The translations under genes and the position numbers were made by a program. Of a DNA stretch of 64,000 nucleotides, positions 1-64,000 are shown one piece after another. Below the pieces are notes generated by a model, which had not been told where the DNA came from, made no database searches, and worked only from the letters and a program-made list of their open reading frames with translations. Source of the stretch: a virus; IMG/VR virus record IMGVR_UViG_3300028394_000045, positions 87,645 to 151,644 of that record; one strand, written 5' to 3'. Every line of letters begins with the position of its first letter. The stretch's first letter is position 1.

Positions 1-3000
1 CAAGCACTGGCTTTCCGTACCGATCTCAACACACGAGAAAACTATATAGACACGGCCGAGCGTAGAGATTCAGTGGTGCAGTTGGCAAATTTAGTCAGCT
101 ACACAGCCAAACGCAACACAGAAGCACAAGGTCTGCTCAAAGTATTTTCTGTTGTCACAACAGAAAATGTCACAGATTACAATGGTGTTAATCTCAGCAA
201 CGTCACAGTGGATTGGTCAGATCCTACCAACCCCGACTGGCAAGAACAATTCACCACTATCATCAATGCGGCACTGGTTGATACCCAACGTGTGGGACGT
301 CCAGGAAATCGACAGACTATCTTGGGTGTGCGCACCGATGAATATGGCATCAATCTAGTACCGGGTTTCTTGCCGGTGATCCCTTATACTGCCACAGTGG
401 ATGGAATCAACATGCCCTTTGAAGCAATGACCAGCACTTCAATTGGTGAAAACTATCTATACGAACCAAGCCCTAAACCCAGCCAGGCATTCAACATATT
501 GTTCCGCAATGATCAGCTGGGATTCAACAGCAACAACACCGGTTATTTTTTTATGTTCAAGCAGGGCGTGCTACAGAATCAAGACTTCAACCTGCCCGAG
601 CGTATTTCTAACCGTACTGTAAATATCAACATTGACGGTGTCAATCAAGAAGATCGTTGGTTGTTTCAATTGGATAATGTGGGCAACATCAACCGTGAAT
701 GGCAGTATCAGGAAAACATTTACTCGGCTGCCGCAGAACAGATTGGAACTAGCCTACGTCCTATATTTGCCGTGACCAGCAGAGCCAATGATCAGATCAC
801 ATTGGTGTTTGGCGACGGCGTATTCAGTGAAATACCAGTTGGTACATTCCGTTGCTATGTCCGTGCATCCAATGGATTACAGTACATTATCAATCCTGAA
901 GAAATGCAAGCAGTCAGCTTGCCTATCAGTTATATCAGTCGCAGTGGCAATCTTGAAACTGTAACTTTCACTTGTGGTATCACACAACCTGTGAGCAATA
1001 GTCAATCGCGCGAACCTATCGCTCAGATCAAACAACGTGCCCCGGCACAGTATTACACACAAAACAGAATGGTCAATGGCGAGGATTACAATCTCTTTCC
1101 ATACACTCAGTATAACTCCATTCTCAAGAGCAAGGCAGTAAATCGTGCCAGCATCGGCACCAGCCGTTATCTTGATCTAGTGGATAACACCGGCAAATAC
1201 AGTAGTACCAATACCTTTGGCAGCGACGGCGGTCTATGGGAACAAAATGTATTGCCTACCATACTATTCACATGGAATACCAGGAATGAAATCGCAGATG
1301 TCATAACAAATCAAGTGCAACCACAACTGCTTGCGCCCATTGTAAAGCAATTCTACTATGCAAATTTTCCTCGTCAAGCGGTCAATACAGGAACCACAGC
1401 ACTGAGCACTTGGCAACAAAGTACCACTCTGGCCAATCAAACCACTGGGTTCTTCCGTAACAGCACGGTCAGCAGCACTTGGCCCAGCGGCACACCCATA
1501 CCAGTGGGCAATGTTGTGAGCATAACAAACCCATTTTACTTTGTGACACCAGGAGCATTGATCAAATTCGTTTCACCCACTGGATACTATTTTGATCGTA
1601 ACAATCGATTGGTACAAGGATCTCCCACTCGTTCAGATGAAACAGTAGAAATCTGGGCCAGCCCGTTACAGGTGCTTGGGGATGGGTACAATGGTGGATT
1701 GGGTAATCTTCCATCCGGTACAGGACCAATCACATTGAACAATTTTGTCCCTACCGGCGCTATTGTTGACAGCATCATTCCGTTGTTTGTGACAGACTTG
1801 CCATTGTCTCTGGAAACAGCCATCAGTGAGCAGATCGTGTTGTATCGCAATTTTGGATTGGGATACGACAACGATGGATCTGTCACAGGAACTCCGTATT
1901 CGTGGTATCTGATCACCAGCACCAACTTGGATCAAGATGCTGCCTGGAGCCAAACAGTACCGGGCCTGGCTGGTAACACCAACGGGGTCAATACAGATGC
2001 CAGTTGGTTGATACAGTTTGTCACAGTGAATCAAAGCTACACAATTACTTTCCGTGGATTACAATACAATTTTGGATCTGTATTACAGACCCGATTCTTC
2101 TTTTATGATGGCCAACAAGTTTATGACAGCCGCACTGGCACAGTGATCAAGGATTATGTCAATGTGTTGGCAGTCAATACACAACCAGATTCTACTGCAC
2201 ACTTACCTGGTGATATTCCAATGACCATCATCGGCCAACCAGTTGAAAGTGATGGATACGTGGATGACTTCCAGGTACTGGTCAGCTATCGAGATTCTGA
2301 CAGTGATGGTGTGCCGGACAATCCAGACTTCTTTACAGAAATAGTGGCTCCTGCCACAAATGCAAATGAAAAATTAGTTTTCTTGCAGCAGACTGTGGAT
2401 TTTGATAATTTGCAACGCTATCTGTTGGTAGAACAAGGACGAGTGAATTCAGACTATGCCACTATAGATGATATTGAATTGGTCAAGAGTGAATGGTCTC
2501 CGGGCCAGGTATTTTATGCCTACAGCCAAGACACATTCTACGAACTCAGCATTTCGGTAACTGGAGTACGCACATTAGTTGAAGTATCAGGGTGGATAGC
2601 ACGTACAGGACGCCAGAGCCTTTACTATCAGTATCGTCACAACTCACCATTAACCAACAGGATAGATCCAGGCACTACCAATATCATTGATCTGTATGTG
2701 GTGCCCCAGGCCTATTACACCTCTTATCAAAATTGGATCAGAGATACTACTGGTACAGTAGCACAACCTGATCTACCCACCATTGACGAACTGAACACAG
2801 CATACCAAGGGCTGCAGAATTACAAAATGATCAGCGACAACATTATCCTGAACCCGGTGATATTTAAACCAATGTTTGGTATGAAAGCAGCACCAGAACT
2901 TCGTGCTACCATCAAAGTTATTCGCGCTTCTAATAGCACAGCCAGCACCAGTGAGATCAAGAGTTCAGTTGTGGCCGAGATGAATACTTACTTCAGCATT

Positions 3001-3252
3001 GACAAATGGAATTTTGGAGACACATTTTATTTCTCTGAGCTGGCAGCATATCTACACCGTATGTTAGGAACCATCATCAGTTCAGTGGTATTGGTACCAC
3101 TGAACTCACAGAAGTATTTTGGTGATTTATATGAGGTACGGTCGGCCCCCAATGAGTTGTTCGTTAATGCAGCAACCATTGACAATATTGAAGTGATTGA
3201 AGCACTTACCAGTACCAATCTGCGTACTGCACCAGGCAGCGGAGTAATTTAA
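1..3252 (+). CDS. Baseplate wedge subunit (T4 gp6-like), 5'-truncated
   Basis: Frame is open from base 1 (QALAFRTDLNTRENYIDTAERRDSVVQLANLVSY), so the real start lies upstream of the window. Contains LVFGDGVF and 'IKQRAPAQYYTQNRMVNGEDY' motifs typical of gp6/baseplate-J-like wedge proteins. Confidence 0.85.
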   Translation, partial: QALAFRTDLNTRENYIDTAERRDSVVQLANLVSYTAKRNTEAQGLLKVFSVVTTENVTDYNGVNLSNVTVDWSDPTNPDWQEQFTTIINAALVDTQRVGRPGNRQTILGVRTDEYGINLVPGFLPVIPYTATVDGINMPFEAMTSTSIGENYLYEPSPKPSQAFNILFRNDQLGFNSNNTGYFFMFKQGVLQNQDFNLPERISNRTVNINIDGVNQEDRWLFQLDNVGNINREWQYQENIYSAAAEQIGTSLRPIFAVTSRANDQITLVFGDGVFSEIPVGTFRCYVRASNGLQYIINPEEMQAVSLPISYISRSGNLETVTFTCGITQPVSNSQSREPIAQIKQRAPAQYYTQNRMVNGEDYNLFPYTQYNSILKSKAVNRASIGTSRYLDLVDNTGKYSSTNTFGSDGGLWEQNVLPTILFTWNTRNEIADVITNQVQPQLLAPIVKQFYYANFPRQAVNTGTTALSTWQQSTTLANQTTGFFRNSTVSSTWPSGTPIPVGNVVSITNPFYFVTPGALIKFVSPTGYYFDRNNRLVQGSPTRSDETVEIWASPLQVLGDGYNGGLGNLPSGTGPITLNNFVPTGAIVDSIIPLFVTDLPLSLETAISEQIVLYRNFGLGYDNDGSVTGTPYSWYLITSTNLDQDAAWSQTVPGLAGNTNGVNTDASWLIQFVTVNQSYTITFRGLQYNFGSVLQTRFFFYDGQQVYDSRTGTVIKDYVNVLAVNTQPDSTAHLPGDIPMTIIGQPVESDGYVDDFQVLVSYRDSDSDGVPDNPDFFTEIVAPATNANEKLVFLQQTVDFDNLQRYLLVEQGRVNSDYATIDDIELVKSEWSPGQVFYAYSQDTFYELSISVTGVRTLVEVSGWIARTGRQSLYYQYRHNSPLTNRIDPGTTNIIDLYVVPQAYYTSYQNWIRDTTGTVAQPDLPTIDELNTAYQGLQNYKMISDNIILNPVIFKPMFGMKAAPELRATIKVIRASNSTASTSEIKSSVVAEMNTYFSIDKWNFGDTFYFSELAAYLHRMLGTIISSVVLVPLNSQKYFGDLYEVRSAPNELFVNAATIDNIEVIEALTSTNLRTAPGSGVI

Positions 3253-6200
3253 TGGCCACTGTACGTTCGGTAGATTTACTCCCACAGATTTTTCAGACTG
3301 ATACCAACAAGCAGTTTCTAGCTGCCACATTGGATCAACTCACACAAGAGCCAAAGTTCAAGCAAACACAAGGATACATCGGGCGAACAGTAGGTCCCGG
3401 TGTGAATCCCAATGACAATTATGTGGTAGAACCAGATGCTATCAGAACCGATTACCAACTTGAACCCGGCGTGGTCAGTTTGGTTCCTGATACAAACACT
3501 ATTAAAAATGCCATCACCTATCCGGGCATCAATGATGCAGTGGGATTCAGTGGTGGCGATAGTGCTCGACCTGACCGACTGTATGAGAGTGAATACTACA
3601 GCTGGGATCCGTTTGTAGATTTTGATACCTTTGTGAATTTCAGCCAGTATTTCTGGCTGCCGGCCGGACCCGATGCAGTGGATGTACAAGCAGCCGCTAT
3701 CCCCACCACTGACAACTTTGCAGTCACACGTGAAAATGGAGTCTACACATTCTCAGGAGTAACTGGCGACAATCCAGTGATCGATCTTGTGCGTGGTGGC
3801 AGCTATACATTCCAAATAGCACAGAACACTAAAGAAACTGTGAATTATCGTGTGGGCAATTCAGGAACGTCTGCATACCTATTGGATGGATTACGCAATC
3901 CCACTCTTACACTTGTGCGTGGTAACACCTATGTGTTTAATTTGGTATTTGTCGGAGACTTTCCATTCTGGATCAAGACAGCACCGGTCACAGGAGTGGG
4001 CGATGTGTATGATACTGGAGTCACAAGAAATGGTGCGGTAACTGGCCTGGTCACCTTCACTGTGCCACAAGACGCACCTAGCACACTGTATTATGCCAGC
4101 CAAACACAAATGAACATGCAAGGTACGCTAAACATCGTGGACGGCGTGCCAGGTACAGGACCAGGATTTTGGATACAAGCCTTTCCTGGAGTGAATGGCA
4201 AAGATCCTAACAATCCAAATATCAGTTCAAGAGATGTGTTGGGAGTATCCGACAATGGTACAGACCTTGGTACAGTGGTATTCAATGTGCCACAAAAAAC
4301 TGCACAGAATTTTTATTATTCATTGACCCCGTTTGGAGTAAATTCTAATGGACTAGTGATCACTCCTGTAGATATAATTTGTGATCTCAAATTTGAACAG
4401 GTCAATAACCAACCGGTGGAGCAGTTCTTGGCCACATACGGCGGCATCGATGGCACAGCCAATCTCAACGGCCGCACATTGGTATTCACTGAACCCGTGA
4501 CTGATGCTGAAGCCGGTGGCTGGCAAGTGAATACGTTCTTTGATCCATTGACCGAGACCAGTTCAAACAACGGATTAGTAGGCAGCTATGATACCACATT
4601 CTTCAGCCAGTCATCACCTGTGCCTCCTGAAGATCGTTATCAGCTGTGGCAGATCAACTATGTGACTGTTGATCATTACACCTACATGACTTTGTCTAAG
4701 ATCTCGGATATTCCGGTGCTGAACAAATTCACAGCAAGATATGGGATACAATACAGCAATACCCAATGGTATAAAACCGCAGCTGGTGTATTTGAACGCA
4801 TTCCTTTGCTGACCGCTGCACAAGATATATTGTATTATCAAGACGGCACAGATCCGGAGATCTTTGGCCGTATCCGCTTGGTAGAACAAACAGCCAGCAC
4901 CACTTTGTTTATTGATGCCATCTTGGGCCAGCCATCTTATACTAGCCCAAATGGTGTGGTCTTTACAAACGGACTCAAAGTAAAATTTGTTGGTGATGTG
5001 TCACCGGCCACTTATGGCTCGGGAACTTTTCCATTGGTGATTACTGCCGCTCAGCCAGGCAGCAATTATCTCACAACAGCATCCACAGCGGATCTGTATG
5101 TTGGAGAAAAGATAGTATTCAGTCAAAGCATTGGCGGCGTCTTGCCCGGAACATACTATGTACAGAGCATAGCAGCTAATGGGATACAATTTAGCATCAG
5201 CACACAAAAAGGTGGTGGGGCATATCCATTGGATATCGGCAGTGGCAATGTCACTGCCACAGTGGTCAGCGATTTGGAATATTATGTAAGTGGAGTAGGA
5301 ACTGCAATTGAGCTGTTACCCGTTGAAAACTTTGTGACTCCTGAATTGTATGTGGTTGATGCCAACGACAGCACAATCTATACAGAACCCGACACAACTG
5401 ATTATCTTACTATTAATCGTGCTAGCTTGGATCGCAATGCATGGAGCCGTAGTAATCGTTGGTTCCACACTGATGTGATTAATGCCACAGCAAAATACAA
5501 TAATGCTGTGGCAACATTCGATAACAACTATAGAGCCAAACGTCCGATCATCCAGTTCCGTCCTGATATCAGACTATGGAACATGGGTACCGAAGGTAAA
5601 ACCCCAGTTGATATAATTGATTTTGCTCAGACCGACGCATTCAGCAATATAGAAGGATCCACTGGATATACCATTGATGGATACACATTGATTGACGGCA
5701 GTCGAGTGATATTTGCAGCAGACGAAGATCAAAGTGTCAGAAACAAGATATATGTTGTGTCATTTATTGTGCCAGACACTGTTGCTCCGCTGATCGCACA
5801 GCCTATTATCAATCTCACACCGGCGGAAGATGGTGAAGTATTGGCCGATCAATGTACTGTATGTCTCAATGGCGTAACATCTGCTGGTGTGACTTTTTGG
5901 TTTGATGGCACCAACTGGATCGAAGCACAACAAAAAACCGCAGTACAACAGGCACCGTTGTTCAATGTATATAACACCTCTGGATACAGCTTTGGTGATC
6001 AGACGGTGTATCAAAGCTCAACATTTTCTGGCAGCAAGTTGTTCAGCTATGCAGTGGGCGATACTACTATAATAGATCCTATATTGCAGTTTCCTTTGCA
6101 ATATCTCAATATCAACAACGTGGGTGATATTGTTTTTGTTAATAACTTATACAAAGATACTTTCTTGTATGTAGTTGATAATGCCAGCGTGACACTTGAC

Positions 6201-9200
6201 ATCAGCTCAGGATCCGTGAGAGAGTATGACACTCGTGCAACTTATCAACGCCTAATAGGATGGCAGACTGCTGCAACAAAAAGTCAAACATATCAGCAGT
6301 TTAAATTTACCTATACCGGTGCTACACTCAAGCTGGATGTCAAAGCCAACAGTTCAGTTAATAATACCCCGCCAATTAAAATATATGTAGGGTCAGTATT
6401 CCAGGAACCCGGTGTTTATAGCTATCTTACTACTGATACTAGCACAACAATCACATTAAACAACACCTATATACCCGGTGATATCATTGAAGTGTTGGTG
6501 TTGAGTGATCAGACCAGCGCCACAGCATTTTATCAAGTGCCTATCAATCTGCAGAACAATCCGTTGAATGGAAATAGTCCGGAATTTACACTGGGCACCA
6601 TAAGAACACATTATGAAAGTATCTGTCAAAATCTGTTGACAGTTCAAGGGCCAGTGAATGGATCTAACAACACCAGAGATCTGGGCAATCTAGTTCCGTA
6701 TGGATTGACTATATTGCAACAAAGTGCGCCAATGACATTGGCTGGCTATTTTTTACGGTCACCGGACTACAATATCTTTGCTTCATTGAGTTTTGCTGCT
6801 AGAGAATATAACAAATACAAGTATCAGCTGTTGGATGCAGTGACACAACAAACTATTGGTTTTGATACTATCTCGCAAATATTAGACACCGCAATACAAA
6901 ATGTTACCCTGGGTCGCGTTGAAACACAGCCATTCTATTGGTCTGATATGTTACCGTCTGGTGCAGTTTATACAACCACTACCTATACCATTGGCTATAC
7001 TGATACTGGCAGTTTTGATACAGTACAAGTTTATAATTATCGTTCAGCTAATTATTTGGGAATGAATGTATATCTAGGTGAGGCATTGCTCACAAGAGAC
7101 CGTGACTATGTAGTGGCCACAGATGGTCCTCGTATAACTGTTCTAGTTGATCTGCCGTTGGGGAGCCAATTAGTTCTTCAAGAATACAGCGCCACCTATG
7201 GAAGTTTTGCTCCCAACACCCCGACTAAACTGGGATTGTATCCAGCATTTGTTCCACAGGTTATTACTCAGCGAGCCAGCGGTGGTATGGTGCAGGTAAC
7301 ACAAGGTCATGATGGATCTATCACTCCGCTATTCAACGATATTCGCGACCAGGTACTGCTGGAATTTGAAACCAGGATTTATAACAATCTCAAGCTAGAT
7401 GGAAATCCGGTACCACTTACTATCGAAAATGTCTTACCAGGCCAGTTCCGTGACACAGGATTCAGCTATTCTGAAATTACTAACATATTGAATCAAGATT
7501 TCTTGAGCTACGTGGGTGCTAACAAACTTGATTACCGCACACAAAATTTCCGTGCCGACAACAAATTTACTTGGAACTACAGTTCCGCACAGAACAAATT
7601 AAACAGCAAAGAAAATCTTCTAGGAGCCTGGCGCGGTATCAATCGTTATTTCTACGACACCGAACAACCACAATATACTCCTTGGGAAATGTTGGGCTTC
7701 AGCAAGCAGCCGCTGTGGTGGGAAGGCAAATATGGTCCGGCACCATACACCGGCGACAACTTGGTGTTGTGGGATGATTTGGCCGCTGGTTATGTTGCTG
7801 ACCCAGTGGCGCCGTATTTCCGCCCAGAATATGCACGTCCAGCCAGTATAGGATCTGCTGACGAACCCCCACGTAGCGGTATTTGGGGACCGGGCCCGTA
7901 TCCTTCCATGGCACCAGTTATTCCCACTGGTGATGAAGGGCAATTACTCAGCCCATTCAACAGCACCATGGGAACTTATGCCAATGCTCAATTCCAGAAG
8001 AGTTGGGCACCGGGAGATGGCGGCCCAGTTGAAGCTTCGTTCTGGAACAGCTCTAGCTATCCATTTGCAGTGATGCATGTGCTGGCAGTGACTCGCACAG
8101 CCAAGTTTTTTGCATTGTTTGCTGATCGTGACTTGTATCGATACAATGTGGAATTTGGGCAGTATCTATTGAATGATCGATATCGTCTAGATGCCAATGG
8201 CATCGAAGTATATGGTAATGGAGTCAGCAAAGCCAGCTACATTGACTGGATAGTTGATTACAATCGCCAAAGTGGTATTAATTCTACTGATGAGCTAACA
8301 GCTGATCTGGCCAGTCTTGACGTGAGATTGTGCTATCGCATGGCCAGTTTCTCAGACAAACAATACATCAAAATATTCACCGAAAAGTCCAGCCCTAATT
8401 CTACCAACACCACTTTGATGATACCTGATCAAAGTTATAATCTGTTGTTGTACAAGAATCAACCATTTGATCGCACCAGCTACTCGGCAGTGGTCATACA
8501 GAATGTGACCGGGGGATATGCTGTGTATGGATACAGTGCGGCACAACCGTATTTCAATGTGTTGGCCAGTAAGTCCACAGGGCAACTGCGTACAATAACT
8601 TCGGGCGGCGCAACTGTGCGTGTGCCTACCTTCTATACCAACACTGTGGTTCAAGTTCCGTATGGAACCATATTCACCAATGAAACAAGTGTTTGTGATT
8701 TCTTGTTAAGCTATGGGCAATTACTACAACAACAAGGAATAACCTTTACCGATCGTGCCAATGGATATGTATTGGACTGGGGACAGATGTGCAATGAATT
8801 CTTGTACTGGAGCCAACAAGGGTGGGGGGAGAATGCGTTATTGAATCTCAACCCACTAGCAGCAAAACTCACAGTCACTCGTGAGCAAGCAGTGGTAGAC
8901 AGCATCGCGGTACAAACCATAGATAATGTGTTACTGGATCAGAACAATAGAGAATTGCCCACACGTAATCTCAATGTGGTACGTATAGGCAATACATTTG
9001 TTTGTGAGCCATTGACTACTCAGACTTTAAGCTACATTGATCTAAAATACACTACCTATGAGCACATGATTGTGTTAGACAATCAGAGTGTGTTTGGAGA
9101 TCTTATGTATCAACCTACCACCGGTGCTCGCCAAAACCGGTTGATACTCATAGCATCCAATACTGCTGATTGGACCGGACAAATTGATACGCCTGGATTC

Positions 9201-12200
9201 ATACTCAATCTAGACAATGTGCAAGAATGGACTGGGTTAAAACGCTATACCAAAGGGCAGATAGTCAAGTACAAGAATGTGTATTGGAGTGCGCTAAACA
9301 TCGTACAACCAAGTGCGCAATTCAACTTCAATGATTGGACACAGAGCGATTACACTCAAATTGAATTGGGATTGTTGCCTAACTTGGCCAACAAAGCTGA
9401 TCAATTGGCCAACAGTTACAATATCAATTCTGCCAATCTTGAAACCGATAATGATTTGTTAAGCTATGGACTGATTGGGTTCCGTCCTCGCCAGTACATG
9501 GCTGCATTAAATCTAGATGATGTGAGTCAGTTGAATGTGTATCGACAGTTCTTGGGCTCTAAAGGCACAATCATCAGTGCAGAGCTGTTCTCCAATGCCA
9601 ATCTAGGAAAAGAAGCGGCTGACTACAGTATCTATGAAAACTGGGCGGTGTTACGAGCAACATATGGCGCCAATGCCAACCGTAGTTTTGTTGAACTTAG
9701 ATTGAATCGTGCATATCTCAGCAGCAACCCTAGTCTAGTACAAGTGGTATTGCCACAACAAGCTAGCTCTGCAGATCAACAGATATTGTTTAGCGACATA
9801 TGGAAGCAAAGTTACAAACTGACTTCTCCAGATTTTATGCCGACTACTACTGTATCGCCTACAGATATACAACTGCCAACTGCTGGATATGTAAATCTTA
9901 ATGATGCAGATATCACAGTATTTGACATAAACGATCTGGGTAATATCTCGGCCAACCTTGATGCTATTGCAGTTGGTACTTCAATATGGGTCGCAAAAGT
10001 AAATGACTACGACTGGAATATCTATCGTGCGCAGGCTGTTCCGGGAGCCATACAGCACGTATGCGACAATCTTGACGGAACCAGCAGAGTGATATTCAGT
10101 CAGCCACACGGCTTATCATACAGCGATACCTTGATCATCAACTTCTTTGATTCCGAAGTCAATGGCGTATATAATGTACTAAGTGTGCCCAATATAACCA
10201 CAGTGAATATTGCGTTCCAATTTACCAACCAACGCACAGTGGCCGATGGTACCGGATTGGGATTCACATTGAAGACCATGCGTGTGGCACAAGCGTCGGA
10301 CGTGATCAATCTGCCATACGCCAACGACATCCTGCCAGGTGCCATAGTATGGGTGGATAACAATGGTGAAGATCTTTGGGAGGTGATACAGAAACAAGAT
10401 GTATTCACTAGTTCGTCACAGATCAGCCCAGTACTGTTGGATGCGGGAGAACAATATGGTTCTGCTGTGGCACAGGCCAGCGCAAGAGCAGCATTGTTTG
10501 TGGGTAGCCCACGATATGGATTTGGTACAGTCACCGAAAAAGGTGCTGTGTATGTATATGTTAAAAATTCAGGGGACACATACTCTCCGGTCAGCCCAAT
10601 AGCCGACGCCGATGGCATCCTGACTCTGGATCGTACCGGTGTTCGCGGTTACGGAAATGCTATAGATTTTGGTAATCAAACTTGGGCAGTAGCCGGTGCC
10701 AGCAAGAGTCTCGGACCCAGTAGCGAAACTAACAATGGTTATGCTGCGGTGATCTACCGAGATCCTGCATTAGGGCAACCTGGTGTGAATCCATTTGCAC
10801 AATGGCAGCTATTGACCCTGCCAGGCACCACTACATCAACCACTCCTGGTGCCGGAGAGTTTGGATATTCCGTGGCCATGAGCTTAGATGAACGTTGGAT
10901 GTACGTTGGTGCTCCAGGGTTGAACACAGTTTATGCTTACGGGCGAGTGACCTGGGAAGACCAATTTATCACGGTGCTAGGCGACGGGGTTACTACTCAA
11001 TTCCTTATTGGCAACGTGATACAAATCGACAACAGCAGCCAGCTCAAAGTCACATTGGATGGCAATATTCAATTGTCAGGCTATTCAGTGGATGCAGCAT
11101 TCAACAAAGTCACATTTACCACAGCTCCTGCCTCGGGTGTGTTGATAAAAATGCAAAGAATCAGCAGTCAACAGCTGGATGCACAGACCTATTATGATGT
11201 GCCACAGACATCTACCAGTGGCAGCGGCCTTGGTGCTAAATTTACCATAATCCGTGTGCGCGGTGAAGTTGGACAACCGGGTTCAACACAGGGCGGCGTA
11301 GGTGCTACATCATTTGGTTCGGGTTATGCCGTGGGTAATACCATAACCATTGCCGGCGCAAGTTTTGGTGGCACCAACAATATTGTGCTTACCATTACTT
11401 CAATAGGCACTGGCGGTACATTGGGTAATTTCAATATCGCATATACTGCACCTACGTTGGCTACGGTATTTTCATTGAACGAATATTTCTTCACTGCTAC
11501 CAACATCTACAGCTTCAGTATTGAAGTCAATAATGTGTTGTATCGCCCCAACATCGATTACACATTCAGCACAGTCACCCAGGATTTGACATTTACCGGA
11601 ACAGGTCCTGCTGCTGGTGCAGTTATTGTGGCCAGGGCAAAAAGCTATTTCACATATATTAATTCAATCACAGCCATTGGATTAAGTTCATCTGACAGAT
11701 TTGGTCATTCAATATCCTGTACCACAGATGGCCGCCAACTATTAATTGGCACACCTTACAGTACCGAAAGTGGGAATGTTGAAGCAGGATCTGTATATGT
11801 GTTTGATCGCAACGTACAAAGATTTATCTATGGTGAAGATGGCTCAACCGTAACATTTACATTGTTAGGCACCCCGGTGGCACCGATCGGCGTTATTGTT
11901 AATAATGTATTCTTGACCAACCAGACTGACAGTGTAGTTGGTGCAGACAACACCTTCTACTGGAATGGTGCCAACACAGTGACCATCAATGCGGACTTGC
12001 AATATGGTGACGTGATTGAGATTGAAACCAATCAATTTGCACAGGTGCAAGAGCTTACTCAAAATACCATAGCCAACTTTTCGAATTTTGGGCAGACTGT
12101 GGATATCTGCTCATATGATTGCAGTTTGTATTCGGGTGTTCCGCAAAGCAGCGTACAGATCTACAAAGGCGGCGTGGTCGAACGTGATGTAAATCAAAGC

Positions 12201-15200
12201 CGCATCTACGGAACTATCACATCCACAGTGGCCAATGCTGCACTGACTTCAGGAAATACCTTGCGTGTGAATAACATGGATGTAACAGTTCCTGCTGCCT
12301 GGAGCAGCTTGACCACATACAACAAAAATGATGTGGTCTATAACTTGTCAGGTACCACATACACCATCTATCTGGCATTGCAGGCTGTGCCTGCTGCCAC
12401 AGCACTGAGCAATGCAAGCTACTGGTCATCAGTGACCACAACAACTGTGGCTGCCAGCATCTATGTACGTGCGCTGGCCGCCCACATAAACAGTACAGTT
12501 CCAAATGTTGTTGCCATAGTGGATTCAACCGGATATCTTACAGTGTCTGTTAAGAACAGCAATGCAGCACCGGCATTTAATAAATTGCAAGTAGCGCCGG
12601 GCTCAGTTGGCACAGCATTCACTACATTGGCATTCAAGACATTTGCATTTACACAAACGATCCTCAGTCCATATCCTGTAAAATATGGTGCGTTTGGATC
12701 CAGCGTGAGTGTTTCGGATCAGGCCACCACTGTGGTCGTGGGAGCACCAAACGGTACTCTGTATCTGATCACAGTGTTTGATGATGGCACCACAGATTTT
12801 GATGCAGATAGCACCACCTTCATCACCACAGTGAATAACAGTGGTGCTGTGTATGCATATGATTATTTGCCATCTTCGACTCTCAGCATATCAAATCCAG
12901 GGCAATTTATATTTGGACAACAGATCAACAACAGCCAGATCAACACATTAGATGGATTTGGCACAGCCGTGAACTATATAGATGGCATTCTAGTAGCAGG
13001 CGCACCAAAGAATGATGTAGGAGACAGCACAGCAGATTACGGTCGTGTGTTTGTATTCCAAAATCCCGATCGTAACCCAGCTTGGACAGTGATCAGACAA
13101 CAACAACCTGTGGTTGATATCAGACTGATCAATGGAGTGTTTGCATATGATCGGGTCACCAGTGCTACTACACAGTTCTTTGATTTCTTTGATCCATTAC
13201 AAGGCAAGATTCTAGGTGCAGCTAGACAAAATATTGACTACATCGGCGGTATAGATCCGGCCAATTATAATATTGGCCCTACTAGCATCAACGGTGCCAC
13301 CTGGTGGGACGGACACACAAGCGAAGTATGGTGGGACACCAGTACTGTCCGATTCATTGACCCTAATCAAGACGACATAACTTATGCTAGTCGTCGTTGG
13401 GGACAACTATTCCCGGGCAGTTCTGTAGATGTATATCAATGGATACTGAGTCCGGTACCTCCGATCAACTATACCGGACCGGGAACACCATACAGCACAA
13501 TCAGCTACAGCATCAATACCAGACTTACCAGAGACGGCATATTTGCTACTGAATATTATTTCTGGGTGCGAGGTATCACAACCACAGCTACTCAACAAGG
13601 TAAAACACTGAGTGTGGCCACTGTGGCACGATATATCACTGACCCTAAATCCAGTGGTATCACTTACATGGCACCTATAAATGCTAGCACCATTGCCCTG
13701 TACAATGCCGCTGAGTACATCGTGGCATCTGATACAGTGATCAACATATCTTTTGACAGAGAAGCCACAGACAGTAACGTACATACTGAATATGAACTAA
13801 TAGCCGAAGGCAAACCAGACGCCTTCTTGAGTACCAATCTCTATCGTAAGTTACAAGACAGCTTCTGCGGTGTGGATACCTTTGGCAACAACGTACCAGA
13901 TCCAAATCTCGGCCCGGCTGAGCGATATGGTGTGCAGTTCCGCCCACGACAAAGTATGTTTGTGGATAGATTTGCTGCACTTAAAAACTATCTCACCAGG
14001 GTCAATGATGTGTTGTCCATGTATTCAATCTCAGAAAGTCGCAGTTTTAATTTGCTCAACAGCGCCGAACCTGAACCAAGTGCAGCAACTGGTTTATGGA
14101 ATCTACGTGTGGCGAATTTAGAGATATTGGGATTCCAAAACATCTATACTGTACCATTGGGCTATCGCTATTTGGTAGTGACCGACAGCGACAACAAAGG
14201 TCTATGGACCATTTACACAGTGGCAGCCAGCGATCAAACAGCAGGCAAAAGACTTCTACGACTATCGTTTGTGCAAGGATACAACACAGCCGACTATTGG
14301 AGTTATATCGACTGGTATCTTCCAGGATACAATTCCAGCAGTAAAGTCATAGCCACAATACCTAATAAAGCTGGATTAGATACATTAACCGTGGCAGTGG
14401 GTAGTAGTGTGAAAATCACAGCCAATGCTCAAGGTAAATGGGAAATATATCTATTGACCGATGCGGGATGGGAACGTGTGGGATTACAGGATGGTACTAT
14501 TGCATTCTCGGCCGAATTGTGGGATTATCAATTGGGCAGATTTGGATTTGACATTGAAGTATTTGATGCACAATATTATGATCAAGAACCTGTAAAAGAA
14601 ACACGAAAAATCATACAAGCGATTAATGAAGAATTGTTGATTGACGAATTGGCGATTGAACGCAATCGTGCATTGACATTGGTATTCAATTTTGTATTGA
14701 GCGAATTCTCTGCACCAGAATGGTTAGTCAAGACCAGCTTGATCGATGTGGATCACAGAATTCGAAATCTAGTACCTTATCAAAACTATCGTAGGGACAA
14801 TCAAGAATTTGTGCTGGATTACATAAAAGAAGTCAAACCTTACCATGTGCAATTACGTGAGTTCAATCTACGATATAACGGGCTTGATCAATTCCAGGGC
14901 AGTCTCACTGACTTTGATTTACCAGCCTACTACAATACCACACTGACCACACCTCAATATACTAGTCCTATATTGCTGCCTTATCAACACGGATCGTCAG
15001 ATGTGGCCAACTTCTTAAGCGATTTGCCTGCTAACAGCACAGTATGGAACACATTCCCGTACGATCAATGGTACAACAACTATCTGCTGACCCTTACTGC
15101 TGTAACAATTGTTGATAATGGTACAGGATACACAGAACCTCCAATAGTGATTGTGGGTGATGCATGGACCAGTAATACCTCTGTGACTATCAATCAGCAA

Positions 15201-18200
15201 CTGTTCTATGCAAACAACAACACAACCAATCTCTACACAGTGGTCGTGGATGGAATCACTGGAATCGAGCCACCTACTTTCACTACCAGTGGGTTACAAA
15301 CCAACGGTACTGCTACTCTGGCATATGCTGGACTGGCTGCTGAAGCAACTGCTGTAATTAACAGTTTAGGACAAGTAGTGGCAGTGAATGTCACTTACTC
15401 TGACGCAGTTTATCGATCGACTCCGAGCATATCGTTCAGCGGCGGTGGCGGTGTTGGCTCTGGAGCCATAGCATATGCAAGGATCACTCCGGGATTGGCA
15501 CGTAGCTTCAAGACCACGATCAAGTATGATCGATTCCAATACTTTAGCGATGTAAGAGATTGGAGCCCGAGCGGAACATATCAAGATGGGCAATTAGTAC
15601 GCTACGATGATCGTGTGTGGCAAGCTGCCAGTGCAGATTCCACAGCAGTGGTGGGTCCCACATTCAATCTTGAAGATTGGACATTGATCCCAGCTAGAGA
15701 TTTAACTGGTGTCGATCGTACCATGGGTCTATATGTTGCCGGACCAAATCAACCCGGATTGGATTTGCCGTTGTTGATTGACGGTGTGGACTATCCAGGA
15801 GTGCAAGTGTATGGAAATTACTTCCTGGACACAGCTCCCGAGGATGCTATATATGCCAGCACATTCACTGATACAACACTTGGTAACACATTTACCAGCA
15901 TCAACGTAGATGGCGGTGAATTTATCGGATTGTACGAAGGGCATGCCCCCGAAGAACTAGTGAATGGTGCAGAATTTGACACACTTGACCTGCGTGTTTA
16001 TACACGTCCAGGTGCTGATTGGAACAGAGATGGGCATGGATTCCAATTAGCGGACACTCGTTATCTTTACGAGGCTGCGGTAACAGACACATTCAGTTGG
16101 GCAGGCCTGGTAGAGAACCCAGTGGGAATCTTCGTAACAAATACCACTACTAATCTTCCATTGGCTCTGAATATTGATTATTCAGTGGATTGGGTTCTAC
16201 AAACAATCACAGTACTCACTGTGGCCAACGGAGATATACTTAGCGTCACGGCATATGAATTAGGTGGCGGCAATCAATTGTATCGTGATAATTTCACGGG
16301 AACAGGATCTCAGACCACAATTATTCCAGTCAATTCTGCACAAATAATCAGTATCGCAGTATTTGTAAATGGTGTATCTACTACTGTAGTGGGGTGGACT
16401 CCATACACACCTAGTGTAGATTGGAATCAACTAAACAGCTATGCCAAACAAGACCTGGTCAATACCAATGATGGCAGTTCAGCAGAGACTTATTATCGTG
16501 CATTAAAAGATGTGCCTGCCGGTATCGATATTGCTGATCCATTGTATTGGTTAGAATATGTTCCTACTTTGCAATCAATTGTTGATCTAGGGGCAGTATA
16601 TGATGATACCGATGGTATAGCACTAGTTGCGTTTGGGGTATCTGTCATAGATGCAGGGTACTTTATCATTGGCCGACAATATACCATCACAGAAGTGGGT
16701 ACAACTAATTTTGTGGCCATCGGTGCTGGAGCAAATACTGTAGGAACAGTATTCACTGCTAGCGGAATTGGATCGGGCACTGGTAAAGCATCTACAGTGT
16801 ATAGTTGGAGCGCGCCACAAACACAATATATTGTAGCAGATTCTAATTTTGTCACGTTCAAGAGTACCACATTGACCAATTCAGTACAAGGTAGCAATCT
16901 TGCTAACATGATAGTTGATCGCAATGGGTTGAGATTACAACCTCCGGAAGGTCGTGAATGGACCAGTGACGGTAGTTCATTGGCATTTGCATTGCCTAAC
17001 CGTGGGGGGTACAGTCAATCGATTATAAATGCCACAACAGACGTTATTGTGTGGGTAGATAACATACTACAACAACAAAGTATTGGTGGTGTGCCTGGTG
17101 TTTATAGTGTGACACCTTATTCAGGAACTAACGATCGTGAGGTCGTGTTTAATGTACCACCTCCTGCTGGTGCTCGTATATTGATCACAGTGACCACTCA
17201 AGCTGGATATCAATTGGCCGGTACCACTTTGCAGATTGTGGGAGCAGTCAATCTCGACGACTTGTTTAGTGTAACAACCTTCAATGATACTTCACAACAA
17301 TATCCGCTGACCTTGGTATTCAACGGTCCAATAGTTACTGGTGTGGAAATTGTAGATCCATTTGACCCATTGCCAAATGATCCGGCATATAACAGCCAGC
17401 CGGGAAGTTTTGATTATGCAACAGTGAATGATACACAATGGAGTTACTCATACAGCAAAGGAGATGCGGTGTATGACAATCAATTCTGGTTAGAGCGTGC
17501 CAATGTCAATGCTGCTAGATTATGGGTCACACTAGATGGATATGCTCTGACCAATAGCATAGATTACACAGTGGAAGGTGAATATCTCATACTGGGATCA
17601 GGTGCCATCGAGCCCGGCCAGATAATGGCCATAACCGAAGTGACCAGCAGCATAGTGCCTGATGCAATGGCATTCCGCATATTCCAGGACATGCGTGGAG
17701 TACAAGCCACATATCGTATCACACCTGCTAGTACCACAGCATTGATGCAACCACTCACTGCAACCGGTAATATCATGTATGTTGAAGATGCTAACGCATT
17801 GGGACAGCCTAACTTAGATATTGGTGTGTTTGGTGTTTGCACCGTAAATGGCGAACGTATCATGTATCGTGGCATTAATCTGGTAGATAACAGTATCAAC
17901 GGGCTCATGCGAGGTACTGCTGGTACAGCAGCAGCAGATCATGACACAGGCGCAGCAGTATATGATCTTAGCCGTGGTAATCTGTTACAGAGCAGTTATC
18001 AAGATTACATAGTTTCAGACACTAGCATAGGTGATGGATCTACCACGGTATTCTATGCACCTAGCATAAATGTTGATGATTTTGTTGACAGCAGTAGCGA
18101 AGCACCTGCTATCGAAGTATATGTTGCTGGCATCCGCCAGTATGCCTACAGTGACACCACTGCTACCAGCCAATACCGTTGGTTTGTGACAGATTTTGAT

Positions 18201-18392
18201 CCGTTGGCTGTGGATTTTGTTGTGGATGACACTGCATATCCACCATTGCTACCACCTGTGGCCAATGTAGAAGTCACAATATTGGTACGCCACGGAGTGA
18301 CTTGGTATCAACGCGGGCCGACCACTCCAAGTGATGGTATTGCTCTGCAAGATACTGAAACTATTGCTGCAAGGTTTTTACGTGGTCTATAA
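3252..18392 (+). CDS. Giant (5046 aa) virion structural protein, baseplate/tail-associated, with FG-GAP-like propeller repeats and CBM5/12-like modules
   Basis: Uninterrupted 15 kb ORF coupled to the wedge gene (TAATG). T/S/G/V-rich beta composition. Repeats FGYSVAMS..VGAPG, FGHSISC..IGTP, FGSSVSVS..VGAPNG, FGTAVN..AGAP. Trp modules WSPSGTYQDGQLVRYDDRVW and WTGLKRYTKGQIVKYKNVYW. Confidence 0.75.
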   Translation: MATVRSVDLLPQIFQTDTNKQFLAATLDQLTQEPKFKQTQGYIGRTVGPGVNPNDNYVVEPDAIRTDYQLEPGVVSLVPDTNTIKNAITYPGINDAVGFSGGDSARPDRLYESEYYSWDPFVDFDTFVNFSQYFWLPAGPDAVDVQAAAIPTTDNFAVTRENGVYTFSGVTGDNPVIDLVRGGSYTFQIAQNTKETVNYRVGNSGTSAYLLDGLRNPTLTLVRGNTYVFNLVFVGDFPFWIKTAPVTGVGDVYDTGVTRNGAVTGLVTFTVPQDAPSTLYYASQTQMNMQGTLNIVDGVPGTGPGFWIQAFPGVNGKDPNNPNISSRDVLGVSDNGTDLGTVVFNVPQKTAQNFYYSLTPFGVNSNGLVITPVDIICDLKFEQVNNQPVEQFLATYGGIDGTANLNGRTLVFTEPVTDAEAGGWQVNTFFDPLTETSSNNGLVGSYDTTFFSQSSPVPPEDRYQLWQINYVTVDHYTYMTLSKISDIPVLNKFTARYGIQYSNTQWYKTAAGVFERIPLLTAAQDILYYQDGTDPEIFGRIRLVEQTASTTLFIDAILGQPSYTSPNGVVFTNGLKVKFVGDVSPATYGSGTFPLVITAAQPGSNYLTTASTADLYVGEKIVFSQSIGGVLPGTYYVQSIAANGIQFSISTQKGGGAYPLDIGSGNVTATVVSDLEYYVSGVGTAIELLPVENFVTPELYVVDANDSTIYTEPDTTDYLTINRASLDRNAWSRSNRWFHTDVINATAKYNNAVATFDNNYRAKRPIIQFRPDIRLWNMGTEGKTPVDIIDFAQTDAFSNIEGSTGYTIDGYTLIDGSRVIFAADEDQSVRNKIYVVSFIVPDTVAPLIAQPIINLTPAEDGEVLADQCTVCLNGVTSAGVTFWFDGTNWIEAQQKTAVQQAPLFNVYNTSGYSFGDQTVYQSSTFSGSKLFSYAVGDTTIIDPILQFPLQYLNINNVGDIVFVNNLYKDTFLYVVDNASVTLDISSGSVREYDTRATYQRLIGWQTAATKSQTYQQFKFTYTGATLKLDVKANSSVNNTPPIKIYVGSVFQEPGVYSYLTTDTSTTITLNNTYIPGDIIEVLVLSDQTSATAFYQVPINLQNNPLNGNSPEFTLGTIRTHYESICQNLLTVQGPVNGSNNTRDLGNLVPYGLTILQQSAPMTLAGYFLRSPDYNIFASLSFAAREYNKYKYQLLDAVTQQTIGFDTISQILDTAIQNVTLGRVETQPFYWSDMLPSGAVYTTTTYTIGYTDTGSFDTVQVYNYRSANYLGMNVYLGEALLTRDRDYVVATDGPRITVLVDLPLGSQLVLQEYSATYGSFAPNTPTKLGLYPAFVPQVITQRASGGMVQVTQGHDGSITPLFNDIRDQVLLEFETRIYNNLKLDGNPVPLTIENVLPGQFRDTGFSYSEITNILNQDFLSYVGANKLDYRTQNFRADNKFTWNYSSAQNKLNSKENLLGAWRGINRYFYDTEQPQYTPWEMLGFSKQPLWWEGKYGPAPYTGDNLVLWDDLAAGYVADPVAPYFRPEYARPASIGSADEPPRSGIWGPGPYPSMAPVIPTGDEGQLLSPFNSTMGTYANAQFQKSWAPGDGGPVEASFWNSSSYPFAVMHVLAVTRTAKFFALFADRDLYRYNVEFGQYLLNDRYRLDANGIEVYGNGVSKASYIDWIVDYNRQSGINSTDELTADLASLDVRLCYRMASFSDKQYIKIFTEKSSPNSTNTTLMIPDQSYNLLLYKNQPFDRTSYSAVVIQNVTGGYAVYGYSAAQPYFNVLASKSTGQLRTITSGGATVRVPTFYTNTVVQVPYGTIFTNETSVCDFLLSYGQLLQQQGITFTDRANGYVLDWGQMCNEFLYWSQQGWGENALLNLNPLAAKLTVTREQAVVDSIAVQTIDNVLLDQNNRELPTRNLNVVRIGNTFVCEPLTTQTLSYIDLKYTTYEHMIVLDNQSVFGDLMYQPTTGARQNRLILIASNTADWTGQIDTPGFILNLDNVQEWTGLKRYTKGQIVKYKNVYWSALNIVQPSAQFNFNDWTQSDYTQIELGLLPNLANKADQLANSYNINSANLETDNDLLSYGLIGFRPRQYMAALNLDDVSQLNVYRQFLGSKGTIISAELFSNANLGKEAADYSIYENWAVLRATYGANANRSFVELRLNRAYLSSNPSLVQVVLPQQASSADQQILFSDIWKQSYKLTSPDFMPTTTVSPTDIQLPTAGYVNLNDADITVFDINDLGNISANLDAIAVGTSIWVAKVNDYDWNIYRAQAVPGAIQHVCDNLDGTSRVIFSQPHGLSYSDTLIINFFDSEVNGVYNVLSVPNITTVNIAFQFTNQRTVADGTGLGFTLKTMRVAQASDVINLPYANDILPGAIVWVDNNGEDLWEVIQKQDVFTSSSQISPVLLDAGEQYGSAVAQASARAALFVGSPRYGFGTVTEKGAVYVYVKNSGDTYSPVSPIADADGILTLDRTGVRGYGNAIDFGNQTWAVAGASKSLGPSSETNNGYAAVIYRDPALGQPGVNPFAQWQLLTLPGTTTSTTPGAGEFGYSVAMSLDERWMYVGAPGLNTVYAYGRVTWEDQFITVLGDGVTTQFLIGNVIQIDNSSQLKVTLDGNIQLSGYSVDAAFNKVTFTTAPASGVLIKMQRISSQQLDAQTYYDVPQTSTSGSGLGAKFTIIRVRGEVGQPGSTQGGVGATSFGSGYAVGNTITIAGASFGGTNNIVLTITSIGTGGTLGNFNIAYTAPTLATVFSLNEYFFTATNIYSFSIEVNNVLYRPNIDYTFSTVTQDLTFTGTGPAAGAVIVARAKSYFTYINSITAIGLSSSDRFGHSISCTTDGRQLLIGTPYSTESGNVEAGSVYVFDRNVQRFIYGEDGSTVTFTLLGTPVAPIGVIVNNVFLTNQTDSVVGADNTFYWNGANTVTINADLQYGDVIEIETNQFAQVQELTQNTIANFSNFGQTVDICSYDCSLYSGVPQSSVQIYKGGVVERDVNQSRIYGTITSTVANAALTSGNTLRVNNMDVTVPAAWSSLTTYNKNDVVYNLSGTTYTIYLALQAVPAATALSNASYWSSVTTTTVAASIYVRALAAHINSTVPNVVAIVDSTGYLTVSVKNSNAAPAFNKLQVAPGSVGTAFTTLAFKTFAFTQTILSPYPVKYGAFGSSVSVSDQATTVVVGAPNGTLYLITVFDDGTTDFDADSTTFITTVNNSGAVYAYDYLPSSTLSISNPGQFIFGQQINNSQINTLDGFGTAVNYIDGILVAGAPKNDVGDSTADYGRVFVFQNPDRNPAWTVIRQQQPVVDIRLINGVFAYDRVTSATTQFFDFFDPLQGKILGAARQNIDYIGGIDPANYNIGPTSINGATWWDGHTSEVWWDTSTVRFIDPNQDDITYASRRWGQLFPGSSVDVYQWILSPVPPINYTGPGTPYSTISYSINTRLTRDGIFATEYYFWVRGITTTATQQGKTLSVATVARYITDPKSSGITYMAPINASTIALYNAAEYIVASDTVINISFDREATDSNVHTEYELIAEGKPDAFLSTNLYRKLQDSFCGVDTFGNNVPDPNLGPAERYGVQFRPRQSMFVDRFAALKNYLTRVNDVLSMYSISESRSFNLLNSAEPEPSAATGLWNLRVANLEILGFQNIYTVPLGYRYLVVTDSDNKGLWTIYTVAASDQTAGKRLLRLSFVQGYNTADYWSYIDWYLPGYNSSSKVIATIPNKAGLDTLTVAVGSSVKITANAQGKWEIYLLTDAGWERVGLQDGTIAFSAELWDYQLGRFGFDIEVFDAQYYDQEPVKETRKIIQAINEELLIDELAIERNRALTLVFNFVLSEFSAPEWLVKTSLIDVDHRIRNLVPYQNYRRDNQEFVLDYIKEVKPYHVQLREFNLRYNGLDQFQGSLTDFDLPAYYNTTLTTPQYTSPILLPYQHGSSDVANFLSDLPANSTVWNTFPYDQWYNNYLLTLTAVTIVDNGTGYTEPPIVIVGDAWTSNTSVTINQQLFYANNNTTNLYTVVVDGITGIEPPTFTTSGLQTNGTATLAYAGLAAEATAVINSLGQVVAVNVTYSDAVYRSTPSISFSGGGGVGSGAIAYARITPGLARSFKTTIKYDRFQYFSDVRDWSPSGTYQDGQLVRYDDRVWQAASADSTAVVGPTFNLEDWTLIPARDLTGVDRTMGLYVAGPNQPGLDLPLLIDGVDYPGVQVYGNYFLDTAPEDAIYASTFTDTTLGNTFTSINVDGGEFIGLYEGHAPEELVNGAEFDTLDLRVYTRPGADWNRDGHGFQLADTRYLYEAAVTDTFSWAGLVENPVGIFVTNTTTNLPLALNIDYSVDWVLQTITVLTVANGDILSVTAYELGGGNQLYRDNFTGTGSQTTIIPVNSAQIISIAVFVNGVSTTVVGWTPYTPSVDWNQLNSYAKQDLVNTNDGSSAETYYRALKDVPAGIDIADPLYWLEYVPTLQSIVDLGAVYDDTDGIALVAFGVSVIDAGYFIIGRQYTITEVGTTNFVAIGAGANTVGTVFTASGIGSGTGKASTVYSWSAPQTQYIVADSNFVTFKSTTLTNSVQGSNLANMIVDRNGLRLQPPEGREWTSDGSSLAFALPNRGGYSQSIINATTDVIVWVDNILQQQSIGGVPGVYSVTPYSGTNDREVVFNVPPPAGARILITVTTQAGYQLAGTTLQIVGAVNLDDLFSVTTFNDTSQQYPLTLVFNGPIVTGVEIVDPFDPLPNDPAYNSQPGSFDYATVNDTQWSYSYSKGDAVYDNQFWLERANVNAARLWVTLDGYALTNSIDYTVEGEYLILGSGAIEPGQIMAITEVTSSIVPDAMAFRIFQDMRGVQATYRITPASTTALMQPLTATGNIMYVEDANALGQPNLDIGVFGVCTVNGERIMYRGINLVDNSINGLMRGTAGTAAADHDTGAAVYDLSRGNLLQSSYQDYIVSDTSIGDGSTTVFYAPSINVDDFVDSSSEAPAIEVYVAGIRQYAYSDTTATSQYRWFVTDFDPLAVDFVVDDTAYPPLLPPVANVEVTILVRHGVTWYQRGPTTPSDGIALQDTETIAARFLRGL

Positions 18393-18398
18393 ACAAGG

Positions 18399-18404
18399 TA
18401 AATA
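18399..18404 (+). promoter_or_regulatory. TAAATA late-promoter-like motif
   Basis: TAAATA 7 nt upstream of the ATG at 18412; resembles the T4 late promoter TATAAATA. Confidence 0.5.
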
Positions 18405-18411
18405 AAATATC

Positions 18412-18561
18412 ATGCCAACTACAACGCCAACCAAGCCAGTGATACCTGTGCCAGCACCACGGCCCAAAAAGCCCAATGAAAATGGGACAATTTCGGTGCA
18501 AGCTCACATGAGGATCTACGATCCAAAAACACAAAAAACCTATGTGGAGGGGCGAGCATGA
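18412..18561 (+). CDS. Small 49-aa protein missing from the ORF track (MPTTTPTKPVIPVPAPRPKKPNENGTISVQAHMRIYDPKTQKTYVEGRA)
   Basis: Fills the gap and has an ATGA overlap with 18558. Its C-terminal half resembles the N-terminus of the next protein (HMRIYDPKT vs FVKIHDPNS). Confidence 0.75.
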   Translation: MPTTTPTKPVIPVPAPRPKKPNENGTISVQAHMRIYDPKTQKTYVEGRA

Positions 18562-19163
18562 TCACTCCAGGGCTGTGCAAAATTGAAGGATTTGTAAAGA
18601 TACATGATCCAAATTCCGGAGAAATATTAGTGGATAAAAAGAATGCTATCCACTATGAAAACATCTCTATCGCTATGGCGCAAACTCTGAGCAATAGAGA
18701 TCTAGGATATATCTATCTAATGGCATTCGGCAATGGTGGCAGTTCGGTGGATCCAACCGGTGTAATCACATATCTACCCCCGAATACCACTGGGCAAAAT
18801 GCAGACTTATACAATCAAACCTATCAAAAAGTAGTGGATGATAATTCAGCAGCTGACACTGATCCTGAAAATAACAAAATGACTGTGTTACACACATCGG
18901 GTAATCTTTACACTGATATTTTGGTAAGTTGCTTGCTGGATTATGGCGAGCCTCCAACACAGCAGGCTTTTGATAATTCAACCAATTTCAATGGTGAATA
19001 TGTTTTTGACGAACTAGGTCTAAAATCCTGGAATGGATCGTCGGAAAATCTTCGATTGATTACGCACGTAATTTTCCACCCAGTGCAAAAGAGTTTAAAT
19101 CGGCAAATACAGATCGACTACACGCTGCGGATCCAGACATTGACTAACATCAATGCTGTATAA
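18558..19163 (+). CDS. Putative virion (tail/baseplate) protein
   Basis: Lies in the structural operon. FDELGL and HPVQKSLNRQIQIDYTLRI C-terminus resemble tail-collar/baseplate-type proteins. Confidence 0.6.
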   Translation: MITPGLCKIEGFVKIHDPNSGEILVDKKNAIHYENISIAMAQTLSNRDLGYIYLMAFGNGGSSVDPTGVITYLPPNTTGQNADLYNQTYQKVVDDNSAADTDPENNKMTVLHTSGNLYTDILVSCLLDYGEPPTQQAFDNSTNFNGEYVFDELGLKSWNGSSENLRLITHVIFHPVQKSLNRQIQIDYTLRIQTLTNINAV

Positions 19164-19166
19164 ATA
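19159..19166 (+). promoter_or_regulatory. T4-type late promoter TATAAATA
   Basis: Exact TATAAATA 26 nt upstream of the fibre gene. Confidence 0.65.
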
Positions 19167-19192
19167 TTGATAACAGGAACAGGTAATTCAAA

Positions 19193-21199
19193 ATGGCATA
19201 CACAATCAATCTAACTAACGGTACAATTTTTGCTACTGTCGCAGATGGTACCGTTAATACCGCTAGTAGCATGACACTGGTAGGTAAAAACTACGCCGGC
19301 TACGGTGAATTTCTAGACGAAAACTTTATCCACTTGCTGGAAAATGCTGCAAATACCACTGCACCAGGTGCACCGCTCACTGGGCAATTATGGTGGGACA
19401 GCACCAACGCATTGATGAAAGTGTACAACGGTACAGCTTTCAAGGTCATGACCGGATCTACCAGCGCATCCAGCGCACCCAGCAATGTTATCACAGGCGA
19501 CCTATGGTGGGACACAACCAATTCGCAATTGAAAGTTTACAACGGCGCTTCCTGGACTGTGGTCGGCCCAGCCTACACTTCTGCTGAAGGAACAGCAGGT
19601 GCTATTCCAGAAACGATCACTGATTCGGGCGCTACTCCTCACTATGTGACCAGCTTGTATGTGAACAATACCAGAGTGGCCATCGTCAGCAAGGATTCCA
19701 GTTTTACCCCATCCTCGCCTACCGTTACCACATTCCCTACCATATACAATGGTATTACACTGTATAACACTGGTTCTCCTGTGTTTGCAGGCACAGTGAC
19801 CAATGCAGCATTGTTGGATAACTTGGACAGTACTGACTTCATGCGCGCCACGGCCAACACATCCACTACCGGCACATTGGCTGTGCTAAACAATTTTGGG
19901 CTTACTGTGGGTGCTGCTAACGTATTTGCAGTGAATACCACCACCACTGATGCCAATATCAAGAGTGCAATCTCCGGCGGCAACTTGGTGATCCAGGCCA
20001 ACGTGGGCGGCACAACTTATAACGTAGCTCAAGCAGTTGGTGCCAATGGTACGTTTGCTGTGTCAAATGCCATGACTGCTGGCACTACAATTTCTGCTAC
20101 AGGCAACATCACAGGTGGTAATCTACGAACTGCTGCGCAGGTTAGTGCAACTGGTAACGTAACTGGTGGAAATATTATTTCTGTTGCTGCGGTGTCGGGT
20201 GTATCACTGGTATCTTCGGGCAACGTGGATAGCGGCAACTTGCGCACCAGCGGATTGATCTCAGCGGCAGGCAATATTACTGCCGCAGCTAATGTGGCAG
20301 GCACTTTCTTCCTGGGCAACGGTAGTCAATTGACCGGTCTAAGTCTGGGTGTTAGTGTTACCAAGTTTGTTAATGGCACCAGCGAAGGTAATGTGGGTGC
20401 TACCAACGGCAACATCAACTTTAACGTGGCTGGTGTAAGCAATGTGGTAGTGATTGATACCACCACTTTGTATGCCAATGTACTGAGCGCACAGAGCATC
20501 ACCAAATCTGGATCCAACGCCGTTGGTAATATTGGATCCAGCACCAGCTTCTTCAACACTGTGTTTGGTAACATTTACAATGGCAGTATCCTCAGTGTAA
20601 CAGGTACCGTAACTGCTGCCGGGGCAGTATTGTCAGGGAACGTCAGTGCTAGCGGTTATCAAGGAACCACACTTTCGGTGACTGGCAATATCACCGGCGC
20701 CAACATAAGTACGTCTAGCATCGCCAAAACTGGCAGCAATGCAGTGGGCAACATCGGTAGTTCTAGCAATTACTTCAATCAAGTGTTTGCCACAGCTACC
20801 ACAGCTTTATATGCTGACGTTGCTGAACGCTTTGCAGCCGATGATGTATTAGAACCGGGCACAGTGGTCGAATTAGGTGGAACCCAAGAGATCACTAGAT
20901 CTGTTGTGGATCTAAGTGAAAATGTTTTTGGTGTTATCAGCACAAACCCAGCATACACCATGAATGGCGGAGCAGGAGAAGATTCCACTCACCCCAAAGT
21001 GGCCATGACCGGACGTGTTCCAGTCAAGGTTGTTGGCGTTATCCGCAAAGGCGATCGATTGGTTTCTGCAGGCGCTGGCCTGGCAAGAGCAGCAAAAACA
21101 GGGGAAGCTACGGCATTCAATGTAATTGGAAGAAGTCTGGTTGACAAACACACCCAGGATTCAGGTACAATTGAAGCCATAGTAACCATCAAGAACTAA
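19193..21199 (+). CDS. Tail fibre-like protein with C-terminal chaperone/autocleavage-like domain
   Basis: N-terminal anchor with repeated G(Q/D)LWWD..N..(M/L)KVYNG. Central SATGN(I/V)TGGN repeats. C-terminal YADVAERF..D..LEPGTVV...GRVPVKV.G...GD.LV resembles intramolecular-chaperone domains. Confidence 0.7.
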   Translation: MAYTINLTNGTIFATVADGTVNTASSMTLVGKNYAGYGEFLDENFIHLLENAANTTAPGAPLTGQLWWDSTNALMKVYNGTAFKVMTGSTSASSAPSNVITGDLWWDTTNSQLKVYNGASWTVVGPAYTSAEGTAGAIPETITDSGATPHYVTSLYVNNTRVAIVSKDSSFTPSSPTVTTFPTIYNGITLYNTGSPVFAGTVTNAALLDNLDSTDFMRATANTSTTGTLAVLNNFGLTVGAANVFAVNTTTTDANIKSAISGGNLVIQANVGGTTYNVAQAVGANGTFAVSNAMTAGTTISATGNITGGNLRTAAQVSATGNVTGGNIISVAAVSGVSLVSSGNVDSGNLRTSGLISAAGNITAAANVAGTFFLGNGSQLTGLSLGVSVTKFVNGTSEGNVGATNGNINFNVAGVSNVVVIDTTTLYANVLSAQSITKSGSNAVGNIGSSTSFFNTVFGNIYNGSILSVTGTVTAAGAVLSGNVSASGYQGTTLSVTGNITGANISTSSIAKTGSNAVGNIGSSSNYFNQVFATATTALYADVAERFAADDVLEPGTVVELGGTQEITRSVVDLSENVFGVISTNPAYTMNGGAGEDSTHPKVAMTGRVPVKVVGVIRKGDRLVSAGAGLARAAKTGEATAFNVIGRSLVDKHTQDSGTIEAIVTIKN

Positions 21200-21213
21200 A
21201 CAGGAACTGACCA

Positions 21214-22179
21214 ATGACTTATTCATCAGGTGGATTAATTCAAGCAACAGACTATAATGGTTTTGTTAGCACAACGGCCAATGCTAATATCAATGATGTT
21301 TGGAATACTGCGTATGGGCAAACTGCGTTAGCCACAGTGGCTGCTGCCGGCACAGTATCTGCCACCCAATGGGCCAGTCTGGTCAATACTTTGAGCAGTC
21401 TAGGAAGCCATACCAATACGACTCTTACCGCAAGGTCGGCCCCCACTGCTGGTAGTACAATCAGTGTGCTAGCAGCAGTCAACACCGATCTTACCAATGT
21501 TACCACCAACAGATACAATGCAGTTTCACAAGGCACGCAATACACTGGGTGGACCGGTACCAACTCTAAGACAGGCGGTACATCGGGTGCAGCATGGACC
21601 ATAACATTTACAAACACAGTGACATTCTCCAGTGCTGCGGCTGCCGGATATTTTTTCAACGCCGGTGGCACTATCAAAATTCAAGTAGCCAAATCTAGTA
21701 CCGGGCTCACCGGCGATCCACCGTGGAATGACTTGTCCAGCACACTATGCGGTGCCATTTATCTTACCGCTGGTGCAGCATCAGCCACCATCGCTGGTAC
21801 AGCATACACAGGTACAACCAAGATCGGCGGGACAGGAACCCCGGCAATTTTATCAACTGGAACTGGATGGAATCAACTTGCATCTGGTGCTGCTGCCACA
21901 ATCGTTTACAAACAATTTTCTGCAACTGCACCATATACCACTGACTTTATCCAACACAGTTTGGCCAAAGATGCAACTGGGTCTGTTCTCACCATCACAA
22001 CCCTTTGGTCTGCCAACGATTCTGGCCCCGGAGATCCTGACCCAATATCAGGCGGAACTGCTGCCAGTGGCGCCACTCCAGGAACTGCACCTTGTACCAT
22101 TGTCACATACTTTCCCCCAGAAACAACATATCTTTCTAATACATGGGGAACTCCAACAGTGACTGCCACCACTGTCTGA
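21214..22179 (+). CDS. Putative virion structural protein (Thr/Ala/Gly-rich)
   Basis: Follows the fibre gene; composition typical of fibre/baseplate proteins (MTYSSGGLIQATDYN, FFNAGG). Confidence 0.6.
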   Translation: MTYSSGGLIQATDYNGFVSTTANANINDVWNTAYGQTALATVAAAGTVSATQWASLVNTLSSLGSHTNTTLTARSAPTAGSTISVLAAVNTDLTNVTTNRYNAVSQGTQYTGWTGTNSKTGGTSGAAWTITFTNTVTFSSAAAAGYFFNAGGTIKIQVAKSSTGLTGDPPWNDLSSTLCGAIYLTAGAASATIAGTAYTGTTKIGGTGTPAILSTGTGWNQLASGAAATIVYKQFSATAPYTTDFIQHSLAKDATGSVLTITTLWSANDSGPGDPDPISGGTAASGATPGTAPCTIVTYFPPETTYLSNTWGTPTVTATTV

Positions 22180-22181
22180 TC

Positions 22182-22209
22182 GTAAAGGGTCCAAAAACCC
22201 TTTACTTTT
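22182..22209 (+). terminator. Intrinsic terminator ending the structural operon
   Basis: GTAAAGGGT-ccaaaa-ACCCTTTAC 9-bp stem followed by TTTT. Confidence 0.65.
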
Positions 22210-22229
22210 GATTGCATATCGTGTAATAT
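22201..22229 (+). promoter_or_regulatory. Sigma70-like promoter for the modification cluster
   Basis: TTTACT-N17-TAATAT with TG extension; ATG 6 nt downstream, so possibly leaderless. Confidence 0.45.
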
Positions 22230-22235
22230 GCACAT

Positions 22236-22541
22236 ATGGACACAGAAAGTTTAATCTCACATGCCCGCTCTAGATTCAATCACGAATCTGCTAGACGCTT
22301 GCTTAAAGAAAAATATGAGGCTCGGATGCTGTTTGCCCACGCCGGTGGTATGTGGCGCGCTGGTCCTGAACTCTTGGTATTACTGGCCACTGTGCCACCT
22401 GGTGACGCAGTAATATTAGACTTGTACGAAACACCAGTAAAAATCAATCCTGAACAACTGAGACTCATGGCCATGCAACACTGGCAAGAACAGATGAATG
22501 CCTGGTTAGTAGAACATGATGAGTTAAGCAAAAAACGATGA
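22236..22541 (+). CDS. Hypothetical protein
   Basis: 101-aa ORF with ATGA coupling to the next gene. Confidence 0.7.
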   Translation: MDTESLISHARSRFNHESARRLLKEKYEARMLFAHAGGMWRAGPELLVLLATVPPGDAVILDLYETPVKINPEQLRLMAMQHWQEQMNAWLVEHDELSKKR

Positions 22542-23377
22542 CCACTGGTGCATTGATATTTGCGTTCAATAATGAAAAAACTGACTATATAGCCATGGCA
22601 GCTTGGTCGGCACGAAACATACACAGACATCTTGAGATTCCGGTAGCAGTGGTCACTGACTATGAATACCATGCAGATCTGTCAGTATTCGATCAAGTGA
22701 TCTTTTCAGAGTCCAGCTCAGGTGGCTCAAGGAATTTTGAAGATTACCAAGCAACCGTGACCTGGCACAACGCCGGCAGACCCGATGCATACCATCTCAC
22801 ACCCTGGCACAATACTCTATTATTGGATGCTGACTACATAGTGGCCAGCGACAATTTACGTGGCATCTGTAGCAACGGTAGAGATCTGCAGGCCTACGCA
22901 AGGTCTGTGGATGTGCATGGAAGGCAAGACCTAGATTGGTTTGGAAATCCGTTGATGCCCATGTCATGGGCCACGGTGGTGCAATTTCAAAAATGCCCAC
23001 AGGCCAAATACATATTTGATTGCATGAACATGATCAAACAGCACTGGCAGCATTACAGAGATATCTACCATATTCACAGCAGCACATACCGCAATGATTA
23101 CTCACTGAGCATGGCCATGAACATCGTGAATGGGCATGTGCTACCCCACAATGCAATCTTGGGTGCATTGACCAATGTGTATCCCAGTGACACACTGACA
23201 CAAACGCAGGAAGATTGCTATCGTATCACATGGACAGATTCAGCTGGAAAGAAACACCATGTGGATCTAGCCAATCAGGATCTGCATGCCATGGGCAAAA
23301 GAGATTTAGAGGTCATAGTTGAAAGTCATAGAAGAGCAAGGCTATCTCATAGCAGCCTGGAACTCGCCCACGGTTGA
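22538..23377 (+). CDS. GT-A fold glycosyltransferase-like protein
   Basis: VAVVTD, 'TPWHNTLLLDADY' DxD motif, YRND and C-terminal HAMGK, as in GT8/mannosyltransferase-like enzymes. Confidence 0.65.
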   Translation: MTTGALIFAFNNEKTDYIAMAAWSARNIHRHLEIPVAVVTDYEYHADLSVFDQVIFSESSSGGSRNFEDYQATVTWHNAGRPDAYHLTPWHNTLLLDADYIVASDNLRGICSNGRDLQAYARSVDVHGRQDLDWFGNPLMPMSWATVVQFQKCPQAKYIFDCMNMIKQHWQHYRDIYHIHSSTYRNDYSLSMAMNIVNGHVLPHNAILGALTNVYPSDTLTQTQEDCYRITWTDSAGKKHHVDLANQDLHAMGKRDLEVIVESHRRARLSHSSLELAHG

Positions 23378-24092
23378 TTACTTCAACTGCGCGAAGTCAC
23401 TGGCACAAACACTCAAGCACTGGCATCCTGATGCCAGGGTGTGCTTGGTCACGGATCAAGATGTCACAGATACTGTATTTGATCATGTGCGTGTGATCAC
23501 ACGAGTCAATCTTGACAATGCCTACGCAGATGATTGGCAAGTGTTCTATCAATCTCCATTCCGAGAAACCATCAAACTGGAAGCCGACATGTGGATCACC
23601 AGTTCAATCGATCACTGGTGGAACCTGTTCCGCAAGCGTGATCTGGTGATCAGCACAGGTTGCAGAACCTGGCAAGATCGGGCCAGCCCAGCAAGAAATT
23701 ATCGCCGAGTGTTTGATGCAAACAACTTGCCCGATGTGTATAACGCTATCACTTACTGGAGACTGAGCCCAACTGCAAAAGAGTTCTTTGGGCTGGTGCG
23801 TAACATATTCGAGCATTGGGCAGAGTACCGCAAACTACTGAAGTTTCCAGAAGATGTGCCATCAACTGATCTTGTGTATGCTGTGGCAGCACACATAATA
23901 GGACCCGAATCAGTGACTTTGCCGTTTGCTACATATCCCCGGATAGTGCATATGAAACGGCATCATGCTGGTACCCAAACAGAAAACTGGACCAAAGAGC
24001 TGATCTGGGAATGGGATCGAGGAAATCTGCGTGTTCAGACCCTAGCACAATCAGGAGCATTTCACTATCATGTCAAACCAACCCTTAACTGA
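23319..24092 (+). CDS. GT-A fold glycosyltransferase-like protein (paralog of the upstream gene)
   Basis: VCLVTD, 'SPFRETIKLEADM' (ExD variant), STD, VHMK, FHYH. Confidence 0.6.
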   Translation: MKVIEEQGYLIAAWNSPTVDYFNCAKSLAQTLKHWHPDARVCLVTDQDVTDTVFDHVRVITRVNLDNAYADDWQVFYQSPFRETIKLEADMWITSSIDHWWNLFRKRDLVISTGCRTWQDRASPARNYRRVFDANNLPDVYNAITYWRLSPTAKEFFGLVRNIFEHWAEYRKLLKFPEDVPSTDLVYAVAAHIIGPESVTLPFATYPRIVHMKRHHAGTQTENWTKELIWEWDRGNLRVQTLAQSGAFHYHVKPTLN

Positions 24093-24420
24093 AGAACAAT
24101 TCTGGGCTGCATTGTATGCAATGCCCGAGCCTCGACCGGTGTTCTTTAGATTGTACCACGACGATCAAGGACGTATATTATTCTACAGCATGGAAGATGT
24201 TCCAGGTACATATATTGAGATTGATGCCGAGACTTTTGCGCGGTCCTACACCAACATGAGAGTGAAGGATGGAAAGTTGATTGAAATAGCACGGACCACC
24301 AGTGTAAAACTCATTCCCGGAGACACTGGCACACCTTGTGATCCTACTGATGTGAGCATAGTGGTGTCAGAACAACAACCCACTACCAAATGGAGCAAAA
24401 GAACATATGAATCAAATTGA
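24070..24420 (+). CDS. Hypothetical protein
   Basis: 116-aa ORF overlapping both neighbours in the operon. Confidence 0.65.
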   Translation: MSNQPLTEEQFWAALYAMPEPRPVFFRLYHDDQGRILFYSMEDVPGTYIEIDAETFARSYTNMRVKDGKLIEIARTTSVKLIPGDTGTPCDPTDVSIVVSEQQPTTKWSKRTYESN

Positions 24421-25330
24421 TATAGCAGACTTAGATTGTATCTATCTCACCTACGACGAGCCACAACGTGAAGAGTTTTGGGTAAAGATAAAAAACATGA
24501 TCCCGTGGGCCAAGCGTGTGGATGGCATCAAAGGATCGGACGCAGCACACAAAGCCGCTGCCGCAGCCAGTGATACCGAGCGTTTCATCCTGGTAGATGG
24601 TGACAACTTGCCATCCGCAGATTTCTTCAACAAGACATTGCAATTCCCCACAGCTGACTATGAACGAGCAGTGTTCCGGTGGCGTGCCAGAAATCATGTG
24701 AATGGACTCATGTACGGCAACGGCGGCATCAGCTCATGGACACGTGAATTTGCAAATGCCATGCGTACCCATGAAGCCACCGACGGCCGCACAGAAACAC
24801 AAGTGGAGTTTTGCTTTGATCCGTTGTACTGGGCCATGCATGATTGCTACAGCACAACCTACCCGGCTCAATCGCCATTCCATGCATGGCGCGCTGGATT
24901 CCGCGAAGGTGTAAAGATGTGTTTGAACAAAGGTGCCCGGCCTACTGTTGAAGAATTCAAGAATCAAGTGTTGAGAAATCTCGACCATTTGACCATATGG
25001 CATAATATTGGTTCGGACGTGGAAAATGGAGAGTGGTGCATGGCTGGTTCCAGACAAGGTACCTACATGACCATGCTGACCAATTGGGATCATACGTTGG
25101 TTCAAGATTTTGATGCGTTAGCTGAAATTTGGGAAACCGTGAAAGATGTCCAACCACGCATACTAAGTAACCAGTTAGGTCCTGAGATTGGTACTCAATT
25201 GGACTTGCCAATGGCCATCCTAGAGGCTGAACAGAGTGCGTTTTTCAAATATCACTATCGATCAAATTGGCATAACCGTGGTGCCATGGTTCGAGAGATA
25301 GATGTAATACGCCAGCAAGAAGGATGGTGA
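24407..25330 (+). CDS. Glycosyltransferase-like protein (GT-A, DGD motif)
   Basis: IYLTYDEP, RVDGIKGSDAAH, FILVDGDN, NGLMYGNGG, AWRAGFREGVK; paralogous to the C-terminal domain of 41734..43947. Confidence 0.55.
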   Translation: MNQIDIADLDCIYLTYDEPQREEFWVKIKNMIPWAKRVDGIKGSDAAHKAAAAASDTERFILVDGDNLPSADFFNKTLQFPTADYERAVFRWRARNHVNGLMYGNGGISSWTREFANAMRTHEATDGRTETQVEFCFDPLYWAMHDCYSTTYPAQSPFHAWRAGFREGVKMCLNKGARPTVEEFKNQVLRNLDHLTIWHNIGSDVENGEWCMAGSRQGTYMTMLTNWDHTLVQDFDALAEIWETVKDVQPRILSNQLGPEIGTQLDLPMAILEAEQSAFFKYHYRSNWHNRGAMVREIDVIRQQEGW

Positions 25331-25331
25331 T

Positions 25332-25856
25332 ATGCTTAAAATAATCAATTTAGATTATGATTTTTCAAAGATTTTGTCTGCTGACTATGCTCAACATGAA
25401 GGTAGCTGTATCAGCCACCAGGTTTATGAACTAACAGATATCCATGATCGGTATGGAGGATTTCCTACTACCTATTGTTATGAAAATACCAAAATACATC
25501 AACTATGGTGGGAAAAAGACGATGTTGATTTTGTAGAGATTGGGCGACAATTAGGAATGGAAGTAATTACGGTCAGCAGTATTTCTCAGCCACCGGGATG
25601 TGTGATACCGCTACACCGAGATACCTTTTATCAAATCAACAAACAATATCCGGATAGAACAGAACCCAAAGTCCGTGCCAACATTTATCTTGAAGATTGG
25701 AAACTAGGACATTTTCTTCAATACGATGATGAGATAAGTGTTAAATGGAATGCAGGCGACGGACTATTGTGGGACTCTTCCCACTTGCATCTATCAGCCA
25801 ATGCAGGCATGCAAAACAAGTACACATTACAAGTATCGGGATTTCTAATAGAATGA
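25332..25856 (+). CDS. 2OG-Fe(II) oxygenase-like (double-stranded beta-helix) protein
   Basis: PPGCVIPLHRD (HxD) ... LHLSANAG (distal His) ... KYTLQVSG. Confidence 0.7.
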   Translation: MLKIINLDYDFSKILSADYAQHEGSCISHQVYELTDIHDRYGGFPTTYCYENTKIHQLWWEKDDVDFVEIGRQLGMEVITVSSISQPPGCVIPLHRDTFYQINKQYPDRTEPKVRANIYLEDWKLGHFLQYDDEISVKWNAGDGLLWDSSHLHLSANAGMQNKYTLQVSGFLIE

Positions 25857-26800
25857 GATTTAAAATTATTCCAGCTGATACTTTTATCTGGAATCTGTCA
25901 GAGTTGGTTGATTTTTTAATAGAATATCAAAATCAAGACATTGTTATAATCAATGGCACCGAAGGATGCTGTTCGACCACCATTGGGTTATATAAGTGGT
26001 TGGATAAATTTAAATTTAGTAATGTTACCATAGAAACCGGTAACATATTGGAAAGTCATAATCAATACAAAGTTTCCTATACGGCCCCGTGGAAATTTCT
26101 CGACATAGCAAGACCGATTGATCGGGCTCATCATATATGGAATCGTCAATCGATATTTGGGACGTTATATGGTCGCCCGCTATGGCATAGAATAGGTATT
26201 GCATCCCATCTACTATCGTCGCATAAGTCTATCAGTGAGATTGGTTGTTTGATTAATCCTGCAGATTCAGACCAACGAGAACTATTTGAAATTCTAGAAT
26301 TGTGGAAATATGATCCTAATAGCTTAATTAAATTTTCTAATGTGTTTTCTCAGTTTCCGTGCTACCATCAAGATGTTGATCAATACACACCTGGTGCAAC
26401 ACTAACTGACGGATTTGTTAAACAAACGGAAAGAGTATACAAGAATTTCTTCATTGACATAGTGGCAGAAACTTACACTAGCGGTAATTCTTTTTTCATA
26501 ACTGAAAAAACAGTACGTCCCATGCTGCTGAAAAAACCATTGATTTTAATGGGTGCAAAAGATTGCCTAAATTATCTAAGGCAAATGGGATTCAGAACAT
26601 TCGGCGATTTTTGGGACGAAACATATGATGGGTATGAAGGCCGTGAGAGATATTTGCGTATATTAGATCTAATAGATTGGATCGCAGGGCATAGTCACGA
26701 TCGGTTGGAAACCATGTATTGGGATATGCAATATACATTAGATCACAATTATAATCTACTGATTAATCAGCACTACAACACAGATATAACAAAAATATAA
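25853..26800 (+). CDS. GT10 (fucosyltransferase-motif)-like protein #1
   Basis: IVAET...FITEKTVRPML...YLRQMGFRTF..FWDETYD. Start moved to the ATG at 25853 (ATGA overlap). Confidence 0.55.
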   Translation: MRFKIIPADTFIWNLSELVDFLIEYQNQDIVIINGTEGCCSTTIGLYKWLDKFKFSNVTIETGNILESHNQYKVSYTAPWKFLDIARPIDRAHHIWNRQSIFGTLYGRPLWHRIGIASHLLSSHKSISEIGCLINPADSDQRELFEILELWKYDPNSLIKFSNVFSQFPCYHQDVDQYTPGATLTDGFVKQTERVYKNFFIDIVAETYTSGNSFFITEKTVRPMLLKKPLILMGAKDCLNYLRQMGFRTFGDFWDETYDGYEGRERYLRILDLIDWIAGHSHDRLETMYWDMQYTLDHNYNLLINQHYNTDITKI

Positions 26801-28167
26801 TGAATAAAAGCAATTTTCTATCATCTGCTGAACAGATGCACCGCGATTTGGGGCCAGCATTGTGCTTGGCCAAATGGAAACAGGTGAGCCTACATTTGCC
26901 CACTGGACTCAATAACAGTTGTTATCATCCACCACTACACACAATTGATCCAGTGGCAATAGCAGTTAATCCTGCGGCTCTGCATAACACTGATCATAAA
27001 AAATCTCAGCGAAAGATAATGTTGCAGCAAGAACGTCCTAAAGAATGTAGTTATTGCTGGAACATGGAAGACCTAGGCCGGCTGAGTGATCGACACTACA
27101 GATCAGGTGAGCCGTGGGCAGCCGTGGATTTTGAACAGATAAAAAATTCGACAGGAGATGAAGATGTTGTTCCCAGTTATGTTGAAGTCAATTTCAATCA
27201 TGCTTGCAATCTGCGGTGCAGTTATTGCAGCCCTCAGTTTAGTAGTTCATGGGCAGATGAAGTGTCTAGACTTGGTGCATATCCTACCCTGGTGCCTCAT
27301 AATGCTCCTGAGCATTTCACTGGGAGCCGTCGCCCTATACCTGCCCGCGAACACAATCCTTATGTAGAAGCATTCTGGTCATGGTGGCCCACTCTGTACC
27401 CTGAACTCAAGCACTTCCGCATGACCGGTGGTGAGCCCTTGATGGATCGCAACACCTATCGAGTGTTTGACTATGTGTTGGATCGCCCCAAGAGTGATTT
27501 ACACCTAGCAGTGACTTCCAACTTTAGTGTAGAGCCGGAACTATCCAGCAAATACTTTGACTACGTTAAAAGATTATGCGACACTGATATTGAACATTTC
27601 ATGCAGTATGTGAGTGTTGATTCGGGCATCGGGCCTCAAGCCGAATACATCCGACATGGATTGGATTTTGAACGCTTACAGAACAATGTGGAAACATATC
27701 TTCGAGATATTCCACATCGCAATAGCCTTACATTTATTGTGACCATGAACAACTTGTCAGTCACAGGATTTCTACCACTGATGAAGTGGATCTTAGAGTT
27801 GAGAAAAACCCATAGCCGAACATATCAGCGTGTGTGGTTTGATACACCTGTGCTGCGACAACCTGCGTGGCAAAGCCTACAGACCCTGCCGGAAAGCTAT
27901 GCTGCAAAGCTAGAACAAGCACGAGACTTCATGTTGGCCAATCTAGAAACAGAATCAGACTCATTCCATGGATTCAAGGACTATGAAGTTCAACGACTGG
28001 AGCGTGACATAGCCTGGATGCGATCAACCGTAAACGCAAGTACCCAAGATCTGGCAGACTTCTATAGATTTTTCACCGAACACGATCGTCGCAGAGGCAC
28101 AGACTTTGAGACCACATTTCCCGAAATGCTCACCTGGTGGCGACAATGCAGCTTACATGCTAGGTAA
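26800..28167 (+). CDS. Radical SAM protein with N-terminal Cys-rich (twitch/SPASM-like) domain #1
   Basis: CNLRCSYC, TGGEP, TSNF; N-terminal C..SCYH..ECSYCW. Confidence 0.9.
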   Translation: MNKSNFLSSAEQMHRDLGPALCLAKWKQVSLHLPTGLNNSCYHPPLHTIDPVAIAVNPAALHNTDHKKSQRKIMLQQERPKECSYCWNMEDLGRLSDRHYRSGEPWAAVDFEQIKNSTGDEDVVPSYVEVNFNHACNLRCSYCSPQFSSSWADEVSRLGAYPTLVPHNAPEHFTGSRRPIPAREHNPYVEAFWSWWPTLYPELKHFRMTGGEPLMDRNTYRVFDYVLDRPKSDLHLAVTSNFSVEPELSSKYFDYVKRLCDTDIEHFMQYVSVDSGIGPQAEYIRHGLDFERLQNNVETYLRDIPHRNSLTFIVTMNNLSVTGFLPLMKWILELRKTHSRTYQRVWFDTPVLRQPAWQSLQTLPESYAAKLEQARDFMLANLETESDSFHGFKDYEVQRLERDIAWMRSTVNASTQDLADFYRFFTEHDRRRGTDFETTFPEMLTWWRQCSLHAR

Positions 28168-29272
28168 GTACCGAATCATAGTGGATGAATGGGCTGAGGT
28201 TTGGGATCTACTCAAGCCCTATGCCGACGGCAGCTTCTGGCGCTGGAGTGATCTTGATCTTGATCCTGATGCAGTGTATGTTGTTGGTCGTGTGGTGCTC
28301 AAAGAGAACTGGCAATCCATAACTGACTGGGCACGAGCACATCCAGGTCGCATAGTGTTTTCCAATCCCGCCGAAGGATCGCAAACCATATTACTGCAAC
28401 TCAAACGGTTGGTGATTTCTGAACAAATAAAGTCAGGAGAGATATTGCTGCTGACGTCAGGCGATCTTGAACCAGGTTTGAACTACTGCAAGACTGATTG
28501 TTATTTCTCCAACATCGTAGAATACCTTGAAAACATCAGCGCACATGAATCGTGGTCGCAGGTGTATCACAAAACAAACAAGCCATACGACTTTTTGTTC
28601 TTGAATGGGCGACTACGTCCGCATCGTAAGTATCTCATTGATCAACTACGACAACATCAGCTGCTGGATCGTGCGCTATGGACCAACCTTGGCGATCAAG
28701 TGGAGATGAGTTGGACCAGTGCGTTAGAGACCGAACTTGTCGAGCCAGTGAGATTGTTGCCTGAACAATATGAAATACCTCGTGCTTTGCCCAACATGCA
28801 TTCATTGCCCGCAGGATTTGTCAAGCATCATTTGTTTGCCAACACCTGGGGCGATGCCATAGTCAATCCCGCAGCATACGTAGACACATCCTTTTCACTG
28901 GTCACAGAGACCATATTTGATTATCCACACACGTTCCGCACTGAGAAGATCTGGAAACCCATGATCATGTGCCATCCATTTGTGGCAGCTGCCAACCGTG
29001 GGTATTATCGAGATTTGCATGCAGCAGGGTTTGAAACATTTGGCAAATTGATTGACGAGTCATTTGATTACATAGACGATCCTACCGATCGTGCCAACAG
29101 AGTGGTCGCAGTTGTTAAAGATATATGCTATAATGGTGCTGAGGCTTTCTTGGAGGCTGCTAGAGTTACGTGTAAATACAACTATCAGCAGCTTCGTGAG
29201 CATAATAAACAAGAACGAGCCCTGCTACCCGCAAATTTACTCCAACACATTGATGACCGATCTAGAATTTAA
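28157..29272 (+). CDS. GT10-like protein #2
   Basis: FLFLNGRLRPHR, LVTET...RTEKIWKPMI...GFETF..LIDESFD. Likely start is the ATG at 28157. Confidence 0.55.
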   Translation: MLGKYRIIVDEWAEVWDLLKPYADGSFWRWSDLDLDPDAVYVVGRVVLKENWQSITDWARAHPGRIVFSNPAEGSQTILLQLKRLVISEQIKSGEILLLTSGDLEPGLNYCKTDCYFSNIVEYLENISAHESWSQVYHKTNKPYDFLFLNGRLRPHRKYLIDQLRQHQLLDRALWTNLGDQVEMSWTSALETELVEPVRLLPEQYEIPRALPNMHSLPAGFVKHHLFANTWGDAIVNPAAYVDTSFSLVTETIFDYPHTFRTEKIWKPMIMCHPFVAAANRGYYRDLHAAGFETFGKLIDESFDYIDDPTDRANRVVAVVKDICYNGAEAFLEAARVTCKYNYQQLREHNKQERALLPANLLQHIDDRSRI

Positions 29273-30584
29273 GCAACAGGTGTTAGACGCCAAGAGTGCA
29301 AGTTTTTGTGCAGCAAAATGGTACAACGCTACCATCTGGTTGGGCAGTGGCATGACTACCAGTTGTCATCACCCGCCGGCCCATTTGGTGGACATTGATA
29401 AAGTCCGGGCCAACCCTAGGCTGCTGCACAATACTGATCAGAAGAAAGAAGATCGTCGCAAGATGATAGCAGGTGAACGACCCAGTGGCTGTGAGTATTG
29501 TTGGAAGATAGAAGACATGGGCAGTGATGCTGTCAGTGACAGAGTATACAAGAGTAAAATTTACCCAATAGAGTTGTTAAATGAAGCACATACCAATCCG
29601 CCTGATCAAGACTTCAACCTCCGTACCTTGGAGATTGCTTTTGACCGTACTTGTCAATTTGCTTGCAGTTATTGTAATCCTGCATTCAGTAGCACTTGGG
29701 TTCGGGACATACGCAAAAATGGACCCTATCGAGATCTTGTGTCTGATGGTCGTAATCACTTCACTCACGATCATGGCAGTAGTCAGCTTTATAGCTTCGG
29801 TGAAACCAATCCTTATGTGGAGGCGTTCTTTGCGTGGTGGGAGTCAGACCTACATCGAACCCTCCAAGAACTGAGAATAACCGGTGGCGAACCCTTGATG
29901 TCGGGCGAGACTTGGAAACTGATTGATTGGTTCCGAAACAATCCAGGGCGCAGCCAAACACGCCTGGCCATCAATTCAAACCTGGGCACAGCAGTGGATC
30001 TAGATCGATTGCTGAACAGCATCGATGGGTTAGAAGTAGATTTGTATACATCTAACGAAAGTGTAGGCCTGCAAGCAGAATACATCAGAGATGGATTAGT
30101 GTGGGATGATTGGGCCAACAATGTAGAACGCTTGCTGGATAGCAGAAAGTTCCGTGGCATACACATCATGAACACCATCAATGCATTGTGTTTGTATTCG
30201 CTGGATCAGTTCTTGGAATGCATCATGAACTGGAAAATAGAATACGGACGTGATGCTGTGAGTTTCACTCTAAACATCTTGAGATTCCCCAGCTTTCAGT
30301 CGCCCTTGGTGCTGCCCGACGAACTACGCACAATATTTCGCAAGCGGTTGGAAGTATGGCTGGACGCTTGGTGGGACAGTGAATTCTTGCATGAGCACGA
30401 AGTCAATCATGTGCAACGCTTGATTGATTATCTCGACATTGTGAAGACCCCACATTCAGAAGCATTTGACCGGCCTCAACTGCTAAATGACTTCAAGCAG
30501 TTCTACACACAATACGATCAACGTCGAGGCAAAGTCTTTAGCCTGGCATTTCCTGCACTAACCCCCTGGTATGACGCACTATGA
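29253..30584 (+). CDS. Radical SAM protein #2
   Basis: CQFACSYC, TGGEP, NSNL; N-terminal FCAAKW..SCHH..GCEYCW. Likely start MTDLEF at 29253. Confidence 0.9.
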   Translation: MTDLEFKQQVLDAKSASFCAAKWYNATIWLGSGMTTSCHHPPAHLVDIDKVRANPRLLHNTDQKKEDRRKMIAGERPSGCEYCWKIEDMGSDAVSDRVYKSKIYPIELLNEAHTNPPDQDFNLRTLEIAFDRTCQFACSYCNPAFSSTWVRDIRKNGPYRDLVSDGRNHFTHDHGSSQLYSFGETNPYVEAFFAWWESDLHRTLQELRITGGEPLMSGETWKLIDWFRNNPGRSQTRLAINSNLGTAVDLDRLLNSIDGLEVDLYTSNESVGLQAEYIRDGLVWDDWANNVERLLDSRKFRGIHIMNTINALCLYSLDQFLECIMNWKIEYGRDAVSFTLNILRFPSFQSPLVLPDELRTIFRKRLEVWLDAWWDSEFLHEHEVNHVQRLIDYLDIVKTPHSEAFDRPQLLNDFKQFYTQYDQRRGKVFSLAFPALTPWYDAL

Positions 30585-32299
30585 CACTAGAAGAAAAAAT
30601 AACAGAACTCAAATCTCAATTTGATATAGTTGCGATAGTTAATCTTGATCCATGGCACGATCTGCACGAACATGATAAAAAGTCTTGGATGAGAGAAACG
30701 CTTGGGCCTATATACCGAGACTCTTATCTCGACAAACAGCGTATTTTGTTTACAGTCTCGCGAGGAGGTGTATACGCAGATCAACAAAGTCTGGCAGGGC
30801 AGTTGATCACACAACTACAGCGCAGACTCAACGAAGTAGACATATCTAATTTTTTTGTTATAGTACTGACCAACGATGTAACAATACAAGAATCTTATAT
30901 TGCTCATTATCAAGAATTTTCAACCGATATGGTTCCAATGACGATTGACGTTTATTCTGTTGAAATCACGCAGCGTCGTAGACAAGATAAGATGTCTAAG
31001 AAAACAAAACTCGGTAGCTATCAATATACGCATCTAGATCCAATGAAGATTGACATTGAAGATCTTACTGAACAAGAACAATTTTTACTCACCAAAAGTT
31101 CTACATTTTGCATGTACCCTTGGATACATTTTCATGCTTATCCCACCGGGTCGGCGCACCCATGTTGCATGGCAGATATGCAATTTCCAATTGGGGATAT
31201 GAGAAAAAATACCATTAGAGAAATATGGAATCAGGAACCTCTTAAAGAAATACGCAAGCAGATGCTGAATGAACAAGCAGTAACAGCTTGTAACAGATGC
31301 TACGAACAAGAATCCACAGGATTTGTCAGTGGAAGGATGAGTGCTAATAAACATCACGGCCATCTAATCAACCGTATACATGAAACCAAACCAGATGGAA
31401 CATTAGACAGATTTGAACTGACCTACTGGGATATAAGATTCTCAAATCTTTGCAATCTCAGCTGCCGCAGTTGCGGTCACATCTTTTCAAGTTCATGGTA
31501 TAAAGACCAGGCCAAACTAGCAGGGCCTGAATGGAAAAAAACTCACAAGGTATTGAACTATGCAGGTAGATTTGAAACTGATGCATGGGATCAACTGGTA
31601 GAACATATCGAGCATGTGGAGCAAATCTACTTTGCAGGGGGCGAACCCTTGCTAATGGAAGAACATTACAAGATTCTTGATGAACTGGTTCGGCAAAAAA
31701 AGTTCAATGTTCGATTGATTTATAATACTAATTTTACACATACCAATCTCAAAGATCGGAGCGTGTTCGAATATTGGAAACTATTTGATTCTGTCAGTGT
31801 AGGCGCCAGTCTCGACGGTTCAGGGCGTTATGGAGAATACATACGTAAAGGTACCGAGTGGAACAAGATAGAACAAAATAGAATTGACATGTTAAAGATC
31901 TGCCCGGATGTAGATTTTTACATCAGCCCTACTCTTAGTATAATGAATGCGTGGCACTTGCCCGATTTTCACCGAGACTGGGTCGAGCGAGGCTTTATTA
32001 AACCTCAGGATCTCAATGTAAATATCTTACAAGACCCACCGCACTATCGAATTGATATCGCTACTGTAAAGTACAAACAACGACTACGGTTAAAATATCA
32101 AGAACATCTGGAATGGTTAGAAAAAAATCAAGATCCTCTAGAACGTGCCACTGAAGGATTTAAATCGGCTATTAATTTTATGATGGCAACAGATAACACA
32201 CATCTCATCGACACCTTTTGGCGTAAGACTCATGAACTGGATATCATACGGTCAGAAAATATTAGCGATATTATACCCGAACTTGAAGCATTAAAATGA
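30581..32299 (+). CDS. Radical SAM protein #3 with an extra ~170-aa N-terminal domain
   Basis: CNLSCRSC, AGGEP, YNTN; FCMYPW..PCC..CNRC auxiliary domain. Confidence 0.9.
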   Translation: MTLEEKITELKSQFDIVAIVNLDPWHDLHEHDKKSWMRETLGPIYRDSYLDKQRILFTVSRGGVYADQQSLAGQLITQLQRRLNEVDISNFFVIVLTNDVTIQESYIAHYQEFSTDMVPMTIDVYSVEITQRRRQDKMSKKTKLGSYQYTHLDPMKIDIEDLTEQEQFLLTKSSTFCMYPWIHFHAYPTGSAHPCCMADMQFPIGDMRKNTIREIWNQEPLKEIRKQMLNEQAVTACNRCYEQESTGFVSGRMSANKHHGHLINRIHETKPDGTLDRFELTYWDIRFSNLCNLSCRSCGHIFSSSWYKDQAKLAGPEWKKTHKVLNYAGRFETDAWDQLVEHIEHVEQIYFAGGEPLLMEEHYKILDELVRQKKFNVRLIYNTNFTHTNLKDRSVFEYWKLFDSVSVGASLDGSGRYGEYIRKGTEWNKIEQNRIDMLKICPDVDFYISPTLSIMNAWHLPDFHRDWVERGFIKPQDLNVNILQDPPHYRIDIATVKYKQRLRLKYQEHLEWLEKNQDPLERATEGFKSAINFMMATDNTHLIDTFWRKTHELDIIRSENISDIIPELEALK

Positions 32300-33510
32300 A
32301 GATACCTCACGACAAATTTTGTGTATTGCCCTGGATCAGCTTAGAAGCCAGTCCAATAGGCACTGTGAGACCATGTTGTCTAGCCGATGATGAAATTGTT
32401 GATAATGACGGAAATAAATTTAAACTAGGTCAAGCTGTTTTTGATCATATACAAAATAGCGATCACATGCAACAGCTACGTGAAGAATTCTTAGCAGGTG
32501 AAAAACCACAAACTTGCCGCAAGTGTTGGAATGAAGAAAGATCAGGTCGCACTAGCAAACGCATGCACACACTGGATAGACTGAAGCATGTGCTGACAGA
32601 TGAGTCTTGGAGCTCAGATGCCAAGCCTTTGATGTTCTTGGATCTTAAATTGGGCAACATCTGCAATCTCAAATGTAGGATATGTGGCCCCTGGTCCAGC
32701 TCGCAATTTGCCAGTGAAGAGATCTCTTGGATGCCACGTGAAGAACAAAAGAGCAGCCATGCGTATGAGATGCTGAGAGCAGGAGCCTGGCCCAAAGAAA
32801 ACGATCATTTCTGGTCCGAGATCGATTTGGTGCTCACAGACATACGCTATATCGAATTCACTGGTGGCGAGCCATTCATGATTGATCAACACTTTGACAT
32901 GTTGCAAGGCATAGTGGATCGTGGCATCGCCGGTCAGGTAGAGATACACTACAACACCAATGGCACACACTACCCTGAACGTGGGGAAAATATCTGGAAG
33001 CATTTTAAAACAGTAGAAGTGGCATTTAGTATAGACGATGTGGGTGCTAGATTTGAATATCAGCGCACCAATGCGGACTGGGCAGTGGTGTTGGACACGA
33101 TTGTGAGTTTTCAATATCTCAAAGATCACATGCCTAACTTGCAGTTACAATGTTGCAGCACAGTGAATATTTTCAATGTGCGCTACCTTGATCAGCTAGC
33201 TCACTGGCTTGCATTGCAACGATTTGACTTTGTGTATTGGAACATGATGCACGATGCTTGGTATTTTAGTATAGCCACTTTGCCTGATTCTGCAAAAACA
33301 CAGATCATCTCTCACTTGGAGTCAGCAGATGTTCCTGCACAGTACCAAGATGAATTTGTACGCATAGCAGATTTCATGCGTAACGGCGCATCCACGGATG
33401 GATTCATGACCCGAATGAAGATTGCAGATCTTGACCGTAAACGCAATCAAGATTTTGAACAAACCAGTCCTGAGATGGCTGTATTGATACAATACAAAAA
33501 GAATGGCTAA
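32296..33510 (+). CDS. Radical SAM protein #4
   Basis: CNLKCRIC, TGGEP, YNTNG; FCVLPW..PCC..CRKC. Confidence 0.9.
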   Translation: MKIPHDKFCVLPWISLEASPIGTVRPCCLADDEIVDNDGNKFKLGQAVFDHIQNSDHMQQLREEFLAGEKPQTCRKCWNEERSGRTSKRMHTLDRLKHVLTDESWSSDAKPLMFLDLKLGNICNLKCRICGPWSSSQFASEEISWMPREEQKSSHAYEMLRAGAWPKENDHFWSEIDLVLTDIRYIEFTGGEPFMIDQHFDMLQGIVDRGIAGQVEIHYNTNGTHYPERGENIWKHFKTVEVAFSIDDVGARFEYQRTNADWAVVLDTIVSFQYLKDHMPNLQLQCCSTVNIFNVRYLDQLAHWLALQRFDFVYWNMMHDAWYFSIATLPDSAKTQIISHLESADVPAQYQDEFVRIADFMRNGASTDGFMTRMKIADLDRKRNQDFEQTSPEMAVLIQYKKNG

Positions 33511-34516
33511 GCTGGTATTTGTGTACGATCCCAATGGGGCACCAGAAGAAAACATTCGAATGATCATGCCCCTGGGCATGAACTTTGAGTTTTTTGATCC
33601 TACTATAACATACTCATCAGATACTGTGTTTTATTATGACATGTATGGCCCTGGGCATAACTGGGTCAGACAGCACTTGCAACAAGGTTATCGTGTAATA
33701 TTTGATGCCAAGAATGAACATTACATTCATTACGTCATGCATTCTGTGCTGATAGACTTCTTGCAGCATCCTGGACAAGGCTGTTTTATCATATCAGGGC
33801 ACGAGCCCAATCCCTTGCCAGGCGTTGAGATCATTGCAACCCCTTATTGGTACTGGATCATGGACCAGATAAAAATGACTCATACCAAAGTAGATCAAAT
33901 TGCTTGGCAATCAAAATCAAATAAAAAGAAATTCTTCATGAGCCTGGGAAAAAGCCGGGTGGAACGCGACTATGTATTTGACAGCCTTGGCATTCATTTA
34001 TCTGACAGTATCTATAGTTATCGAGCTCGTGGCATTGGATTGCCTGATGATTGCACTAATTCAGTATTGGTGCAACGCTATATTAATCCTGCCTGGATAC
34101 ACGACACCGCACTCACATTGGCCGTGGAAACCTATGTGGATGAGACTGCAATCACAGGCTACAGCCTGACACGTCAAGATCATTTGTTTTTGTGTGAAAA
34201 AAGCTACAAACCAATGGCAGCACAGCACCCTTTTCTCATGGTATCCACACCGGGTAACTTGGCCTACCTGCGCTCGCAAGGGTTTGAAACATTTCCTGAA
34301 TTGTTTGATGAAAGTTACGACAATGTCGTTGATTGGAAACAACGTGTGATGAATATAATCTCAGTATTGGCTGACTTTGATACATGCAGTGTCGATCAAC
34401 CTATTGTTCTACAAAAGCTGCGGCACAATCAAGCTAGATTTTTTGATAGATCAATAACAACAGATCTGGCATTTCGCACAATACAAAAACCTTTGTTTGA
34501 ATTTATAAATGCATAA
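33503..34516 (+). CDS. GT10-like protein #3
   Basis: LAVET...FLCEKSYKPMA...YLRSQGFETFPELFDESYD. Confidence 0.55.
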   Translation: MAKLVFVYDPNGAPEENIRMIMPLGMNFEFFDPTITYSSDTVFYYDMYGPGHNWVRQHLQQGYRVIFDAKNEHYIHYVMHSVLIDFLQHPGQGCFIISGHEPNPLPGVEIIATPYWYWIMDQIKMTHTKVDQIAWQSKSNKKKFFMSLGKSRVERDYVFDSLGIHLSDSIYSYRARGIGLPDDCTNSVLVQRYINPAWIHDTALTLAVETYVDETAITGYSLTRQDHLFLCEKSYKPMAAQHPFLMVSTPGNLAYLRSQGFETFPELFDESYDNVVDWKQRVMNIISVLADFDTCSVDQPIVLQKLRHNQARFFDRSITTDLAFRTIQKPLFEFINA

Positions 34517-35807
34517 ACCAGCAACCATGTGCCTTGCACCTTGGGTGCATACATATCTTTCTCCACAGACTGAACGACGTATGTGCTGTGCGTCAAGAGA
34601 ACCTGCGCAGAACTTTCGACAATACATCGATACTGAATCAGGTACCGGAACCTACATTCCTATAACATTAAAGCAGCATTGGAACAGCGATCACATGCGA
34701 TCAGTTCGTCGTCGCATGATGGCCGGAGAACGCTTGCCTGAATGCGAAGTGTGCAATGATCAACTGCTGAATACAGATGTATATCGCACATACTTTGACC
34801 AGCTGTTTCAACATAAATACCTGGCAATTTTAGAACAAACAGATGCGGATGGCAGAACCACCATGCAGCCGGTTAGTTGGGATTACAGATTCAGTAATCT
34901 CTGCAATTTCAAATGTAGAACTTGCGGAGACATGTTGAGCAGTAGTTGGGAATCAGAGCAAAAGACACACCACATGGTCAATTGGTCCAATCCCAAAAAC
35001 AACTGGATGCGTCCTGAGGTAAGACAACAGATCTCTCAGTTTCAAGACAGCCAAATTGAACAAGAGTTTTCGGATGCTGTGGAGCAGCACAGAGTAGAAG
35101 AAGTGTATTGGGTAGGTGGAGAGCCGTTGATGTATGAACAGCACTGGCGCTACATGCAACGCATACTAGAACTAGGAGACGGGCCAAGAGTATATGCTAG
35201 ATATAATACAAATTTATCCAGGGTGGAGTATCGTGGCATCAATCTCTATCGTGATATTTTGCCTGGGCTACGCGATTGGCAGATATGTGCAAGTCTCGAC
35301 GGCACAGGCTCAGTTGGAGAATACATTAGAACAGGCCTTGACTATGATCGATGGGTTGACAACTTCAGTCAAGCAGTTGCGATCCAACGTCACCCACGTC
35401 AGGTCAGAATTGACTTTACGCTTACTCTGCCCGGAATGTTCGAAGTTGGCCCAATTACAAAACTTGCTAGACAACTTGAAGTAGATATACTGGCCAAAGT
35501 TATCTTTAGTTTCTCTCCAGAAATCATCATGAGCCCACTGGCGCTGCCTAGACACTTGTTGGAACCTTGGTTGGATGAACTGATAGCGGATACCACAGGT
35601 GCCATGCGAGATGTGCTAGCACAATTGAAGAACCGTCCCACATTTGAAGAACAATGGCCCGACACTTATCAGCAAAGTCTTGCTCAAGGCCGTGATCGTG
35701 TGCTACAGTTAGAGCAGATAAGAACACAATCTGTGACCATGACTGATATCCTATCAGCCAGGCCAGCAGTATTAGAATGGTGGATGAACATTGACAAACT
35801 CAATTGA
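34509..35807 (+). CDS. Radical SAM protein #5
   Basis: CNFKCRTC, VGGEP, YNTN; MCLAPW..MCC..CEVC. Confidence 0.9.
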   Translation: MHKPATMCLAPWVHTYLSPQTERRMCCASREPAQNFRQYIDTESGTGTYIPITLKQHWNSDHMRSVRRRMMAGERLPECEVCNDQLLNTDVYRTYFDQLFQHKYLAILEQTDADGRTTMQPVSWDYRFSNLCNFKCRTCGDMLSSSWESEQKTHHMVNWSNPKNNWMRPEVRQQISQFQDSQIEQEFSDAVEQHRVEEVYWVGGEPLMYEQHWRYMQRILELGDGPRVYARYNTNLSRVEYRGINLYRDILPGLRDWQICASLDGTGSVGEYIRTGLDYDRWVDNFSQAVAIQRHPRQVRIDFTLTLPGMFEVGPITKLARQLEVDILAKVIFSFSPEIIMSPLALPRHLLEPWLDELIADTTGAMRDVLAQLKNRPTFEEQWPDTYQQSLAQGRDRVLQLEQIRTQSVTMTDILSARPAVLEWWMNIDKLN

Positions 35808-36828
35808 AATAGATCTTCGAAGCAAAAACAATCAGATTCTGACTTTGCACATTGATGTAGAGAACAGCAGCCTTTCGCAAAAATGGTTATCTGCGTTGGA
35901 TCATTTGATCCAAAACAATTATCATCTAGAAAAAAACTACTGTTGGCTAGGATGGGCCGAAGGCGATCGAACATTGGAATATGTTTGTGAGCAGATCAAT
36001 CGAAGCATCAGAGCTATCAATTCTGCAAAATTAGGATACGTGATCCAGGATGTTTTCACACCGGAAAACACTGTGACAGATGATCTAGGAGTCTGCCAAG
36101 ACCACATGAATCAATTGCATAGATACTTCGAGGATCTTCAAGGTACCTCGGGCGCAATGAGTCCTTACTATACCCACGCGGATGATACCACGCGATGGCA
36201 TATACGACAGTTAAATCTGCTGTGTCACGAACATGAAAGTCTGGTGTTGAGTATTCGCAAATTAAAAACAGCACCTGAGTGGCGTAGGCCTTCGCAACTG
36301 ATGTGCTGGTTGCAAGCGCCAAGATTTGTATTAGATACCAAAGATTATGAATTGTTTGGCATTGAAACTATCAATAGATCATTGGGCGGCGTATATGTGG
36401 GTGTAAATAAAGCAGTGGGCAAAAATCATTGGGAAGTATTCCATGATGAAGGGCGCGACAGCCGAGTAGGCGAATTAGTTACCAGTGCATTACGGCCGCA
36501 GACTGAAGCAGCAGGGGATTTTGACATCGAATGGGCCAACGACCCTGGGTCATACCATTGGCAGATCAAGGCGCTGGCTGAGTTCAGAACATGGCTTGTA
36601 CAAAACGGATTTGACCCTGACGATAAATCATTGACAATTGGGCATCCAAAAGTAGCTCAAGTAGATTTGATTCGCAGTTTTGGTACAGTCGATCCAGATG
36701 AAATATGGCAACAATTAGCAGCTCATCAGGATGTGTATAAAATAAGGACCAGTTGTACTCAAGCTACATATGAGTATCGGTGGAGCGATGATGATTACGA
36801 ATTGCAACAAATAAGGAGTATGCGATGA
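35791..36828 (+). CDS. Hypothetical protein with paired NxLHxxFE / LNxxxHxxE motifs
   Basis: 345-aa ORF (TTG start) coupled within the operon; possible metal-binding His/Glu motifs. Confidence 0.65.
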   Translation: MTNSIEIDLRSKNNQILTLHIDVENSSLSQKWLSALDHLIQNNYHLEKNYCWLGWAEGDRTLEYVCEQINRSIRAINSAKLGYVIQDVFTPENTVTDDLGVCQDHMNQLHRYFEDLQGTSGAMSPYYTHADDTTRWHIRQLNLLCHEHESLVLSIRKLKTAPEWRRPSQLMCWLQAPRFVLDTKDYELFGIETINRSLGGVYVGVNKAVGKNHWEVFHDEGRDSRVGELVTSALRPQTEAAGDFDIEWANDPGSYHWQIKALAEFRTWLVQNGFDPDDKSLTIGHPKVAQVDLIRSFGTVDPDEIWQQLAAHQDVYKIRTSCTQATYEYRWSDDDYELQQIRSMR

Positions 36829-36926
36829 ATTGGATTAAAAACATATGGAGCAGGATCATGCTAGAGATCCGCTATCGCAAAAAACTGCGAGAACTGCGCA
36901 AGCGAGACCCGTTTATCTACAAATGA
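36825..36926 (+). CDS. Small basic 33-aa protein missing from the ORF track (MNWIKNIWSRIMLEIRYRKKLRELRKRDPFIYK)
   Basis: AAGGAG SD upstream and ATGA overlaps at both ends. Confidence 0.75.
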   Translation: MNWIKNIWSRIMLEIRYRKKLRELRKRDPFIYK

Positions 36927-38404
36927 ACTATGTGGGTATATCAGCCGGATTCCATGACGCTGCGGTCAGTGTGATCAATCAGGCTGGCGATATACTATTT
37001 GCTGCTCACAGCGAACGCTACAGCAAGAAAAAACACGATCAAAATCTCTGCGCAGATGTGTTGATAGATGCATTGTCTCACGTAAAATTTCCTGAGATTG
37101 AATATCACTATTATGAACGTCCGTGGCTCAAGGCCATGCGTCAATTCTACAGCGGAGAAGGATTTCGCTGGCCCACATGGAATCGACTGCTGGGACCTAC
37201 ATATGATTTCTTAGGACGTCCTCGAATCAACACACATGATCATCATCTGTGCCATGCAGCAGCAGGATTCCAGACCAGCGGATTTGACGAAGCAACTGTG
37301 ATCATAATAGATGCCATTGGTGAGTTCGATACCATAACCATATGGGATGCAGCATATGATAACGACACCGGTCGTGCTGAGTATAAAAAATTATGGAGTC
37401 AGCGTTACCCACATTCAATTGGGTTGATGTATTCGGCTATTACTGCTCGGGTGGGACTGCGACCATTGGATGAAGAGTACATACTCATGGGCATGGCAGC
37501 CTACGGCGAACCCAAGTATCTAAGAGAAATGCAGCAGGCATTTTTGAACCCTAGAGAAAAATTACAATTTACTCAGAATCTTCATGTGGGAGTAGGTGAT
37601 GATTTCTTGCCCCATGCTGATCCAATGGACATTGCCTGTAGCGCACAGCTGGTGGCAGAGCAGTTGATCCGCAATGTACTGGGTCGTGCCAGAGGTGTGG
37701 GTCGCAGTAGGAATCTAGTGTATGGTGGTGGTGTGGCCTTGAACTGTGTGGCCAATCGAATGCTAGGAGATTACTATGAACGCATATGGATCATGCCGAA
37801 TCCTGGTGATGCTGGCAACAGTCTTGGGTCTGCTTGCCTAGGATACGGAAAAAAAGTCACCTGGAATAATAGTTTCCTGGGCCATGATATTCCCGGCAGT
37901 TATCCTGTCAATGCCGTATTGGATCATCTCCTCACAGACAAGATAGTAGGTGTGGCATCAGGCCGAGCAGAGTTTGGACCACGAGCACTGGGCAATCGCA
38001 GTCTTCTTGCAGATCCCAGGGGATATTCGATCAAGAACCGTGTGAATGAAATCAAACGCAGACAAAAGTTTCGACCATTTGCACCTGTGATCTTAGAAGA
38101 GTTTGCGAATGATTACTTTGAAATGCCTTATGGATTTAAGACCAGTCGTTACATGCAAACCATAGCTGCATGCAAGAACCCAGATCGGTTTCCAGCCATA
38201 GTGCATGTGGATGGCACCAGCAGAGTGCAAACTGTTCCCAAGGACGGATCGGGCATACGTGAGCTGCTGGAAAAATGGTATTTCATGACCAAGTGCCCTA
38301 TGCTGCTTAACACCAGTTTGAACATACGTGGTGAGCCCATGGTGAACGATCGCGCAGATGCCGATAGATTTCAACGCCTGTACGGCGTCAAGGTGTGCAG
38401 TTAG
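36923..38404 (+). CDS. Carbamoyltransferase (NodU/CmcH/TobZ family)
   Basis: GFHDAA, SERYS, HHLCHAA, DAIGE, GGVALNC, GDAG, EFGPRALGNRS, RPFAP, LNTSLN. Start corrected to MNYVGIS at 36923. Confidence 0.93.
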   Translation: MNYVGISAGFHDAAVSVINQAGDILFAAHSERYSKKKHDQNLCADVLIDALSHVKFPEIEYHYYERPWLKAMRQFYSGEGFRWPTWNRLLGPTYDFLGRPRINTHDHHLCHAAAGFQTSGFDEATVIIIDAIGEFDTITIWDAAYDNDTGRAEYKKLWSQRYPHSIGLMYSAITARVGLRPLDEEYILMGMAAYGEPKYLREMQQAFLNPREKLQFTQNLHVGVGDDFLPHADPMDIACSAQLVAEQLIRNVLGRARGVGRSRNLVYGGGVALNCVANRMLGDYYERIWIMPNPGDAGNSLGSACLGYGKKVTWNNSFLGHDIPGSYPVNAVLDHLLTDKIVGVASGRAEFGPRALGNRSLLADPRGYSIKNRVNEIKRRQKFRPFAPVILEEFANDYFEMPYGFKTSRYMQTIAACKNPDRFPAIVHVDGTSRVQTVPKDGSGIRELLEKWYFMTKCPMLLNTSLNIRGEPMVNDRADADRFQRLYGVKVCS

Positions 38405-39438
38405 AGATAGGTCTCTAATCCACCACGACGACGTATATCTTGTGTGCAGCAACTGATGCCACCATCCCAGAAGTAACTGTGTCTTAGTTCACTAATGATA
38501 GATTCTATCTTATGCTTGCGACAGTAGTCAAAAACTTCCTTGTTATAAGCACTGAATATCACGTGACTTTCATCTAGCACAAGACAATTAACATCAAACA
38601 CAGTCTCGGCAACAAATCCTGTCCATTTGGTTAGATAGGTATTTACAAATTCAGTAAATTCGGGAGTAGGTGTTTGACCTTGTACATACCAGGCACCTGG
38701 TGATTGTTCGTATTTGAACTTGCCAACCTCCATTGCAGCCCAGATCGAGCTATCCCAGATCTTGCACACATCCCATCCAGGAAAGTCTGCGGCCAAGTTT
38801 AAGTTCACATCGTGCTTGCTGCTCAACAACACCCCGGGCTTGAGTATGGCAAACACAGCATCACCATGTCCGTCTGTTATGGCTTCGTGTATGCGATACT
38901 CTGGTCCTAACACATTATCCACTATCCAGCGAGACTGATCAGGACGCAAGAAATCACTGTTGTCAAAGAACACATCTCTCCCCACACGAACAATGCACGA
39001 TGCCGATGCTTGATTGAGTATACAGTCCGCATCCCAATTTCTGCCATGTGGATTGATCACTCCACCCGGTTGTGCAGCTTCATACTCTTTACATAGACTA
39101 TCCAGTTCTTGTATTGGCAGCACACGCAGCAACTTGTCGCCCAGTGTGATCTGCCAGTCTCGTGGAGTAAGTGGAGGCAAGGGAGCGCCGCCGCCGGCAA
39201 TCTGATGTTGTATGAAATTGCGTTTATTTGGAAGATCGGGTCTACGCACACGCGCACCAAATTGCTCAATAGTCTTCTGTAATGCAGATAGATCTTCTTC
39301 AGTCTCTACCAGTATCTGTTGCAGTTGATTGCGAACCTGAGCGTTTTCAATAAAATCAAAGTAGTCTGGTGTGTAAGCGCGGCCCACGATCACTTCTTCA
39401 AGTGGTTGCCAGCTGGTGTAGGAATTAATAGTGTTCAT
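38401..39438 (-). CDS. Amidinotransferase (glycine/inosamine-phosphate amidinotransferase family)
   Basis: NSYTSWQPLEEVIVG, PRD, GHGD, C-terminal DGGISCCTQD with the catalytic Cys of the pentein fold. Confidence 0.85.
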   Translation of the reverse strand: MNTINSYTSWQPLEEVIVGRAYTPDYFDFIENAQVRNQLQQILVETEEDLSALQKTIEQFGARVRRPDLPNKRNFIQHQIAGGGAPLPPLTPRDWQITLGDKLLRVLPIQELDSLCKEYEAAQPGGVINPHGRNWDADCILNQASASCIVRVGRDVFFDNSDFLRPDQSRWIVDNVLGPEYRIHEAITDGHGDAVFAILKPGVLLSSKHDVNLNLAADFPGWDVCKIWDSSIWAAMEVGKFKYEQSPGAWYVQGQTPTPEFTEFVNTYLTKWTGFVAETVFDVNCLVLDESHVIFSAYNKEVFDYCRKHKIESIISELRHSYFWDGGISCCTQDIRRRGGLETYL

Positions 39439-40606
39439 ATAGTTTGGTTAGTAGAGTATTTAATCTGTCGGTTTTGTTGGCACAAAATAACTGTTGGTTG
39501 TGTTCGACATCGCCACGACATTGGCGGAATAGATCCGGCAAATGTGCTTGAGCACATTTGATTGCTCGTGCCAATATCTCCCACCGTTGAGTGTGATCAG
39601 TTTCTTGATCGTATCTGTTGTCTAAAACTGAATCAAATACCCGGTAGCCCAGGTCACGCAACAATTGTAGGCTTCCGGCTGCCCCTGCAATGAAAAACAT
39701 CTGCCCGTTCTTGATTGGTTTGAATGTTTTTTCAGTTAGGAATGTGCCGCCACTCTGATCAGCATCAAAATGTGTTTCCATCACGATGTTGCAATAGCTA
39801 TCCGTGTGATACTTGGATTCCGTCATGCTGTGATTGTTGCGCTCATTGTTGGTCAGTGTATCACTGAAATACGGTGCTAATTTTAAAAATTCATCCACGT
39901 TGGTCCGCAGACCTGTGATGCTGTCAATTTCGATAGGACACTCATCATCTCGGAATTCACCGGACTCGCAATAACTCCAATACGAACTATCCAACACACC
40001 CAGCTGTTTTAGATCAGCCATGCCAGCAGCTCGCCAAGATTTATGCAATCTATTCAACACAGTAAATTCATGTTGTCTTGTTTCTGTGTTTATAGGTGCA
40101 GCTGGTACATTGTAATTGCGTTGATAGTACCACAATTCAAAATCAGTAAAATAAACAAATCCTGGAAGAGCCTCGGCAGCAGTATTAGCACTGATGAATC
40201 TATAACAGTTGGGTGGCATCAAGTGATCTTCGGCCAGCTGATCTAATCGTTGTTTGATGCGAGCAGGGTTATCACCTTCGTGATAGCAGAACAGAACTTG
40301 TAATTGTTCCTGCCGCAGTTTTTTACGGACATCTGGCGACATCAAACTAAAGTAGTCGATAGAAAAATCAAAGAATCCCAACCCAATTGAATAATAGGTG
40401 TTGGATGGCAGCTGGTCATTGATGTTGTAAATGTTTATCTTGACCCCGTGGTGGTCACAATACTCTTGCAATCTTAAAGGAATGGTGTATGGATAGTGAG
40501 ATCCAAATTCTCTCCATCCATTGGTGTATGGGCGAGCCTGCCAGGTTGCCAATGCAGGATAGATTTTTCCGTTAATCGTTTGGTCCGCAAGTAAGTTCAA
40601 TTCCAT
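39425..40606 (-). CDS. GT10-like protein #4
   Basis: FTVLNRLHKSWR, IVMET...FLTEKTFKPI...LRDLGYRVF...DNRYD. Confidence 0.55.
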   Translation of the reverse strand: MELNLLADQTINGKIYPALATWQARPYTNGWREFGSHYPYTIPLRLQEYCDHHGVKINIYNINDQLPSNTYYSIGLGFFDFSIDYFSLMSPDVRKKLRQEQLQVLFCYHEGDNPARIKQRLDQLAEDHLMPPNCYRFISANTAAEALPGFVYFTDFELWYYQRNYNVPAAPINTETRQHEFTVLNRLHKSWRAAGMADLKQLGVLDSSYWSYCESGEFRDDECPIEIDSITGLRTNVDEFLKLAPYFSDTLTNNERNNHSMTESKYHTDSYCNIVMETHFDADQSGGTFLTEKTFKPIKNGQMFFIAGAAGSLQLLRDLGYRVFDSVLDNRYDQETDHTQRWEILARAIKCAQAHLPDLFRQCRGDVEHNQQLFCANKTDRLNTLLTKLYEHY

Positions 40607-41735
40607 TCAGCATCTCCTGTAGCTCTTCCCACAATACTGATTCAAATCCACCGTTATAGAAATGATTCCAATTGTGTTCTATCACGTCACAAGCAGATTC
40701 AAACATCTTTTGTTTTTCGGCTGTTGATAAATCATCCAGTTGTTTCAATAATTGTGCAATTTTTTCTATGCGGATATCATCATCAGCTTGGTCGTAGCTT
40801 TCGTCCCATATGTTGCCAAATGTGCGGAATCCATAACTGCGCAAATATTCCAAGCTGCCTCGGGTTCCTACGATCACAAAAGGCATGCCCAATGCTATGG
40901 GCTTGAATGTTTTCTCAGTAAGGTGCCATCTACGACCAGTGGCCACAGTCTCTGTGACCAGATACAGCAGGCTTTGTGCAGACTCATCAAACAAACTTAA
41001 CCAGCACGAATGCATTGGGTGGTCAGTTTCATTAGCGAAATTTATAGGAAGAGGCTGGGCAGAAAATATATCCTCTATGTCTGGATATTTAGACTTTAAT
41101 GGTGTTATTGCATGTAAGATACTGATATTTTCTGCTGGACAGATAGCAGGGCATGAAATATTGTTTTTGATCATGCCGTATTTGAATATGTAATATAACA
41201 TCTCTAATCTATGCTTCCTCTCTCCGGCTATGATCCTATTAGGAGCAATAAAAGTTTTCGTAATCTTGCGTTCTTGAAATGGTTGTATCAAAAATGTTTT
41301 ATCATACCCACGATACCAATCCAATGCTGCCCATCCGTGGAAGAAGTAGTAATGATGATCCAACCCAAATCTACCACATATTGCATCGACATTTTCGCTA
41401 TTCTTTTCGCTGGTACAGATACTGGATCTCCAACGGTATGGAACTTGCCATCCTAATTCATCAAATTTAACCTCTGATTCAAAAGATGGTTCTATAAAAT
41501 CTGAATTGTATTCATTTACCAGCTGAAATGTAGGCAAGTGTTGAGCCAAATGTATTGGCTCTTGATCAAAAAAGAATATATAATTGTATTCTTGTATATC
41601 ATCTCTGCCATAATTAATCACACTATCTGGATCGCTGCGACCAAATGGGTCACACACAAACAGCCGAGTGCCGGGTCGATTATTTTGCATCCAGGGCCAG
41701 AAGGTGTTGTTATAAATCTCGTCTACTCTAATCAT
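40572..41735 (-). CDS. GT10-like protein #5
   Basis: PNRIIAGERKHR, LVTET...HLTEKTFKPI...YLRSYGFRTFGNIWDESYD. Confidence 0.55.
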   Translation of the reverse strand: MIRVDEIYNNTFWPWMQNNRPGTRLFVCDPFGRSDPDSVINYGRDDIQEYNYIFFFDQEPIHLAQHLPTFQLVNEYNSDFIEPSFESEVKFDELGWQVPYRWRSSICTSEKNSENVDAICGRFGLDHHYYFFHGWAALDWYRGYDKTFLIQPFQERKITKTFIAPNRIIAGERKHRLEMLYYIFKYGMIKNNISCPAICPAENISILHAITPLKSKYPDIEDIFSAQPLPINFANETDHPMHSCWLSLFDESAQSLLYLVTETVATGRRWHLTEKTFKPIALGMPFVIVGTRGSLEYLRSYGFRTFGNIWDESYDQADDDIRIEKIAQLLKQLDDLSTAEKQKMFESACDVIEHNWNHFYNGGFESVLWEELQEMLNGIELTCGPND

Positions 41736-43947
41736 GTTTGATATATTCTATTCCGGACCACGACCAAATCGGTTTGCACACGAGTGCGCGGCCTGCGACC
41801 TCGAACATGCACAAAAGCTATGCCGGACTAGGTACTTTTGGTGGATCTCATACTTAGCCGACTATAGCGACTTTGATTTTGATTATGAGCCGGTTCCGTG
41901 GCAAAGCGAATACACACATGTGTGGCCCAGCCAACATCACGAGTACTCGGGCACGTATCTTGTGCCGGCAGCCGGAGAAATAAAATATCATTTCCACAGC
42001 CGGATCGTACCGAACAAAAGCCATCCAACTTCATTCCATAGTTTGACTGATGCAGACTTTGATCTAACTTGGGCACCACACCCGCATGATCCACCTTACA
42101 TATATGTGTTTGGCAATCAATGGTACCCGGCCAACATAATGCCTACAATAGAATATTATGTACCTGGCGCTACTGAACGCAAGTACATGGATCTGCCTCG
42201 GGCTCGATTGCCTGTTAGGCAGGATGATCATTGGCATACCCTGACCGAATGTGAATGGGACTATAGCTGGGTGCCCGATCCTGGTGACCCGCCGCTGATC
42301 TATGTGTTTGGCAATCAGTGGTGGCCTGCAGAGAAGATGCCCACCGTGGAGTATCATGTGCCAGGCGCCACTGACCGCAAATACATGACCTGGCCCAGAG
42401 CTCAACTGCTACCAGATCAGTCACGCTGGTCTGTTCCACCCAATATCGCGGGTGTGGATCTCAGTTGGGTGCCCGATCCTGGCGAACCTGCTTACATCTA
42501 TCAGTTTGCTACACAGCATCAAAAGACCGGCGGACCTGTTTATACCATGCCCGGTGCCACAGAGGTCAAGTACCTAGCTGAGTTAAAAATACGCACTGTG
42601 GGCAATGCCACAGCTATCTATGAGATAGATCATCTAGATGGCTGCGCAGGAAATATACCCAATGTCACACGGCGCATAAGATACTTTGACAACTACAGAG
42701 ACACCTTGATACGCCTGGCCAACAGCATAGGCGGCGAACACGAATACGTGTGGGTATGCAGCAGCATCTGTGATTATACTGACTTTGACTTCTCCTGGCA
42801 CCCCGAACAATGGCAGAGCACCATGTTGCATGTGTTTGCCAGCGATGAGCAGAAGTTTGGTGACACATTCTTCATGCATGTGCCCACCTTTTCCAAGTCG
42901 GCAGAACACAAAGCCTTGCTGGAATGGTATGATCTAAACTTCGTTGGTCAACTGATGTCGGTGCCACGCAGGCCCATGCCTATCATTGAGCACAACAACG
43001 ACAGCCATGTTGATATGGTCAAAACTCAAGACTTTGCCGGACCTTTGGCTATTTTTTCAACCGGGCGTAGCATCAGTAAAGGATTAAGACCACCGGCTGT
43101 GGCATTGTGGAGAGAAAAGACCAAGACTATTGTGCCATTGAGTCCAGGTGCCGACGGGGTAATCGTTCCCAAGGTCGCGATTCCCTACATAAAGACACAG
43201 CTATATGATTATCCCAACATAGACAAAACACATCGCGATGATCGAACTGATCAAGAGTCAGATGTGATCTTTATCAGCAATGGGGAAAGCATGGCCGATG
43301 CCAACTGGCAACAGTTGTTGGGCCTGTGCGGCTGTGCTCGACGCAGCAACGGAGTTACCGGCAGAGAAGCTGCATACAAAGCCGCTGCTGAACTCAGTAC
43401 AACTCCTTGGTTTTTTGCTGTGTTTGCCAAAACAGAAGTGTTGCCTGATTTTAAATTTGACTACCAGCCCGACCGCATGCAACAACCCAAGCACTATATT
43501 TTCCACAGCCGTAATCCTGTGAATGATCTAGAGTACGGCGCCATGAATATCAACTTGTACAATCGTCAGTTGGTACTGGACACACAACCAGGTCTGGATT
43601 TTACCTTGAGTGCGGCACATGAGGTGGTACCCATCTGTGCCAGCATATCTAGATTCAACACCGACCCATGGGTGACCTGGCGTAGTGCATTTAGGGAAGT
43701 GTTAAAGCTACAGAGAGAAGTAGATCAAGGTGCAGATATTGAAATACAATATCGTCTCCACACCTGGCTCACAGTGGCACATGGTGAAAATGCCCAGTGG
43801 TGTTTGCAAGGTGCAGCCGACGCACAAAGATATTACCAATCTGTCAATGGCGATTATGCCGGTTTGAAACTGAGCTTTGATTGGGCCTGGCTACAAGACT
43901 ATTATTACAGTTTGTATCACCAACGGCCCTGGTTAGAATCTATCTAA
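41734..43947 (+). CDS. Multidomain glycosyltransferase-like protein with internal repeats
   Basis: Three DF(D/K)F(D/S)(Y/W)xP modules, three 66-aa tandem repeats, and a C-terminal domain resembling 24407..25330 (TWRSAFREVLK, ENAQWCLQGA). Confidence 0.55.
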   Translation: MFDIFYSGPRPNRFAHECAACDLEHAQKLCRTRYFWWISYLADYSDFDFDYEPVPWQSEYTHVWPSQHHEYSGTYLVPAAGEIKYHFHSRIVPNKSHPTSFHSLTDADFDLTWAPHPHDPPYIYVFGNQWYPANIMPTIEYYVPGATERKYMDLPRARLPVRQDDHWHTLTECEWDYSWVPDPGDPPLIYVFGNQWWPAEKMPTVEYHVPGATDRKYMTWPRAQLLPDQSRWSVPPNIAGVDLSWVPDPGEPAYIYQFATQHQKTGGPVYTMPGATEVKYLAELKIRTVGNATAIYEIDHLDGCAGNIPNVTRRIRYFDNYRDTLIRLANSIGGEHEYVWVCSSICDYTDFDFSWHPEQWQSTMLHVFASDEQKFGDTFFMHVPTFSKSAEHKALLEWYDLNFVGQLMSVPRRPMPIIEHNNDSHVDMVKTQDFAGPLAIFSTGRSISKGLRPPAVALWREKTKTIVPLSPGADGVIVPKVAIPYIKTQLYDYPNIDKTHRDDRTDQESDVIFISNGESMADANWQQLLGLCGCARRSNGVTGREAAYKAAAELSTTPWFFAVFAKTEVLPDFKFDYQPDRMQQPKHYIFHSRNPVNDLEYGAMNINLYNRQLVLDTQPGLDFTLSAAHEVVPICASISRFNTDPWVTWRSAFREVLKLQREVDQGADIEIQYRLHTWLTVAHGENAQWCLQGAADAQRYYQSVNGDYAGLKLSFDWAWLQDYYYSLYHQRPWLESI
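42058..42580 (+). repeat. Three tandem 198-nt (66-aa) intragenic repeats
   Basis: Units start at 42058, 42256 and 42454 (xDxxWxPxPxxPxxIYxF...PGATxxKY). Shared DNA TATGTGTTTGGCAATCA and TGGGTGCCCGATCCTGG. Confidence 0.85.
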
Positions 43948-44889
43948 ATAAGGCTGTGCGAGCAGCCAATCAAGGTATTCAGGGATACCTTGCTCAATGT
44001 CTATAGTAGGATTCCAATCAGTGAGATTGCGTAATTTATTGCTGTTCAATGTATCACGGTTTGGATAAAAACTATCGTGAGGCAAGCAGTCAATCCCGCT
44101 GGGAATACGATGTTGTATGATTTCAGCAGCTTCCAAGATACGCCGACCGTGGCCCCTTGTGCAGTTAAAAATCTCATTGGCACAATTGGCATGTGTGGCA
44201 GCCGTGGCAAAGGCAGCAGCAACATCGGTGACCCAGCTAAAATCCAACCGATTGTCTGGACCATGCACCTGTATCCGACCTTGAGACAGTGCAGCCACTG
44301 CCATTTTTGATATCACACGCACCACAGTATCTCTGGTACCGTACAATGCACTGGGTCTGAGGATACTGTATTCTAACCCGTGTTCTTTGTGCCAGATTTT
44401 ACACATCTGCTCACATTGAAGTTTGTAACTGCCATACAGAGTCAACGGATTACACACAGCAGTTTCATCTGGAGCAGCAGACCCAAACTCTCCATACACC
44501 ATGCTGCTGCTGGCCAGCACAAATCTTTTCACATGGTGTTTAACACACAGATCCAATGCTATGGCTGTGGCAGTTATCATGTTTTCTGTAGCGTCAATCA
44601 CATTGCGCTTGACCATCTTGGCATTGGGATAGGTGGCTAGATCGATCACCACATCAAACGATTGTGCAGCAAACACGGCCTGCATGAATTCAATGTCGGT
44701 GACATCACCAAACAAAAATCGATGCGCTGGCATGTAGATAAGACGTTGTTCAATTATGGGGTTGTATTCCCACTCGGGATAGTCTCCATAAGTGTGATGT
44801 CGGTCTACCACTGTGATATTGTGATCCGCCAAGGCCCGGGCTGTGTGATGTCCGATGAATCCGTGGCCGCCTAGTATCAATATGTTCAT
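43933..44889 (-). CDS. NAD-dependent epimerase/dehydratase (extended SDR)
   Basis: GGHGFIG, SSSMVYG, YGSYK (YxxxK). Confidence 0.92.
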   Translation of the reverse strand: MNILILGGHGFIGHHTARALADHNITVVDRHHTYGDYPEWEYNPIIEQRLIYMPAHRFLFGDVTDIEFMQAVFAAQSFDVVIDLATYPNAKMVKRNVIDATENMITATAIALDLCVKHHVKRFVLASSSMVYGEFGSAAPDETAVCNPLTLYGSYKLQCEQMCKIWHKEHGLEYSILRPSALYGTRDTVVRVISKMAVAALSQGRIQVHGPDNRLDFSWVTDVAAAFATAATHANCANEIFNCTRGHGRRILEAAEIIQHRIPSGIDCLPHDSFYPNRDTLNSNKLRNLTDWNPTIDIEQGIPEYLDWLLAQPYLDRF

Positions 44890-45917
44890 GCCAACAGCTT
44901 TCCTATGTGTTCTACTTCTGCATCGTTCAATGTGTGTTGATTGGGCACACTAAAACTGATTGTGCCGAGACGATCACTGTTGGCGGCCACACCCGGGTAC
45001 AACCATTCATGGTGTATTGGCAGTTGATAGTGTACAGCACACTCTATTCCAGCATCTCGAAGTGCTGTCATGGTGTGATCTCTGGTGTCTGATTGAAACA
45101 CCAACTTGCTGTAAGTGTGTTGTTGTAGATGTTGTTGCATGCCTGATTGATATTTACTCTGGCCCAGGAGATATTGGGCTATTTTGGTTCTGCGTGTCTG
45201 CCAGGAGCCGGAATGATCTAATCCGGTCCATATGCAGGCTGCTTCAAAACTGCTGATCATGCTGTTGAGTCCAGGGTCAACAGCAAGATCCGAGTTGCGA
45301 GTCTTGCCGTGTAATCTTAATAGTCGGCACGATTCAGCAATATTCGCATCGTCTGTGAGCACAGCACCACCACTGCCCCAACTGCTGATGGGTTTGCTAG
45401 GAGCAAAGCTCACGCAGCCGATTGTGCCATTTTTGGCACTCCAGCAGCGACCATCGTGGCTTTCCAGACTTTGTGCAGCGTCGCTGATTACAGGAATCCC
45501 CAGTCGATCTAGTGACCGCCATTGGCTCATATTACCAAATATATCAACAGCCACCACAGCGGCACAATCAGAAATTTTTCCCACATCAATACAATAGTCA
45601 TCACCCACATCCACAGGCACAACTTCATGCCCGGCCCGTGCCACCGCATGTGCTGTGGCTGTGAATGTGTAACTGCTCACCGCCACACGGGACCGTGGTG
45701 GAAGATTCAATGCTTTGACAGACAAAAACAATGCATCGGTGCAGTTGGCAGTGGTCACACAATACTTGCGGTCAAACTGCCGAGCCAGTCTCTGTTCTAA
45801 TTTTTTTACCAGCTCGCTATTCTGTGCCAAGCCCTGTGCATGATCTTGCTCGACTAGATGCCATACCTGTTCGCGTATGATTTCCCAGTTTCGTTTATTT
45901 TGAAATAACGTGATCAT
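44886..45917 (-). CDS. DegT/DnrJ/EryC1/StrS PLP-dependent sugar aminotransferase
   Basis: NCTDAL, TFTATA, SDAAQS, SFAPSK (Schiff-base Lys), GSGGAVLT. Confidence 0.92.
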   Translation of the reverse strand: MITLFQNKRNWEIIREQVWHLVEQDHAQGLAQNSELVKKLEQRLARQFDRKYCVTTANCTDALFLSVKALNLPPRSRVAVSSYTFTATAHAVARAGHEVVPVDVGDDYCIDVGKISDCAAVVAVDIFGNMSQWRSLDRLGIPVISDAAQSLESHDGRCWSAKNGTIGCVSFAPSKPISSWGSGGAVLTDDANIAESCRLLRLHGKTRNSDLAVDPGLNSMISSFEAACIWTGLDHSGSWQTRRTKIAQYLLGQSKYQSGMQQHLQQHTYSKLVFQSDTRDHTMTALRDAGIECAVHYQLPIHHEWLYPGVAANSDRLGTISFSVPNQHTLNDAEVEHIGKLLA

Positions 45918-45918
45918 G

Positions 45919-46539
45919 CTAGAAATAATTGTTTATCACAGTGAATGCTTCTGCTAACGACTGGTGATTTCGTTGGGCCCAGTATTGGTTGGTCACACGT
46001 ATGTGCTCTATGTGTTCGGGATCGAGATAACTTCCGTAGCACATCAATAAACTTTTTTTGAATTCCCAATGATCTTGTATTTCTACAAACAGATTTGGAG
46101 CAGCTGAATGATAATGACAATACGGCCAATGATGCATGATCCAAACTTGCTTGGCCAATTTCTTCACAGCAGGAAACGCTAGATGATAGGTATTCGCATG
46201 ATCTTGATGACTGTCTTCGGGGTTGGGCAAAATAGCAATGTCGCACGGCTCTAGCAGTTGATTGAGCTTGGACATTGTGGCATTGTCTCTGACCAAATTA
46301 GGACGACCATCAGCATGTAAATCAGTCTCGAGCACATGCAGATCAAATCCAGATTGTTGATAACTGGCAGCGAGTTCTGACTCCACTATCAGCTTGTTTC
46401 GCCCGGCGCGATCTTCGGCACTGGGACACACAGTGATCACCGAGACAACATCAGCGCCCTGCTGCTGAAACTTTCTCAACGTGCCCGAGCAAGCGATCTC
46501 GACGTCATCAGGATGTGCTGATACCACCAGTATCTTCAT
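45919..46539 (-). CDS. PIG-L/LmbE family N-deacetylase
   Basis: SAHPDDVE and DSHQDH metal-binding motifs; AEAF C-terminus. Confidence 0.9.
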   Translation of the reverse strand: MKILVVSAHPDDVEIACSGTLRKFQQQGADVVSVITVCPSAEDRAGRNKLIVESELAASYQQSGFDLHVLETDLHADGRPNLVRDNATMSKLNQLLEPCDIAILPNPEDSHQDHANTYHLAFPAVKKLAKQVWIMHHWPYCHYHSAAPNLFVEIQDHWEFKKSLLMCYGSYLDPEHIEHIRVTNQYWAQRNHQSLAEAFTVINNYF

Positions 46540-47504
46540 AGAGATTTCCAGTAAGATGAATTGCTAAGCCAGCGGTAGTAATTCTCAAATCCTTCTGCTA
46601 CATCAACCTGGGGATCATACTTCAACACAGCCCTAGCACGATCTATGTTCAAAGCACCACGTGAGGGAAAGTCGGCATCTCGGTCGCGTAGTTCGATACT
46701 GCCCTTGCCTACGATCTCAATGATCATGCCAGCAGCCTGCAATAGACTCACGCTGTGACTTCGTGTGATGTTGAATGTTCGACACTCGCCCACAAATGTC
46801 GTAGCAGCAGCCACGATACCATCAGCAGCATCATCCACATAAGTGAAGTCTAGTGTTTCACCAGATCCGTTGACCCGGAGCACGCCGCCGCGCATTGCTG
46901 CAAGCATGAATTTGGAGACGACTCGGTCTTCCACGTCGAGCGGGCCATAAACAGCACTGGGACGGATAATAATGTGATCAAAACAACCACGGCGAGCATA
47001 GTCTTTAACAAGGTTTTCTCCTGCAAGTTTCATAATGCCATATTGGCCTTGTGGCCTACATACAGCGTCTTCAGTGACATCGTTCTCAAAGTCACCATAC
47101 ACCATTGAGCTGGAAATATACACAACTCGGTTCACTTTGTGTTTTTTGGCACCCTCGAGCACATTGATCAAGCCTTCCATCATCACACGAGCACCCCATG
47201 CAGGGTCGGCGTTGACAACTTTCTGTCGTGGAAATGACGCCATGTGTATCACAACATCGGGCTGTTCAATCTCAAATATATCATCAATGGATTCTCTATC
47301 GCAGATATCTCGATTATACAAGCGACTTGGTGATAGTTGGATCTTCTTCAGTCTTTCAGCCATCAAGTAGTCAAGTTCTGCCTGTGGGATCATTCCGTAT
47401 GTGGTTCGATTATCAATCACGCTTGCGGTGTGGCCTTGTGCTTGTAGTCGTTTGACCACATTGTGACCTATCAGGCCAAGCCCGCCTGTGACCAGTATTT
47501 TCAT
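46536..47504 (-). CDS. NAD-dependent epimerase/dehydratase (extended SDR), paralog of 43933..44889
   Basis: MKILVTGGLGLIG, SSSMVYG, YGIMK, DFTYVDD; start at 47504 (ATGA overlap). Confidence 0.92.
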   Translation of the reverse strand: MKILVTGGLGLIGHNVVKRLQAQGHTASVIDNRTTYGMIPQAELDYLMAERLKKIQLSPSRLYNRDICDRESIDDIFEIEQPDVVIHMASFPRQKVVNADPAWGARVMMEGLINVLEGAKKHKVNRVVYISSSMVYGDFENDVTEDAVCRPQGQYGIMKLAGENLVKDYARRGCFDHIIIRPSAVYGPLDVEDRVVSKFMLAAMRGGVLRVNGSGETLDFTYVDDAADGIVAAATTFVGECRTFNITRSHSVSLLQAAGMIIEIVGKGSIELRDRDADFPSRGALNIDRARAVLKYDPQVDVAEGFENYYRWLSNSSYWKSL

Positions 47505-47776
47505 CTGCCCTCCCATTTCAGTCTGTAGAACATATACACCTTTTCATCCATCACGGTATATTTGCCCCACACCCATGCCCAATGACATCCATTTACAAAT
47601 TGTCCGGGCGGCCCATAAGTTTTTTCTAACCACGCATACACTTCATCGCCGAGGCGTCCTTCCAGTCTATGCTGATACATGGTGACAAATTCTGTGCCGT
47701 TCCAGATCTGTTTCTTCACAGGGGCACGAGGAACTGCGTCTCGTTCGTCTAGATATTCAACGTGTGGTGCTAACAT
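47501..47776 (-). CDS. Small hypothetical protein (C-terminal FxLK[WYF] family)
   Basis: Ends YMFYRLKWEGR; coupled ORF. Confidence 0.65.
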   Translation of the reverse strand: MLAPHVEYLDERDAVPRAPVKKQIWNGTEFVTMYQHRLEGRLGDEVYAWLEKTYGPPGQFVNGCHWAWVWGKYTVMDEKVYMFYRLKWEGR

Positions 47777-48104
47777 ACTTCAGTGTGTAAAAAGTTTGAT
47801 CGGATTCTTTCATGCGGGCCATGATGGCAAACTGATAGCCATAGTCATATGGATCCATGTGCCTGACCCACCAAGGGGACTCCATGGCATGTTCCATCAC
47901 GAATTTGCCTGCCTCAGTTTGTTGCCACGCATGTATGGGTTGAGCAGCGTACAGCACAGGATCTTCTACATCTCCCATGCGGAATCTATGCACAACCATG
48001 TCCGACACTTTCACTACCTGACCATTGATGATCATGTGTTCCGGACCCTTGGCGTGTTGGTTGTATTCTTTCTCTCGTTCTAGATCTCTCAGTAGTTTGG
48101 CCAT
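47757..48104 (-). CDS. Small hypothetical protein (C-terminal FxLK[WYF] family)
   Basis: Ends TFYTLKYVSTTR; preceded by a sigma70-like promoter. Confidence 0.7.
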   Translation of the reverse strand: MAKLLRDLEREKEYNQHAKGPEHMIINGQVVKVSDMVVHRFRMGDVEDPVLYAAQPIHAWQQTEAGKFVMEHAMESPWWVRHMDPYDYGYQFAIMARMKESDQTFYTLKYVSTTR

Positions 48105-48109
48105 ATGCT

Positions 48110-48138
48110 AGTGTAGCACACCAAGTTCTACTTTGCAA
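48110..48138 (-). promoter_or_regulatory. Sigma70-like promoter
   Basis: TTGCAA-N17-TACACT, 5 nt before the ATG at 48104. Confidence 0.5.
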
Positions 48139-48796
48139 CCAAGTCAGCTGCCATTGGGAAAATTTGAGAGATTACCTGCGCACAGGCCACAGCAACTTCT
48201 TGATGTTCTTTCTGTGTGCCATTGGCACTGCGCAGTTCAATGAAGTGGATCCATGATCTCAGGGTACCATTCATGTACAGTTTGCTGACTGTGTTGCCTT
48301 CGGGCAAGATGGCTCTGGCTTGTTCTTTGGCAATGCCCAGTTCGATAGCACGGGCATAGTGCTTGCGGACTAGATCGATGATCTCTTGCTGGGCACTGTC
48401 CCACCACAATTCAAGATCTTCGTTGTGAGTCTCTATGCTGTTTTGTCTATTTTTGGTGTCTTGAAGTCTAGCAGCCCTGAGTACAAAACTGAGATCCTTC
48501 GTTGGATCAGCATAGCGTTGGCTGAACTCTTGGAATGAGAAACTTCTGTGACGGAGTATTTGCCGGGCAATGTCTCGGGTTGTGGTGATTTCCAAGCAGG
48601 CTGAGACCATTTCAAGGGGACTCCAGTGCTGGTGTTTGACCAAGTATCTGATGAGTTTTTCTGAAGTTTCGGTATTGAGCTGATTGGAGGGATTGCTGAC
48701 ACGGGCGCAGTAAGCGATGAGCTCTTGTGCATCATCGATGCCCAGTTCTGCGAACTCCGCAGTTGGTTGTGAGTGACTGAGTAATTTAACATTCAT
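48128..48796 (-). CDS. thyX: Flavin-dependent thymidylate synthase
   Basis: ARVS, HWSPLEM, RHRSFSFQEFSQRY signature, EQARAILP, LRSWIHF. Confidence 0.96.
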   Translation of the reverse strand: MNVKLLSHSQPTAEFAELGIDDAQELIAYCARVSNPSNQLNTETSEKLIRYLVKHQHWSPLEMVSACLEITTTRDIARQILRHRSFSFQEFSQRYADPTKDLSFVLRAARLQDTKNRQNSIETHNEDLELWWDSAQQEIIDLVRKHYARAIELGIAKEQARAILPEGNTVSKLYMNGTLRSWIHFIELRSANGTQKEHQEVAVACAQVISQIFPMAADLVAK

Positions 48797-49095
48797 AGAT
48801 CTTTTAGTAGCTTATCTGTCTCTGGCTGGACCATGTTGGCCACAGCACTGACATCGACAACAAAATCGACATCACGCACCGACTGACCCAATTCAGTCAG
48901 TGTGCGGTTGAGAACAATCTCAATTTCGTCTGTATCCAGACCCTGGCGCCGTAGTGTTTGCATGTTGATGGTCTTTTGTTTTCTACCATCTATCTTGATC
49001 ACAACCTTCTTGAGACATTCCAGCGGCACCTCGGTCATGGATACTTCATTGATAATATGTTCCCATCTAACCAAGAACTCATCACTGAACGGCAT
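48793..49095 (-). CDS. Hypothetical protein
   Basis: 100-aa coupled ORF. Confidence 0.7.
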   Translation of the reverse strand: MPFSDEFLVRWEHIINEVSMTEVPLECLKKVVIKIDGRKQKTINMQTLRRQGLDTDEIEIVLNRTLTELGQSVRDVDFVVDVSAVANMVQPETDKLLKDL

Positions 49096-49828
49096 CTGAC
49101 GTTACTGGCTTGGCTTTGCTAGGGCGACCTTTTTTGGGTGCAGCGGGCACAGCAACAGTTTGTGCGACAACTATTTCAGGCCCATTCTTCACGCCGGGGA
49201 ACATGCGCTGTGCATCTTTCTTCATGCGAGCAGCTTCATTTACCATGCTCTTGGCTTCGATCTCCATGCGCTTGGCCTGTGCCAGCATGTTGTGAGCTAA
49301 TGCTTTGTCATCCAAGGCACCGTCGGCACTGGCCATGAGTGGAGCCACAGGTGGTGTGGCTGTGGTCTGTTGCGCACGTTCTTGGCTGCGCTTGTATTCG
49401 GCCTCGGCCTTGCGCTTCTGTGCAGGATCTACAAATCCTGTGTTCTTGTCAATCTCTTGCAGACGTTTGAGTGCGTCTGCACCTGATTCCATCTCACGGA
49501 TGATCTTGTTCATCTCATCCAGCTTGACCGAACTTTGCGCAGTTGGGGTCACGATGATCTGTGCAGTAGGCACCTTCTTGATCATGCCTTCTTTGTGCAA
49601 TGCTTCCAGTTGTGGTCGGCCATCTGGCAACAGATTGCGGTGCAATACTTCGCTCAATTGTGTGGCAGCTTGCCCAGGAGCACTTTCCAGCGTGGACATA
49701 ATGCTCTGATGAATATGGGTGGGCAATGTATCTGGATAGATCACAAGGCACATGTGCTCTTCATTTGGCACTTCTCTAAATAGTATGGCGACCTTGCGAT
49801 CACCGTGGCGTCCGATATGTTTAAGCAT
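49082..49828 (-). CDS. Hypothetical protein with coiled coil and basic tail
   Basis: AAGGAG SD before MLKHIGRH (start 49828); ends PKKGRPSKAK. Confidence 0.75.
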   Translation of the reverse strand: MLKHIGRHGDRKVAILFREVPNEEHMCLVIYPDTLPTHIHQSIMSTLESAPGQAATQLSEVLHRNLLPDGRPQLEALHKEGMIKKVPTAQIIVTPTAQSSVKLDEMNKIIREMESGADALKRLQEIDKNTGFVDPAQKRKAEAEYKRSQERAQQTTATPPVAPLMASADGALDDKALAHNMLAQAKRMEIEAKSMVNEAARMKKDAQRMFPGVKNGPEIVVAQTVAVPAAPKKGRPSKAKPVTSDAVQ

Positions 49829-50018
49829 GAGGCTCTCCTTGTGGATTTGGTTGCTCGGGAACAGGAGCAGTGGATACTGCCAGAAAGGCAGTGAGTTTGT
49901 CATAGATACCGCCCACCAAGGTCATCTCGTTGCCACGTATGGCGCCGCGATTGATCACTGTGTCCAGTATGACTTTGATTGACGCTAGGTCTGCAATGGT
50001 TAGTTGGTTGTCGTTCAT
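49821..50018 (-). CDS. Small hypothetical protein
   Basis: 65 aa; TAAATA motif 5 nt upstream. Confidence 0.7.
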   Translation of the reverse strand: MNDNQLTIADLASIKVILDTVINRGAIRGNEMTLVGGIYDKLTAFLAVSTAPVPEQPNPQGEPHA

Positions 50019-50023
50019 ATAGA

Positions 50024-50029
50024 TATTTA
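50024..50029 (-). promoter_or_regulatory. TAAATA late-promoter-like motif
   Basis: Immediately downstream of a terminator and upstream of the ATG at 50018. Confidence 0.5.
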
Positions 50030-50030
50030 C

Positions 50031-50069
50031 AAAAGAAAATGCCCTGAGATAAATTTCTCAGGGCATTTT
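50031..50069 (-). terminator. Intrinsic terminator
   Basis: 14-bp inverted repeat AAAATGCCCTGAGA/TCTCAGGGCATTTT with a T-rich tail on the - strand. Confidence 0.8.
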
Positions 50070-50087
50070 GGACAAACTCGTCGGGAG

Positions 50088-51449
50088 TTAGTTCTTTTCT
50101 TCCTCGTAGTAGGCAAACTGACCCCAGGGCGGAACAATGGTAGTGGTACCATGCAAAATCCATACGGTATCTGCATAGTTCTCATCACCCCAAGTGCCGC
50201 AAGGGTAGCCGTCTGTGAATACCACCAGTCGCTTGGGCTCGATCTCGTTTTCTTTGAGATAATCAAACACTGCCTCAAAAGCAGTACCGCCACCACCTTG
50301 TACTTCGTAATCGCAGATGGTATCCAAATTGTCCGAATCGTACTGCGCAGGATTGTAACACTCAGTGTCAAACGTCACAACATGGATTCGGTATGCAGGA
50401 AACGATTCCATGATACCTTGCACTTCGCTCAGGAAGTCCTTGAGCATGGTTGGGCTGATACTACCCGAAGCGTCCAGGGCCACGGCGATATCAATCATTG
50501 GATCCAGCTTCATGCCGGGCATGACCGCATCCATGTGCCAACCCTTGCGGCTGGCCCGCATCCAGGTGTAGTCACTCTTGATAGTGCTCTCCAGTTGCAT
50601 GCGCAACAGCTCACGCCAGTTCATCTTGGGCTCAGTGAGGTCTTGTATCAGACGCTTGACACCCAGTGGAATGTTGCCAGCGCCATCCACGGTAGCAGCC
50701 GCAGCCAACATGGCTTCCTTGATCTCGTCGCGGATGGCTCTGCGTTCTTCTTCGCTCAGCTTGGGACGACCTTTGCCTTTGCCTTTGCCACTGCCATCGA
50801 CTTCCTCACCATCGTCGCCACTGCCTTCACCTTCTTCATCGCCTTCGCCGTCCAAGTGCTCGTCGATCATCTTGTTGATGAGGTCGCCCAGGCTGATCTT
50901 CTTGGCGTTTTTCATCAAGTCGTCATACACTTCTTCCGAGCTCATGCCATCGTACTTGGCATCGTACAATGCAGGCACTGAAGTGATCAACTCGCCCACT
51001 TTGTGTTTGACCAAATCTGCATTCACGCAGAAGTCATTGGCGATGTTCCAGATCTGCGGATCTCGATCTCCGCGACGTCCAAAGTGATCATACACACAAT
51101 GCAATACCTCATGTCCAAACAAAAACTCAATCTCCTTGGGCTTGAGCAGTTGGATGAAGCGGGTGTTGTAATAGAAGTTCCTGCCGTCTGTTGCGGCTGT
51201 TCCACACCATTCGTCCGCGTTGACCAGTTTCAAACGAGTAGCAAGATTGCCAAAGAAACTGGCCTTGAGCAACAGACCCACACGAGCAGTGATCAGTTTC
51301 TCACGCACAATACCGTCCAGTTTGGGGTCAGTGGGCCCAATGAGATCCTTGTACTTGTCGGACTCTTTTTTGTTGTTGCTGGTACCAGCTGTTTTGGCAT
51401 GCAGAATTTGCGGATTGAAAAATTGCACGAGAACTCCTTTGTTATTCAT
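50088..51449 (-). CDS. HExxH metallopeptidase-like + vWA domain protein (DUF2201-like)
   Basis: TAATDG, HEVLH, acidic Gly linker, DASGS MIDAS, GGGT, FTDGY. The true start may be the GTG at 51428 after AAGGAG. Confidence 0.88.
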   Translation of the reverse strand: MNNKGVLVQFFNPQILHAKTAGTSNNKKESDKYKDLIGPTDPKLDGIVREKLITARVGLLLKASFFGNLATRLKLVNADEWCGTAATDGRNFYYNTRFIQLLKPKEIEFLFGHEVLHCVYDHFGRRGDRDPQIWNIANDFCVNADLVKHKVGELITSVPALYDAKYDGMSSEEVYDDLMKNAKKISLGDLINKMIDEHLDGEGDEEGEGSGDDGEEVDGSGKGKGKGRPKLSEEERRAIRDEIKEAMLAAAATVDGAGNIPLGVKRLIQDLTEPKMNWRELLRMQLESTIKSDYTWMRASRKGWHMDAVMPGMKLDPMIDIAVALDASGSISPTMLKDFLSEVQGIMESFPAYRIHVVTFDTECYNPAQYDSDNLDTICDYEVQGGGGTAFEAVFDYLKENEIEPKRLVVFTDGYPCGTWGDENYADTVWILHGTTTIVPPWGQFAYYEEEKN

Positions 51450-51455
51450 GTGTGT

Positions 51456-51484
51456 ATTATAGCACGATCAGAATTATTGGTCAA
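51456..51484 (-). promoter_or_regulatory. Sigma70 early promoter
   Basis: TTGACC-N17-TATAAT followed by ACACA. Confidence 0.8.
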
Positions 51485-51488
51485 TCTC

Positions 51489-51776
51489 TTAAAGATATTT
51501 AAGTTGAAACCAACTCTGTGTTGCATCATTGAAGAAATCCAAATGCACTTGATTTTGCCAATGCCTACGAGGTGTGATATCCTCTCCCCAAACGTTCTTG
51601 TCTATGATGATCCAGTGCTGATGAGCTCGCACAGTGAATCCCAGTTCGCGTTTCATCACCCAACTGATCATGTGGCTGGCACCATACTCTGCCAGGATCT
51701 TTTGTCGGATAGGTTCCCACAACTCTTCACTGTCAAAGATGATGAGATTGCGTTTGATCACAATGCCTTGGGTCAT
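51489..51776 (-). CDS. Small hypothetical protein (C-terminal FxLK[WYF] family)
   Basis: Ends SWFQLKYL. Confidence 0.7.
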   Translation of the reverse strand: MTQGIVIKRNLIIFDSEELWEPIRQKILAEYGASHMISWVMKRELGFTVRAHQHWIIIDKNVWGEDITPRRHWQNQVHLDFFNDATQSWFQLKYL

Positions 51777-52123
51777 GGCTCACTAGGAAACTTCAACCGG
51801 AACCAAGCAGCCTCGGGTGCATTGGCATAGATACGGTACTCTCGGAATTCGGTATGATAAGCCCAATGCGAATTTGTGGTTGTACCTTGGTTGGCCCACT
51901 GAGCTTCTGCATCTATCCTGAGCTGGAGATCTGCTTCTTGACTGCGCCCATAGATCTCGCCAAACCAACGTCGAGCATGATCAAAGTCCAGGGCACCGGT
52001 ACCAGGAGTGCAAACTCCGGTCCGTACTCCCACAGGGCCAGCCTGTTTGGAGAACTCGATCATGTACACGAATCGTTCGTGGTGCGAGTGACGCTTATCT
52101 AGTTTGGTAATCTGATATCGCAT
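51773..52123 (-). CDS. Small hypothetical protein (C-terminal FxLK[WYF] family)
   Basis: Ends AWFRLKFPSEP. Confidence 0.65.
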   Translation of the reverse strand: MRYQITKLDKRHSHHERFVYMIEFSKQAGPVGVRTGVCTPGTGALDFDHARRWFGEIYGRSQEADLQLRIDAEAQWANQGTTTNSHWAYHTEFREYRIYANAPEAAWFRLKFPSEP

Positions 52124-52125
52124 AC

Positions 52126-52148
52126 AAAAACGGGGACCGTAGTCCCCG
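52126..52148 (-). terminator. Intrinsic terminator
   Basis: CGGGGAC-TACG-GTCCCCG (cUACGg tetraloop) followed by TTTTT. Confidence 0.8.
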
Positions 52149-52155
52149 CTCCATG

Positions 52156-53247
52156 TTAGTTCTGACCTTGCAAGATATACTTGCCAAATCGCTTGTGGAA
52201 CTCGTCAAAATGCTTCATCTTGGTAGGCAAGAATGGCAAGTCGTATGTGGTAAGTGCGATACGAGCACCCATCACAGTCAGCTCAGTTTCAAAGTTAGCC
52301 ATCATGTAGCTGAGGAAGTTGTCTGCCATTTCATGGAACTTTTTCTGATCCACAATATCCTTGGCATCCTTGAGCTCGTAGCACATGGAGATGACCAAGC
52401 TGTACATGGCACTGACTTCTTTCACATTCAACTCCTTGACCTTGCCGCTCAAGATGTCTTCGGGCCGAGGCATGCGTCCAGCAACCTTGCGATGTGCCAT
52501 GAACTTCACTGCAAGACCTTCACCAACTGTGCCTGCGATCAAGTTGGTCAATGTATCGTCGTCGCTGTCTTCGTCGTCCAACAGCTGGCTCACAAAGGTC
52601 CATGAGCGCGGAGTAGCGAATGCACGGCTGGCGCTTTTGGCGTCAAAGTCATAGAGGTCTTGCTTGGCAAAGCTCAAGTAGCCCACCACGTCTTTGTGGA
52701 TGCCGTTCATCACTGCCCAATTTTGGTAGCTGGCAAAGTCCACCTTCATCTCTTGGTGGATGAAACGATTTGCCAACGGAGTGGGCATGCGATATGTCAC
52801 ACCCTTGTCGCTTTCACGATTGCCTGCGGCAACCATCACCACGTTCTTAGGCAGCGCATACTTACCAATGCGACGGTTCAAAATCAACTGATATGCTGCT
52901 GACTGCACACTGGGAGCCGCACTGTTCAGTTCGTCCAGGAACAGCACCACGATCGGGTACTGACTGGCAGTTTCTTCGTCGGGCAGTTCCACAGGAGGTG
53001 CCCAATCCATCTTACCGATGTCTTTGTTGTAGAACGGGATACCACGGATGTCAGTGGGTTCCATCTGCCCCAGTCGCAAGTCGATCATGAGACCGCCCAG
53101 TTCGTTGGTGATACCTTCTACCAACTCGCTCTTGCCAATACCGGGAGGCCCCCACAAGAACAACGGACGCTGAACTTTGAACGCCTTGAGCACACTCTTG
53201 CGAGCTTGGGTGGAAGTCACTGTACGTGCGTCTGAAACTGCTGCCAT
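52156..53247 (-). CDS. MoxR-like AAA+ ATPase
   Basis: Walker A GPPGIGKS, Walker B LFLDE, AAGN, LANRF, TPRSW. Confidence 0.9.
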   Translation of the reverse strand: MAAVSDARTVTSTQARKSVLKAFKVQRPLFLWGPPGIGKSELVEGITNELGGLMIDLRLGQMEPTDIRGIPFYNKDIGKMDWAPPVELPDEETASQYPIVVLFLDELNSAAPSVQSAAYQLILNRRIGKYALPKNVVMVAAGNRESDKGVTYRMPTPLANRFIHQEMKVDFASYQNWAVMNGIHKDVVGYLSFAKQDLYDFDAKSASRAFATPRSWTFVSQLLDDEDSDDDTLTNLIAGTVGEGLAVKFMAHRKVAGRMPRPEDILSGKVKELNVKEVSAMYSLVISMCYELKDAKDIVDQKKFHEMADNFLSYMMANFETELTVMGARIALTTYDLPFLPTKMKHFDEFHKRFGKYILQGQN

Positions 53248-53277
53248 AAAATTACCTTTCTGTGTTTGGATATGTGT

Positions 53278-53306
53278 ATTGTAGCTGAACTTGAATTTTC
53301 AGTCAA
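53278..53306 (-). promoter_or_regulatory. Sigma70 early promoter
   Basis: TTGACT-N17-TACAAT-ACACA. Confidence 0.75.
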
Positions 53307-53321
53307 CTACTTTTCTGCCTG

Positions 53322-53540
53322 TCAGCTTTTCTTATTGACGATAGAGGCTTTGAACAGCATGTTGATCAGGAATTGCAGTCCCCATGCCTGCAGCCAACCA
53401 ATCTGGTTGACCCCATCTACTGCGGGCACAAGGCATCCGTTCCACAGCATCATCACTGGCCAAGCCAATAGGAAGGCTACAAACAAGGCACCTGCGACCA
53501 GTATAACGAATGCGCCAACGGCTGATGTGATTTGATTCAT
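53322..53540 (-). CDS. Small membrane protein
   Basis: Two hydrophobic segments; GGAG SD. Confidence 0.7.
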   Translation of the reverse strand: MNQITSAVGAFVILVAGALFVAFLLAWPVMMLWNGCLVPAVDGVNQIGWLQAWGLQFLINMLFKASIVNKKS

Positions 53541-53541
53541 G

Positions 53542-53814
53542 TTATTCTCCAGTGTAAAGTTCGTAGATGGCTTGGGCAGCCACAGGATCCAGTCGGGCCA
53601 ATTCAGTTGCAGCCGCGGTCAGCTCTTTGTGGCGGCGAACAATTTCTGCACGGCTTAGTTCGCCGTCGCAAGTCAAGTTCTCTGGGCTGAGGTCTGCATC
53701 CAGACTCTGTGCCACACGCTGGCGACCTTGGGCAGTCTCAAGTTCAAACTGCTCACCGCGGAAGATAGCGTTCCACTTGTTCTTGCGATTAACGTATGCT
53801 TGTAATACTGTCAT
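53542..53814 (-). CDS. Hypothetical protein (DLSPENLTCDGE motif)
   Basis: AGGAG SD; 90 aa. Confidence 0.75.
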   Translation of the reverse strand: MTVLQAYVNRKNKWNAIFRGEQFELETAQGRQRVAQSLDADLSPENLTCDGELSRAEIVRRHKELTAAATELARLDPVAAQAIYELYTGE

Positions 53815-53927
53815 CTCTGCTCCTGGTTAAAAAGATTGGCTGGGCTTGGCCCATTTAATGCTCCTTGCTTGACTTTTTGCTTTCGCGTGTCTCGCTTTTT
53901 GGAGCAACCTTATTTGTCTATGTGTGT

Positions 53928-53956
53928 ATTATAGCATTTTGGCTATTTCTGGTCAA
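53928..53956 (-). promoter_or_regulatory. Sigma70 early promoter
   Basis: TTGACC-N17-TATAAT-ACACA. Confidence 0.8.
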
Positions 53957-53961
53957 CCGCT

Positions 53962-54234
53962 TTATGCGGCTTCCAACATGTTAGCAGGCACATTCCAACG
54001 AGCAGTGGGCGTCTTGATCAGCACAAACTTCAGTTTGACCTTTTCCACTTCGCCAACATAAGTCATGCCGTTTTTGTTGCTGGTGAATTTTACACGGTCG
54101 CCCACAGAGAAACTGCGGAGTTTGGTCTTGGTCAGTTGGCTGCGGGCGTATTTCACAGCATCGATTATGGAACTCAGTTGGTCGTTAGTAAACGAACCAG
54201 TGATGATCGCGGTGTTGATTGCTTTGATATCCAC
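53962..54234 (-). CDS. Small protein with SH3/KOW-like C-terminal beta barrel
   Basis: AAGGAG SD and GTG start; FSVGDRVKF...GEVEKV...WNVP. Confidence 0.7.
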   Translation of the reverse strand: MDIKAINTAIITGSFTNDQLSSIIDAVKYARSQLTKTKLRSFSVGDRVKFTSNKNGMTYVGEVEKVKLKFVLIKTPTARWNVPANMLEAA

Positions 54235-54264
54235 TTAGAACTCCTTTTTGCTGAACATGTGTGT

Positions 54265-54293
54265 ATTATAGCATTTCGGGCATTACTGGTCTA
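54265..54293 (-). promoter_or_regulatory. Sigma70 early promoter
   Basis: TAGACC-N17-TATAAT-ACACA. Confidence 0.7.
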
Positions 54294-54328
54294 CCGATTT
54301 TTCACAAGAAAAGTTGTTTTTTTGCCAC

Positions 54329-54356
54329 AAAAAAACGCAACCTGAGTTGCGTTTTT
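54329..54356. terminator. Bidirectional terminator-like hairpin
   Basis: AAAAACGCAAC-CTGA-GTTGCGTTTTT. Confidence 0.65.
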
Positions 54357-54383
54357 CTTAAAGTTTCCATAAGTATCTGTAAC

Positions 54384-54686
54384 ATGAAATACACATTTGC
54401 CATATTATTTTGCCTGATAACATCTGTTGCTCACGCCCAACTGCGCGAATATGAGCGTAGATTCAACTGCGGCGAAACTCAATTTGTGATGACAGTATTG
54501 ACCAAAACTGCACAAGAAAATCCCGTATGGGTTGGAACCGATTCAGAAACTGGTACTCAAACCGCCGTATTGGTCAATACCAAGACCTTGACCTGGACCG
54601 TGGTTCAATATGATCACAAGATGGCCTGTGTATTACAGAGTGGCGAAGGGTTCCGTATCCTTACTGATGTGTTTAAAGATCAGTAA
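54384..54686 (+). CDS. Small secreted/periplasmic protein
   Basis: Signal peptide MKYTFAILFCLITSVAHA; two further Cys; TAAGTA motif 8 nt upstream. Confidence 0.7.
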   Translation: MKYTFAILFCLITSVAHAQLREYERRFNCGETQFVMTVLTKTAQENPVWVGTDSETGTQTAVLVNTKTLTWTVVQYDHKMACVLQSGEGFRILTDVFKDQ

Positions 54687-55113
54687 ACGGGTGTAACAAC
54701 CAACCTTGCCCGGTGACTCGATGACGCCATTGATAAAATGGGTTTTCTATTTCAATCTTCCATTCACCGTTGAACCCAAGATACGAAGTGGGATCCGTTA
54801 GGCCATGATCATTGGTATAATGAGCCAAATGCGTCCATGCAGGGATGATATCAAATCCATCAATTGATATGTTGTTCAACACGATAGCAGTTTCTGAATC
54901 GGACCTGTAGATTTTATTTTTTAATGTTACTGCTATTGAAAGTACAGACAGCAATGGCAGTTTGGTTGATATGTCTAGAGTGCCGGAAAGTGGTCCTTGA
55001 TACATCAAATTTTGATTTACCCAGATTTCCGTATCAGGGCACCCGACTGGGGTTATGCCTATTGTGAGATCCAACTGCGGATCAGTAGCCAGCAGAGCTA
55101 AAAAGTTCTTCAT
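54673..55113 (-). CDS. Hypothetical protein, partner of the radical SAM gene
   Basis: Likely start MKNFLALL (55113); SYLGFNGEW...PFYQW motif. Confidence 0.65.
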   Translation of the reverse strand: MKNFLALLATDPQLDLTIGITPVGCPDTEIWVNQNLMYQGPLSGTLDISTKLPLLSVLSIAVTLKNKIYRSDSETAIVLNNISIDGFDIIPAWTHLAHYTNDHGLTDPTSYLGFNGEWKIEIENPFYQWRHRVTGQGWLLHPFTDL

Positions 55114-56359
55114 ATTCAGGAAGATAGTCCAACACACAATTGCCGCGAGACTGATCTAGTTTTTTTAGATATCTCATCATGTTGGGTAGAAGGTGTGTCT
55201 CGTCAGGCGAGTTGTTGAGATAGTTTACATAACTGGTTAGATCTTGTAATACACTTTGTTGTGTTTGATTAGGATCTCGATGATTGATAACCTGCGTTGG
55301 ATTGATGTCTTGTTGTTGTATCCATTGCGTCAGCTGATCACTGATTGTCTGGCGCACTTGGGTGGGCAATACAGACATGCGCAGCATGTGGGGTTCTTCT
55401 AAAAAATTACAACTTTCTACGCCTATCTGATTGATCAATGCAAACTTGTAGATGCTCAACAGTTCGCCAGCAGTCAATGCGGTGGGAGTGGTGCGAAGTG
55501 TAGATACCCATCCTTGTGTGCGACCTAGTTCAATCCAACGGTGCATGGTCTCCGTCACAGATTGTATATTGCTAGGATATCTCACATAGTCATTGACTCG
55601 AGTCATTGATTCTATACTCATGCCTAGATGTACTTGTTTGAACTCGCACAGCAGTTGATTTATTTCTGAATCCCACACCGTAAGATTGGTAGTGAGTCCT
55701 AATGTAATTTTATCTCGGAAATCTTGTTTGACAAGAGCTTGTAGTATTCGTTTAAATCCCGGAGTGATCAGGGTCTCGCCGCCAATAAAATGCAAGTATG
55801 CCAGTCCTGTGGTTCTCTTCAGCAGATCAATGAATACATCAACCTTGCTTGGATCCTCTACCCAGTTAGCAGGCGGTAGTCGTTCAATGAATCCTATGCG
55901 ATGAAACTCAGCTGCCAGCCTAGAACTGGATTCAGGCACACACATCACACACGCACTATTGCAATGATTACCTAGATCGATTTGCCAATCCAATGGACGA
56001 AGATCTGTGTGGCCATGCGGTAATGATTTTTCAAACTCAGATGCAAATGTACTGCTCAAACAGCTCTTGTCAAAATTTGTTAGGGTAATTCCAGTTTTTA
56101 ACAACTGCTTCTGCCGCCCACTTACCTTGCTATACTTTTCCATCTCATGACATTCATTGCACTCTGCTAGTGATTCTCCGGACAACATAGCAGCTCTAAC
56201 AGGAGCCATATGTTGTTGGAAAAAAGTCAATGGATGGACGTCACCGATCGTCGGAGTGAGCTGACCTGTATTGCTCCACCGGCAGAACTTCATCTGTCCG
56301 GTGGAGGCTATTTTCATGTGTATCCATGGACTGGAACAAAATGTTTGTTCTAGAGACAT
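55082..56359 (-). CDS. Radical SAM protein #6 with N-terminal Cys-rich domain
   Basis: CNSACVMC, IGGET, TTNL; FCSSPW..FC..CNEC. Confidence 0.9.
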   Translation of the reverse strand: MSLEQTFCSSPWIHMKIASTGQMKFCRWSNTGQLTPTIGDVHPLTFFQQHMAPVRAAMLSGESLAECNECHEMEKYSKVSGRQKQLLKTGITLTNFDKSCLSSTFASEFEKSLPHGHTDLRPLDWQIDLGNHCNSACVMCVPESSSRLAAEFHRIGFIERLPPANWVEDPSKVDVFIDLLKRTTGLAYLHFIGGETLITPGFKRILQALVKQDFRDKITLGLTTNLTVWDSEINQLLCEFKQVHLGMSIESMTRVNDYVRYPSNIQSVTETMHRWIELGRTQGWVSTLRTTPTALTAGELLSIYKFALINQIGVESCNFLEEPHMLRMSVLPTQVRQTISDQLTQWIQQQDINPTQVINHRDPNQTQQSVLQDLTSYVNYLNNSPDETHLLPNMMRYLKKLDQSRGNCVLDYLPEYEELFSSAGY

Positions 56360-56361
56360 GT

Positions 56362-56952
56362 TTACATTGTGGGACCATTGCCGTTGCGGAATCCAATGGT
56401 CCCACCTTCGGATGTGATCCTCTTGATCACATCCTCAAACAAGATGGGAGCAAAGTCTGTGTGCTCCACGCATACACAATGATACCGCGGATCAACAACC
56501 TTGTTCACAAACTCGCCAGCAGCTGGTCCTGCTTTCATCACTCTGTTGTCATGCAAGTGACCGTGGATGTTCACTCCAAAACGTCCCAATGATTCTTCAT
56601 GGATAGGGATGTGGCTCAAGATCATTCCGTTCATCACATGGTATGCCCTCAACTCGCGGAAATACTTGCGATATTCGTCATCAGGGAAGATGTCGTGGTT
56701 GCCGCGGATCAACACCTTGTCGCCGTTCAAACGAGCCATGATGGCCAAACTCTTGCGGTTGATCACCACATCACCCAAGTGATATACCTTGTCCGTGGGC
56801 TTGACTCTTTCGTTCCAGGCCTTGACCATGGCTTCGTCCATTTCCTCAGGTGTGTCGTAGGGACGCAACTTGGTCACACCATCTGACCGCGTGAAGTGAC
56901 ACATGCCTTTGTGGCCAAAATGTGTGTCTGATACTAAAAATACTGCTGGCAT
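56362..56952 (-). CDS. Calcineurin-like metallophosphoesterase
   Basis: SDTHFGH, HLGD, GNHD, HGHLH; start MPAVFL (56952, TAATG overlap). Confidence 0.92.
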   Translation of the reverse strand: MPAVFLVSDTHFGHKGMCHFTRSDGVTKLRPYDTPEEMDEAMVKAWNERVKPTDKVYHLGDVVINRKSLAIMARLNGDKVLIRGNHDIFPDDEYRKYFRELRAYHVMNGMILSHIPIHEESLGRFGVNIHGHLHDNRVMKAGPAAGEFVNKVVDPRYHCVCVEHTDFAPILFEDVIKRITSEGGTIGFRNGNGPTM

Positions 56953-57419
56953 TATACTCTCCAAATTTCTTCAAAACCTTCTTCCAAGGTGGGTTCTTCC
57001 CAGTTATCAATCATACTCCGCATCACATGCTCAGGAATTATTTTTCCAGAATCGTATCGGTTGGCCAATCTACGAGCCAGTTCGTCTAGCGCAGGTGTGG
57101 CAAACACCACAGCGATATGTTCATAGTCAGGCAGCATGCGGAACTTACGACTACGACTCGCCGCAGTGGTGCTGGTCTGGTCCCAGATGATATCTTTGCC
57201 TGCGGACTTTGCTATTTCAACTTCTGCTATCATTATTCGAATAGCCGATGGCATAAAATCTACAAACACTTCGCTATAGGTCTTGCCCACCAGCTTGGCA
57301 TGCGTATTCACATGTTTATCTGTGCCAATGTATGCACAGTCCTTGACCCACTCTTGTTTGGATATCCAGGTACTTTTACCCGCACCTGGCACTCCAACCA
57401 ATTGATAACACTTTGGCAT
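56952..57419 (-). CDS. P-loop kinase (polynucleotide kinase-like)
   Basis: GVPGAGKST, IIWDQTS, R.A.R lid, P..EEGF. Confidence 0.85.
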   Translation of the reverse strand: MPKCYQLVGVPGAGKSTWISKQEWVKDCAYIGTDKHVNTHAKLVGKTYSEVFVDFMPSAIRIMIAEVEIAKSAGKDIIWDQTSTTAASRSRKFRMLPDYEHIAVVFATPALDELARRLANRYDSGKIIPEHVMRSMIDNWEEPTLEEGFEEIWRV

Positions 57420-57647
57420 TTATTTCCTTGTCTTTCCAATTCGGCTAGCCTTGTTCCAGGTGTAGGCTACTCCATCAGGAGTCTTGCCATCTACCACACT
57501 ATCCACACCAAACAAGCCAACAAATTCCATGCCGTCAGGACCACGAATAGTCACAAACTGGTCAAACGCCTTTGCTGTGGCCATCGCGCTGTTCAACGAC
57601 GAACAGGTAGCAAGGGGAAACCCCTCTTTTGTTATTACTTTATACAT
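57420..57647 (-). CDS. Hypothetical protein
   Basis: Likely start MYKVIT (57647), directly after a promoter. Confidence 0.65.
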   Translation of the reverse strand: MYKVITKEGFPLATCSSLNSAMATAKAFDQFVTIRGPDGMEFVGLFGVDSVVDGKTPDGVAYTWNKASRIGKTRK

Positions 57648-57653
57648 AGCTCT

Positions 57654-57683
57654 ATTATATAGCATAGAGCTATTTTTGGTCAA
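57654..57683 (-). promoter_or_regulatory. Sigma70 promoter overlapped by an inverted repeat
   Basis: TTGACC-N18-TATAAT; ATAGCTCTAT/ATAGAGCTAT inverted repeat at 57646-57673. Confidence 0.65.
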
Positions 57684-57690
57684 CCAAATT

Positions 57691-57954
57691 TCAGTAGTGT
57701 TTGGATCGTCGACGTGGTGCAATATCTTGCTGTTTGTACAGATAGTCACGGGTGACTTTGCCTGCTTCGATTTCCAGCAATGCTGTCACAGCAGGGCCAA
57801 ATCGAGTAGGTACTAGCGGTGCATCGCCGCGCATGAGTTCTCGCATGCGGCGCGAAGCCACTAGCACTAGGTCATATCGGCTGGTAAGGCCACCGATTGC
57901 GGCCACTGCATCTTGGCTGGTAAGTCCGGCGGTACGTTCAGATAGTGGGTTCAT
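57691..57954 (-). CDS. rpoZ: RNA polymerase omega subunit-like protein
   Basis: SRYDLVLVASRRMREL..G..PLV...PAVTALLEIEAGKV matches the RpoZ conserved regions. Confidence 0.85.
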   Translation of the reverse strand: MNPLSERTAGLTSQDAVAAIGGLTSRYDLVLVASRRMRELMRGDAPLVPTRFGPAVTALLEIEAGKVTRDYLYKQQDIAPRRRSKHY

Positions 57955-58247
57955 TCATCTTCCTTTGTGGTTAATCCGTTGCTGCGTTTATCTCTAGGTT
58001 CGTCTACATTCTGATCGAACCTCTTTTGTTGTATAGGTGGCTCTCCTAAAACTTTTGCACTGGAGCACAGCAAACATTTTGGATTGCCACAATCCATGGC
58101 GTGCTGCTTGACCAGGCGATGCGGCTGAGTGATATTCTTGTCTGTGGATGAGGTATGGGATTTGGCAATTTTTAATTGCTTGTTGATAGCGTTTTCGTCT
58201 TTGAGCAGACGTCGGCTGTGATTGAATCGGTCTTGTTCTGTGCTCAT
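57951..58247 (-). CDS. Hypothetical protein with CxxxxCxxC motif
   Basis: HAMDCGNPKCLLC; likely start MSTEQD (58247). Confidence 0.7.
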   Translation of the reverse strand: MSTEQDRFNHSRRLLKDENAINKQLKIAKSHTSSTDKNITQPHRLVKQHAMDCGNPKCLLCSSAKVLGEPPIQQKRFDQNVDEPRDKRSNGLTTKEDE

Positions 58248-58253
58248 GCTGCT

Positions 58254-58282
58254 ATTATATAGCATATTTCTTTTGCTGTCAA
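58254..58282 (-). promoter_or_regulatory. Sigma70 promoter
   Basis: TTGACA-N17/18-TATAAT abutting the tRNA-Arg CCA end. Confidence 0.65.
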
Positions 58283-58357
58283 TGGTCTCGCTGCCCGGGA
58301 TTGAACCAGGATTTGAGTCTTAGGAGGACCCCGTTCTATCCATTGAACTACAGCGAG
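58283..58357 (-). tRNA. tRNA-Arg(CCT)
   Basis: Cloverleaf: acceptor CTCGCTG/CAGCGAG, anticodon arm GGGTC-CTCCTAA-GACTC, TTCAATC loop, encoded CCA. Confidence 0.92.
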
Positions 58358-58359
58358 AT

Positions 58360-58434
58360 TGGCCGGCCCTGAGAGGATCGAACTCCCACCTCCGGGTTCG
58401 AAGCCCGGAATGATATCCATTTCACCAAAGGCCG
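58360..58434 (-). tRNA. tRNA-Arg(TCG)
   Basis: Acceptor CGGCCTT/AGGGCCG, CCGGG-CTTCGAA-CCCGG, TTCGATC, CCA. Confidence 0.92.
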
Positions 58435-58435
58435 C

Positions 58436-59524
58436 TTAAAATTTCATCTTGTGCCTGGATTTGAATTGTCGCAATGCATAAAAGTTACTAGGATTCCACA
58501 ACAGGAATCTACCTGGGTCTGACCGAGCCACTAACATGAGACCTTCAATATAGTTTTTGTGAGCGGTGCTACCATTTAAAGTTTCCCACCAGTCGTTGTT
58601 TCTACCAAAATATAATAAATTCTCTCCTTCAGAGGGTATTGTAATTCTACTACCAAAATTGCCCCGATGCTGTAACGTGCTTTGGTTTATGTCACCAAAT
58701 CTTCCGCATCCTTTGATGCTGTAATCCAGCCAATCGAAATCCCAGGGGTTATGCATGTCGTTGAATTCTGTGAGATCATTGGGACAAGTGGCGTGTGGCT
58801 TGAGTGATTTGATATAGTTCAGCAGCATGTAGCTTTGTTTTACATGCAATTCGGGAAGATCGGGACTGATGTAAAAACAGTCTAGGGTGGGATTTGCCAT
58901 CACTCTGGGATAATTTTCATCATCCTGTGTGCTATAAACCTGATTGTCCTGGAACAAGATCCTGGGCTTTTCCAACCCAATGATAGAGATATAATCGTCG
59001 GTGCCAAGAATCTCACGGAGATATTTTTCCGAGATATAATCGCCACTGCCAATCGCACCCCAATGGTATCTTGAGCCTTTTTCAAAAATCCAGTAAGGAC
59101 TGGAATACATGTCTCTGTACATATCAGCAGAGTCAGTTCGTGTGACAATCCTGGTAAGTGGATCATAGATACCGCGATTCAAGAATTCATACACCTCTTG
59201 AAATCTTTCGTTTTCTCGTTTTCCAGGATGCAGCCTAATGTTCAGGATGTCTAAGTGTATTTTGTTGCGTTCAAATACCTTATACACGGTATAGCTGTCT
59301 GTGCCGCCGGAGAAGTTCAACACTATGGGTTTGTTTTTTGCCGCGATCTGATGTGCTCGCATGTCTAGCAGTTGATCCCACGAAGCCTCCGGTTCCTGGC
59401 TCCAATTACATTGATCAAATGCCGAATCGTATAGGTTGAAATGAAGTTCTAGTCCTTGCTCAACTGCATGCTGAGTCGCCAAAAACTTGTTGGTAAATGT
59501 CTGATTGCCTACCTGGTAAAACAT
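58436..59524 (-). CDS. PP-loop (adenine nucleotide alpha-hydrolase-like) protein
   Basis: IVLNFSGGTDS, GLEKP; likely start MFYQVG (59524). Confidence 0.7.
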   Translation of the reverse strand: MFYQVGNQTFTNKFLATQHAVEQGLELHFNLYDSAFDQCNWSQEPEASWDQLLDMRAHQIAAKNKPIVLNFSGGTDSYTVYKVFERNKIHLDILNIRLHPGKRENERFQEVYEFLNRGIYDPLTRIVTRTDSADMYRDMYSSPYWIFEKGSRYHWGAIGSGDYISEKYLREILGTDDYISIIGLEKPRILFQDNQVYSTQDDENYPRVMANPTLDCFYISPDLPELHVKQSYMLLNYIKSLKPHATCPNDLTEFNDMHNPWDFDWLDYSIKGCGRFGDINQSTLQHRGNFGSRITIPSEGENLLYFGRNNDWWETLNGSTAHKNYIEGLMLVARSDPGRFLLWNPSNFYALRQFKSRHKMKF

Positions 59525-60087
59525 GTCATGAATCGATCTTTGTGAACTTGGTCCAGACCTATCTGTATAGTTATGCGACCTTGTTTTATATTCTCCACGC
59601 TGTGGGTGGTCTTGGCGTCGATGAGATACCAAGTCTCTAATGGTATCACCACTTGATCCAACAAATCTAAATCATCGTAGTCGCTGTGATTTTTAACAGA
59701 CACACCGGGCTTTTCTTTCCAGTAACTTGTGGTAGCATTGTCACTGCCTGCTTGCAGTAGATACAGCAATGCGTAGTCTCTGCTTTGGTCTCGATGCGGT
59801 CCGGAATGATCCATTCCGGCTTCACTCACGCACAACCCCACACGGATAAATTCAGAGATGATGTTTGATCTGACCCATTGATCAAATTCGTCACTTATTT
59901 CTCTAAGCCCAAGCCCGGTACTGGTGCCAACAAACTCGCCATCCTTGAAAAGACTGCGTCCATGACTATTGCCTAACACATGCCGATTAAAAATAACACT
60001 TTCCTGATTGACTCTTGCCCAGGCCTGTGCTTTGAGATCGTCTGGGATCGATGGTAAATCTAATTTCTGATACAGCATCAGATCCAT
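59509..60087 (-). CDS. 2OG-Fe(II)/cupin-like oxygenase
   Basis: GPHRD..RDYALLY...THSVENI..GRITIQ (HxD...H...R). Confidence 0.6.
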   Translation of the reverse strand: MDLMLYQKLDLPSIPDDLKAQAWARVNQESVIFNRHVLGNSHGRSLFKDGEFVGTSTGLGLREISDEFDQWVRSNIISEFIRVGLCVSEAGMDHSGPHRDQSRDYALLYLLQAGSDNATTSYWKEKPGVSVKNHSDYDDLDLLDQVVIPLETWYLIDAKTTHSVENIKQGRITIQIGLDQVHKDRFMTCFTR

Positions 60088-60644
60088 CCAGCAGGTAACA
60101 AATCTTTGTTAAATCCAATTGTAAACTGCACTCGCGGAGTCTCAATGCCTTCTACGCTGTGCAGTATGGTGGCATCATGCAAGTACCAAACATCTGTGGG
60201 ACCTGGTGGTAGATCAAACACAGGATCACAATCATCATAATTCAAGTGCTGTATCCCAAGGTCTCTTACTTCGGGTTGTCCTTGCTCTTGCCAATATACC
60301 ACGCGGCAGTTTGGTCCCCCGGTGGTGATGTTATATGTTAGCGCATACTCTCTGGTGGTGTCTGTGTGGATGCCACTGGTATCGCTGTTGCAATATCTAT
60401 AGTTAACTCCGCAGTCTGTGAATCGTTCAGAGATATTGTCTCGAACCCATTGATTGAATTCTTCGCTCATGGGCACACGTACACCTTTGCTGGCCAGGAA
60501 AGGTTGGCCATCTCTCACACTATGTCTGATACGTACTTCATGCAACGGAGTCTCTGTGGGAAAATCTGCGTAGTCCCTGTGTGCCTCGTCAAAGAACTTT
60601 TGCGGAGGGCGAGGTAGGTCAGGGAATAGCTTGTAATATTTCAT
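60078..60644 (-). CDS. 2OG-Fe(II)/cupin-like oxygenase (paralog of the adjacent gene)
   Basis: GIHTD..REYALTY...LHSVEGI..PRVQF; start MKYYKLF (60644, ATGA overlap). Confidence 0.6.
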   Translation of the reverse strand: MKYYKLFPDLPRPPQKFFDEAHRDYADFPTETPLHEVRIRHSVRDGQPFLASKGVRVPMSEEFNQWVRDNISERFTDCGVNYRYCNSDTSGIHTDTTREYALTYNITTGGPNCRVVYWQEQGQPEVRDLGIQHLNYDDCDPVFDLPPGPTDVWYLHDATILHSVEGIETPRVQFTIGFNKDLLPAGWI

Positions 60645-61585
60645 GGTGATTTCTTTATTTGTGATGCAATCGGCATGAAAGTCTTGCGTAAAAATTCTGC
60701 ATATTTTTTCACTCCTGCTGGATCTAGTTTGTTGTTGTCCACTGTGATAAATTGACTTTCTGCCCATTGACGATATTCGTCGCTGCGTATGGCACGATTG
60801 AATTCACGTTGATACCAATCTACTATGTCTGGAGCAGTGTTTGGAGGCAATGTGAAATACCATCCTGACTGTATCTTGATAATATTTATCACAGGCACTG
60901 CGGGCATAGAGGGCAGAGATCGATCACCAGTGATGGCTATGATTTTTACCTTGCCGGCTTCGGCTAATTTTGCTGAACCGGCTATGGGCAGTAGCCCAAA
61001 TTCTGTTTGGCCACTGGCCACTGCTAGCGCAATCTCGGGGGTGTTTTTGTACGGTATGTTTTCGATCATGTTCCGCCCGCCGTTTAGATACATGAAATAT
61101 TCAAAGATAAAACTAGTTGCACCACTACCTGTAGCTATGTTTACAAATCTCGTGGGCTTTTTTAATAGTTGTAGAAACTCTGCTGGGGTATTCACAGGGC
61201 TATTGGGGGTGGCTATCAGGGCCATTGGGCTTTCACCCAACACAGCTACTGGAGTAAACGTGTCCCAGTTATATCGTTTTATGTCGTCTTGGAATACATC
61301 GTTGCCTACAAACACACTGAATATGCTGGGTACTGCTACACTGTGACCATCAGGATCAGCAGACACAAATGAATTCATTGCGATAACACCGTCCTGCCCT
61401 GGCTGCCCGCGTATCACAAACACGGTGCCCGGATTGTTTCGACTCACTATGTCTGATGCTTTTCTAAAGGTCAGTTCATTGTTGGAACCAGCAGCATAGC
61501 CGGTGATCACGTTTATTGTTTTGGTTGGTTGCCAAGCCCATGCGGAGGTGCAAAGCAAAAGGAGTAGGGTAAAGAGTTTTTTCAT
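60641..61585 (-). CDS. TctC/Bug-family tripartite tricarboxylate transporter substrate-binding protein
   Basis: Signal peptide, WQPTKTINVITGYAAGS, PGQDGVIA, DPDGHS, IPYK, GKVKIIAITG, LPPNTAPDIV. Confidence 0.85.
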   Translation of the reverse strand: MKKLFTLLLLLCTSAWAWQPTKTINVITGYAAGSNNELTFRKASDIVSRNNPGTVFVIRGQPGQDGVIAMNSFVSADPDGHSVAVPSIFSVFVGNDVFQDDIKRYNWDTFTPVAVLGESPMALIATPNSPVNTPAEFLQLLKKPTRFVNIATGSGATSFIFEYFMYLNGGRNMIENIPYKNTPEIALAVASGQTEFGLLPIAGSAKLAEAGKVKIIAITGDRSLPSMPAVPVINIIKIQSGWYFTLPPNTAPDIVDWYQREFNRAIRSDEYRQWAESQFITVDNNKLDPAGVKKYAEFLRKTFMPIASQIKKSP

Positions 61586-61590
61586 AAAAA

Positions 61591-61596
61591 TATTTA
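61591..61596 (-). promoter_or_regulatory. TAAATA late-promoter-like motif
   Basis: ATAAATA 5 nt upstream of the TctC-like ATG. Confidence 0.5.
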
Positions 61597-61605
61597 TGAA
61601 CTTAA

Positions 61606-61679
61606 TGGTGCTCCTAACAAGAATCGAACTTGTATCTCATCCTTACCAAGGATGTGTTCTGCCATTTAACTATAGGAGC
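61606..61679 (-). tRNA. tRNA-Thr(GGT)
   Basis: Acceptor GCTCCTA/TAGGAGC, CATCC-TTGGTAA-GGATG, TTCGATT, CCA. Confidence 0.92.
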
Positions 61680-61681
61680 AA

Positions 61682-61890
61682 ATAGAAAAACCCTGCCGTG
61701 TCCGGTAACATTAAAAGAGGTCACCGGCCAGAGGGCAGAGCCGTGTTGTTGGTGGGATTCGTTTTGAGGCCCGTCCCGGCGAGTAGATCACTACTTCCTG
61801 TTACATTGCATTTATGTACTGTTACCTGCCCTAAGGGTTAGCTAGCTACCTTAGCGACTCATACTGGATAATGTAACTTATCCGCTGTTC
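61682..61890 (-). ncRNA. Putative structured ncRNA between tRNA-Gly and tRNA-Thr
   Basis: No ORF in the track. Hairpins GGATAA/TTATCC, CTAAGG/CCTTAG, AGTAG/CTACT, CCGGTGAC/GTTACCGG; loop GTTACA complementary to downstream TGTAAC; ends in a stem plus U-tract. Confidence 0.55.
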
Positions 61891-61891
61891 T

Positions 61892-61966
61892 TGGAGCGGG
61901 CAGCGGGAATCGAACCCGCAACTTGTCCTTGGCAAGGATATGTGTTACCACTAGCACCATGCCCGC
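61892..61966 (-). tRNA. tRNA-Gly(GCC)
   Basis: Acceptor GCGGGCA/TGCCCGC, TT-GCC-AA loop, GCGGG-TTCGATT-CCCGC, CCA; TAAATA at 61974-61979 upstream. Confidence 0.92.
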
Positions 61967-61983
61967 GTTGAGATATTTAGTGA

Positions 61984-62553
61984 CTACACAAGACCTTCAG
62001 CAGTCAATGTGCTGACCACTTGTTCACTCAGAGTGAATTCTGTACGAACATTGATGTCCAACAATTCGTCTTGCAATCGTTGCTTTTCTTTCTTGGCTCG
62101 GATCACGTGAGCACGGAACTCAGCAATATCCTCGACTGAGAATATAGATGTGTCCACTGTGCTTTCCGAGTAGTACACAGAACGAGCGTCTTCTTTGCGA
62201 TTGCGGATCTTGTTCATCTTGCCAGCTACTACTTCGGCATTTTCACGCACAGCCTTGCTGGCCAATTCGGTGTAGGTCTGGATCTGCTTGTCACAGATGG
62301 CAATGTCGGCCAGTTTGATGTTCACACCCACAGAGTGATTTGCTTGGCTCACAGCCTTGCGTATTTCGTACAGGCTTTCTGTCAGTGCGGTGTGGCGTTG
62401 ATTATCTGCCAGGAACTTGACCTTCAGGTCAGAGATCTTGAGCTCTGCATCTTGGAATTCATTGATACTGGCATCTGTGGTAAACTTGATACCTTTCAAT
62501 GCGTCTTGGATGGCCAACTGCAATATGTTGGATTTTCGTAGATTGATTTTCAT
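61984..62553 (-). CDS. All-helical coiled-coil protein, possibly DIP1984/DUF6847-like
   Basis: Heptad-rich 189 aa. LYEIRKAVSQAN and KQRLQDELLDINVRTEF recall the 'L..I..N' and 'L...I...N...E' pattern of that family (from memory, unverified). Confidence 0.5.
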   Translation of the reverse strand: MKINLRKSNILQLAIQDALKGIKFTTDASINEFQDAELKISDLKVKFLADNQRHTALTESLYEIRKAVSQANHSVGVNIKLADIAICDKQIQTYTELASKAVRENAEVVAGKMNKIRNRKEDARSVYYSESTVDTSIFSVEDIAEFRAHVIRAKKEKQRLQDELLDINVRTEFTLSEQVVSTLTAEGLV

Positions 62554-62574
62554 AATTTCTTTCGTTAAACAATA

Positions 62575-62828
62575 AAGGTGGCAAGACCCGAGTCAAGTCA
62601 CAGACTATTCAATGTACAACATTCAACTTGCAATATGCAAAGCACAGAGGCCTACACATGTCCGGATATCAAAGTGCAAATGTCTATATAATTCCGGGTC
62701 ACGCAAGCACGGTCCGGTTTTACCCGGGGCCAATTTGGAAGTTCAGCGTACGAGGCTGAGCTGGCATGAAGCCAACTTTTTGTCTGTTCTAATCTACTCT
62801 GATCTTGCCGGCCGGTTTGCACCGACAA
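62575..62828 (-). ncRNA. Putative structured ncRNA / long 5' leader with heptamer repeat array
   Basis: 13/14-bp closing stem (62796-62809 with 62580-62593), several internal hairpins, and tandem TTGNNNN units. Confidence 0.65.
62590..62686 (-). repeat. 7-nt period (T/C)TG array
   Basis: - strand: TAGACAT TTGCACT TTGATAT ... CTGTGCT TTGCATA TTGCAAG TTGAATG TTGTACA TTGAATA gt CTGTGAC TTGACTC. Confidence 0.75.
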
Positions 62829-62834
62829 AAACAA

Positions 62835-62863
62835 ATTTTACACGAAACACTGACTCAAGTCAA
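62835..62863 (-). promoter_or_regulatory. Sigma70 promoter within an inverted repeat
   Basis: TTGACT-N17-(TG)TAAAAT; the CGAAACACT.TGACT/AGTCA.GTGTTTCG palindrome spans the -35 and spacer. Confidence 0.7.
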
Positions 62864-62875
62864 GTGTTTCGGTAA

Positions 62876-63346
62876 TCATGCGGCCCTTAGGCCTTTAAGG
62901 CGGTCCGCAGCATATGAAGCAGCAAACGCCTGTGGTTTCACAAACGGTATCACGTTGCAAGTGCCTTTGATGTAACCAATGGCCTGAGAAATCACACAGC
63001 TGGAACCGTGCATTTCGTCGGGGTTGATGTCAAGATGCACTTCAACATCACGCCCTTCTAGCACATCGGCCAGCTTGAGGTAAAGTTCAGACACCTTGTA
63101 CACTTCAGTCATAAGACGCATGGATGGTTTGCCAGGCTTGTGGTCAAACACACGTTCGCGATGTACTTCGCCGAATAGCTTGCATCCGTTGTTGCCATTG
63201 ATGTGAACCACGATGGCCAGCACATAGTCTGCCCACCATTCTCCATCCAGCTTGATTCTTTCGGAATCGCAACCGATGTAGATACGTGTTTCAGGAGTTT
63301 GTGCCCGGATAAATTCTGCCACTTGGGTCAAATCTAGTTTTTTCAT
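62876..63346 (-). CDS. RNase H-like protein (YkuK/DUF458 family)
   Basis: IYIGCDS, RLMTEV, VEVHLDINP, VKPQAFAASYAADR. Confidence 0.8.
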   Translation of the reverse strand: MKKLDLTQVAEFIRAQTPETRIYIGCDSERIKLDGEWWADYVLAIVVHINGNNGCKLFGEVHRERVFDHKPGKPSMRLMTEVYKVSELYLKLADVLEGRDVEVHLDINPDEMHGSSCVISQAIGYIKGTCNVIPFVKPQAFAASYAADRLKGLRAA

Positions 63347-63361
63347 AAGTCTCTTTCTAAT

Positions 63362-63790
63362 TTAGAAATCCTCGGTGATCTGTACCAAGTCGTCCGGCAC
63401 ACCATCGTTGGTGCCCGAATAACTCACACTGCCACCATAATAACCATTGTGGCTGTTGCGCACTTCAAGGTCTATGTATCCACGGTCAGTACGTATGGTC
63501 CAGAACGCATCTTGGACCACTTCGTATCCATCTTCGTCGCTGCGATCGTCGCCCCAGCCCTTGGATTCCACTGCTAGCACTTCTGCACCGCGTAACAAGT
63601 CAAAGCTATTGCCTTCGCCTAGTATATTTACGCCGCTCACATGGTTGAACCATACAGAATTGCAGCAGTCATTCTCAGTGTCGAAACGATAACGTCGCCC
63701 AGAGATGTCACGAAACACCAGGGTCCACTTGTCGTTGCCTATAAACAAGCCGTTGATGCGCTTGCCTACCAATACGTTAAATTCACTCAT
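63362..63790 (-). CDS. Hypothetical phage protein (DCC...RNSHNGYYGG motif)
   Basis: AAGGA SD; 142 aa. Confidence 0.75.
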   Translation of the reverse strand: MSEFNVLVGKRINGLFIGNDKWTLVFRDISGRRYRFDTENDCCNSVWFNHVSGVNILGEGNSFDLLRGAEVLAVESKGWGDDRSDEDGYEVVQDAFWTIRTDRGYIDLEVRNSHNGYYGGSVSYSGTNDGVPDDLVQITEDF

Positions 63791-63814
63791 GACTTGTCCT
63801 TTCTTTAGTTTATT

Positions 63815-63890
<76 letters not shown>

Positions 63891-63894
63891 AAAT

Positions 63895-63969
63895 TGGTGG
63901 ATGAGACAGGGTTCGAACCTGTGACCTTCAGCGTGTCGAGCTGATGCACTACCGCTGTGCTACACATCC
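63895..63969 (-). tRNA. tRNA-Val(GAC)
   Basis: TCAGC-TCGACAC-GCTGA, ACAGG-TTCGAAC-CCTGT, CCA. Confidence 0.9.
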
Positions 63970-63973
63970 TTGT

Positions 63974-64000
63974 TGGTACCAGCGTAGGGACTCGAACCCT
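63974..64000 (-). tRNA. 3' end of a further tRNA, truncated by the window edge (identity unknown)
   Basis: - strand AGGG-TTCGAGT-CCCT...ACCA: T-arm plus CCA. Confidence 0.75.

Follow-up and report, generated by a model that had tools for sequence, protein, structure and literature searches.

A conserved set of five radical SAM genes and variable transferase-like genes in a probable glycan-building island of uncultured phages

When glycosyltransferase-like and radical SAM genes alternate in a phage genome, what is the unit that is conserved? The question is raised by a run of eight genes at positions 25853-35807 on the plus strand of the window, by which we mean the whole 64,000-nucleotide stretch analysed (positions 87,645 to 151,644 of the 151-kb IMG/VR virus record IMGVR_UViG_3300028394_000045). 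Throughout, G denotes a GT10-like gene with a TEK motif and R a radical SAM gene. The sequence-only reading had been that each G–R pair is a module, in which G adds a sugar and the adjoining R edits it, and that the array arose by duplication of a two-gene unit. The literature library searched contained neither a description of a G–R system nor a paper on the organization of NF033640, the radical SAM model matched by the R genes.

A tightly packed run of two gene families

The order of the run (G1, R1, G2, R2, R3, R4, G3, R5) was confirmed by the listing of open reading frames, family scans, and BLAST and alignment of the paralogs. It had also been stated that every G in the run abuts or overlaps a downstream R, and this proved correct for all three G. 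The overlaps between successive genes are 1, 11, 20, 4, 4, 8 and 8 nt. G1 (25853-26800), a TEK-motif, GT-B-fold transferase-like protein of 315 residues whose ATG overlaps the upstream stop codon, is a paralog of G2–G5, and its ortholog clade had an SH-aLRT support of 99%. It is followed by R1 (26800-28167), by G2 (28157-29272), which is of the same type as G1 and starts at an ATG at 28157, 11 nt inside the end of R1, and by R2 (29253-30584; ATG at 29253), R3 (30581-32299) and R4 (32296-33510). The third transferase-like gene, G3 (33503-34516), precedes R5 (34509-35807).

A pattern in which every G is followed by an R occurs in 10 of the 56 random orders of three G and five R (P = 0.18), so that, within an eight-gene run, the alternation by itself does not exceed chance. 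Shuffling across the whole span of G and R genes in the window gave P ≈ 0.02, which mostly reflects clustering. The run also represents only a part of the families: two TEK-family paralogs on the minus strand, G4 (39425-40606) and G5 (40572-41735), have no adjoining R, and a sixth R on the minus strand is solitary (R6, 55082-56359; PF04055, 4e-10). The whole 151-kb record contains nine R and five G.

Genes overlap throughout 22236-38404, and no terminator-like site above chance level was found there; the numbers of promoter-like and of terminator-like sites were those expected by chance. A hairpin is present at 22182-22205, just 3' of a gene that ends at 22179. The run would thus belong to a single long operon with translational coupling, located within a putative glycan-building island. 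The transfer-then-modify reading stands insofar as G and R share one tightly packed operon amid genes for sugar chemistry; its pair units did not survive comparison with related phages, as described below.

Radical SAM proteins and an uncatalogued GT-B family

R1–R5 are radical SAM proteins of the N-terminal-twitch type (N_Twi_rSAM), and all five scored above the curated NF033640 cut-off of 170 bits (316, 291, 401, 329 and 288 bits, respectively), aligning to model positions ≈1–398. R6 also exceeded the cut-off, at 239 bits. As in the catalogued family, a domain with four cysteines that would hold an auxiliary cluster precedes the CxxxCxxC core in R1–R5; what is new here, compared with the family as catalogued, is the division into five orthogroups with a fixed order across phages. 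In the numbering of R4, the core cysteines C123, C127 and C130 and the GGEP sequence G190–P193 do not vary among the five paralogs and 103 relatives, and the N-terminal cysteines C9, C27, C74 and C77 are also invariant. R1 has both sets of cysteines, and its orthologs are 65–86% identical. R2 is the sister group of R1 (32% identity over 457 residues). The SPASM domain (PF13186) was found N-terminal to the Radical_SAM domain in R4 (residues 9–78) and in R3 (177–241, with the Radical_SAM domain at 286–428), and below threshold in R5 (8–83; E = 0.0081, 16.9 bits, cut-off 21.5). R3, in which the NF033640 match covers residues 173–570, has an additional N-terminal region of ≈170 residues without a family match.

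The best 120 listed clusters at 90% identity are all at least 79% identical to R5. Among GenBank phages, R4 had matches at only 22–26% identity, in seven records; jumbo phages of Vibrio, K566 for example, carry distant relatives. In one marine phage genome of the T4-like type, 12 radical SAM genes have been noted, to which no function was assigned (PMC5332604).

The AlphaFold2 model of R5 (pLDDT 91.8) was closest in fold to SkfB (Z = 12.5), BlsE (11.8) and MoaA (11.5); CteB (11.4), anSME (10.9), SuiB (10.4), DesII (9.3) and AprD4 (7.0) were also matched. Sugar and nucleotide enzymes (BlsE, MoaA and viperin) and peptide maturases (SkfB, CteB and anSME) lie within about two Z units of each other, and, as judged from this predicted structure, the fold matches do not separate the two groups. 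Sugar-acting radical SAM enzymes (BlsE, BtrN, DesII and AprD4) are represented among the matches by BlsE, DesII and AprD4. BlsE-type enzymes differ in having the auxiliary-cluster domain at the C-terminus, where the R proteins have it at the N-terminus.

We considered the possibility that the R proteins are protein or peptide maturases that cross-link, epimerize or oxidize virion proteins or a small precursor, with the G proteins glycosylating the same protein. Such a role would agree with the presence of SkfB, CteB, anSME and SuiB among the top folds, with the location of the island directly behind tail-fibre genes, and with peptides being common substrates of SPASM/twitch enzymes, which is established knowledge (Grell et al. 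2015, as cited in PMC5332604). However, BlsE, MoaA and viperin scored equally well, neither an RRE/PqqD-like domain nor a precursor-like peptide family was detected in the family scans, and the neighbouring genes encode nucleotide-sugar and sugar-decorating enzymes. We therefore regard maturation of a protein or peptide as unlikely.

The G family is very large (13,641 cluster representatives), has a confidently predicted glycosyltransferase fold, and is absent from the libraries searched (Pfam-A, PHROGs and NCBIfam), in which G1, too, had zero matches. PDB sequence searches with G profiles gave matches at chance level only, tblastn searches of GenBank phages gave none for G3 or G5, and the family was not found in any of the cultured phages of that collection. 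A single-protein scan of cellular contigs found G on only two contigs, both from one Haliscomenobacter metagenome-assembled genome and both phage-like in appearance. Naming the family would annotate thousands of phage genes now listed as "hypothetical".

G3 was modeled with AlphaFold2 as a GT-B fold (pLDDT 94.2, pTM 0.91), and structure searches with Foldseek and VIA-align returned GT-B enzymes. GT10 structures appeared at ranks 3, 4, 11 and 28 (Z = 10.5–11.9), including the Helicobacter pylori α1,3-fucosyltransferase (5zoi; Z = 11.9, rmsd 3.8, 257 residues aligned) and human FUT9 (8d0o; Z = 11.4, rmsd 4.0, 246 residues aligned). In an hhalign comparison of a 100-sequence G alignment with six Bacteroidota GT10 proteins, an acidic-x(n)-TEK-x(9-10)-P-x(3-4)-G pattern was aligned in the C-terminal part of both, placing VxET...FLTEK...P..G on CxEN...YxTEK...P..G at weak support (P = 0.058, probability <1%). 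In the Atlas, the closest clusters with a name are carriers of PF00852, at a statistically weak score of 0.80–0.81. There are also differences: G has ET where GT10 has EN, it contains an additional conserved GFxTF...DESYD block, and its N-terminal half cannot be aligned, even between paralogs. PF00852 was not matched by any G at E ≤ 0.01, by 100 family members at E ≤ 0.1, or anywhere in the 151-kb record at E ≤ 10. Because the PF00852 model was not matched, the label "GT10-like" denotes a resemblance in the GT-B fold and the TEK-type motif only.

The best structural match of G3 was T4 β-glucosyltransferase (1c3j; Z = 13.3, rmsd 4.2, 270 residues, 7% identity), and T4 α-glucosyltransferase was matched at Z = 10.5. 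Together with a ThyX gene near the island (48128-48796), these matches could suggest that the island hypermodifies phage DNA, with the G proteins glycosylating modified bases like the T4 enzymes and the R proteins tailoring the added groups. However, the β-glucosyltransferase match is tied with many others, dozens of ordinary GT-B enzymes lying within 1–2 Z units of the DNA glucosyltransferases. In the 151-kb record, itself only 44% complete, there was no match to PF00303, the family of ThyA-type thymidylate synthases and pyrimidine hydroxymethylases. Furthermore, G–G tandem fusions, present in 42 of the 150 best G representatives, suggest chain building, and a glycan agrees better with the position behind the tail-fibre genes and with the genes for amino-sugar, amidino and carbamoyl chemistry described below. 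DNA hypermodification is thus very improbable.

The ordered R set, not the G–R pair, is conserved

The pairing was examined in 80 loci, many of them on short contigs, that were fetched through G, so that the sampling was seeded on this family. An R was found within 10 kb of a G in 53 of the 80. The two families thus co-occur in many phages, but not in a fixed pairing. In the 14 closest relatives, 29 of 36 G were followed by an R, and the positions of G1–R1, G2–R2 and G3–R5 were kept in about nine related phages; these counts are non-independent because the synteny is inherited. Of the 105 G in the remaining 66 loci, only six were followed by an R, 20 were preceded by one, and 83 had no adjoining R. 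Deeper HMMs added just seven weak R and one G.

By contrast, R1–R5 were colinear in all 19 non-redundant loci (19/19), with zero to three G inside the set. There were none inside it in four loci (L012, L024, L045 and L068), and in a 98%-complete relative of 354 kb the five R are contiguous at 67.0–73.4 kb and its three G are at least 6 kb away. R5 orthologs persist where G3 is missing (L003, L011 and L013), and in L011, L013, L015 and L018 inserted genes separate G from R. Some G occur far from any R. The copy numbers are also unequal, with G:R ratios of 5:9 here and of ≈10:7 and 3:11–12 in two near-complete relatives.

No G–R fusion was found among the 146 G and 155 R open reading frames of the loci (301 in all), among the 150 best G representatives, or among six longer proteins, the last of which is weak evidence. 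Orthologs of R are 64–84% identical, compared to 27–69% for the adjacent G, whose values form a mosaic. Nor did the divergence of the partners correlate, as co-evolution would have led one to expect (Spearman rho = 0.38, 0.10 and −0.39, all non-significant). The maximum likelihood tree of G does not join G1 and G2, whereas the R tree does join R1 and R2, although an AU test did not reject a G1+G2 clade (p = 0.198).

The pair model can thus draw on the overlap of each G in the run with its downstream R, on the positions kept in the closest clade, on the sister relationship of R1 and R2, and on the AU test. It is opposed by the run pattern itself, which is within chance, by the loss of adjacency outside the clade, by R arrays without G and G without R, and by the lack of fusions, of correlated divergence and of matching copy numbers. 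A duplicated two-gene unit is contradicted by these data: the five R stay in fixed order while the G come and go. The comparative data largely refute the pair model, which we consider improbable, although particular G and R genes may be functionally coupled locally in the closest clade, because their adjacency is kept there.

The stable unit is not the G–R pair but the ordered R1–R5 set, which shows strong conservation in hundreds of uncultured, environmental jumbo phages. The G genes evolve fast and, as judged from sequence and predicted fold, appear to encode GT-B transferases whose donor-site motif, ET...TEK, is GT10-like. At the junctions of the core they may be inserted, replaced or missing.

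The surrounding island and its probable product

Tail-fibre-like and adhesin genes lie directly upstream of the island. Directly after R5, a gene on the plus strand (35791-36828) encodes a conserved protein that occurs in 27 of the 80 loci, with identities reaching 74%, and had no family, PDB or Atlas match. It is followed by a NodU/NolO-type carbamoyltransferase on the same strand (36845-38404; PF16861, 2e-47; PF02543, 2e-35; phrog_1601, 7e-88) and by an amidinotransferase on the minus strand (38401-39438), for which phmmer searches of the PDB returned L-arginine:glycine amidinotransferase (7e-14), StrB1 (2e-11) and SxtG (4e-8). A nucleotide-sugar block, also on the minus strand (43933-47516), encodes two SDR epimerases/dehydratases (PF01370, 4e-38 and 1.5e-44), a DegT-type aminotransferase (PF01041, 8e-54) and a PIG-L deacetylase (PF02585, 3e-14). 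PDB sequence searches with the proteins at 24407-25330 and 41734-43947 returned nothing usable, and the region had no DNA match among GenBank phages.

A mixture of radical SAM enzymes, aminotransferases, deacetylases, and amidino- or carbamoyltransferases is typical of aminoglycoside and aminocyclitol pathways. The island likewise joins radical SAM genes with a DegT aminotransferase, a PIG-L deacetylase, an amidinotransferase, a carbamoyltransferase and transferases. It differs from aminoglycoside-type clusters in having five radical SAM paralogs rather than one and in lying behind tail-fibre genes in a phage genome, and neither an inositol nor a 2-deoxy-scyllo-inosose synthase was identified in it. 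Viruses are also known to encode clusters for glycosylation of their own virions, as for the fibril glycans of mimivirus and the capsid and tail glycosylation of mycobacteriophages. These clusters share with the island the presence of virus-encoded nucleotide-sugar enzymes and glycosyltransferases beside structural genes; to our knowledge, none contains a radical SAM array.

We consider it probable (roughly 60%) that the locus is a phage glycan-building island, located behind the tail-fibre genes and consisting of a conserved core of five radical SAM genes and variable transferases. From the observed gene order, family membership, folds, and pattern of gain, loss and conservation, we infer a substrate, an order of reactions and a target. 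The R set would catalyse radical steps in a conserved series, acting on a common substrate derived from a sugar or nucleotide sugar, after which the G proteins would attach the units to acceptors or in linkages that differ between phages. The product would be decorated by the island's amidino-, carbamoyl-, amino- and deacetylating enzymes. The virion surface or the fibres are the likely target. The fast turnover of G is what one would expect if diversifying selection acts on the structure that is made, as it may on a surface glycan.

A rule of one transferase and one editor would have been a simple way of reading such islands, but it does not hold; five predicted radical SAM enzymes forming a conserved, ordered core are more useful for the design of experiments. 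More tentatively, and with considerable doubt, R1–R5 may constitute an undescribed five-step radical pathway to an unusual sugar or aminocyclitol-like unit, which the TEK-family GT-B proteins would attach to the fibres in a manner that varies between phages. If so, the unit would also be amidinated, carbamoylated and aminated by the other enzymes of the island, and the result would be an aminoglycoside-like surface glycan made by the phage itself, which would serve to recognize or evade the host.

Gene run and island

The source record is linear and 151,644 bases long, with a CheckV completeness estimate of 44%; judged by its gene content and relatives, the virus is a jumbo phage. In the ORF listing, every gene from 22236 to 38404 (+) abuts or overlaps its neighbour. 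Within this stretch, at 25853–35807 (+), three genes for TEK-motif, GT-B-fold transferase-like proteins (G1–G3) and five for N-terminal-twitch radical SAM proteins (R1–R5) follow each other in the order G1, R1, G2, R2, R3, R4, G3, R5, with overlaps of 1, 11, 20, 4, 4, 8 and 8 nt at successive junctions. The starts of G2 and R2 were reassigned to ATG codons at 28157 and 29253 (+), respectively. This is exactly the alternating order described in the sequence-only reading, which proposed that each G adds a sugar that the adjoining R then modifies, the array having grown by duplication of a two-gene unit. An R after every G is found in 10 of the 56 possible orders of three G and five R (P = 0.18), and only 3/5 G and 3/9 R genes of the record are members of such a pair.

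Just 3' of the gene that ends at 22179 is a terminator-like hairpin (22182–22205, +; nine pairs and then a T-run), and gene overlap is unbroken downstream of it as far as 38404. Upstream of the run are a 5046-aa ORF and a tail-fibre-like protein; R5 is followed by a conserved protein without known family and a NodU-type carbamoyltransferase. The minus-strand genes of the island encode an amidinotransferase, two further paralogs of G1–G3 (G4, 39425–40606; G5, 40572–41735), two SDR epimerase/dehydratases, a DegT aminotransferase and a PIG-L deacetylase. This enzyme content is that of a pathway making and decorating amino sugars. The amidinotransferase (38401–39438, –), which matches AGAT (7e-14), StrB1 (2e-11) and SxtG (4e-8), is tail-to-tail with the carbamoyltransferase and adjoins the two TEK-family genes. 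Residues 510–723 of a 737-aa protein (41734–43947, +) resemble a well-conserved 307-aa protein encoded upstream of G1 (24407–25330, +; 25% identity, E 9e-9), and both lack family matches.

The transferase-like and radical SAM families

G1, G2 and G3 are paralogs of each other, and G1–G5 share the C-terminal block VxET...FLTEKTxKP...PF..G..G.L.YLR..GFxTF...DESYD. None of the five, nor any of 100 relatives, had a match in Pfam, PHROGs or NCBIfam. G belongs to a very large family, for which a threshold of E ≤ 0.001 gave 13,641 cluster representatives; the best 120 relatives, clustered at 90%, had no Pfam domain, and those with names are "hypothetical protein" except for one evident mis-annotation. 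Tandem fusions of two G domains, ≈680–1020 aa long, make up 42 of the 150 best representatives, which suggests bifunctional, chain-building enzymes.

An AlphaFold2 model of G3 (pLDDT 94.2, pTM 0.91) has a GT-B fold and matched T4 β-glucosyltransferase (Z 13.3), an Actinobacillus glucosyltransferase (13.0) and the fucosyltransferases H. pylori α1,3-fucosyltransferase (11.9), FUT9 (11.4), plant FucT13 (11.1) and FUT11 (10.5). Despite the T4 enzyme at the head of these matches, we regard a role of this amino-sugar island in DNA hypermodification as very improbable. The fold agrees with the label "GT10-like", and when six GT10 proteins from Bacteroidota genomes were compared with the G profile in hhalign, the G block ET...TEK...P..G aligned exactly on GT10 EN...TEK...P..G. 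However, the hhalign P value was only 0.058, a PF00852 search of the entire record, at a threshold as loose as E ≤ 10, gave zero matches, and the nearest named Atlas clusters, which carry PF00852, scored just 0.80–0.81. G is thus a transferase-like family of the GT-B class whose donor-site motif resembles that of GT10, and its membership of GT10 is not demonstrable.

R1–R5 are all full-length members of NCBIfam NF033640 (N_Twi_rSAM; 288–401 bits, cut-off 170), with four N-terminal cysteines, CxxxCxxC and GGEP invariant. Pfam places a SPASM-type domain N-terminal to the Radical_SAM domain of R3 and of R4, and gave a sub-threshold match in R5. R3 has an N-terminal extension of ≈170 aa (30581–31090, +) without a family match, and its orthologs in relatives are shorter in most cases. 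The AlphaFold2 model of R5 (pLDDT 91.8) matched SPASM/twitch-class enzymes: SkfB (Z 12.5), BlsE (11.8), MoaA (11.5), CteB (11.4), anSME (10.9) and viperin (10.7). These values are too close to separate a sugar or nucleotide from a peptide substrate. Protein or peptide maturation by the R enzymes would suit such a fold, and in this amino-sugar island we consider it unlikely. No biochemical fact on either family was found in the literature library searched.

The whole record has nine N_Twi_rSAM genes and five G genes. Four of the nine are away from the array and from any G, at 55082–56359 (–) in the window and at 17685–20487 and 74447–75535 of the record, outside the window. Among GenBank phage records, Vibrio phage K566 (OZ196521.1, 255 kb) is the nearest for the radical SAM family: four members at 161.5–168.3 kb are interleaved with hypothetical proteins outside the TEK family.

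G–R adjacency, fusion and co-divergence

In a pattern scan of IMG/VR, relatives of G were encoded on at least 563 viral contigs, from which 80 loci were fetched; these were sampled with G as the seed, and many contigs are fragments. An HMM scan of all their ORFs identified 146 G and 155 R. An R was present within 10 kb in 53 of the 80 loci, linking the two families at island scale. In the 14 closest loci, R directly followed 29 of 36 G, a single arrangement passed on by descent. For each of G1–G3 and R1–R5, the trees contain a clade of positional orthologs with good support. Across the remaining 66 loci, by contrast, R came after only 6 of 105 G, rarer than under within-island shuffling; R came before 20, and 83 had no R on either side. 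Additional genes separate G from R in four loci (L011, L013, L015 and L018).

Two contigs of 183 and 148 kb (NZ_JBBAKG010000001.1 and ...003.1) from a single bacterial MAG, "Haliscomenobacter sp." EUL_031, each carry the same island, with G5 orthologs 68–71% identical and the G/R layout unchanged. The MAG has 19 G-family matches over five contigs. Both contigs probably come from jumbo phages and were mis-binned; they may offer a clue to the host.

No natural fusion of G to R was found. No ORF in the 80 loci was matched by both HMMs, none of the 150 best G representatives has an R domain, and the six longer proteins that a search returned lack a Radical_SAM domain, the last being weak evidence by the search's own account. 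Between the same phages, R orthologs were 64–84% identical and G orthologs 27–69%, the latter in a mosaic fashion: in L003, G2 is 41% identical, and the R genes on either side of it, R1 and R2, each reach 84%. Identities of G and neighbouring R were not significantly correlated (rho 0.38, 0.10 and –0.39). In maximum likelihood trees, R1 and R2 are joined and G1 and G2 are not, a G1+G2 grouping that the AU test did not reject (p = 0.198). The order in the window agrees with a G that adds a sugar for its adjoining R to modify; with the adjacency, fusion and divergence results, we think such pairs quite unlikely.

Order of R1–R5 in relatives

Each R in the relatives was typed against R1–R5. The R1–R5 order was kept in all 19 non-redundant loci with at least two confidently typed R, and the arrays contained between zero and three G, with zero in L012, L024, L045 and L068. 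In L003, L011 and L013 the R5 ortholog is retained and G3 is absent. One relative (354 kb, 98% complete) has three G, 11 R at or above the NF033640 cut-off and one at 168.3 bits (cut-off 170); its five contiguous R occupy 67.0–73.4 kb, with no G within 6 kb. Another (374 kb, 100% complete) has ten G and seven R at or above the cut-off, with only one G inside the array. The true invariant is the R1–R5 order.

These comparisons of sequences are better fitted by a conserved five-step radical core accompanied by variable transferases than by transfer-then-modify pairs. Since the R genes are nearly constant while the adjacent G are replaced, the R enzymes probably act on a substrate that is independent of which G is present, which might be at the nucleotide-sugar level or a core intermediate. 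What is new here is that G–R pairing is clade-specific synteny, and that the conserved feature is the order of R1–R5.

What the first reader, a model, noticed from the sequence alone, without database searches (positions are those of the whole stretch)
61984..62863. Candidate RNA-protein system: structured ncRNA with a 7-nt-period UUG array in front of a helical coiled-coil gene
Seen in sequence: a sigma70 promoter (62835-62863) points into ~275 nt of leader before the ATG at 62553. The leader is closed by a long-range 13/14-bp stem (GGCAAGAUCAGAGU with ACUCGGGUCUUGCC) and holds hairpins AGUUGGC/GCCAGCU, UCAGC/GCUGA and CCGG/CCGG. It also holds about 11 heptamer units, 8 beginning UUG, 2 CUG and 1 UAG. 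Six are in perfect tandem (CUGUGCU UUGCAUA UUGCAAG UUGAAUG UUGUACA UUGAAUA). Only the first triplet and the period are kept, which is not how a slippage repeat decays. A second short array has period 5 (CAGAG UAGAU UAGAA CAGAC, ~62782-62801). Established: ring-shaped oligomers such as TRAP bind fixed-period triplet repeats, one per subunit. Inference: the downstream 189-aa helical protein (DIP1984/DUF6847-like by eye) forms a ~11-12-mer ring that wraps this RNA, either as a ribonucleoprotein or for autoregulation.
Basis: partly seen in the sequence, partly recalled or inferred. Interest (0 to 1): 0.88.

Follow-up and report, generated by a model that had tools for sequence, protein, structure and literature searches.

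The report
New jumbo-phage RNA with UG heptads
Between two genes of a freshwater jumbo phage lies a previously undescribed, expressed, folded RNA of about 245 bases whose most conserved feature is a UG placed every seventh base. It always travels with one small helical protein gene, so the two probably work together as an RNA-protein particle of unknown function.

Summary
Window 62826..62580 (minus strand) encodes a structured RNA of about 245 nt. It was found in 74 of 79 phage loci fetched through the neighbouring protein, and in all 75 new loci fetched through an RNA pattern (79 distinct sequences). No Rfam family matches.

- **Structure:** covariation supports four helices: 93% of cells pair and 27 of 31 pairs show compensatory change.
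- **UG heptads:** the most conserved positions are eight (N)UG triplets in 7-nt register, with free spacers: 2 in a hairpin loop, 4 in tandem, then 2 more. 78 of 79 RNAs keep at least 4 UG at period 7.
- **Not just a leader:** in over half of the lineages the RNA lies downstream of the 189-aa gene, always on the same strand. It sits inside tRNA arrays.
- **Expression:** lake metatranscriptomes from two studies each hold a 228-229-nt contig identical to it, with no cover on the flanking genes.
- **Protein:** a fold relative of DUF6847/DIP1984, predicted to self-associate through a two-fold interface. This does not support an 11-12-mer ring.
- **Linkage:** the gene is the RNA's only constant neighbour (37 of 37 loci; the next family is in 11 of 37).
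- **Cultured relatives:** probable distant copies occur in Brevundimonas jumbo phages.

Best reading: a new phage RNA-protein module. Direct binding is inferred, not shown. The scan had noted the same element in another genome (e1-5337210, e1-5337216).

The parts
62835..62863 (-). sigma-70-type promoter TTGACT-17-TAAAAT that drives the RNA in this lineage
   Evidence: Conserved in the near clade. Other lineages have a tRNA directly 5' of the RNA instead.
62811..62826 (-). P0: 5' hairpin GUCGGU-GCAA-ACCGGC with a GNRA loop
   Evidence: The stem covaries in the near clade (GUCAGC-GAAA-GCUGGC, GUCAAC-GCGA-GUUGAC). Whether it stays on the mature RNA is unknown.
62580..62809 (-). core of the ncRNA, from the P1 5' strand to the P1 3' strand (230 nt)
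   Evidence: Covariance model R1 matches 62809..62580 at 165 bits. nhmmer profile matches 62826..62582. Metatranscriptome contigs of 228/229 nt equal 62587..62814/62815.
62796..62809 (-). P1 5' strand (pairs with 62580..62593)
   Evidence: 14 of 14 pairs show changes on both sides in relatives.
62580..62593 (-). P1 3' strand, followed by ACC
62782..62790 (-). invariant AG (62790-62789, pairs with CU at 62597-62596) and the P2 5' strand ACAGAC (62787..62782)
62596..62605 (-). P2 3' strand GUCUGU (62605..62600) and the conserved ACUUG junction
62743..62777 (-). P3 hairpin (62777..62759, loop UUCAU) and P4 hairpin (62759..62743). P4 is absent in several lineages.
62714..62727 (-). P5 hairpin CCGG-GUAAAA-CCGG. 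In most other lineages the loop reads CUUGAAA.
62652..62706 (-). Px helix (62706..62703 with 62655..62652) enclosing P6 (62697..62693 with 62666..62662). The P6 loop carries two invariant UUG, 7 nt apart (62679, 62672).
62606..62647 (-). tandem heptad array CUGUGCU UUGCAUA UUGCAAG UUGAAUG UUGUACA UUGAAUA. UG is invariant and the spacers are free. Most lineages carry a variable hairpin between units 4 and 5.
   Evidence: Left unpaired by RNAalifold.
61984..62553 (-). 189-aa helical protein gene, the constant partner of the RNA
62569..62596 (-). weak promoter-like site TTGACT-16-TATTGT over the RNA's 3' end. It might drive the gene on its own.
   Evidence: 9 of 12 matches, no more sites than shuffles give.

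Best explanation
This is a gene for a stable, folded non-coding RNA of a new family, carried in the tRNA arrays of a large group of freshwater and sewage jumbo phages.

**Shown:**
- The RNA folds into a long closing stem (P1), a second stem (P2) and a multi-branch core.
- An unpaired strand presents (N)UG every 7 nt: 2 in a hairpin loop, 4 in tandem, then 2 more.
- It is transcribed from its own promoter here, and behind a tRNA in other lineages.
- It is found in metatranscriptomes as a species of about 230 nt.
- It is genetically coupled to one 189-aa helical protein that is a fold relative of DUF6847/DIP1984 and is predicted to self-associate.

**Inferred:**
- RNA and protein form a ribonucleoprotein.
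- Several copies of the protein (dimers), or another repetitive binder, dock one per UG heptad. HutP and TRAP read fixed-period triplets in this way.
- The folded scaffold positions that strand.

The cellular target is unknown. The setting points to tRNA or translation.
For: - **Structure:** 93.2% of cells pair, against 75% in shuffles and at most 54% when the partners are slid. 27 of 31 pairs show compensatory change and 0 of 500 shuffles reach the observed values (RNAalifold). The window sequence folds with z = -3.1.
- **Heptads:** eight invariant UG with free spacers. The base after UUG is a pyrimidine in 257 of 283 cases.
- **Linkage, starting from the protein:** the RNA was found in 74 of 79 loci, always on the gene's strand, upstream or downstream of it. 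The other 5 loci (L020, L035, L051, L079, L080) have short flanks on one side.
- **Linkage, starting from the RNA:** all 75 new pattern hits are true RNAs. 71 have the gene next to them and the other 4 lie at locus edges.
- **Specificity:** in 37 non-redundant loci the gene family is the only one present in all 37. The next real family is in 11.
- **Expression:** metatranscriptome runs from two studies each hold a 228/229-nt contig identical to 62587..62814/62815, with no cover on either flanking gene. A third study holds a fragment ending next to sequencing adapter at 62808.
- **Protein fold:** AlphaFold2 pLDDT 88.9, all-helical with 14 invariant Lys/Arg.
- **Self-association:** score 0.56, best of 3 controls 0.04. 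The mark was reached by 20 of 30 proteins solved as pairs of one chain and by 1 of 23 solved as single chains. These counts hold only roughly, because my own alignment and four copies were used. Runs agree in at least 66% of contacts and the partner's pLDDT is at least 82.
- **Depth of the pairing:** at 28% protein identity, Brevundimonas jumbo phages still have a 313-nt unannotated gap directly after the gene. It holds a 15-bp closing stem, UG heptads and z = -4.0, and it is the best covariance-model hit in that locus.
- **Precedent for the period:** HutP reads XAG triplets with 4-nt spacers in two blocks (PMC2425495).
Against: - No experiment or computation here shows that the protein touches the RNA. 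Gene linkage may reflect co-expression or a shared pathway.
- The protein has no recognised RNA-binding domain and matches no Pfam, NCBIfam or PADLOC model.
- The predicted interface uses the same residues on both chains. That suggests a closed dimer rather than a ring or filament.
- Contigs cannot fix RNA ends or strand, and an RNA library may carry DNA.
- The heptad strand might instead serve RNA-RNA contacts or a host factor.
Confidence: 0.55

Rival explanations
1. The RNA works alone or with a host factor. It would be a decoy or sponge (like CsrB/RsmZ or 6S RNA) whose UG heptads soak up a host RNA-binding protein or nuclease with a 7-nt footprint, or an RNA-only assembly like ROOL/GOLLD. 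The neighbouring gene would be linked only by co-expression or by acting in the same pathway.
For: - The invariant motif with free spacers fits any repetitive binder.
- The RNA is seen in RNA libraries where the gene's mRNA is not.
- The protein lacks known RNA-binding domains.
- ROOL and GOLLD are also phage-borne, tRNA-adjacent RNAs of unknown function (bioRxiv 10.1101/2024.12.08.627333).
Against: - The gene is the only constant neighbour through many rearrangements (37 of 37 loci, next family 11 of 37), down to 28% protein identity. This is hard to explain without a direct functional tie.
- No HutP, TRAP or cold-shock domain was found in the 152-kb contig, but that contig is only 44% of the genome and the host is unknown.
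Confidence: 0.22
2. It is a cis-acting 5' leader that the downstream protein binds to control its own synthesis, like the TRAP or T4 gp32 leaders.
For: In the window's lineage the RNA ends 26 nt before the ATG, and only a weak promoter-like site lies between them, so the gene is probably co-transcribed with the RNA.
Against: - In more than half of the lineages the RNA lies downstream of the gene, 20-2000 nt away and sometimes with tRNAs between.
- L030 and L012 have a consensus promoter between RNA and gene.
- RNA-library contigs stop at the RNA's borders.
Confidence: 0.08
3. The NUG triplets act as start-codon or anticodon-partner mimics tied to the phage's initiator-like tRNA. The RNA and protein would then handle tRNA(CAU) or act on translation initiation.
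For: - The invariant triplets are NUG (UUG, CUG, and A/G/C/UUG at unit 5), which is the set of bacterial start codons.
- tRNA(CAU) genes make up 33 of 98 tRNAs that flank or sit inside the module, against 64 of about 437 in the loci as a whole.
- The nearest ones have the C1xA72 mismatch and the CUCAUAA loop of initiator tRNA.
- The module always lies in or near tRNA arrays.
Against: - The counts share ancestry, and the window's own clade has no CAU tRNA within 3 kb.
- UUG, not AUG, is conserved, and it pairs worse with CAU.
- Three-base pairing outside a ribosome is weak.
Confidence: 0.1
4. The TTG heptads are DNA-level sites (iterons, or a protein or RNA-polymerase binding array), not RNA features.
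For: TTG is the core of the -35 hexamer, and TTGACT occurs twice in the region.
Against: - The array is always on the transcribed strand, inside an RNA whose helices covary.
- Two of the units sit in a hairpin loop of that RNA.
- A 7-bp period puts successive sites on different faces of the DNA helix.
- The region is present in RNA libraries.
Confidence: 0.03

Closest known systems
HutP-hut mRNA (Bacillus) and TRAP-trp leader
   Same: An RNA presents a short triplet at a fixed period, with spacers that do not matter, in blocks separated by a linker or hairpin. HutP reads XAG with 4-nt spacers, the same 7-nt period, in two blocks of three (PMC2425495).
   Different: - The triplet is UUG/NUG, not NAG.
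- The array sits inside a stable, folded, free-standing RNA, not an attenuator.
- The candidate partner is an all-helical DUF6847-like protein predicted to dimerise, not a HutP or TRAP ring.
- No HutP or TRAP homologue was found in the contig.
T4 RNAC and RNAD (species 1 and 2 RNAs)
   Same: Stable small RNAs encoded inside a phage tRNA cluster, with unknown roles (PMC3014915).
   Different: About 245 nt rather than about 120-140 nt (the T4 sizes are from memory). It has an invariant UG heptad array and a constant protein-gene partner. Homology could not be tested because no T4 reference sequence was on hand.
GOLLD and ROOL RNAs
   Same: Structured RNAs of unknown function that are phage-borne, often next to tRNAs, and abundant in lake or environmental data.
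   Different: Much smaller. No Rfam match to either. It has a dedicated protein-gene neighbour, whereas GOLLD and ROOL form RNA-only cages.
Rsr (Ro60) with Y RNA (YrlA); type III toxin-antitoxin (ToxIN)
   Same: An ncRNA gene sits next to the gene of its protein partner. Y RNAs have a long closing stem. ToxI is a repeat array.
   Different: - No Rfam Y RNA match.
- The protein is not Ro-like or ToxN-like and has no PADLOC match.
- The repeats are 7 nt and not identical, whereas ToxI repeats are 36 nt (from memory).
DUF6847 / DIP1984 family (PDB 3kdq)
   Same: The protein's predicted fold matches. An Atlas cluster in which 19% of members carry PF20935 gives TM 0.71/0.88, 149 residues, rmsd 1.9. 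3kdq_A is the best PDB chain: Foldseek E 0.012, VIA Z 10.3 with rmsd 7.8 over 141 residues.
   Different: No sequence-level match to PF20935. The protein has an extra C-terminal helix of about 40 residues. That family's function is itself unknown, and no paper in the library mentions DUF6847.

Membership tests
Any Rfam 15 family (including tmRNA, RNase P, 6S, SRP, Y RNA, GOLLD, ROOL) | covariance-model match at or near the gathering score | tested here: not met
   Only six tRNAs match in the window at gathering scores. On 62500-62900 with E up to 10 there are only three chance-level hits, to snoRNA and lncRNA models, at E of 4 or more. ARAGORN finds no tmRNA.
HutP/TRAP-type periodic triplet RNA target | three or more copies of a triplet at a fixed period with non-conserved spacers | tested here: met
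   Six tandem and two further (N)UG at period 7. UG columns carry at least 1.8 bits and spacers about 0-0.8 bits. 78 of 79 RNAs have a run of at least 4.
HutP/TRAP-type periodic triplet RNA target | the repeats are accessible (single-stranded) in the folded RNA | tested here: inconclusive
   RNAalifold leaves the array unpaired. Per-sequence partition functions give intermediate unpaired probabilities of 0.2-0.7, with local weak hairpins that do not covary.
HutP/TRAP-type periodic triplet RNA target | a cognate HutP (PF09021) or TRAP (PF02081) ring protein | tested here: not met
   No match in the 152-kb contig, which is only 44% of the genome. The adjacent protein is helical, not of either fold.
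HutP/TRAP-type periodic triplet RNA target | protein binding that depends on the triplets | not testable with these tools
   Needs EMSA or CLIP.
DUF6847 (PF20935) / DIP1984 | Pfam HMM match over the curated cut-off | tested here: not met
   No hit at E up to 5 for 20 family members, none for the window protein, and none in a six-frame search of the contig.
DUF6847 (PF20935) / DIP1984 | same fold | tested here: met
   Atlas: TM 0.71 by query and 0.88 by target, 149 aligned, rmsd 1.9. PDB 3kdq_A ranks first in Foldseek and VIA-align, but with high rmsd. The language-model neighbour scores 0.91.
Stable RNAs of phage tRNA clusters (T4 RNAC/RNAD) | encoded within the tRNA cluster on the tRNA strand | tested here: met
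Stable RNAs of phage tRNA clusters (T4 RNAC/RNAD) | sequence or structure homology to RNAC/RNAD | not tested
blastn of the region against 50,697 phage records found no match over the RNA.
Type III toxin-antitoxin (ToxIN-like) | tandem repeats of about 34-36 nt upstream of a ToxN-type endoribonuclease | tested here: not met
   The units are 7 nt and not identical. The protein has no PADLOC match and is all-helical. The RNA is often downstream of the gene.
cis-regulatory 5' leader | constant position directly upstream of the regulated gene | tested here: not met
   The RNA lies downstream of the gene in 32 of the 55 distinct loci listed.

The most novel reading that the evidence does not exclude
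This is a new class of phage ribonucleoprotein. A folded scaffold RNA displays eight start-codon-like NUG triplets at 7-nt spacing. These are read by copies of a DUF6847-like protein. The particle, encoded beside initiator-like tRNA genes inside jumbo-phage tRNA arrays, acts on translation initiation or on tRNA(CAU) during infection. It would also give the first function for the DUF6847/DIP1984 fold.
Probability: 0.15. Interest if true: 0.9.

Novelty: categorically new. Interest (0 to 1): 0.8.

Why it matters
- **Understudied class:** phage-encoded structured RNAs with dedicated protein partners are rare, and the stable RNAs of phage tRNA clusters have lacked a function since the 1970s.
- **A well-supported new family:** it has strong covariation, expression evidence and an unusual, sharply defined motif: invariant UG every 7 nt with free spacers.
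- **Testable:** it has a single constant protein partner and probable members in cultured Brevundimonas jumbo phages.
- **Possible gains:** a new mode of periodic RNA recognition by a helical protein, a role for the DUF6847/DIP1984 fold, and insight into why jumbo phages carry large tRNA arrays.

Tried and rejected
- **Rfam:** searches at gathering scores and at E up to 10 gave nothing.
- **Protein family libraries:** Pfam, NCBIfam, PHROGs and PADLOC give the protein no named family. A profile search against PDB sequences gave only chance-level hits.
- **Locus search with the single protein** in viral contigs found nothing. The alignment was needed.
- **Bacterial genomes:** one hit, in a metagenome bin that is probably a mis-binned phage contig.
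- **Brevundimonas locus:** the nhmmer profile did not reach it. The covariance model reached it only with filters off, at E 0.2, so membership there rests on architecture and position.
- **Covariance model:** A trimmed one was built.
- **Other TTG-N4 triple arrays in the window:** two further hits at chance level, so no other targets are evident.
- **HutP, TRAP, cold-shock domain and DUF6847 models** on the 152-kb contig: no match, on an incomplete genome.
- **blastn with an initiator-like tRNA** against five related records found nothing, even where one is known to lie, so that test was uninformative.
- **Metatranscriptome gaps:** parts of the stretch without cover, including the 189-aa gene, show nothing about its expression.
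- **Literature:** searches for DIP1984, DUF6847 and phage tRNA-array ncRNAs found no description of this RNA.
- **Readings considered and dropped:** tmRNA, RNase P RNA, 6S RNA, SRP RNA, Y RNA, retron ncRNA, and a small ORF. Against an ORF: indels are not in threes and the helices covary.
Full report
**Setting.** The window is the last 64 kb of a 151.6-kb IMG/VR phage contig, estimated 44% complete, so the genome is a jumbo phage of roughly 350 kb. The finding lies on the minus strand inside a tRNA array: tRNA-Val and tRNA-Ala upstream, tRNA-Gly, Thr and two Arg downstream. The order is an RNaseH-like gene (62876-63346), the intergenic RNA, the 189-aa gene (61984-62553), then tRNA-Gly.

**The observation.**
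- The promoter TTGACT-17-TAAAAT (62863..62835), the 14-position closing stem (62809..62796 with 62593..62580) and the three named hairpins are all in the sequence.
- The tandem heptads are exact: CUG at 62647, then UUG at 62640, 62633, 62626, 62619 and 62612.
- Scanning the whole window on both strands for any trinucleotide repeated 5 or more times at any fixed period of 4-12 gives three arrays. Two are in this RNA and the third is a codon-phase array in a gene.
- The pattern TTG-N4-TTG-N4-TTG occurs nowhere else above chance.

**Relatives.**
- The protein has hundreds of homologues, nearly all unannotated, from metagenomes and from contigs of up to 348 kb. A profile search counts 1240 clusters at 50% identity with E of 0.001 or better.
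- Fetching 79 viral loci through the protein and iterating an nhmmer profile of the RNA found the RNA in 74 of them, always on the gene's strand. The five misses have short flanks on one side.
- The reverse test used a 19-base degenerate RNA pattern in IMG/VR. It returned 76 stretches, 75 of them new. All 75 are true RNAs by the profile, 71 have the gene adjacent on the same strand, and the other four lie at locus edges.
- The order varies. The RNA is directly upstream of the gene in the window's lineage and some others. In more than half of the lineages it is downstream, 20 nt to about 2 kb away, sometimes with tRNAs between.
- In 37 non-redundant loci with full 3-kb flanks, the only protein family present in all is the 189-aa family. 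The next real family, the RNaseH-like gene, is in 11.
- The pair is therefore a specific two-part module and not a leader-gene unit.

**Structure.** MAFFT alignments of 50 and 46 sequences with RNAalifold give the following layout:
- P1, 13-14 bp;
- an invariant 2-bp AG:CU;
- P2, 6 bp;
- a variable region with hairpins P3-P5;
- a helix Px enclosing P6;
- a long unpaired strand that returns to P2.

On my named structure 93.2% of cells pair. Column shuffles give 75.0% and partners slid by 1-3 columns give at most 54%. 27 of 31 pairs change on both sides, and none of 500 shuffles reaches any of the five measures. A covariance model built on the alignment scores the window at 165 bits over 62809..62580. 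A 5' hairpin (P0) with a GNRA loop precedes P1 and covaries in the near clade.

**The heptads.**
- Across 79 distinct RNAs, the columns with the most information in the whole molecule are eight UG dinucleotides, mostly preceded by U.
- Two lie 7 nt apart in the P6 loop. Four are in tandem (YUG, UUG, UUG, UUG). Two more (NUG, UUG) come just before P2.
- In most lineages a variable hairpin of about 25-30 nt is inserted between units 4 and 5. In the window's lineage it is absent, which gives six in a row.
- The spacers carry almost no information, except that the base after UUG is a pyrimidine in 91% of cases.
- 78 of 79 RNAs have at least four UG at period 7. The next best dinucleotide and period combination reaches 29%.
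Such a pattern is the signature of repeated recognition of a short motif, not of a decaying slippage repeat or of base pairing.
- The period-5 AGA array is peculiar to the window's clade and lies largely in the purine-rich strands of P1 and P2.

**Expression.**
- Lake metatranscriptomes from two different studies each contain one contig of 228 or 229 nt. Each is identical to 62587..62814/62815 and has no loose ends. There is no cover over either flanking protein gene.
- The neighbouring tRNAs are also covered.
- A third study has a fragment from 62674 to 62808 flanked by adapter sequence. That puts one cDNA end within a base of the start of P1.
- Contigs from relatives' versions of the RNA are present too.
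- Contigs cannot prove ends, strand or abundance, and RNA libraries can hold DNA. Even so, the pattern fits a discrete, stable RNA about the size of the covarying core.

**The protein.**
- AlphaFold2 gives a confident all-helical model, pLDDT 88.9.
- The best solved match in both Foldseek and VIA-align is 3kdq, an uncharacterised Corynebacterium diphtheriae protein. The match is weak by score: E 0.012, and Z 10.3 at rmsd 7.8.
- A structure search of the ESM Atlas finds a mostly viral cluster of 2572 members in which 19% carry PF20935 (DUF6847). TM is 0.71/0.88 over 149 residues at rmsd 1.9 (feature search).
- There is no sequence-level match to that Pfam model. I call the protein a fold relative, not a member.
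- A four-copy complex prediction passes its controls: score 0.56 against 0.04 for the best of 3 controls. The mark was reached by 20 of 30 proteins solved as pairs of one chain and by 1 of 23 solved as single chains. These counts hold only roughly here. The runs agree in at least 66% of contacts and the partner's pLDDT is at least 82.
- The confident interface uses the same residues on both chains, so it is two-fold symmetric. That supports self-association but argues against a ring of 11-12 subunits built from one heterologous interface.
- Fourteen invariant Lys/Arg lie largely outside that interface, in the N-terminal segment and the C-terminal helix (residues 154-170). They would suit nucleic-acid binding. 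This is inference.

**Cultured relatives.** tblastn finds the protein at 27-28% identity in three Brevundimonas pondensis jumbo phages of 352-357 kb from sewage. In each, the gene is followed by an unannotated gap of about 311-313 nt that is 98% identical among the three. The gap has these features:
- a 15-bp closing stem and a second stem;
- z = -4.0 against shuffles;
- a 3' strand with UG at 7-nt steps (UUGCCCU GUGCUUU UUGCCCU GUGCUCA);
- the best, and only full-length, covariance-model hit in the locus, although only at E 0.2.

I regard this as a probable distant member. It provides an experimental system.

**Mechanism.**
- Shown: a conserved, covarying, transcribed RNA; an invariant periodic motif; exclusive gene linkage in both orders; predicted self-association of the protein.
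- Inferred: the protein, probably as dimers, or less likely another repetitive factor, docks on the UG heptads, one site per unit. The P1/P2/Px/P6 scaffold holds the blocks (2 + 4 + 2) in a fixed geometry.
- The nearest mechanistic precedent is HutP, which reads XAG with 4-nt spacers in two blocks joined by a 12-17-nt linker.
- What the particle does is open.
- The context is the tRNA array. tRNA(CAU) genes with the C1xA72 hallmark of initiator tRNA are over-represented right next to the module, and the invariant triplets are the start-codon set NUG. That is a lead towards translation initiation or tRNA handling, but the counts share ancestry and the window's own clade lacks such a neighbour.

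**Comparison and novelty.**
- No Rfam family fits.
- T4 RNAC and RNAD share the setting but not the known features.
- GOLLD and ROOL share the phage and tRNA setting but are far larger and form RNA-only cages.
- Y RNA with Ro and ToxIN share only the adjacent RNA and protein genes.
- I found no paper describing this RNA.
- First readers of this scan had flagged the same element in another genome without follow-up.
- I rate it a new RNA family and a new kind of RNA-protein gene module.
- The caveat is that the binding itself is untested.

Noticed in passing
L021, L027, L039, L046, L048, L063 (between gene and RNA); L030:3578-3652, L012:3580-3655, L053:3578-3654 (just after the gene): tRNA(CAU) genes are over-represented beside the module: 33 of 98 flanking or internal tRNAs, against 64 of about 437 in the loci. 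The nearest ones have the C1xA72 (or A1xA72) mismatch, the ...GCAACCA end and the CUCAUAA loop of initiator tRNA-fMet. Most lack the three G-C pairs of the anticodon stem.
   Followed up: partly
window 62569-62596 (minus strand): Promoter-like TTGACT-16-TATTGT overlaps the conserved ACUUGAC at the RNA's 3' end. It might give the 189-aa gene its own start. It matches 9 of 12 positions, no better than chance.
   Followed up: no
window 61682-61890 (minus strand): The gap between tRNA-Gly and tRNA-Thr, flagged by another first-reader note as a structured RNA, is partly covered (61782-61873) by contigs in the RNA libraries, with several differences. It may be a second stable RNA of the array.
   Followed up: no
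window 62876-63346 and 63362-63790 (minus strand): An RNaseH-like protein (PF04308, phrog_11311) and a DUF7448 protein sit just upstream. They accompany the module only in the near clades, 11 of 37 loci.
   Followed up: partly
L156:4598-4910 (Brevundimonas phage Domovoi), L158:1798-2108, L159:1798-2110: An unannotated intergenic stretch of about 311-313 nt, 98% identical among three cultured jumbo phages, strongly folded (z = -4.0) and with UG heptads. It is a probable distant member of the RNA family and is missing from the GenBank annotation.
   Followed up: partly
L030:2955-3000 and L012:2766-2817: In these lineages a consensus promoter (TTGACT-17-TATAAT) lies after the RNA. In L030 it is directly before the gene. 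In L012 a small ORF of about 57 aa (2818-2991) lies between the promoter and the gene. RNA and gene can therefore be separate transcription units.
   Followed up: no
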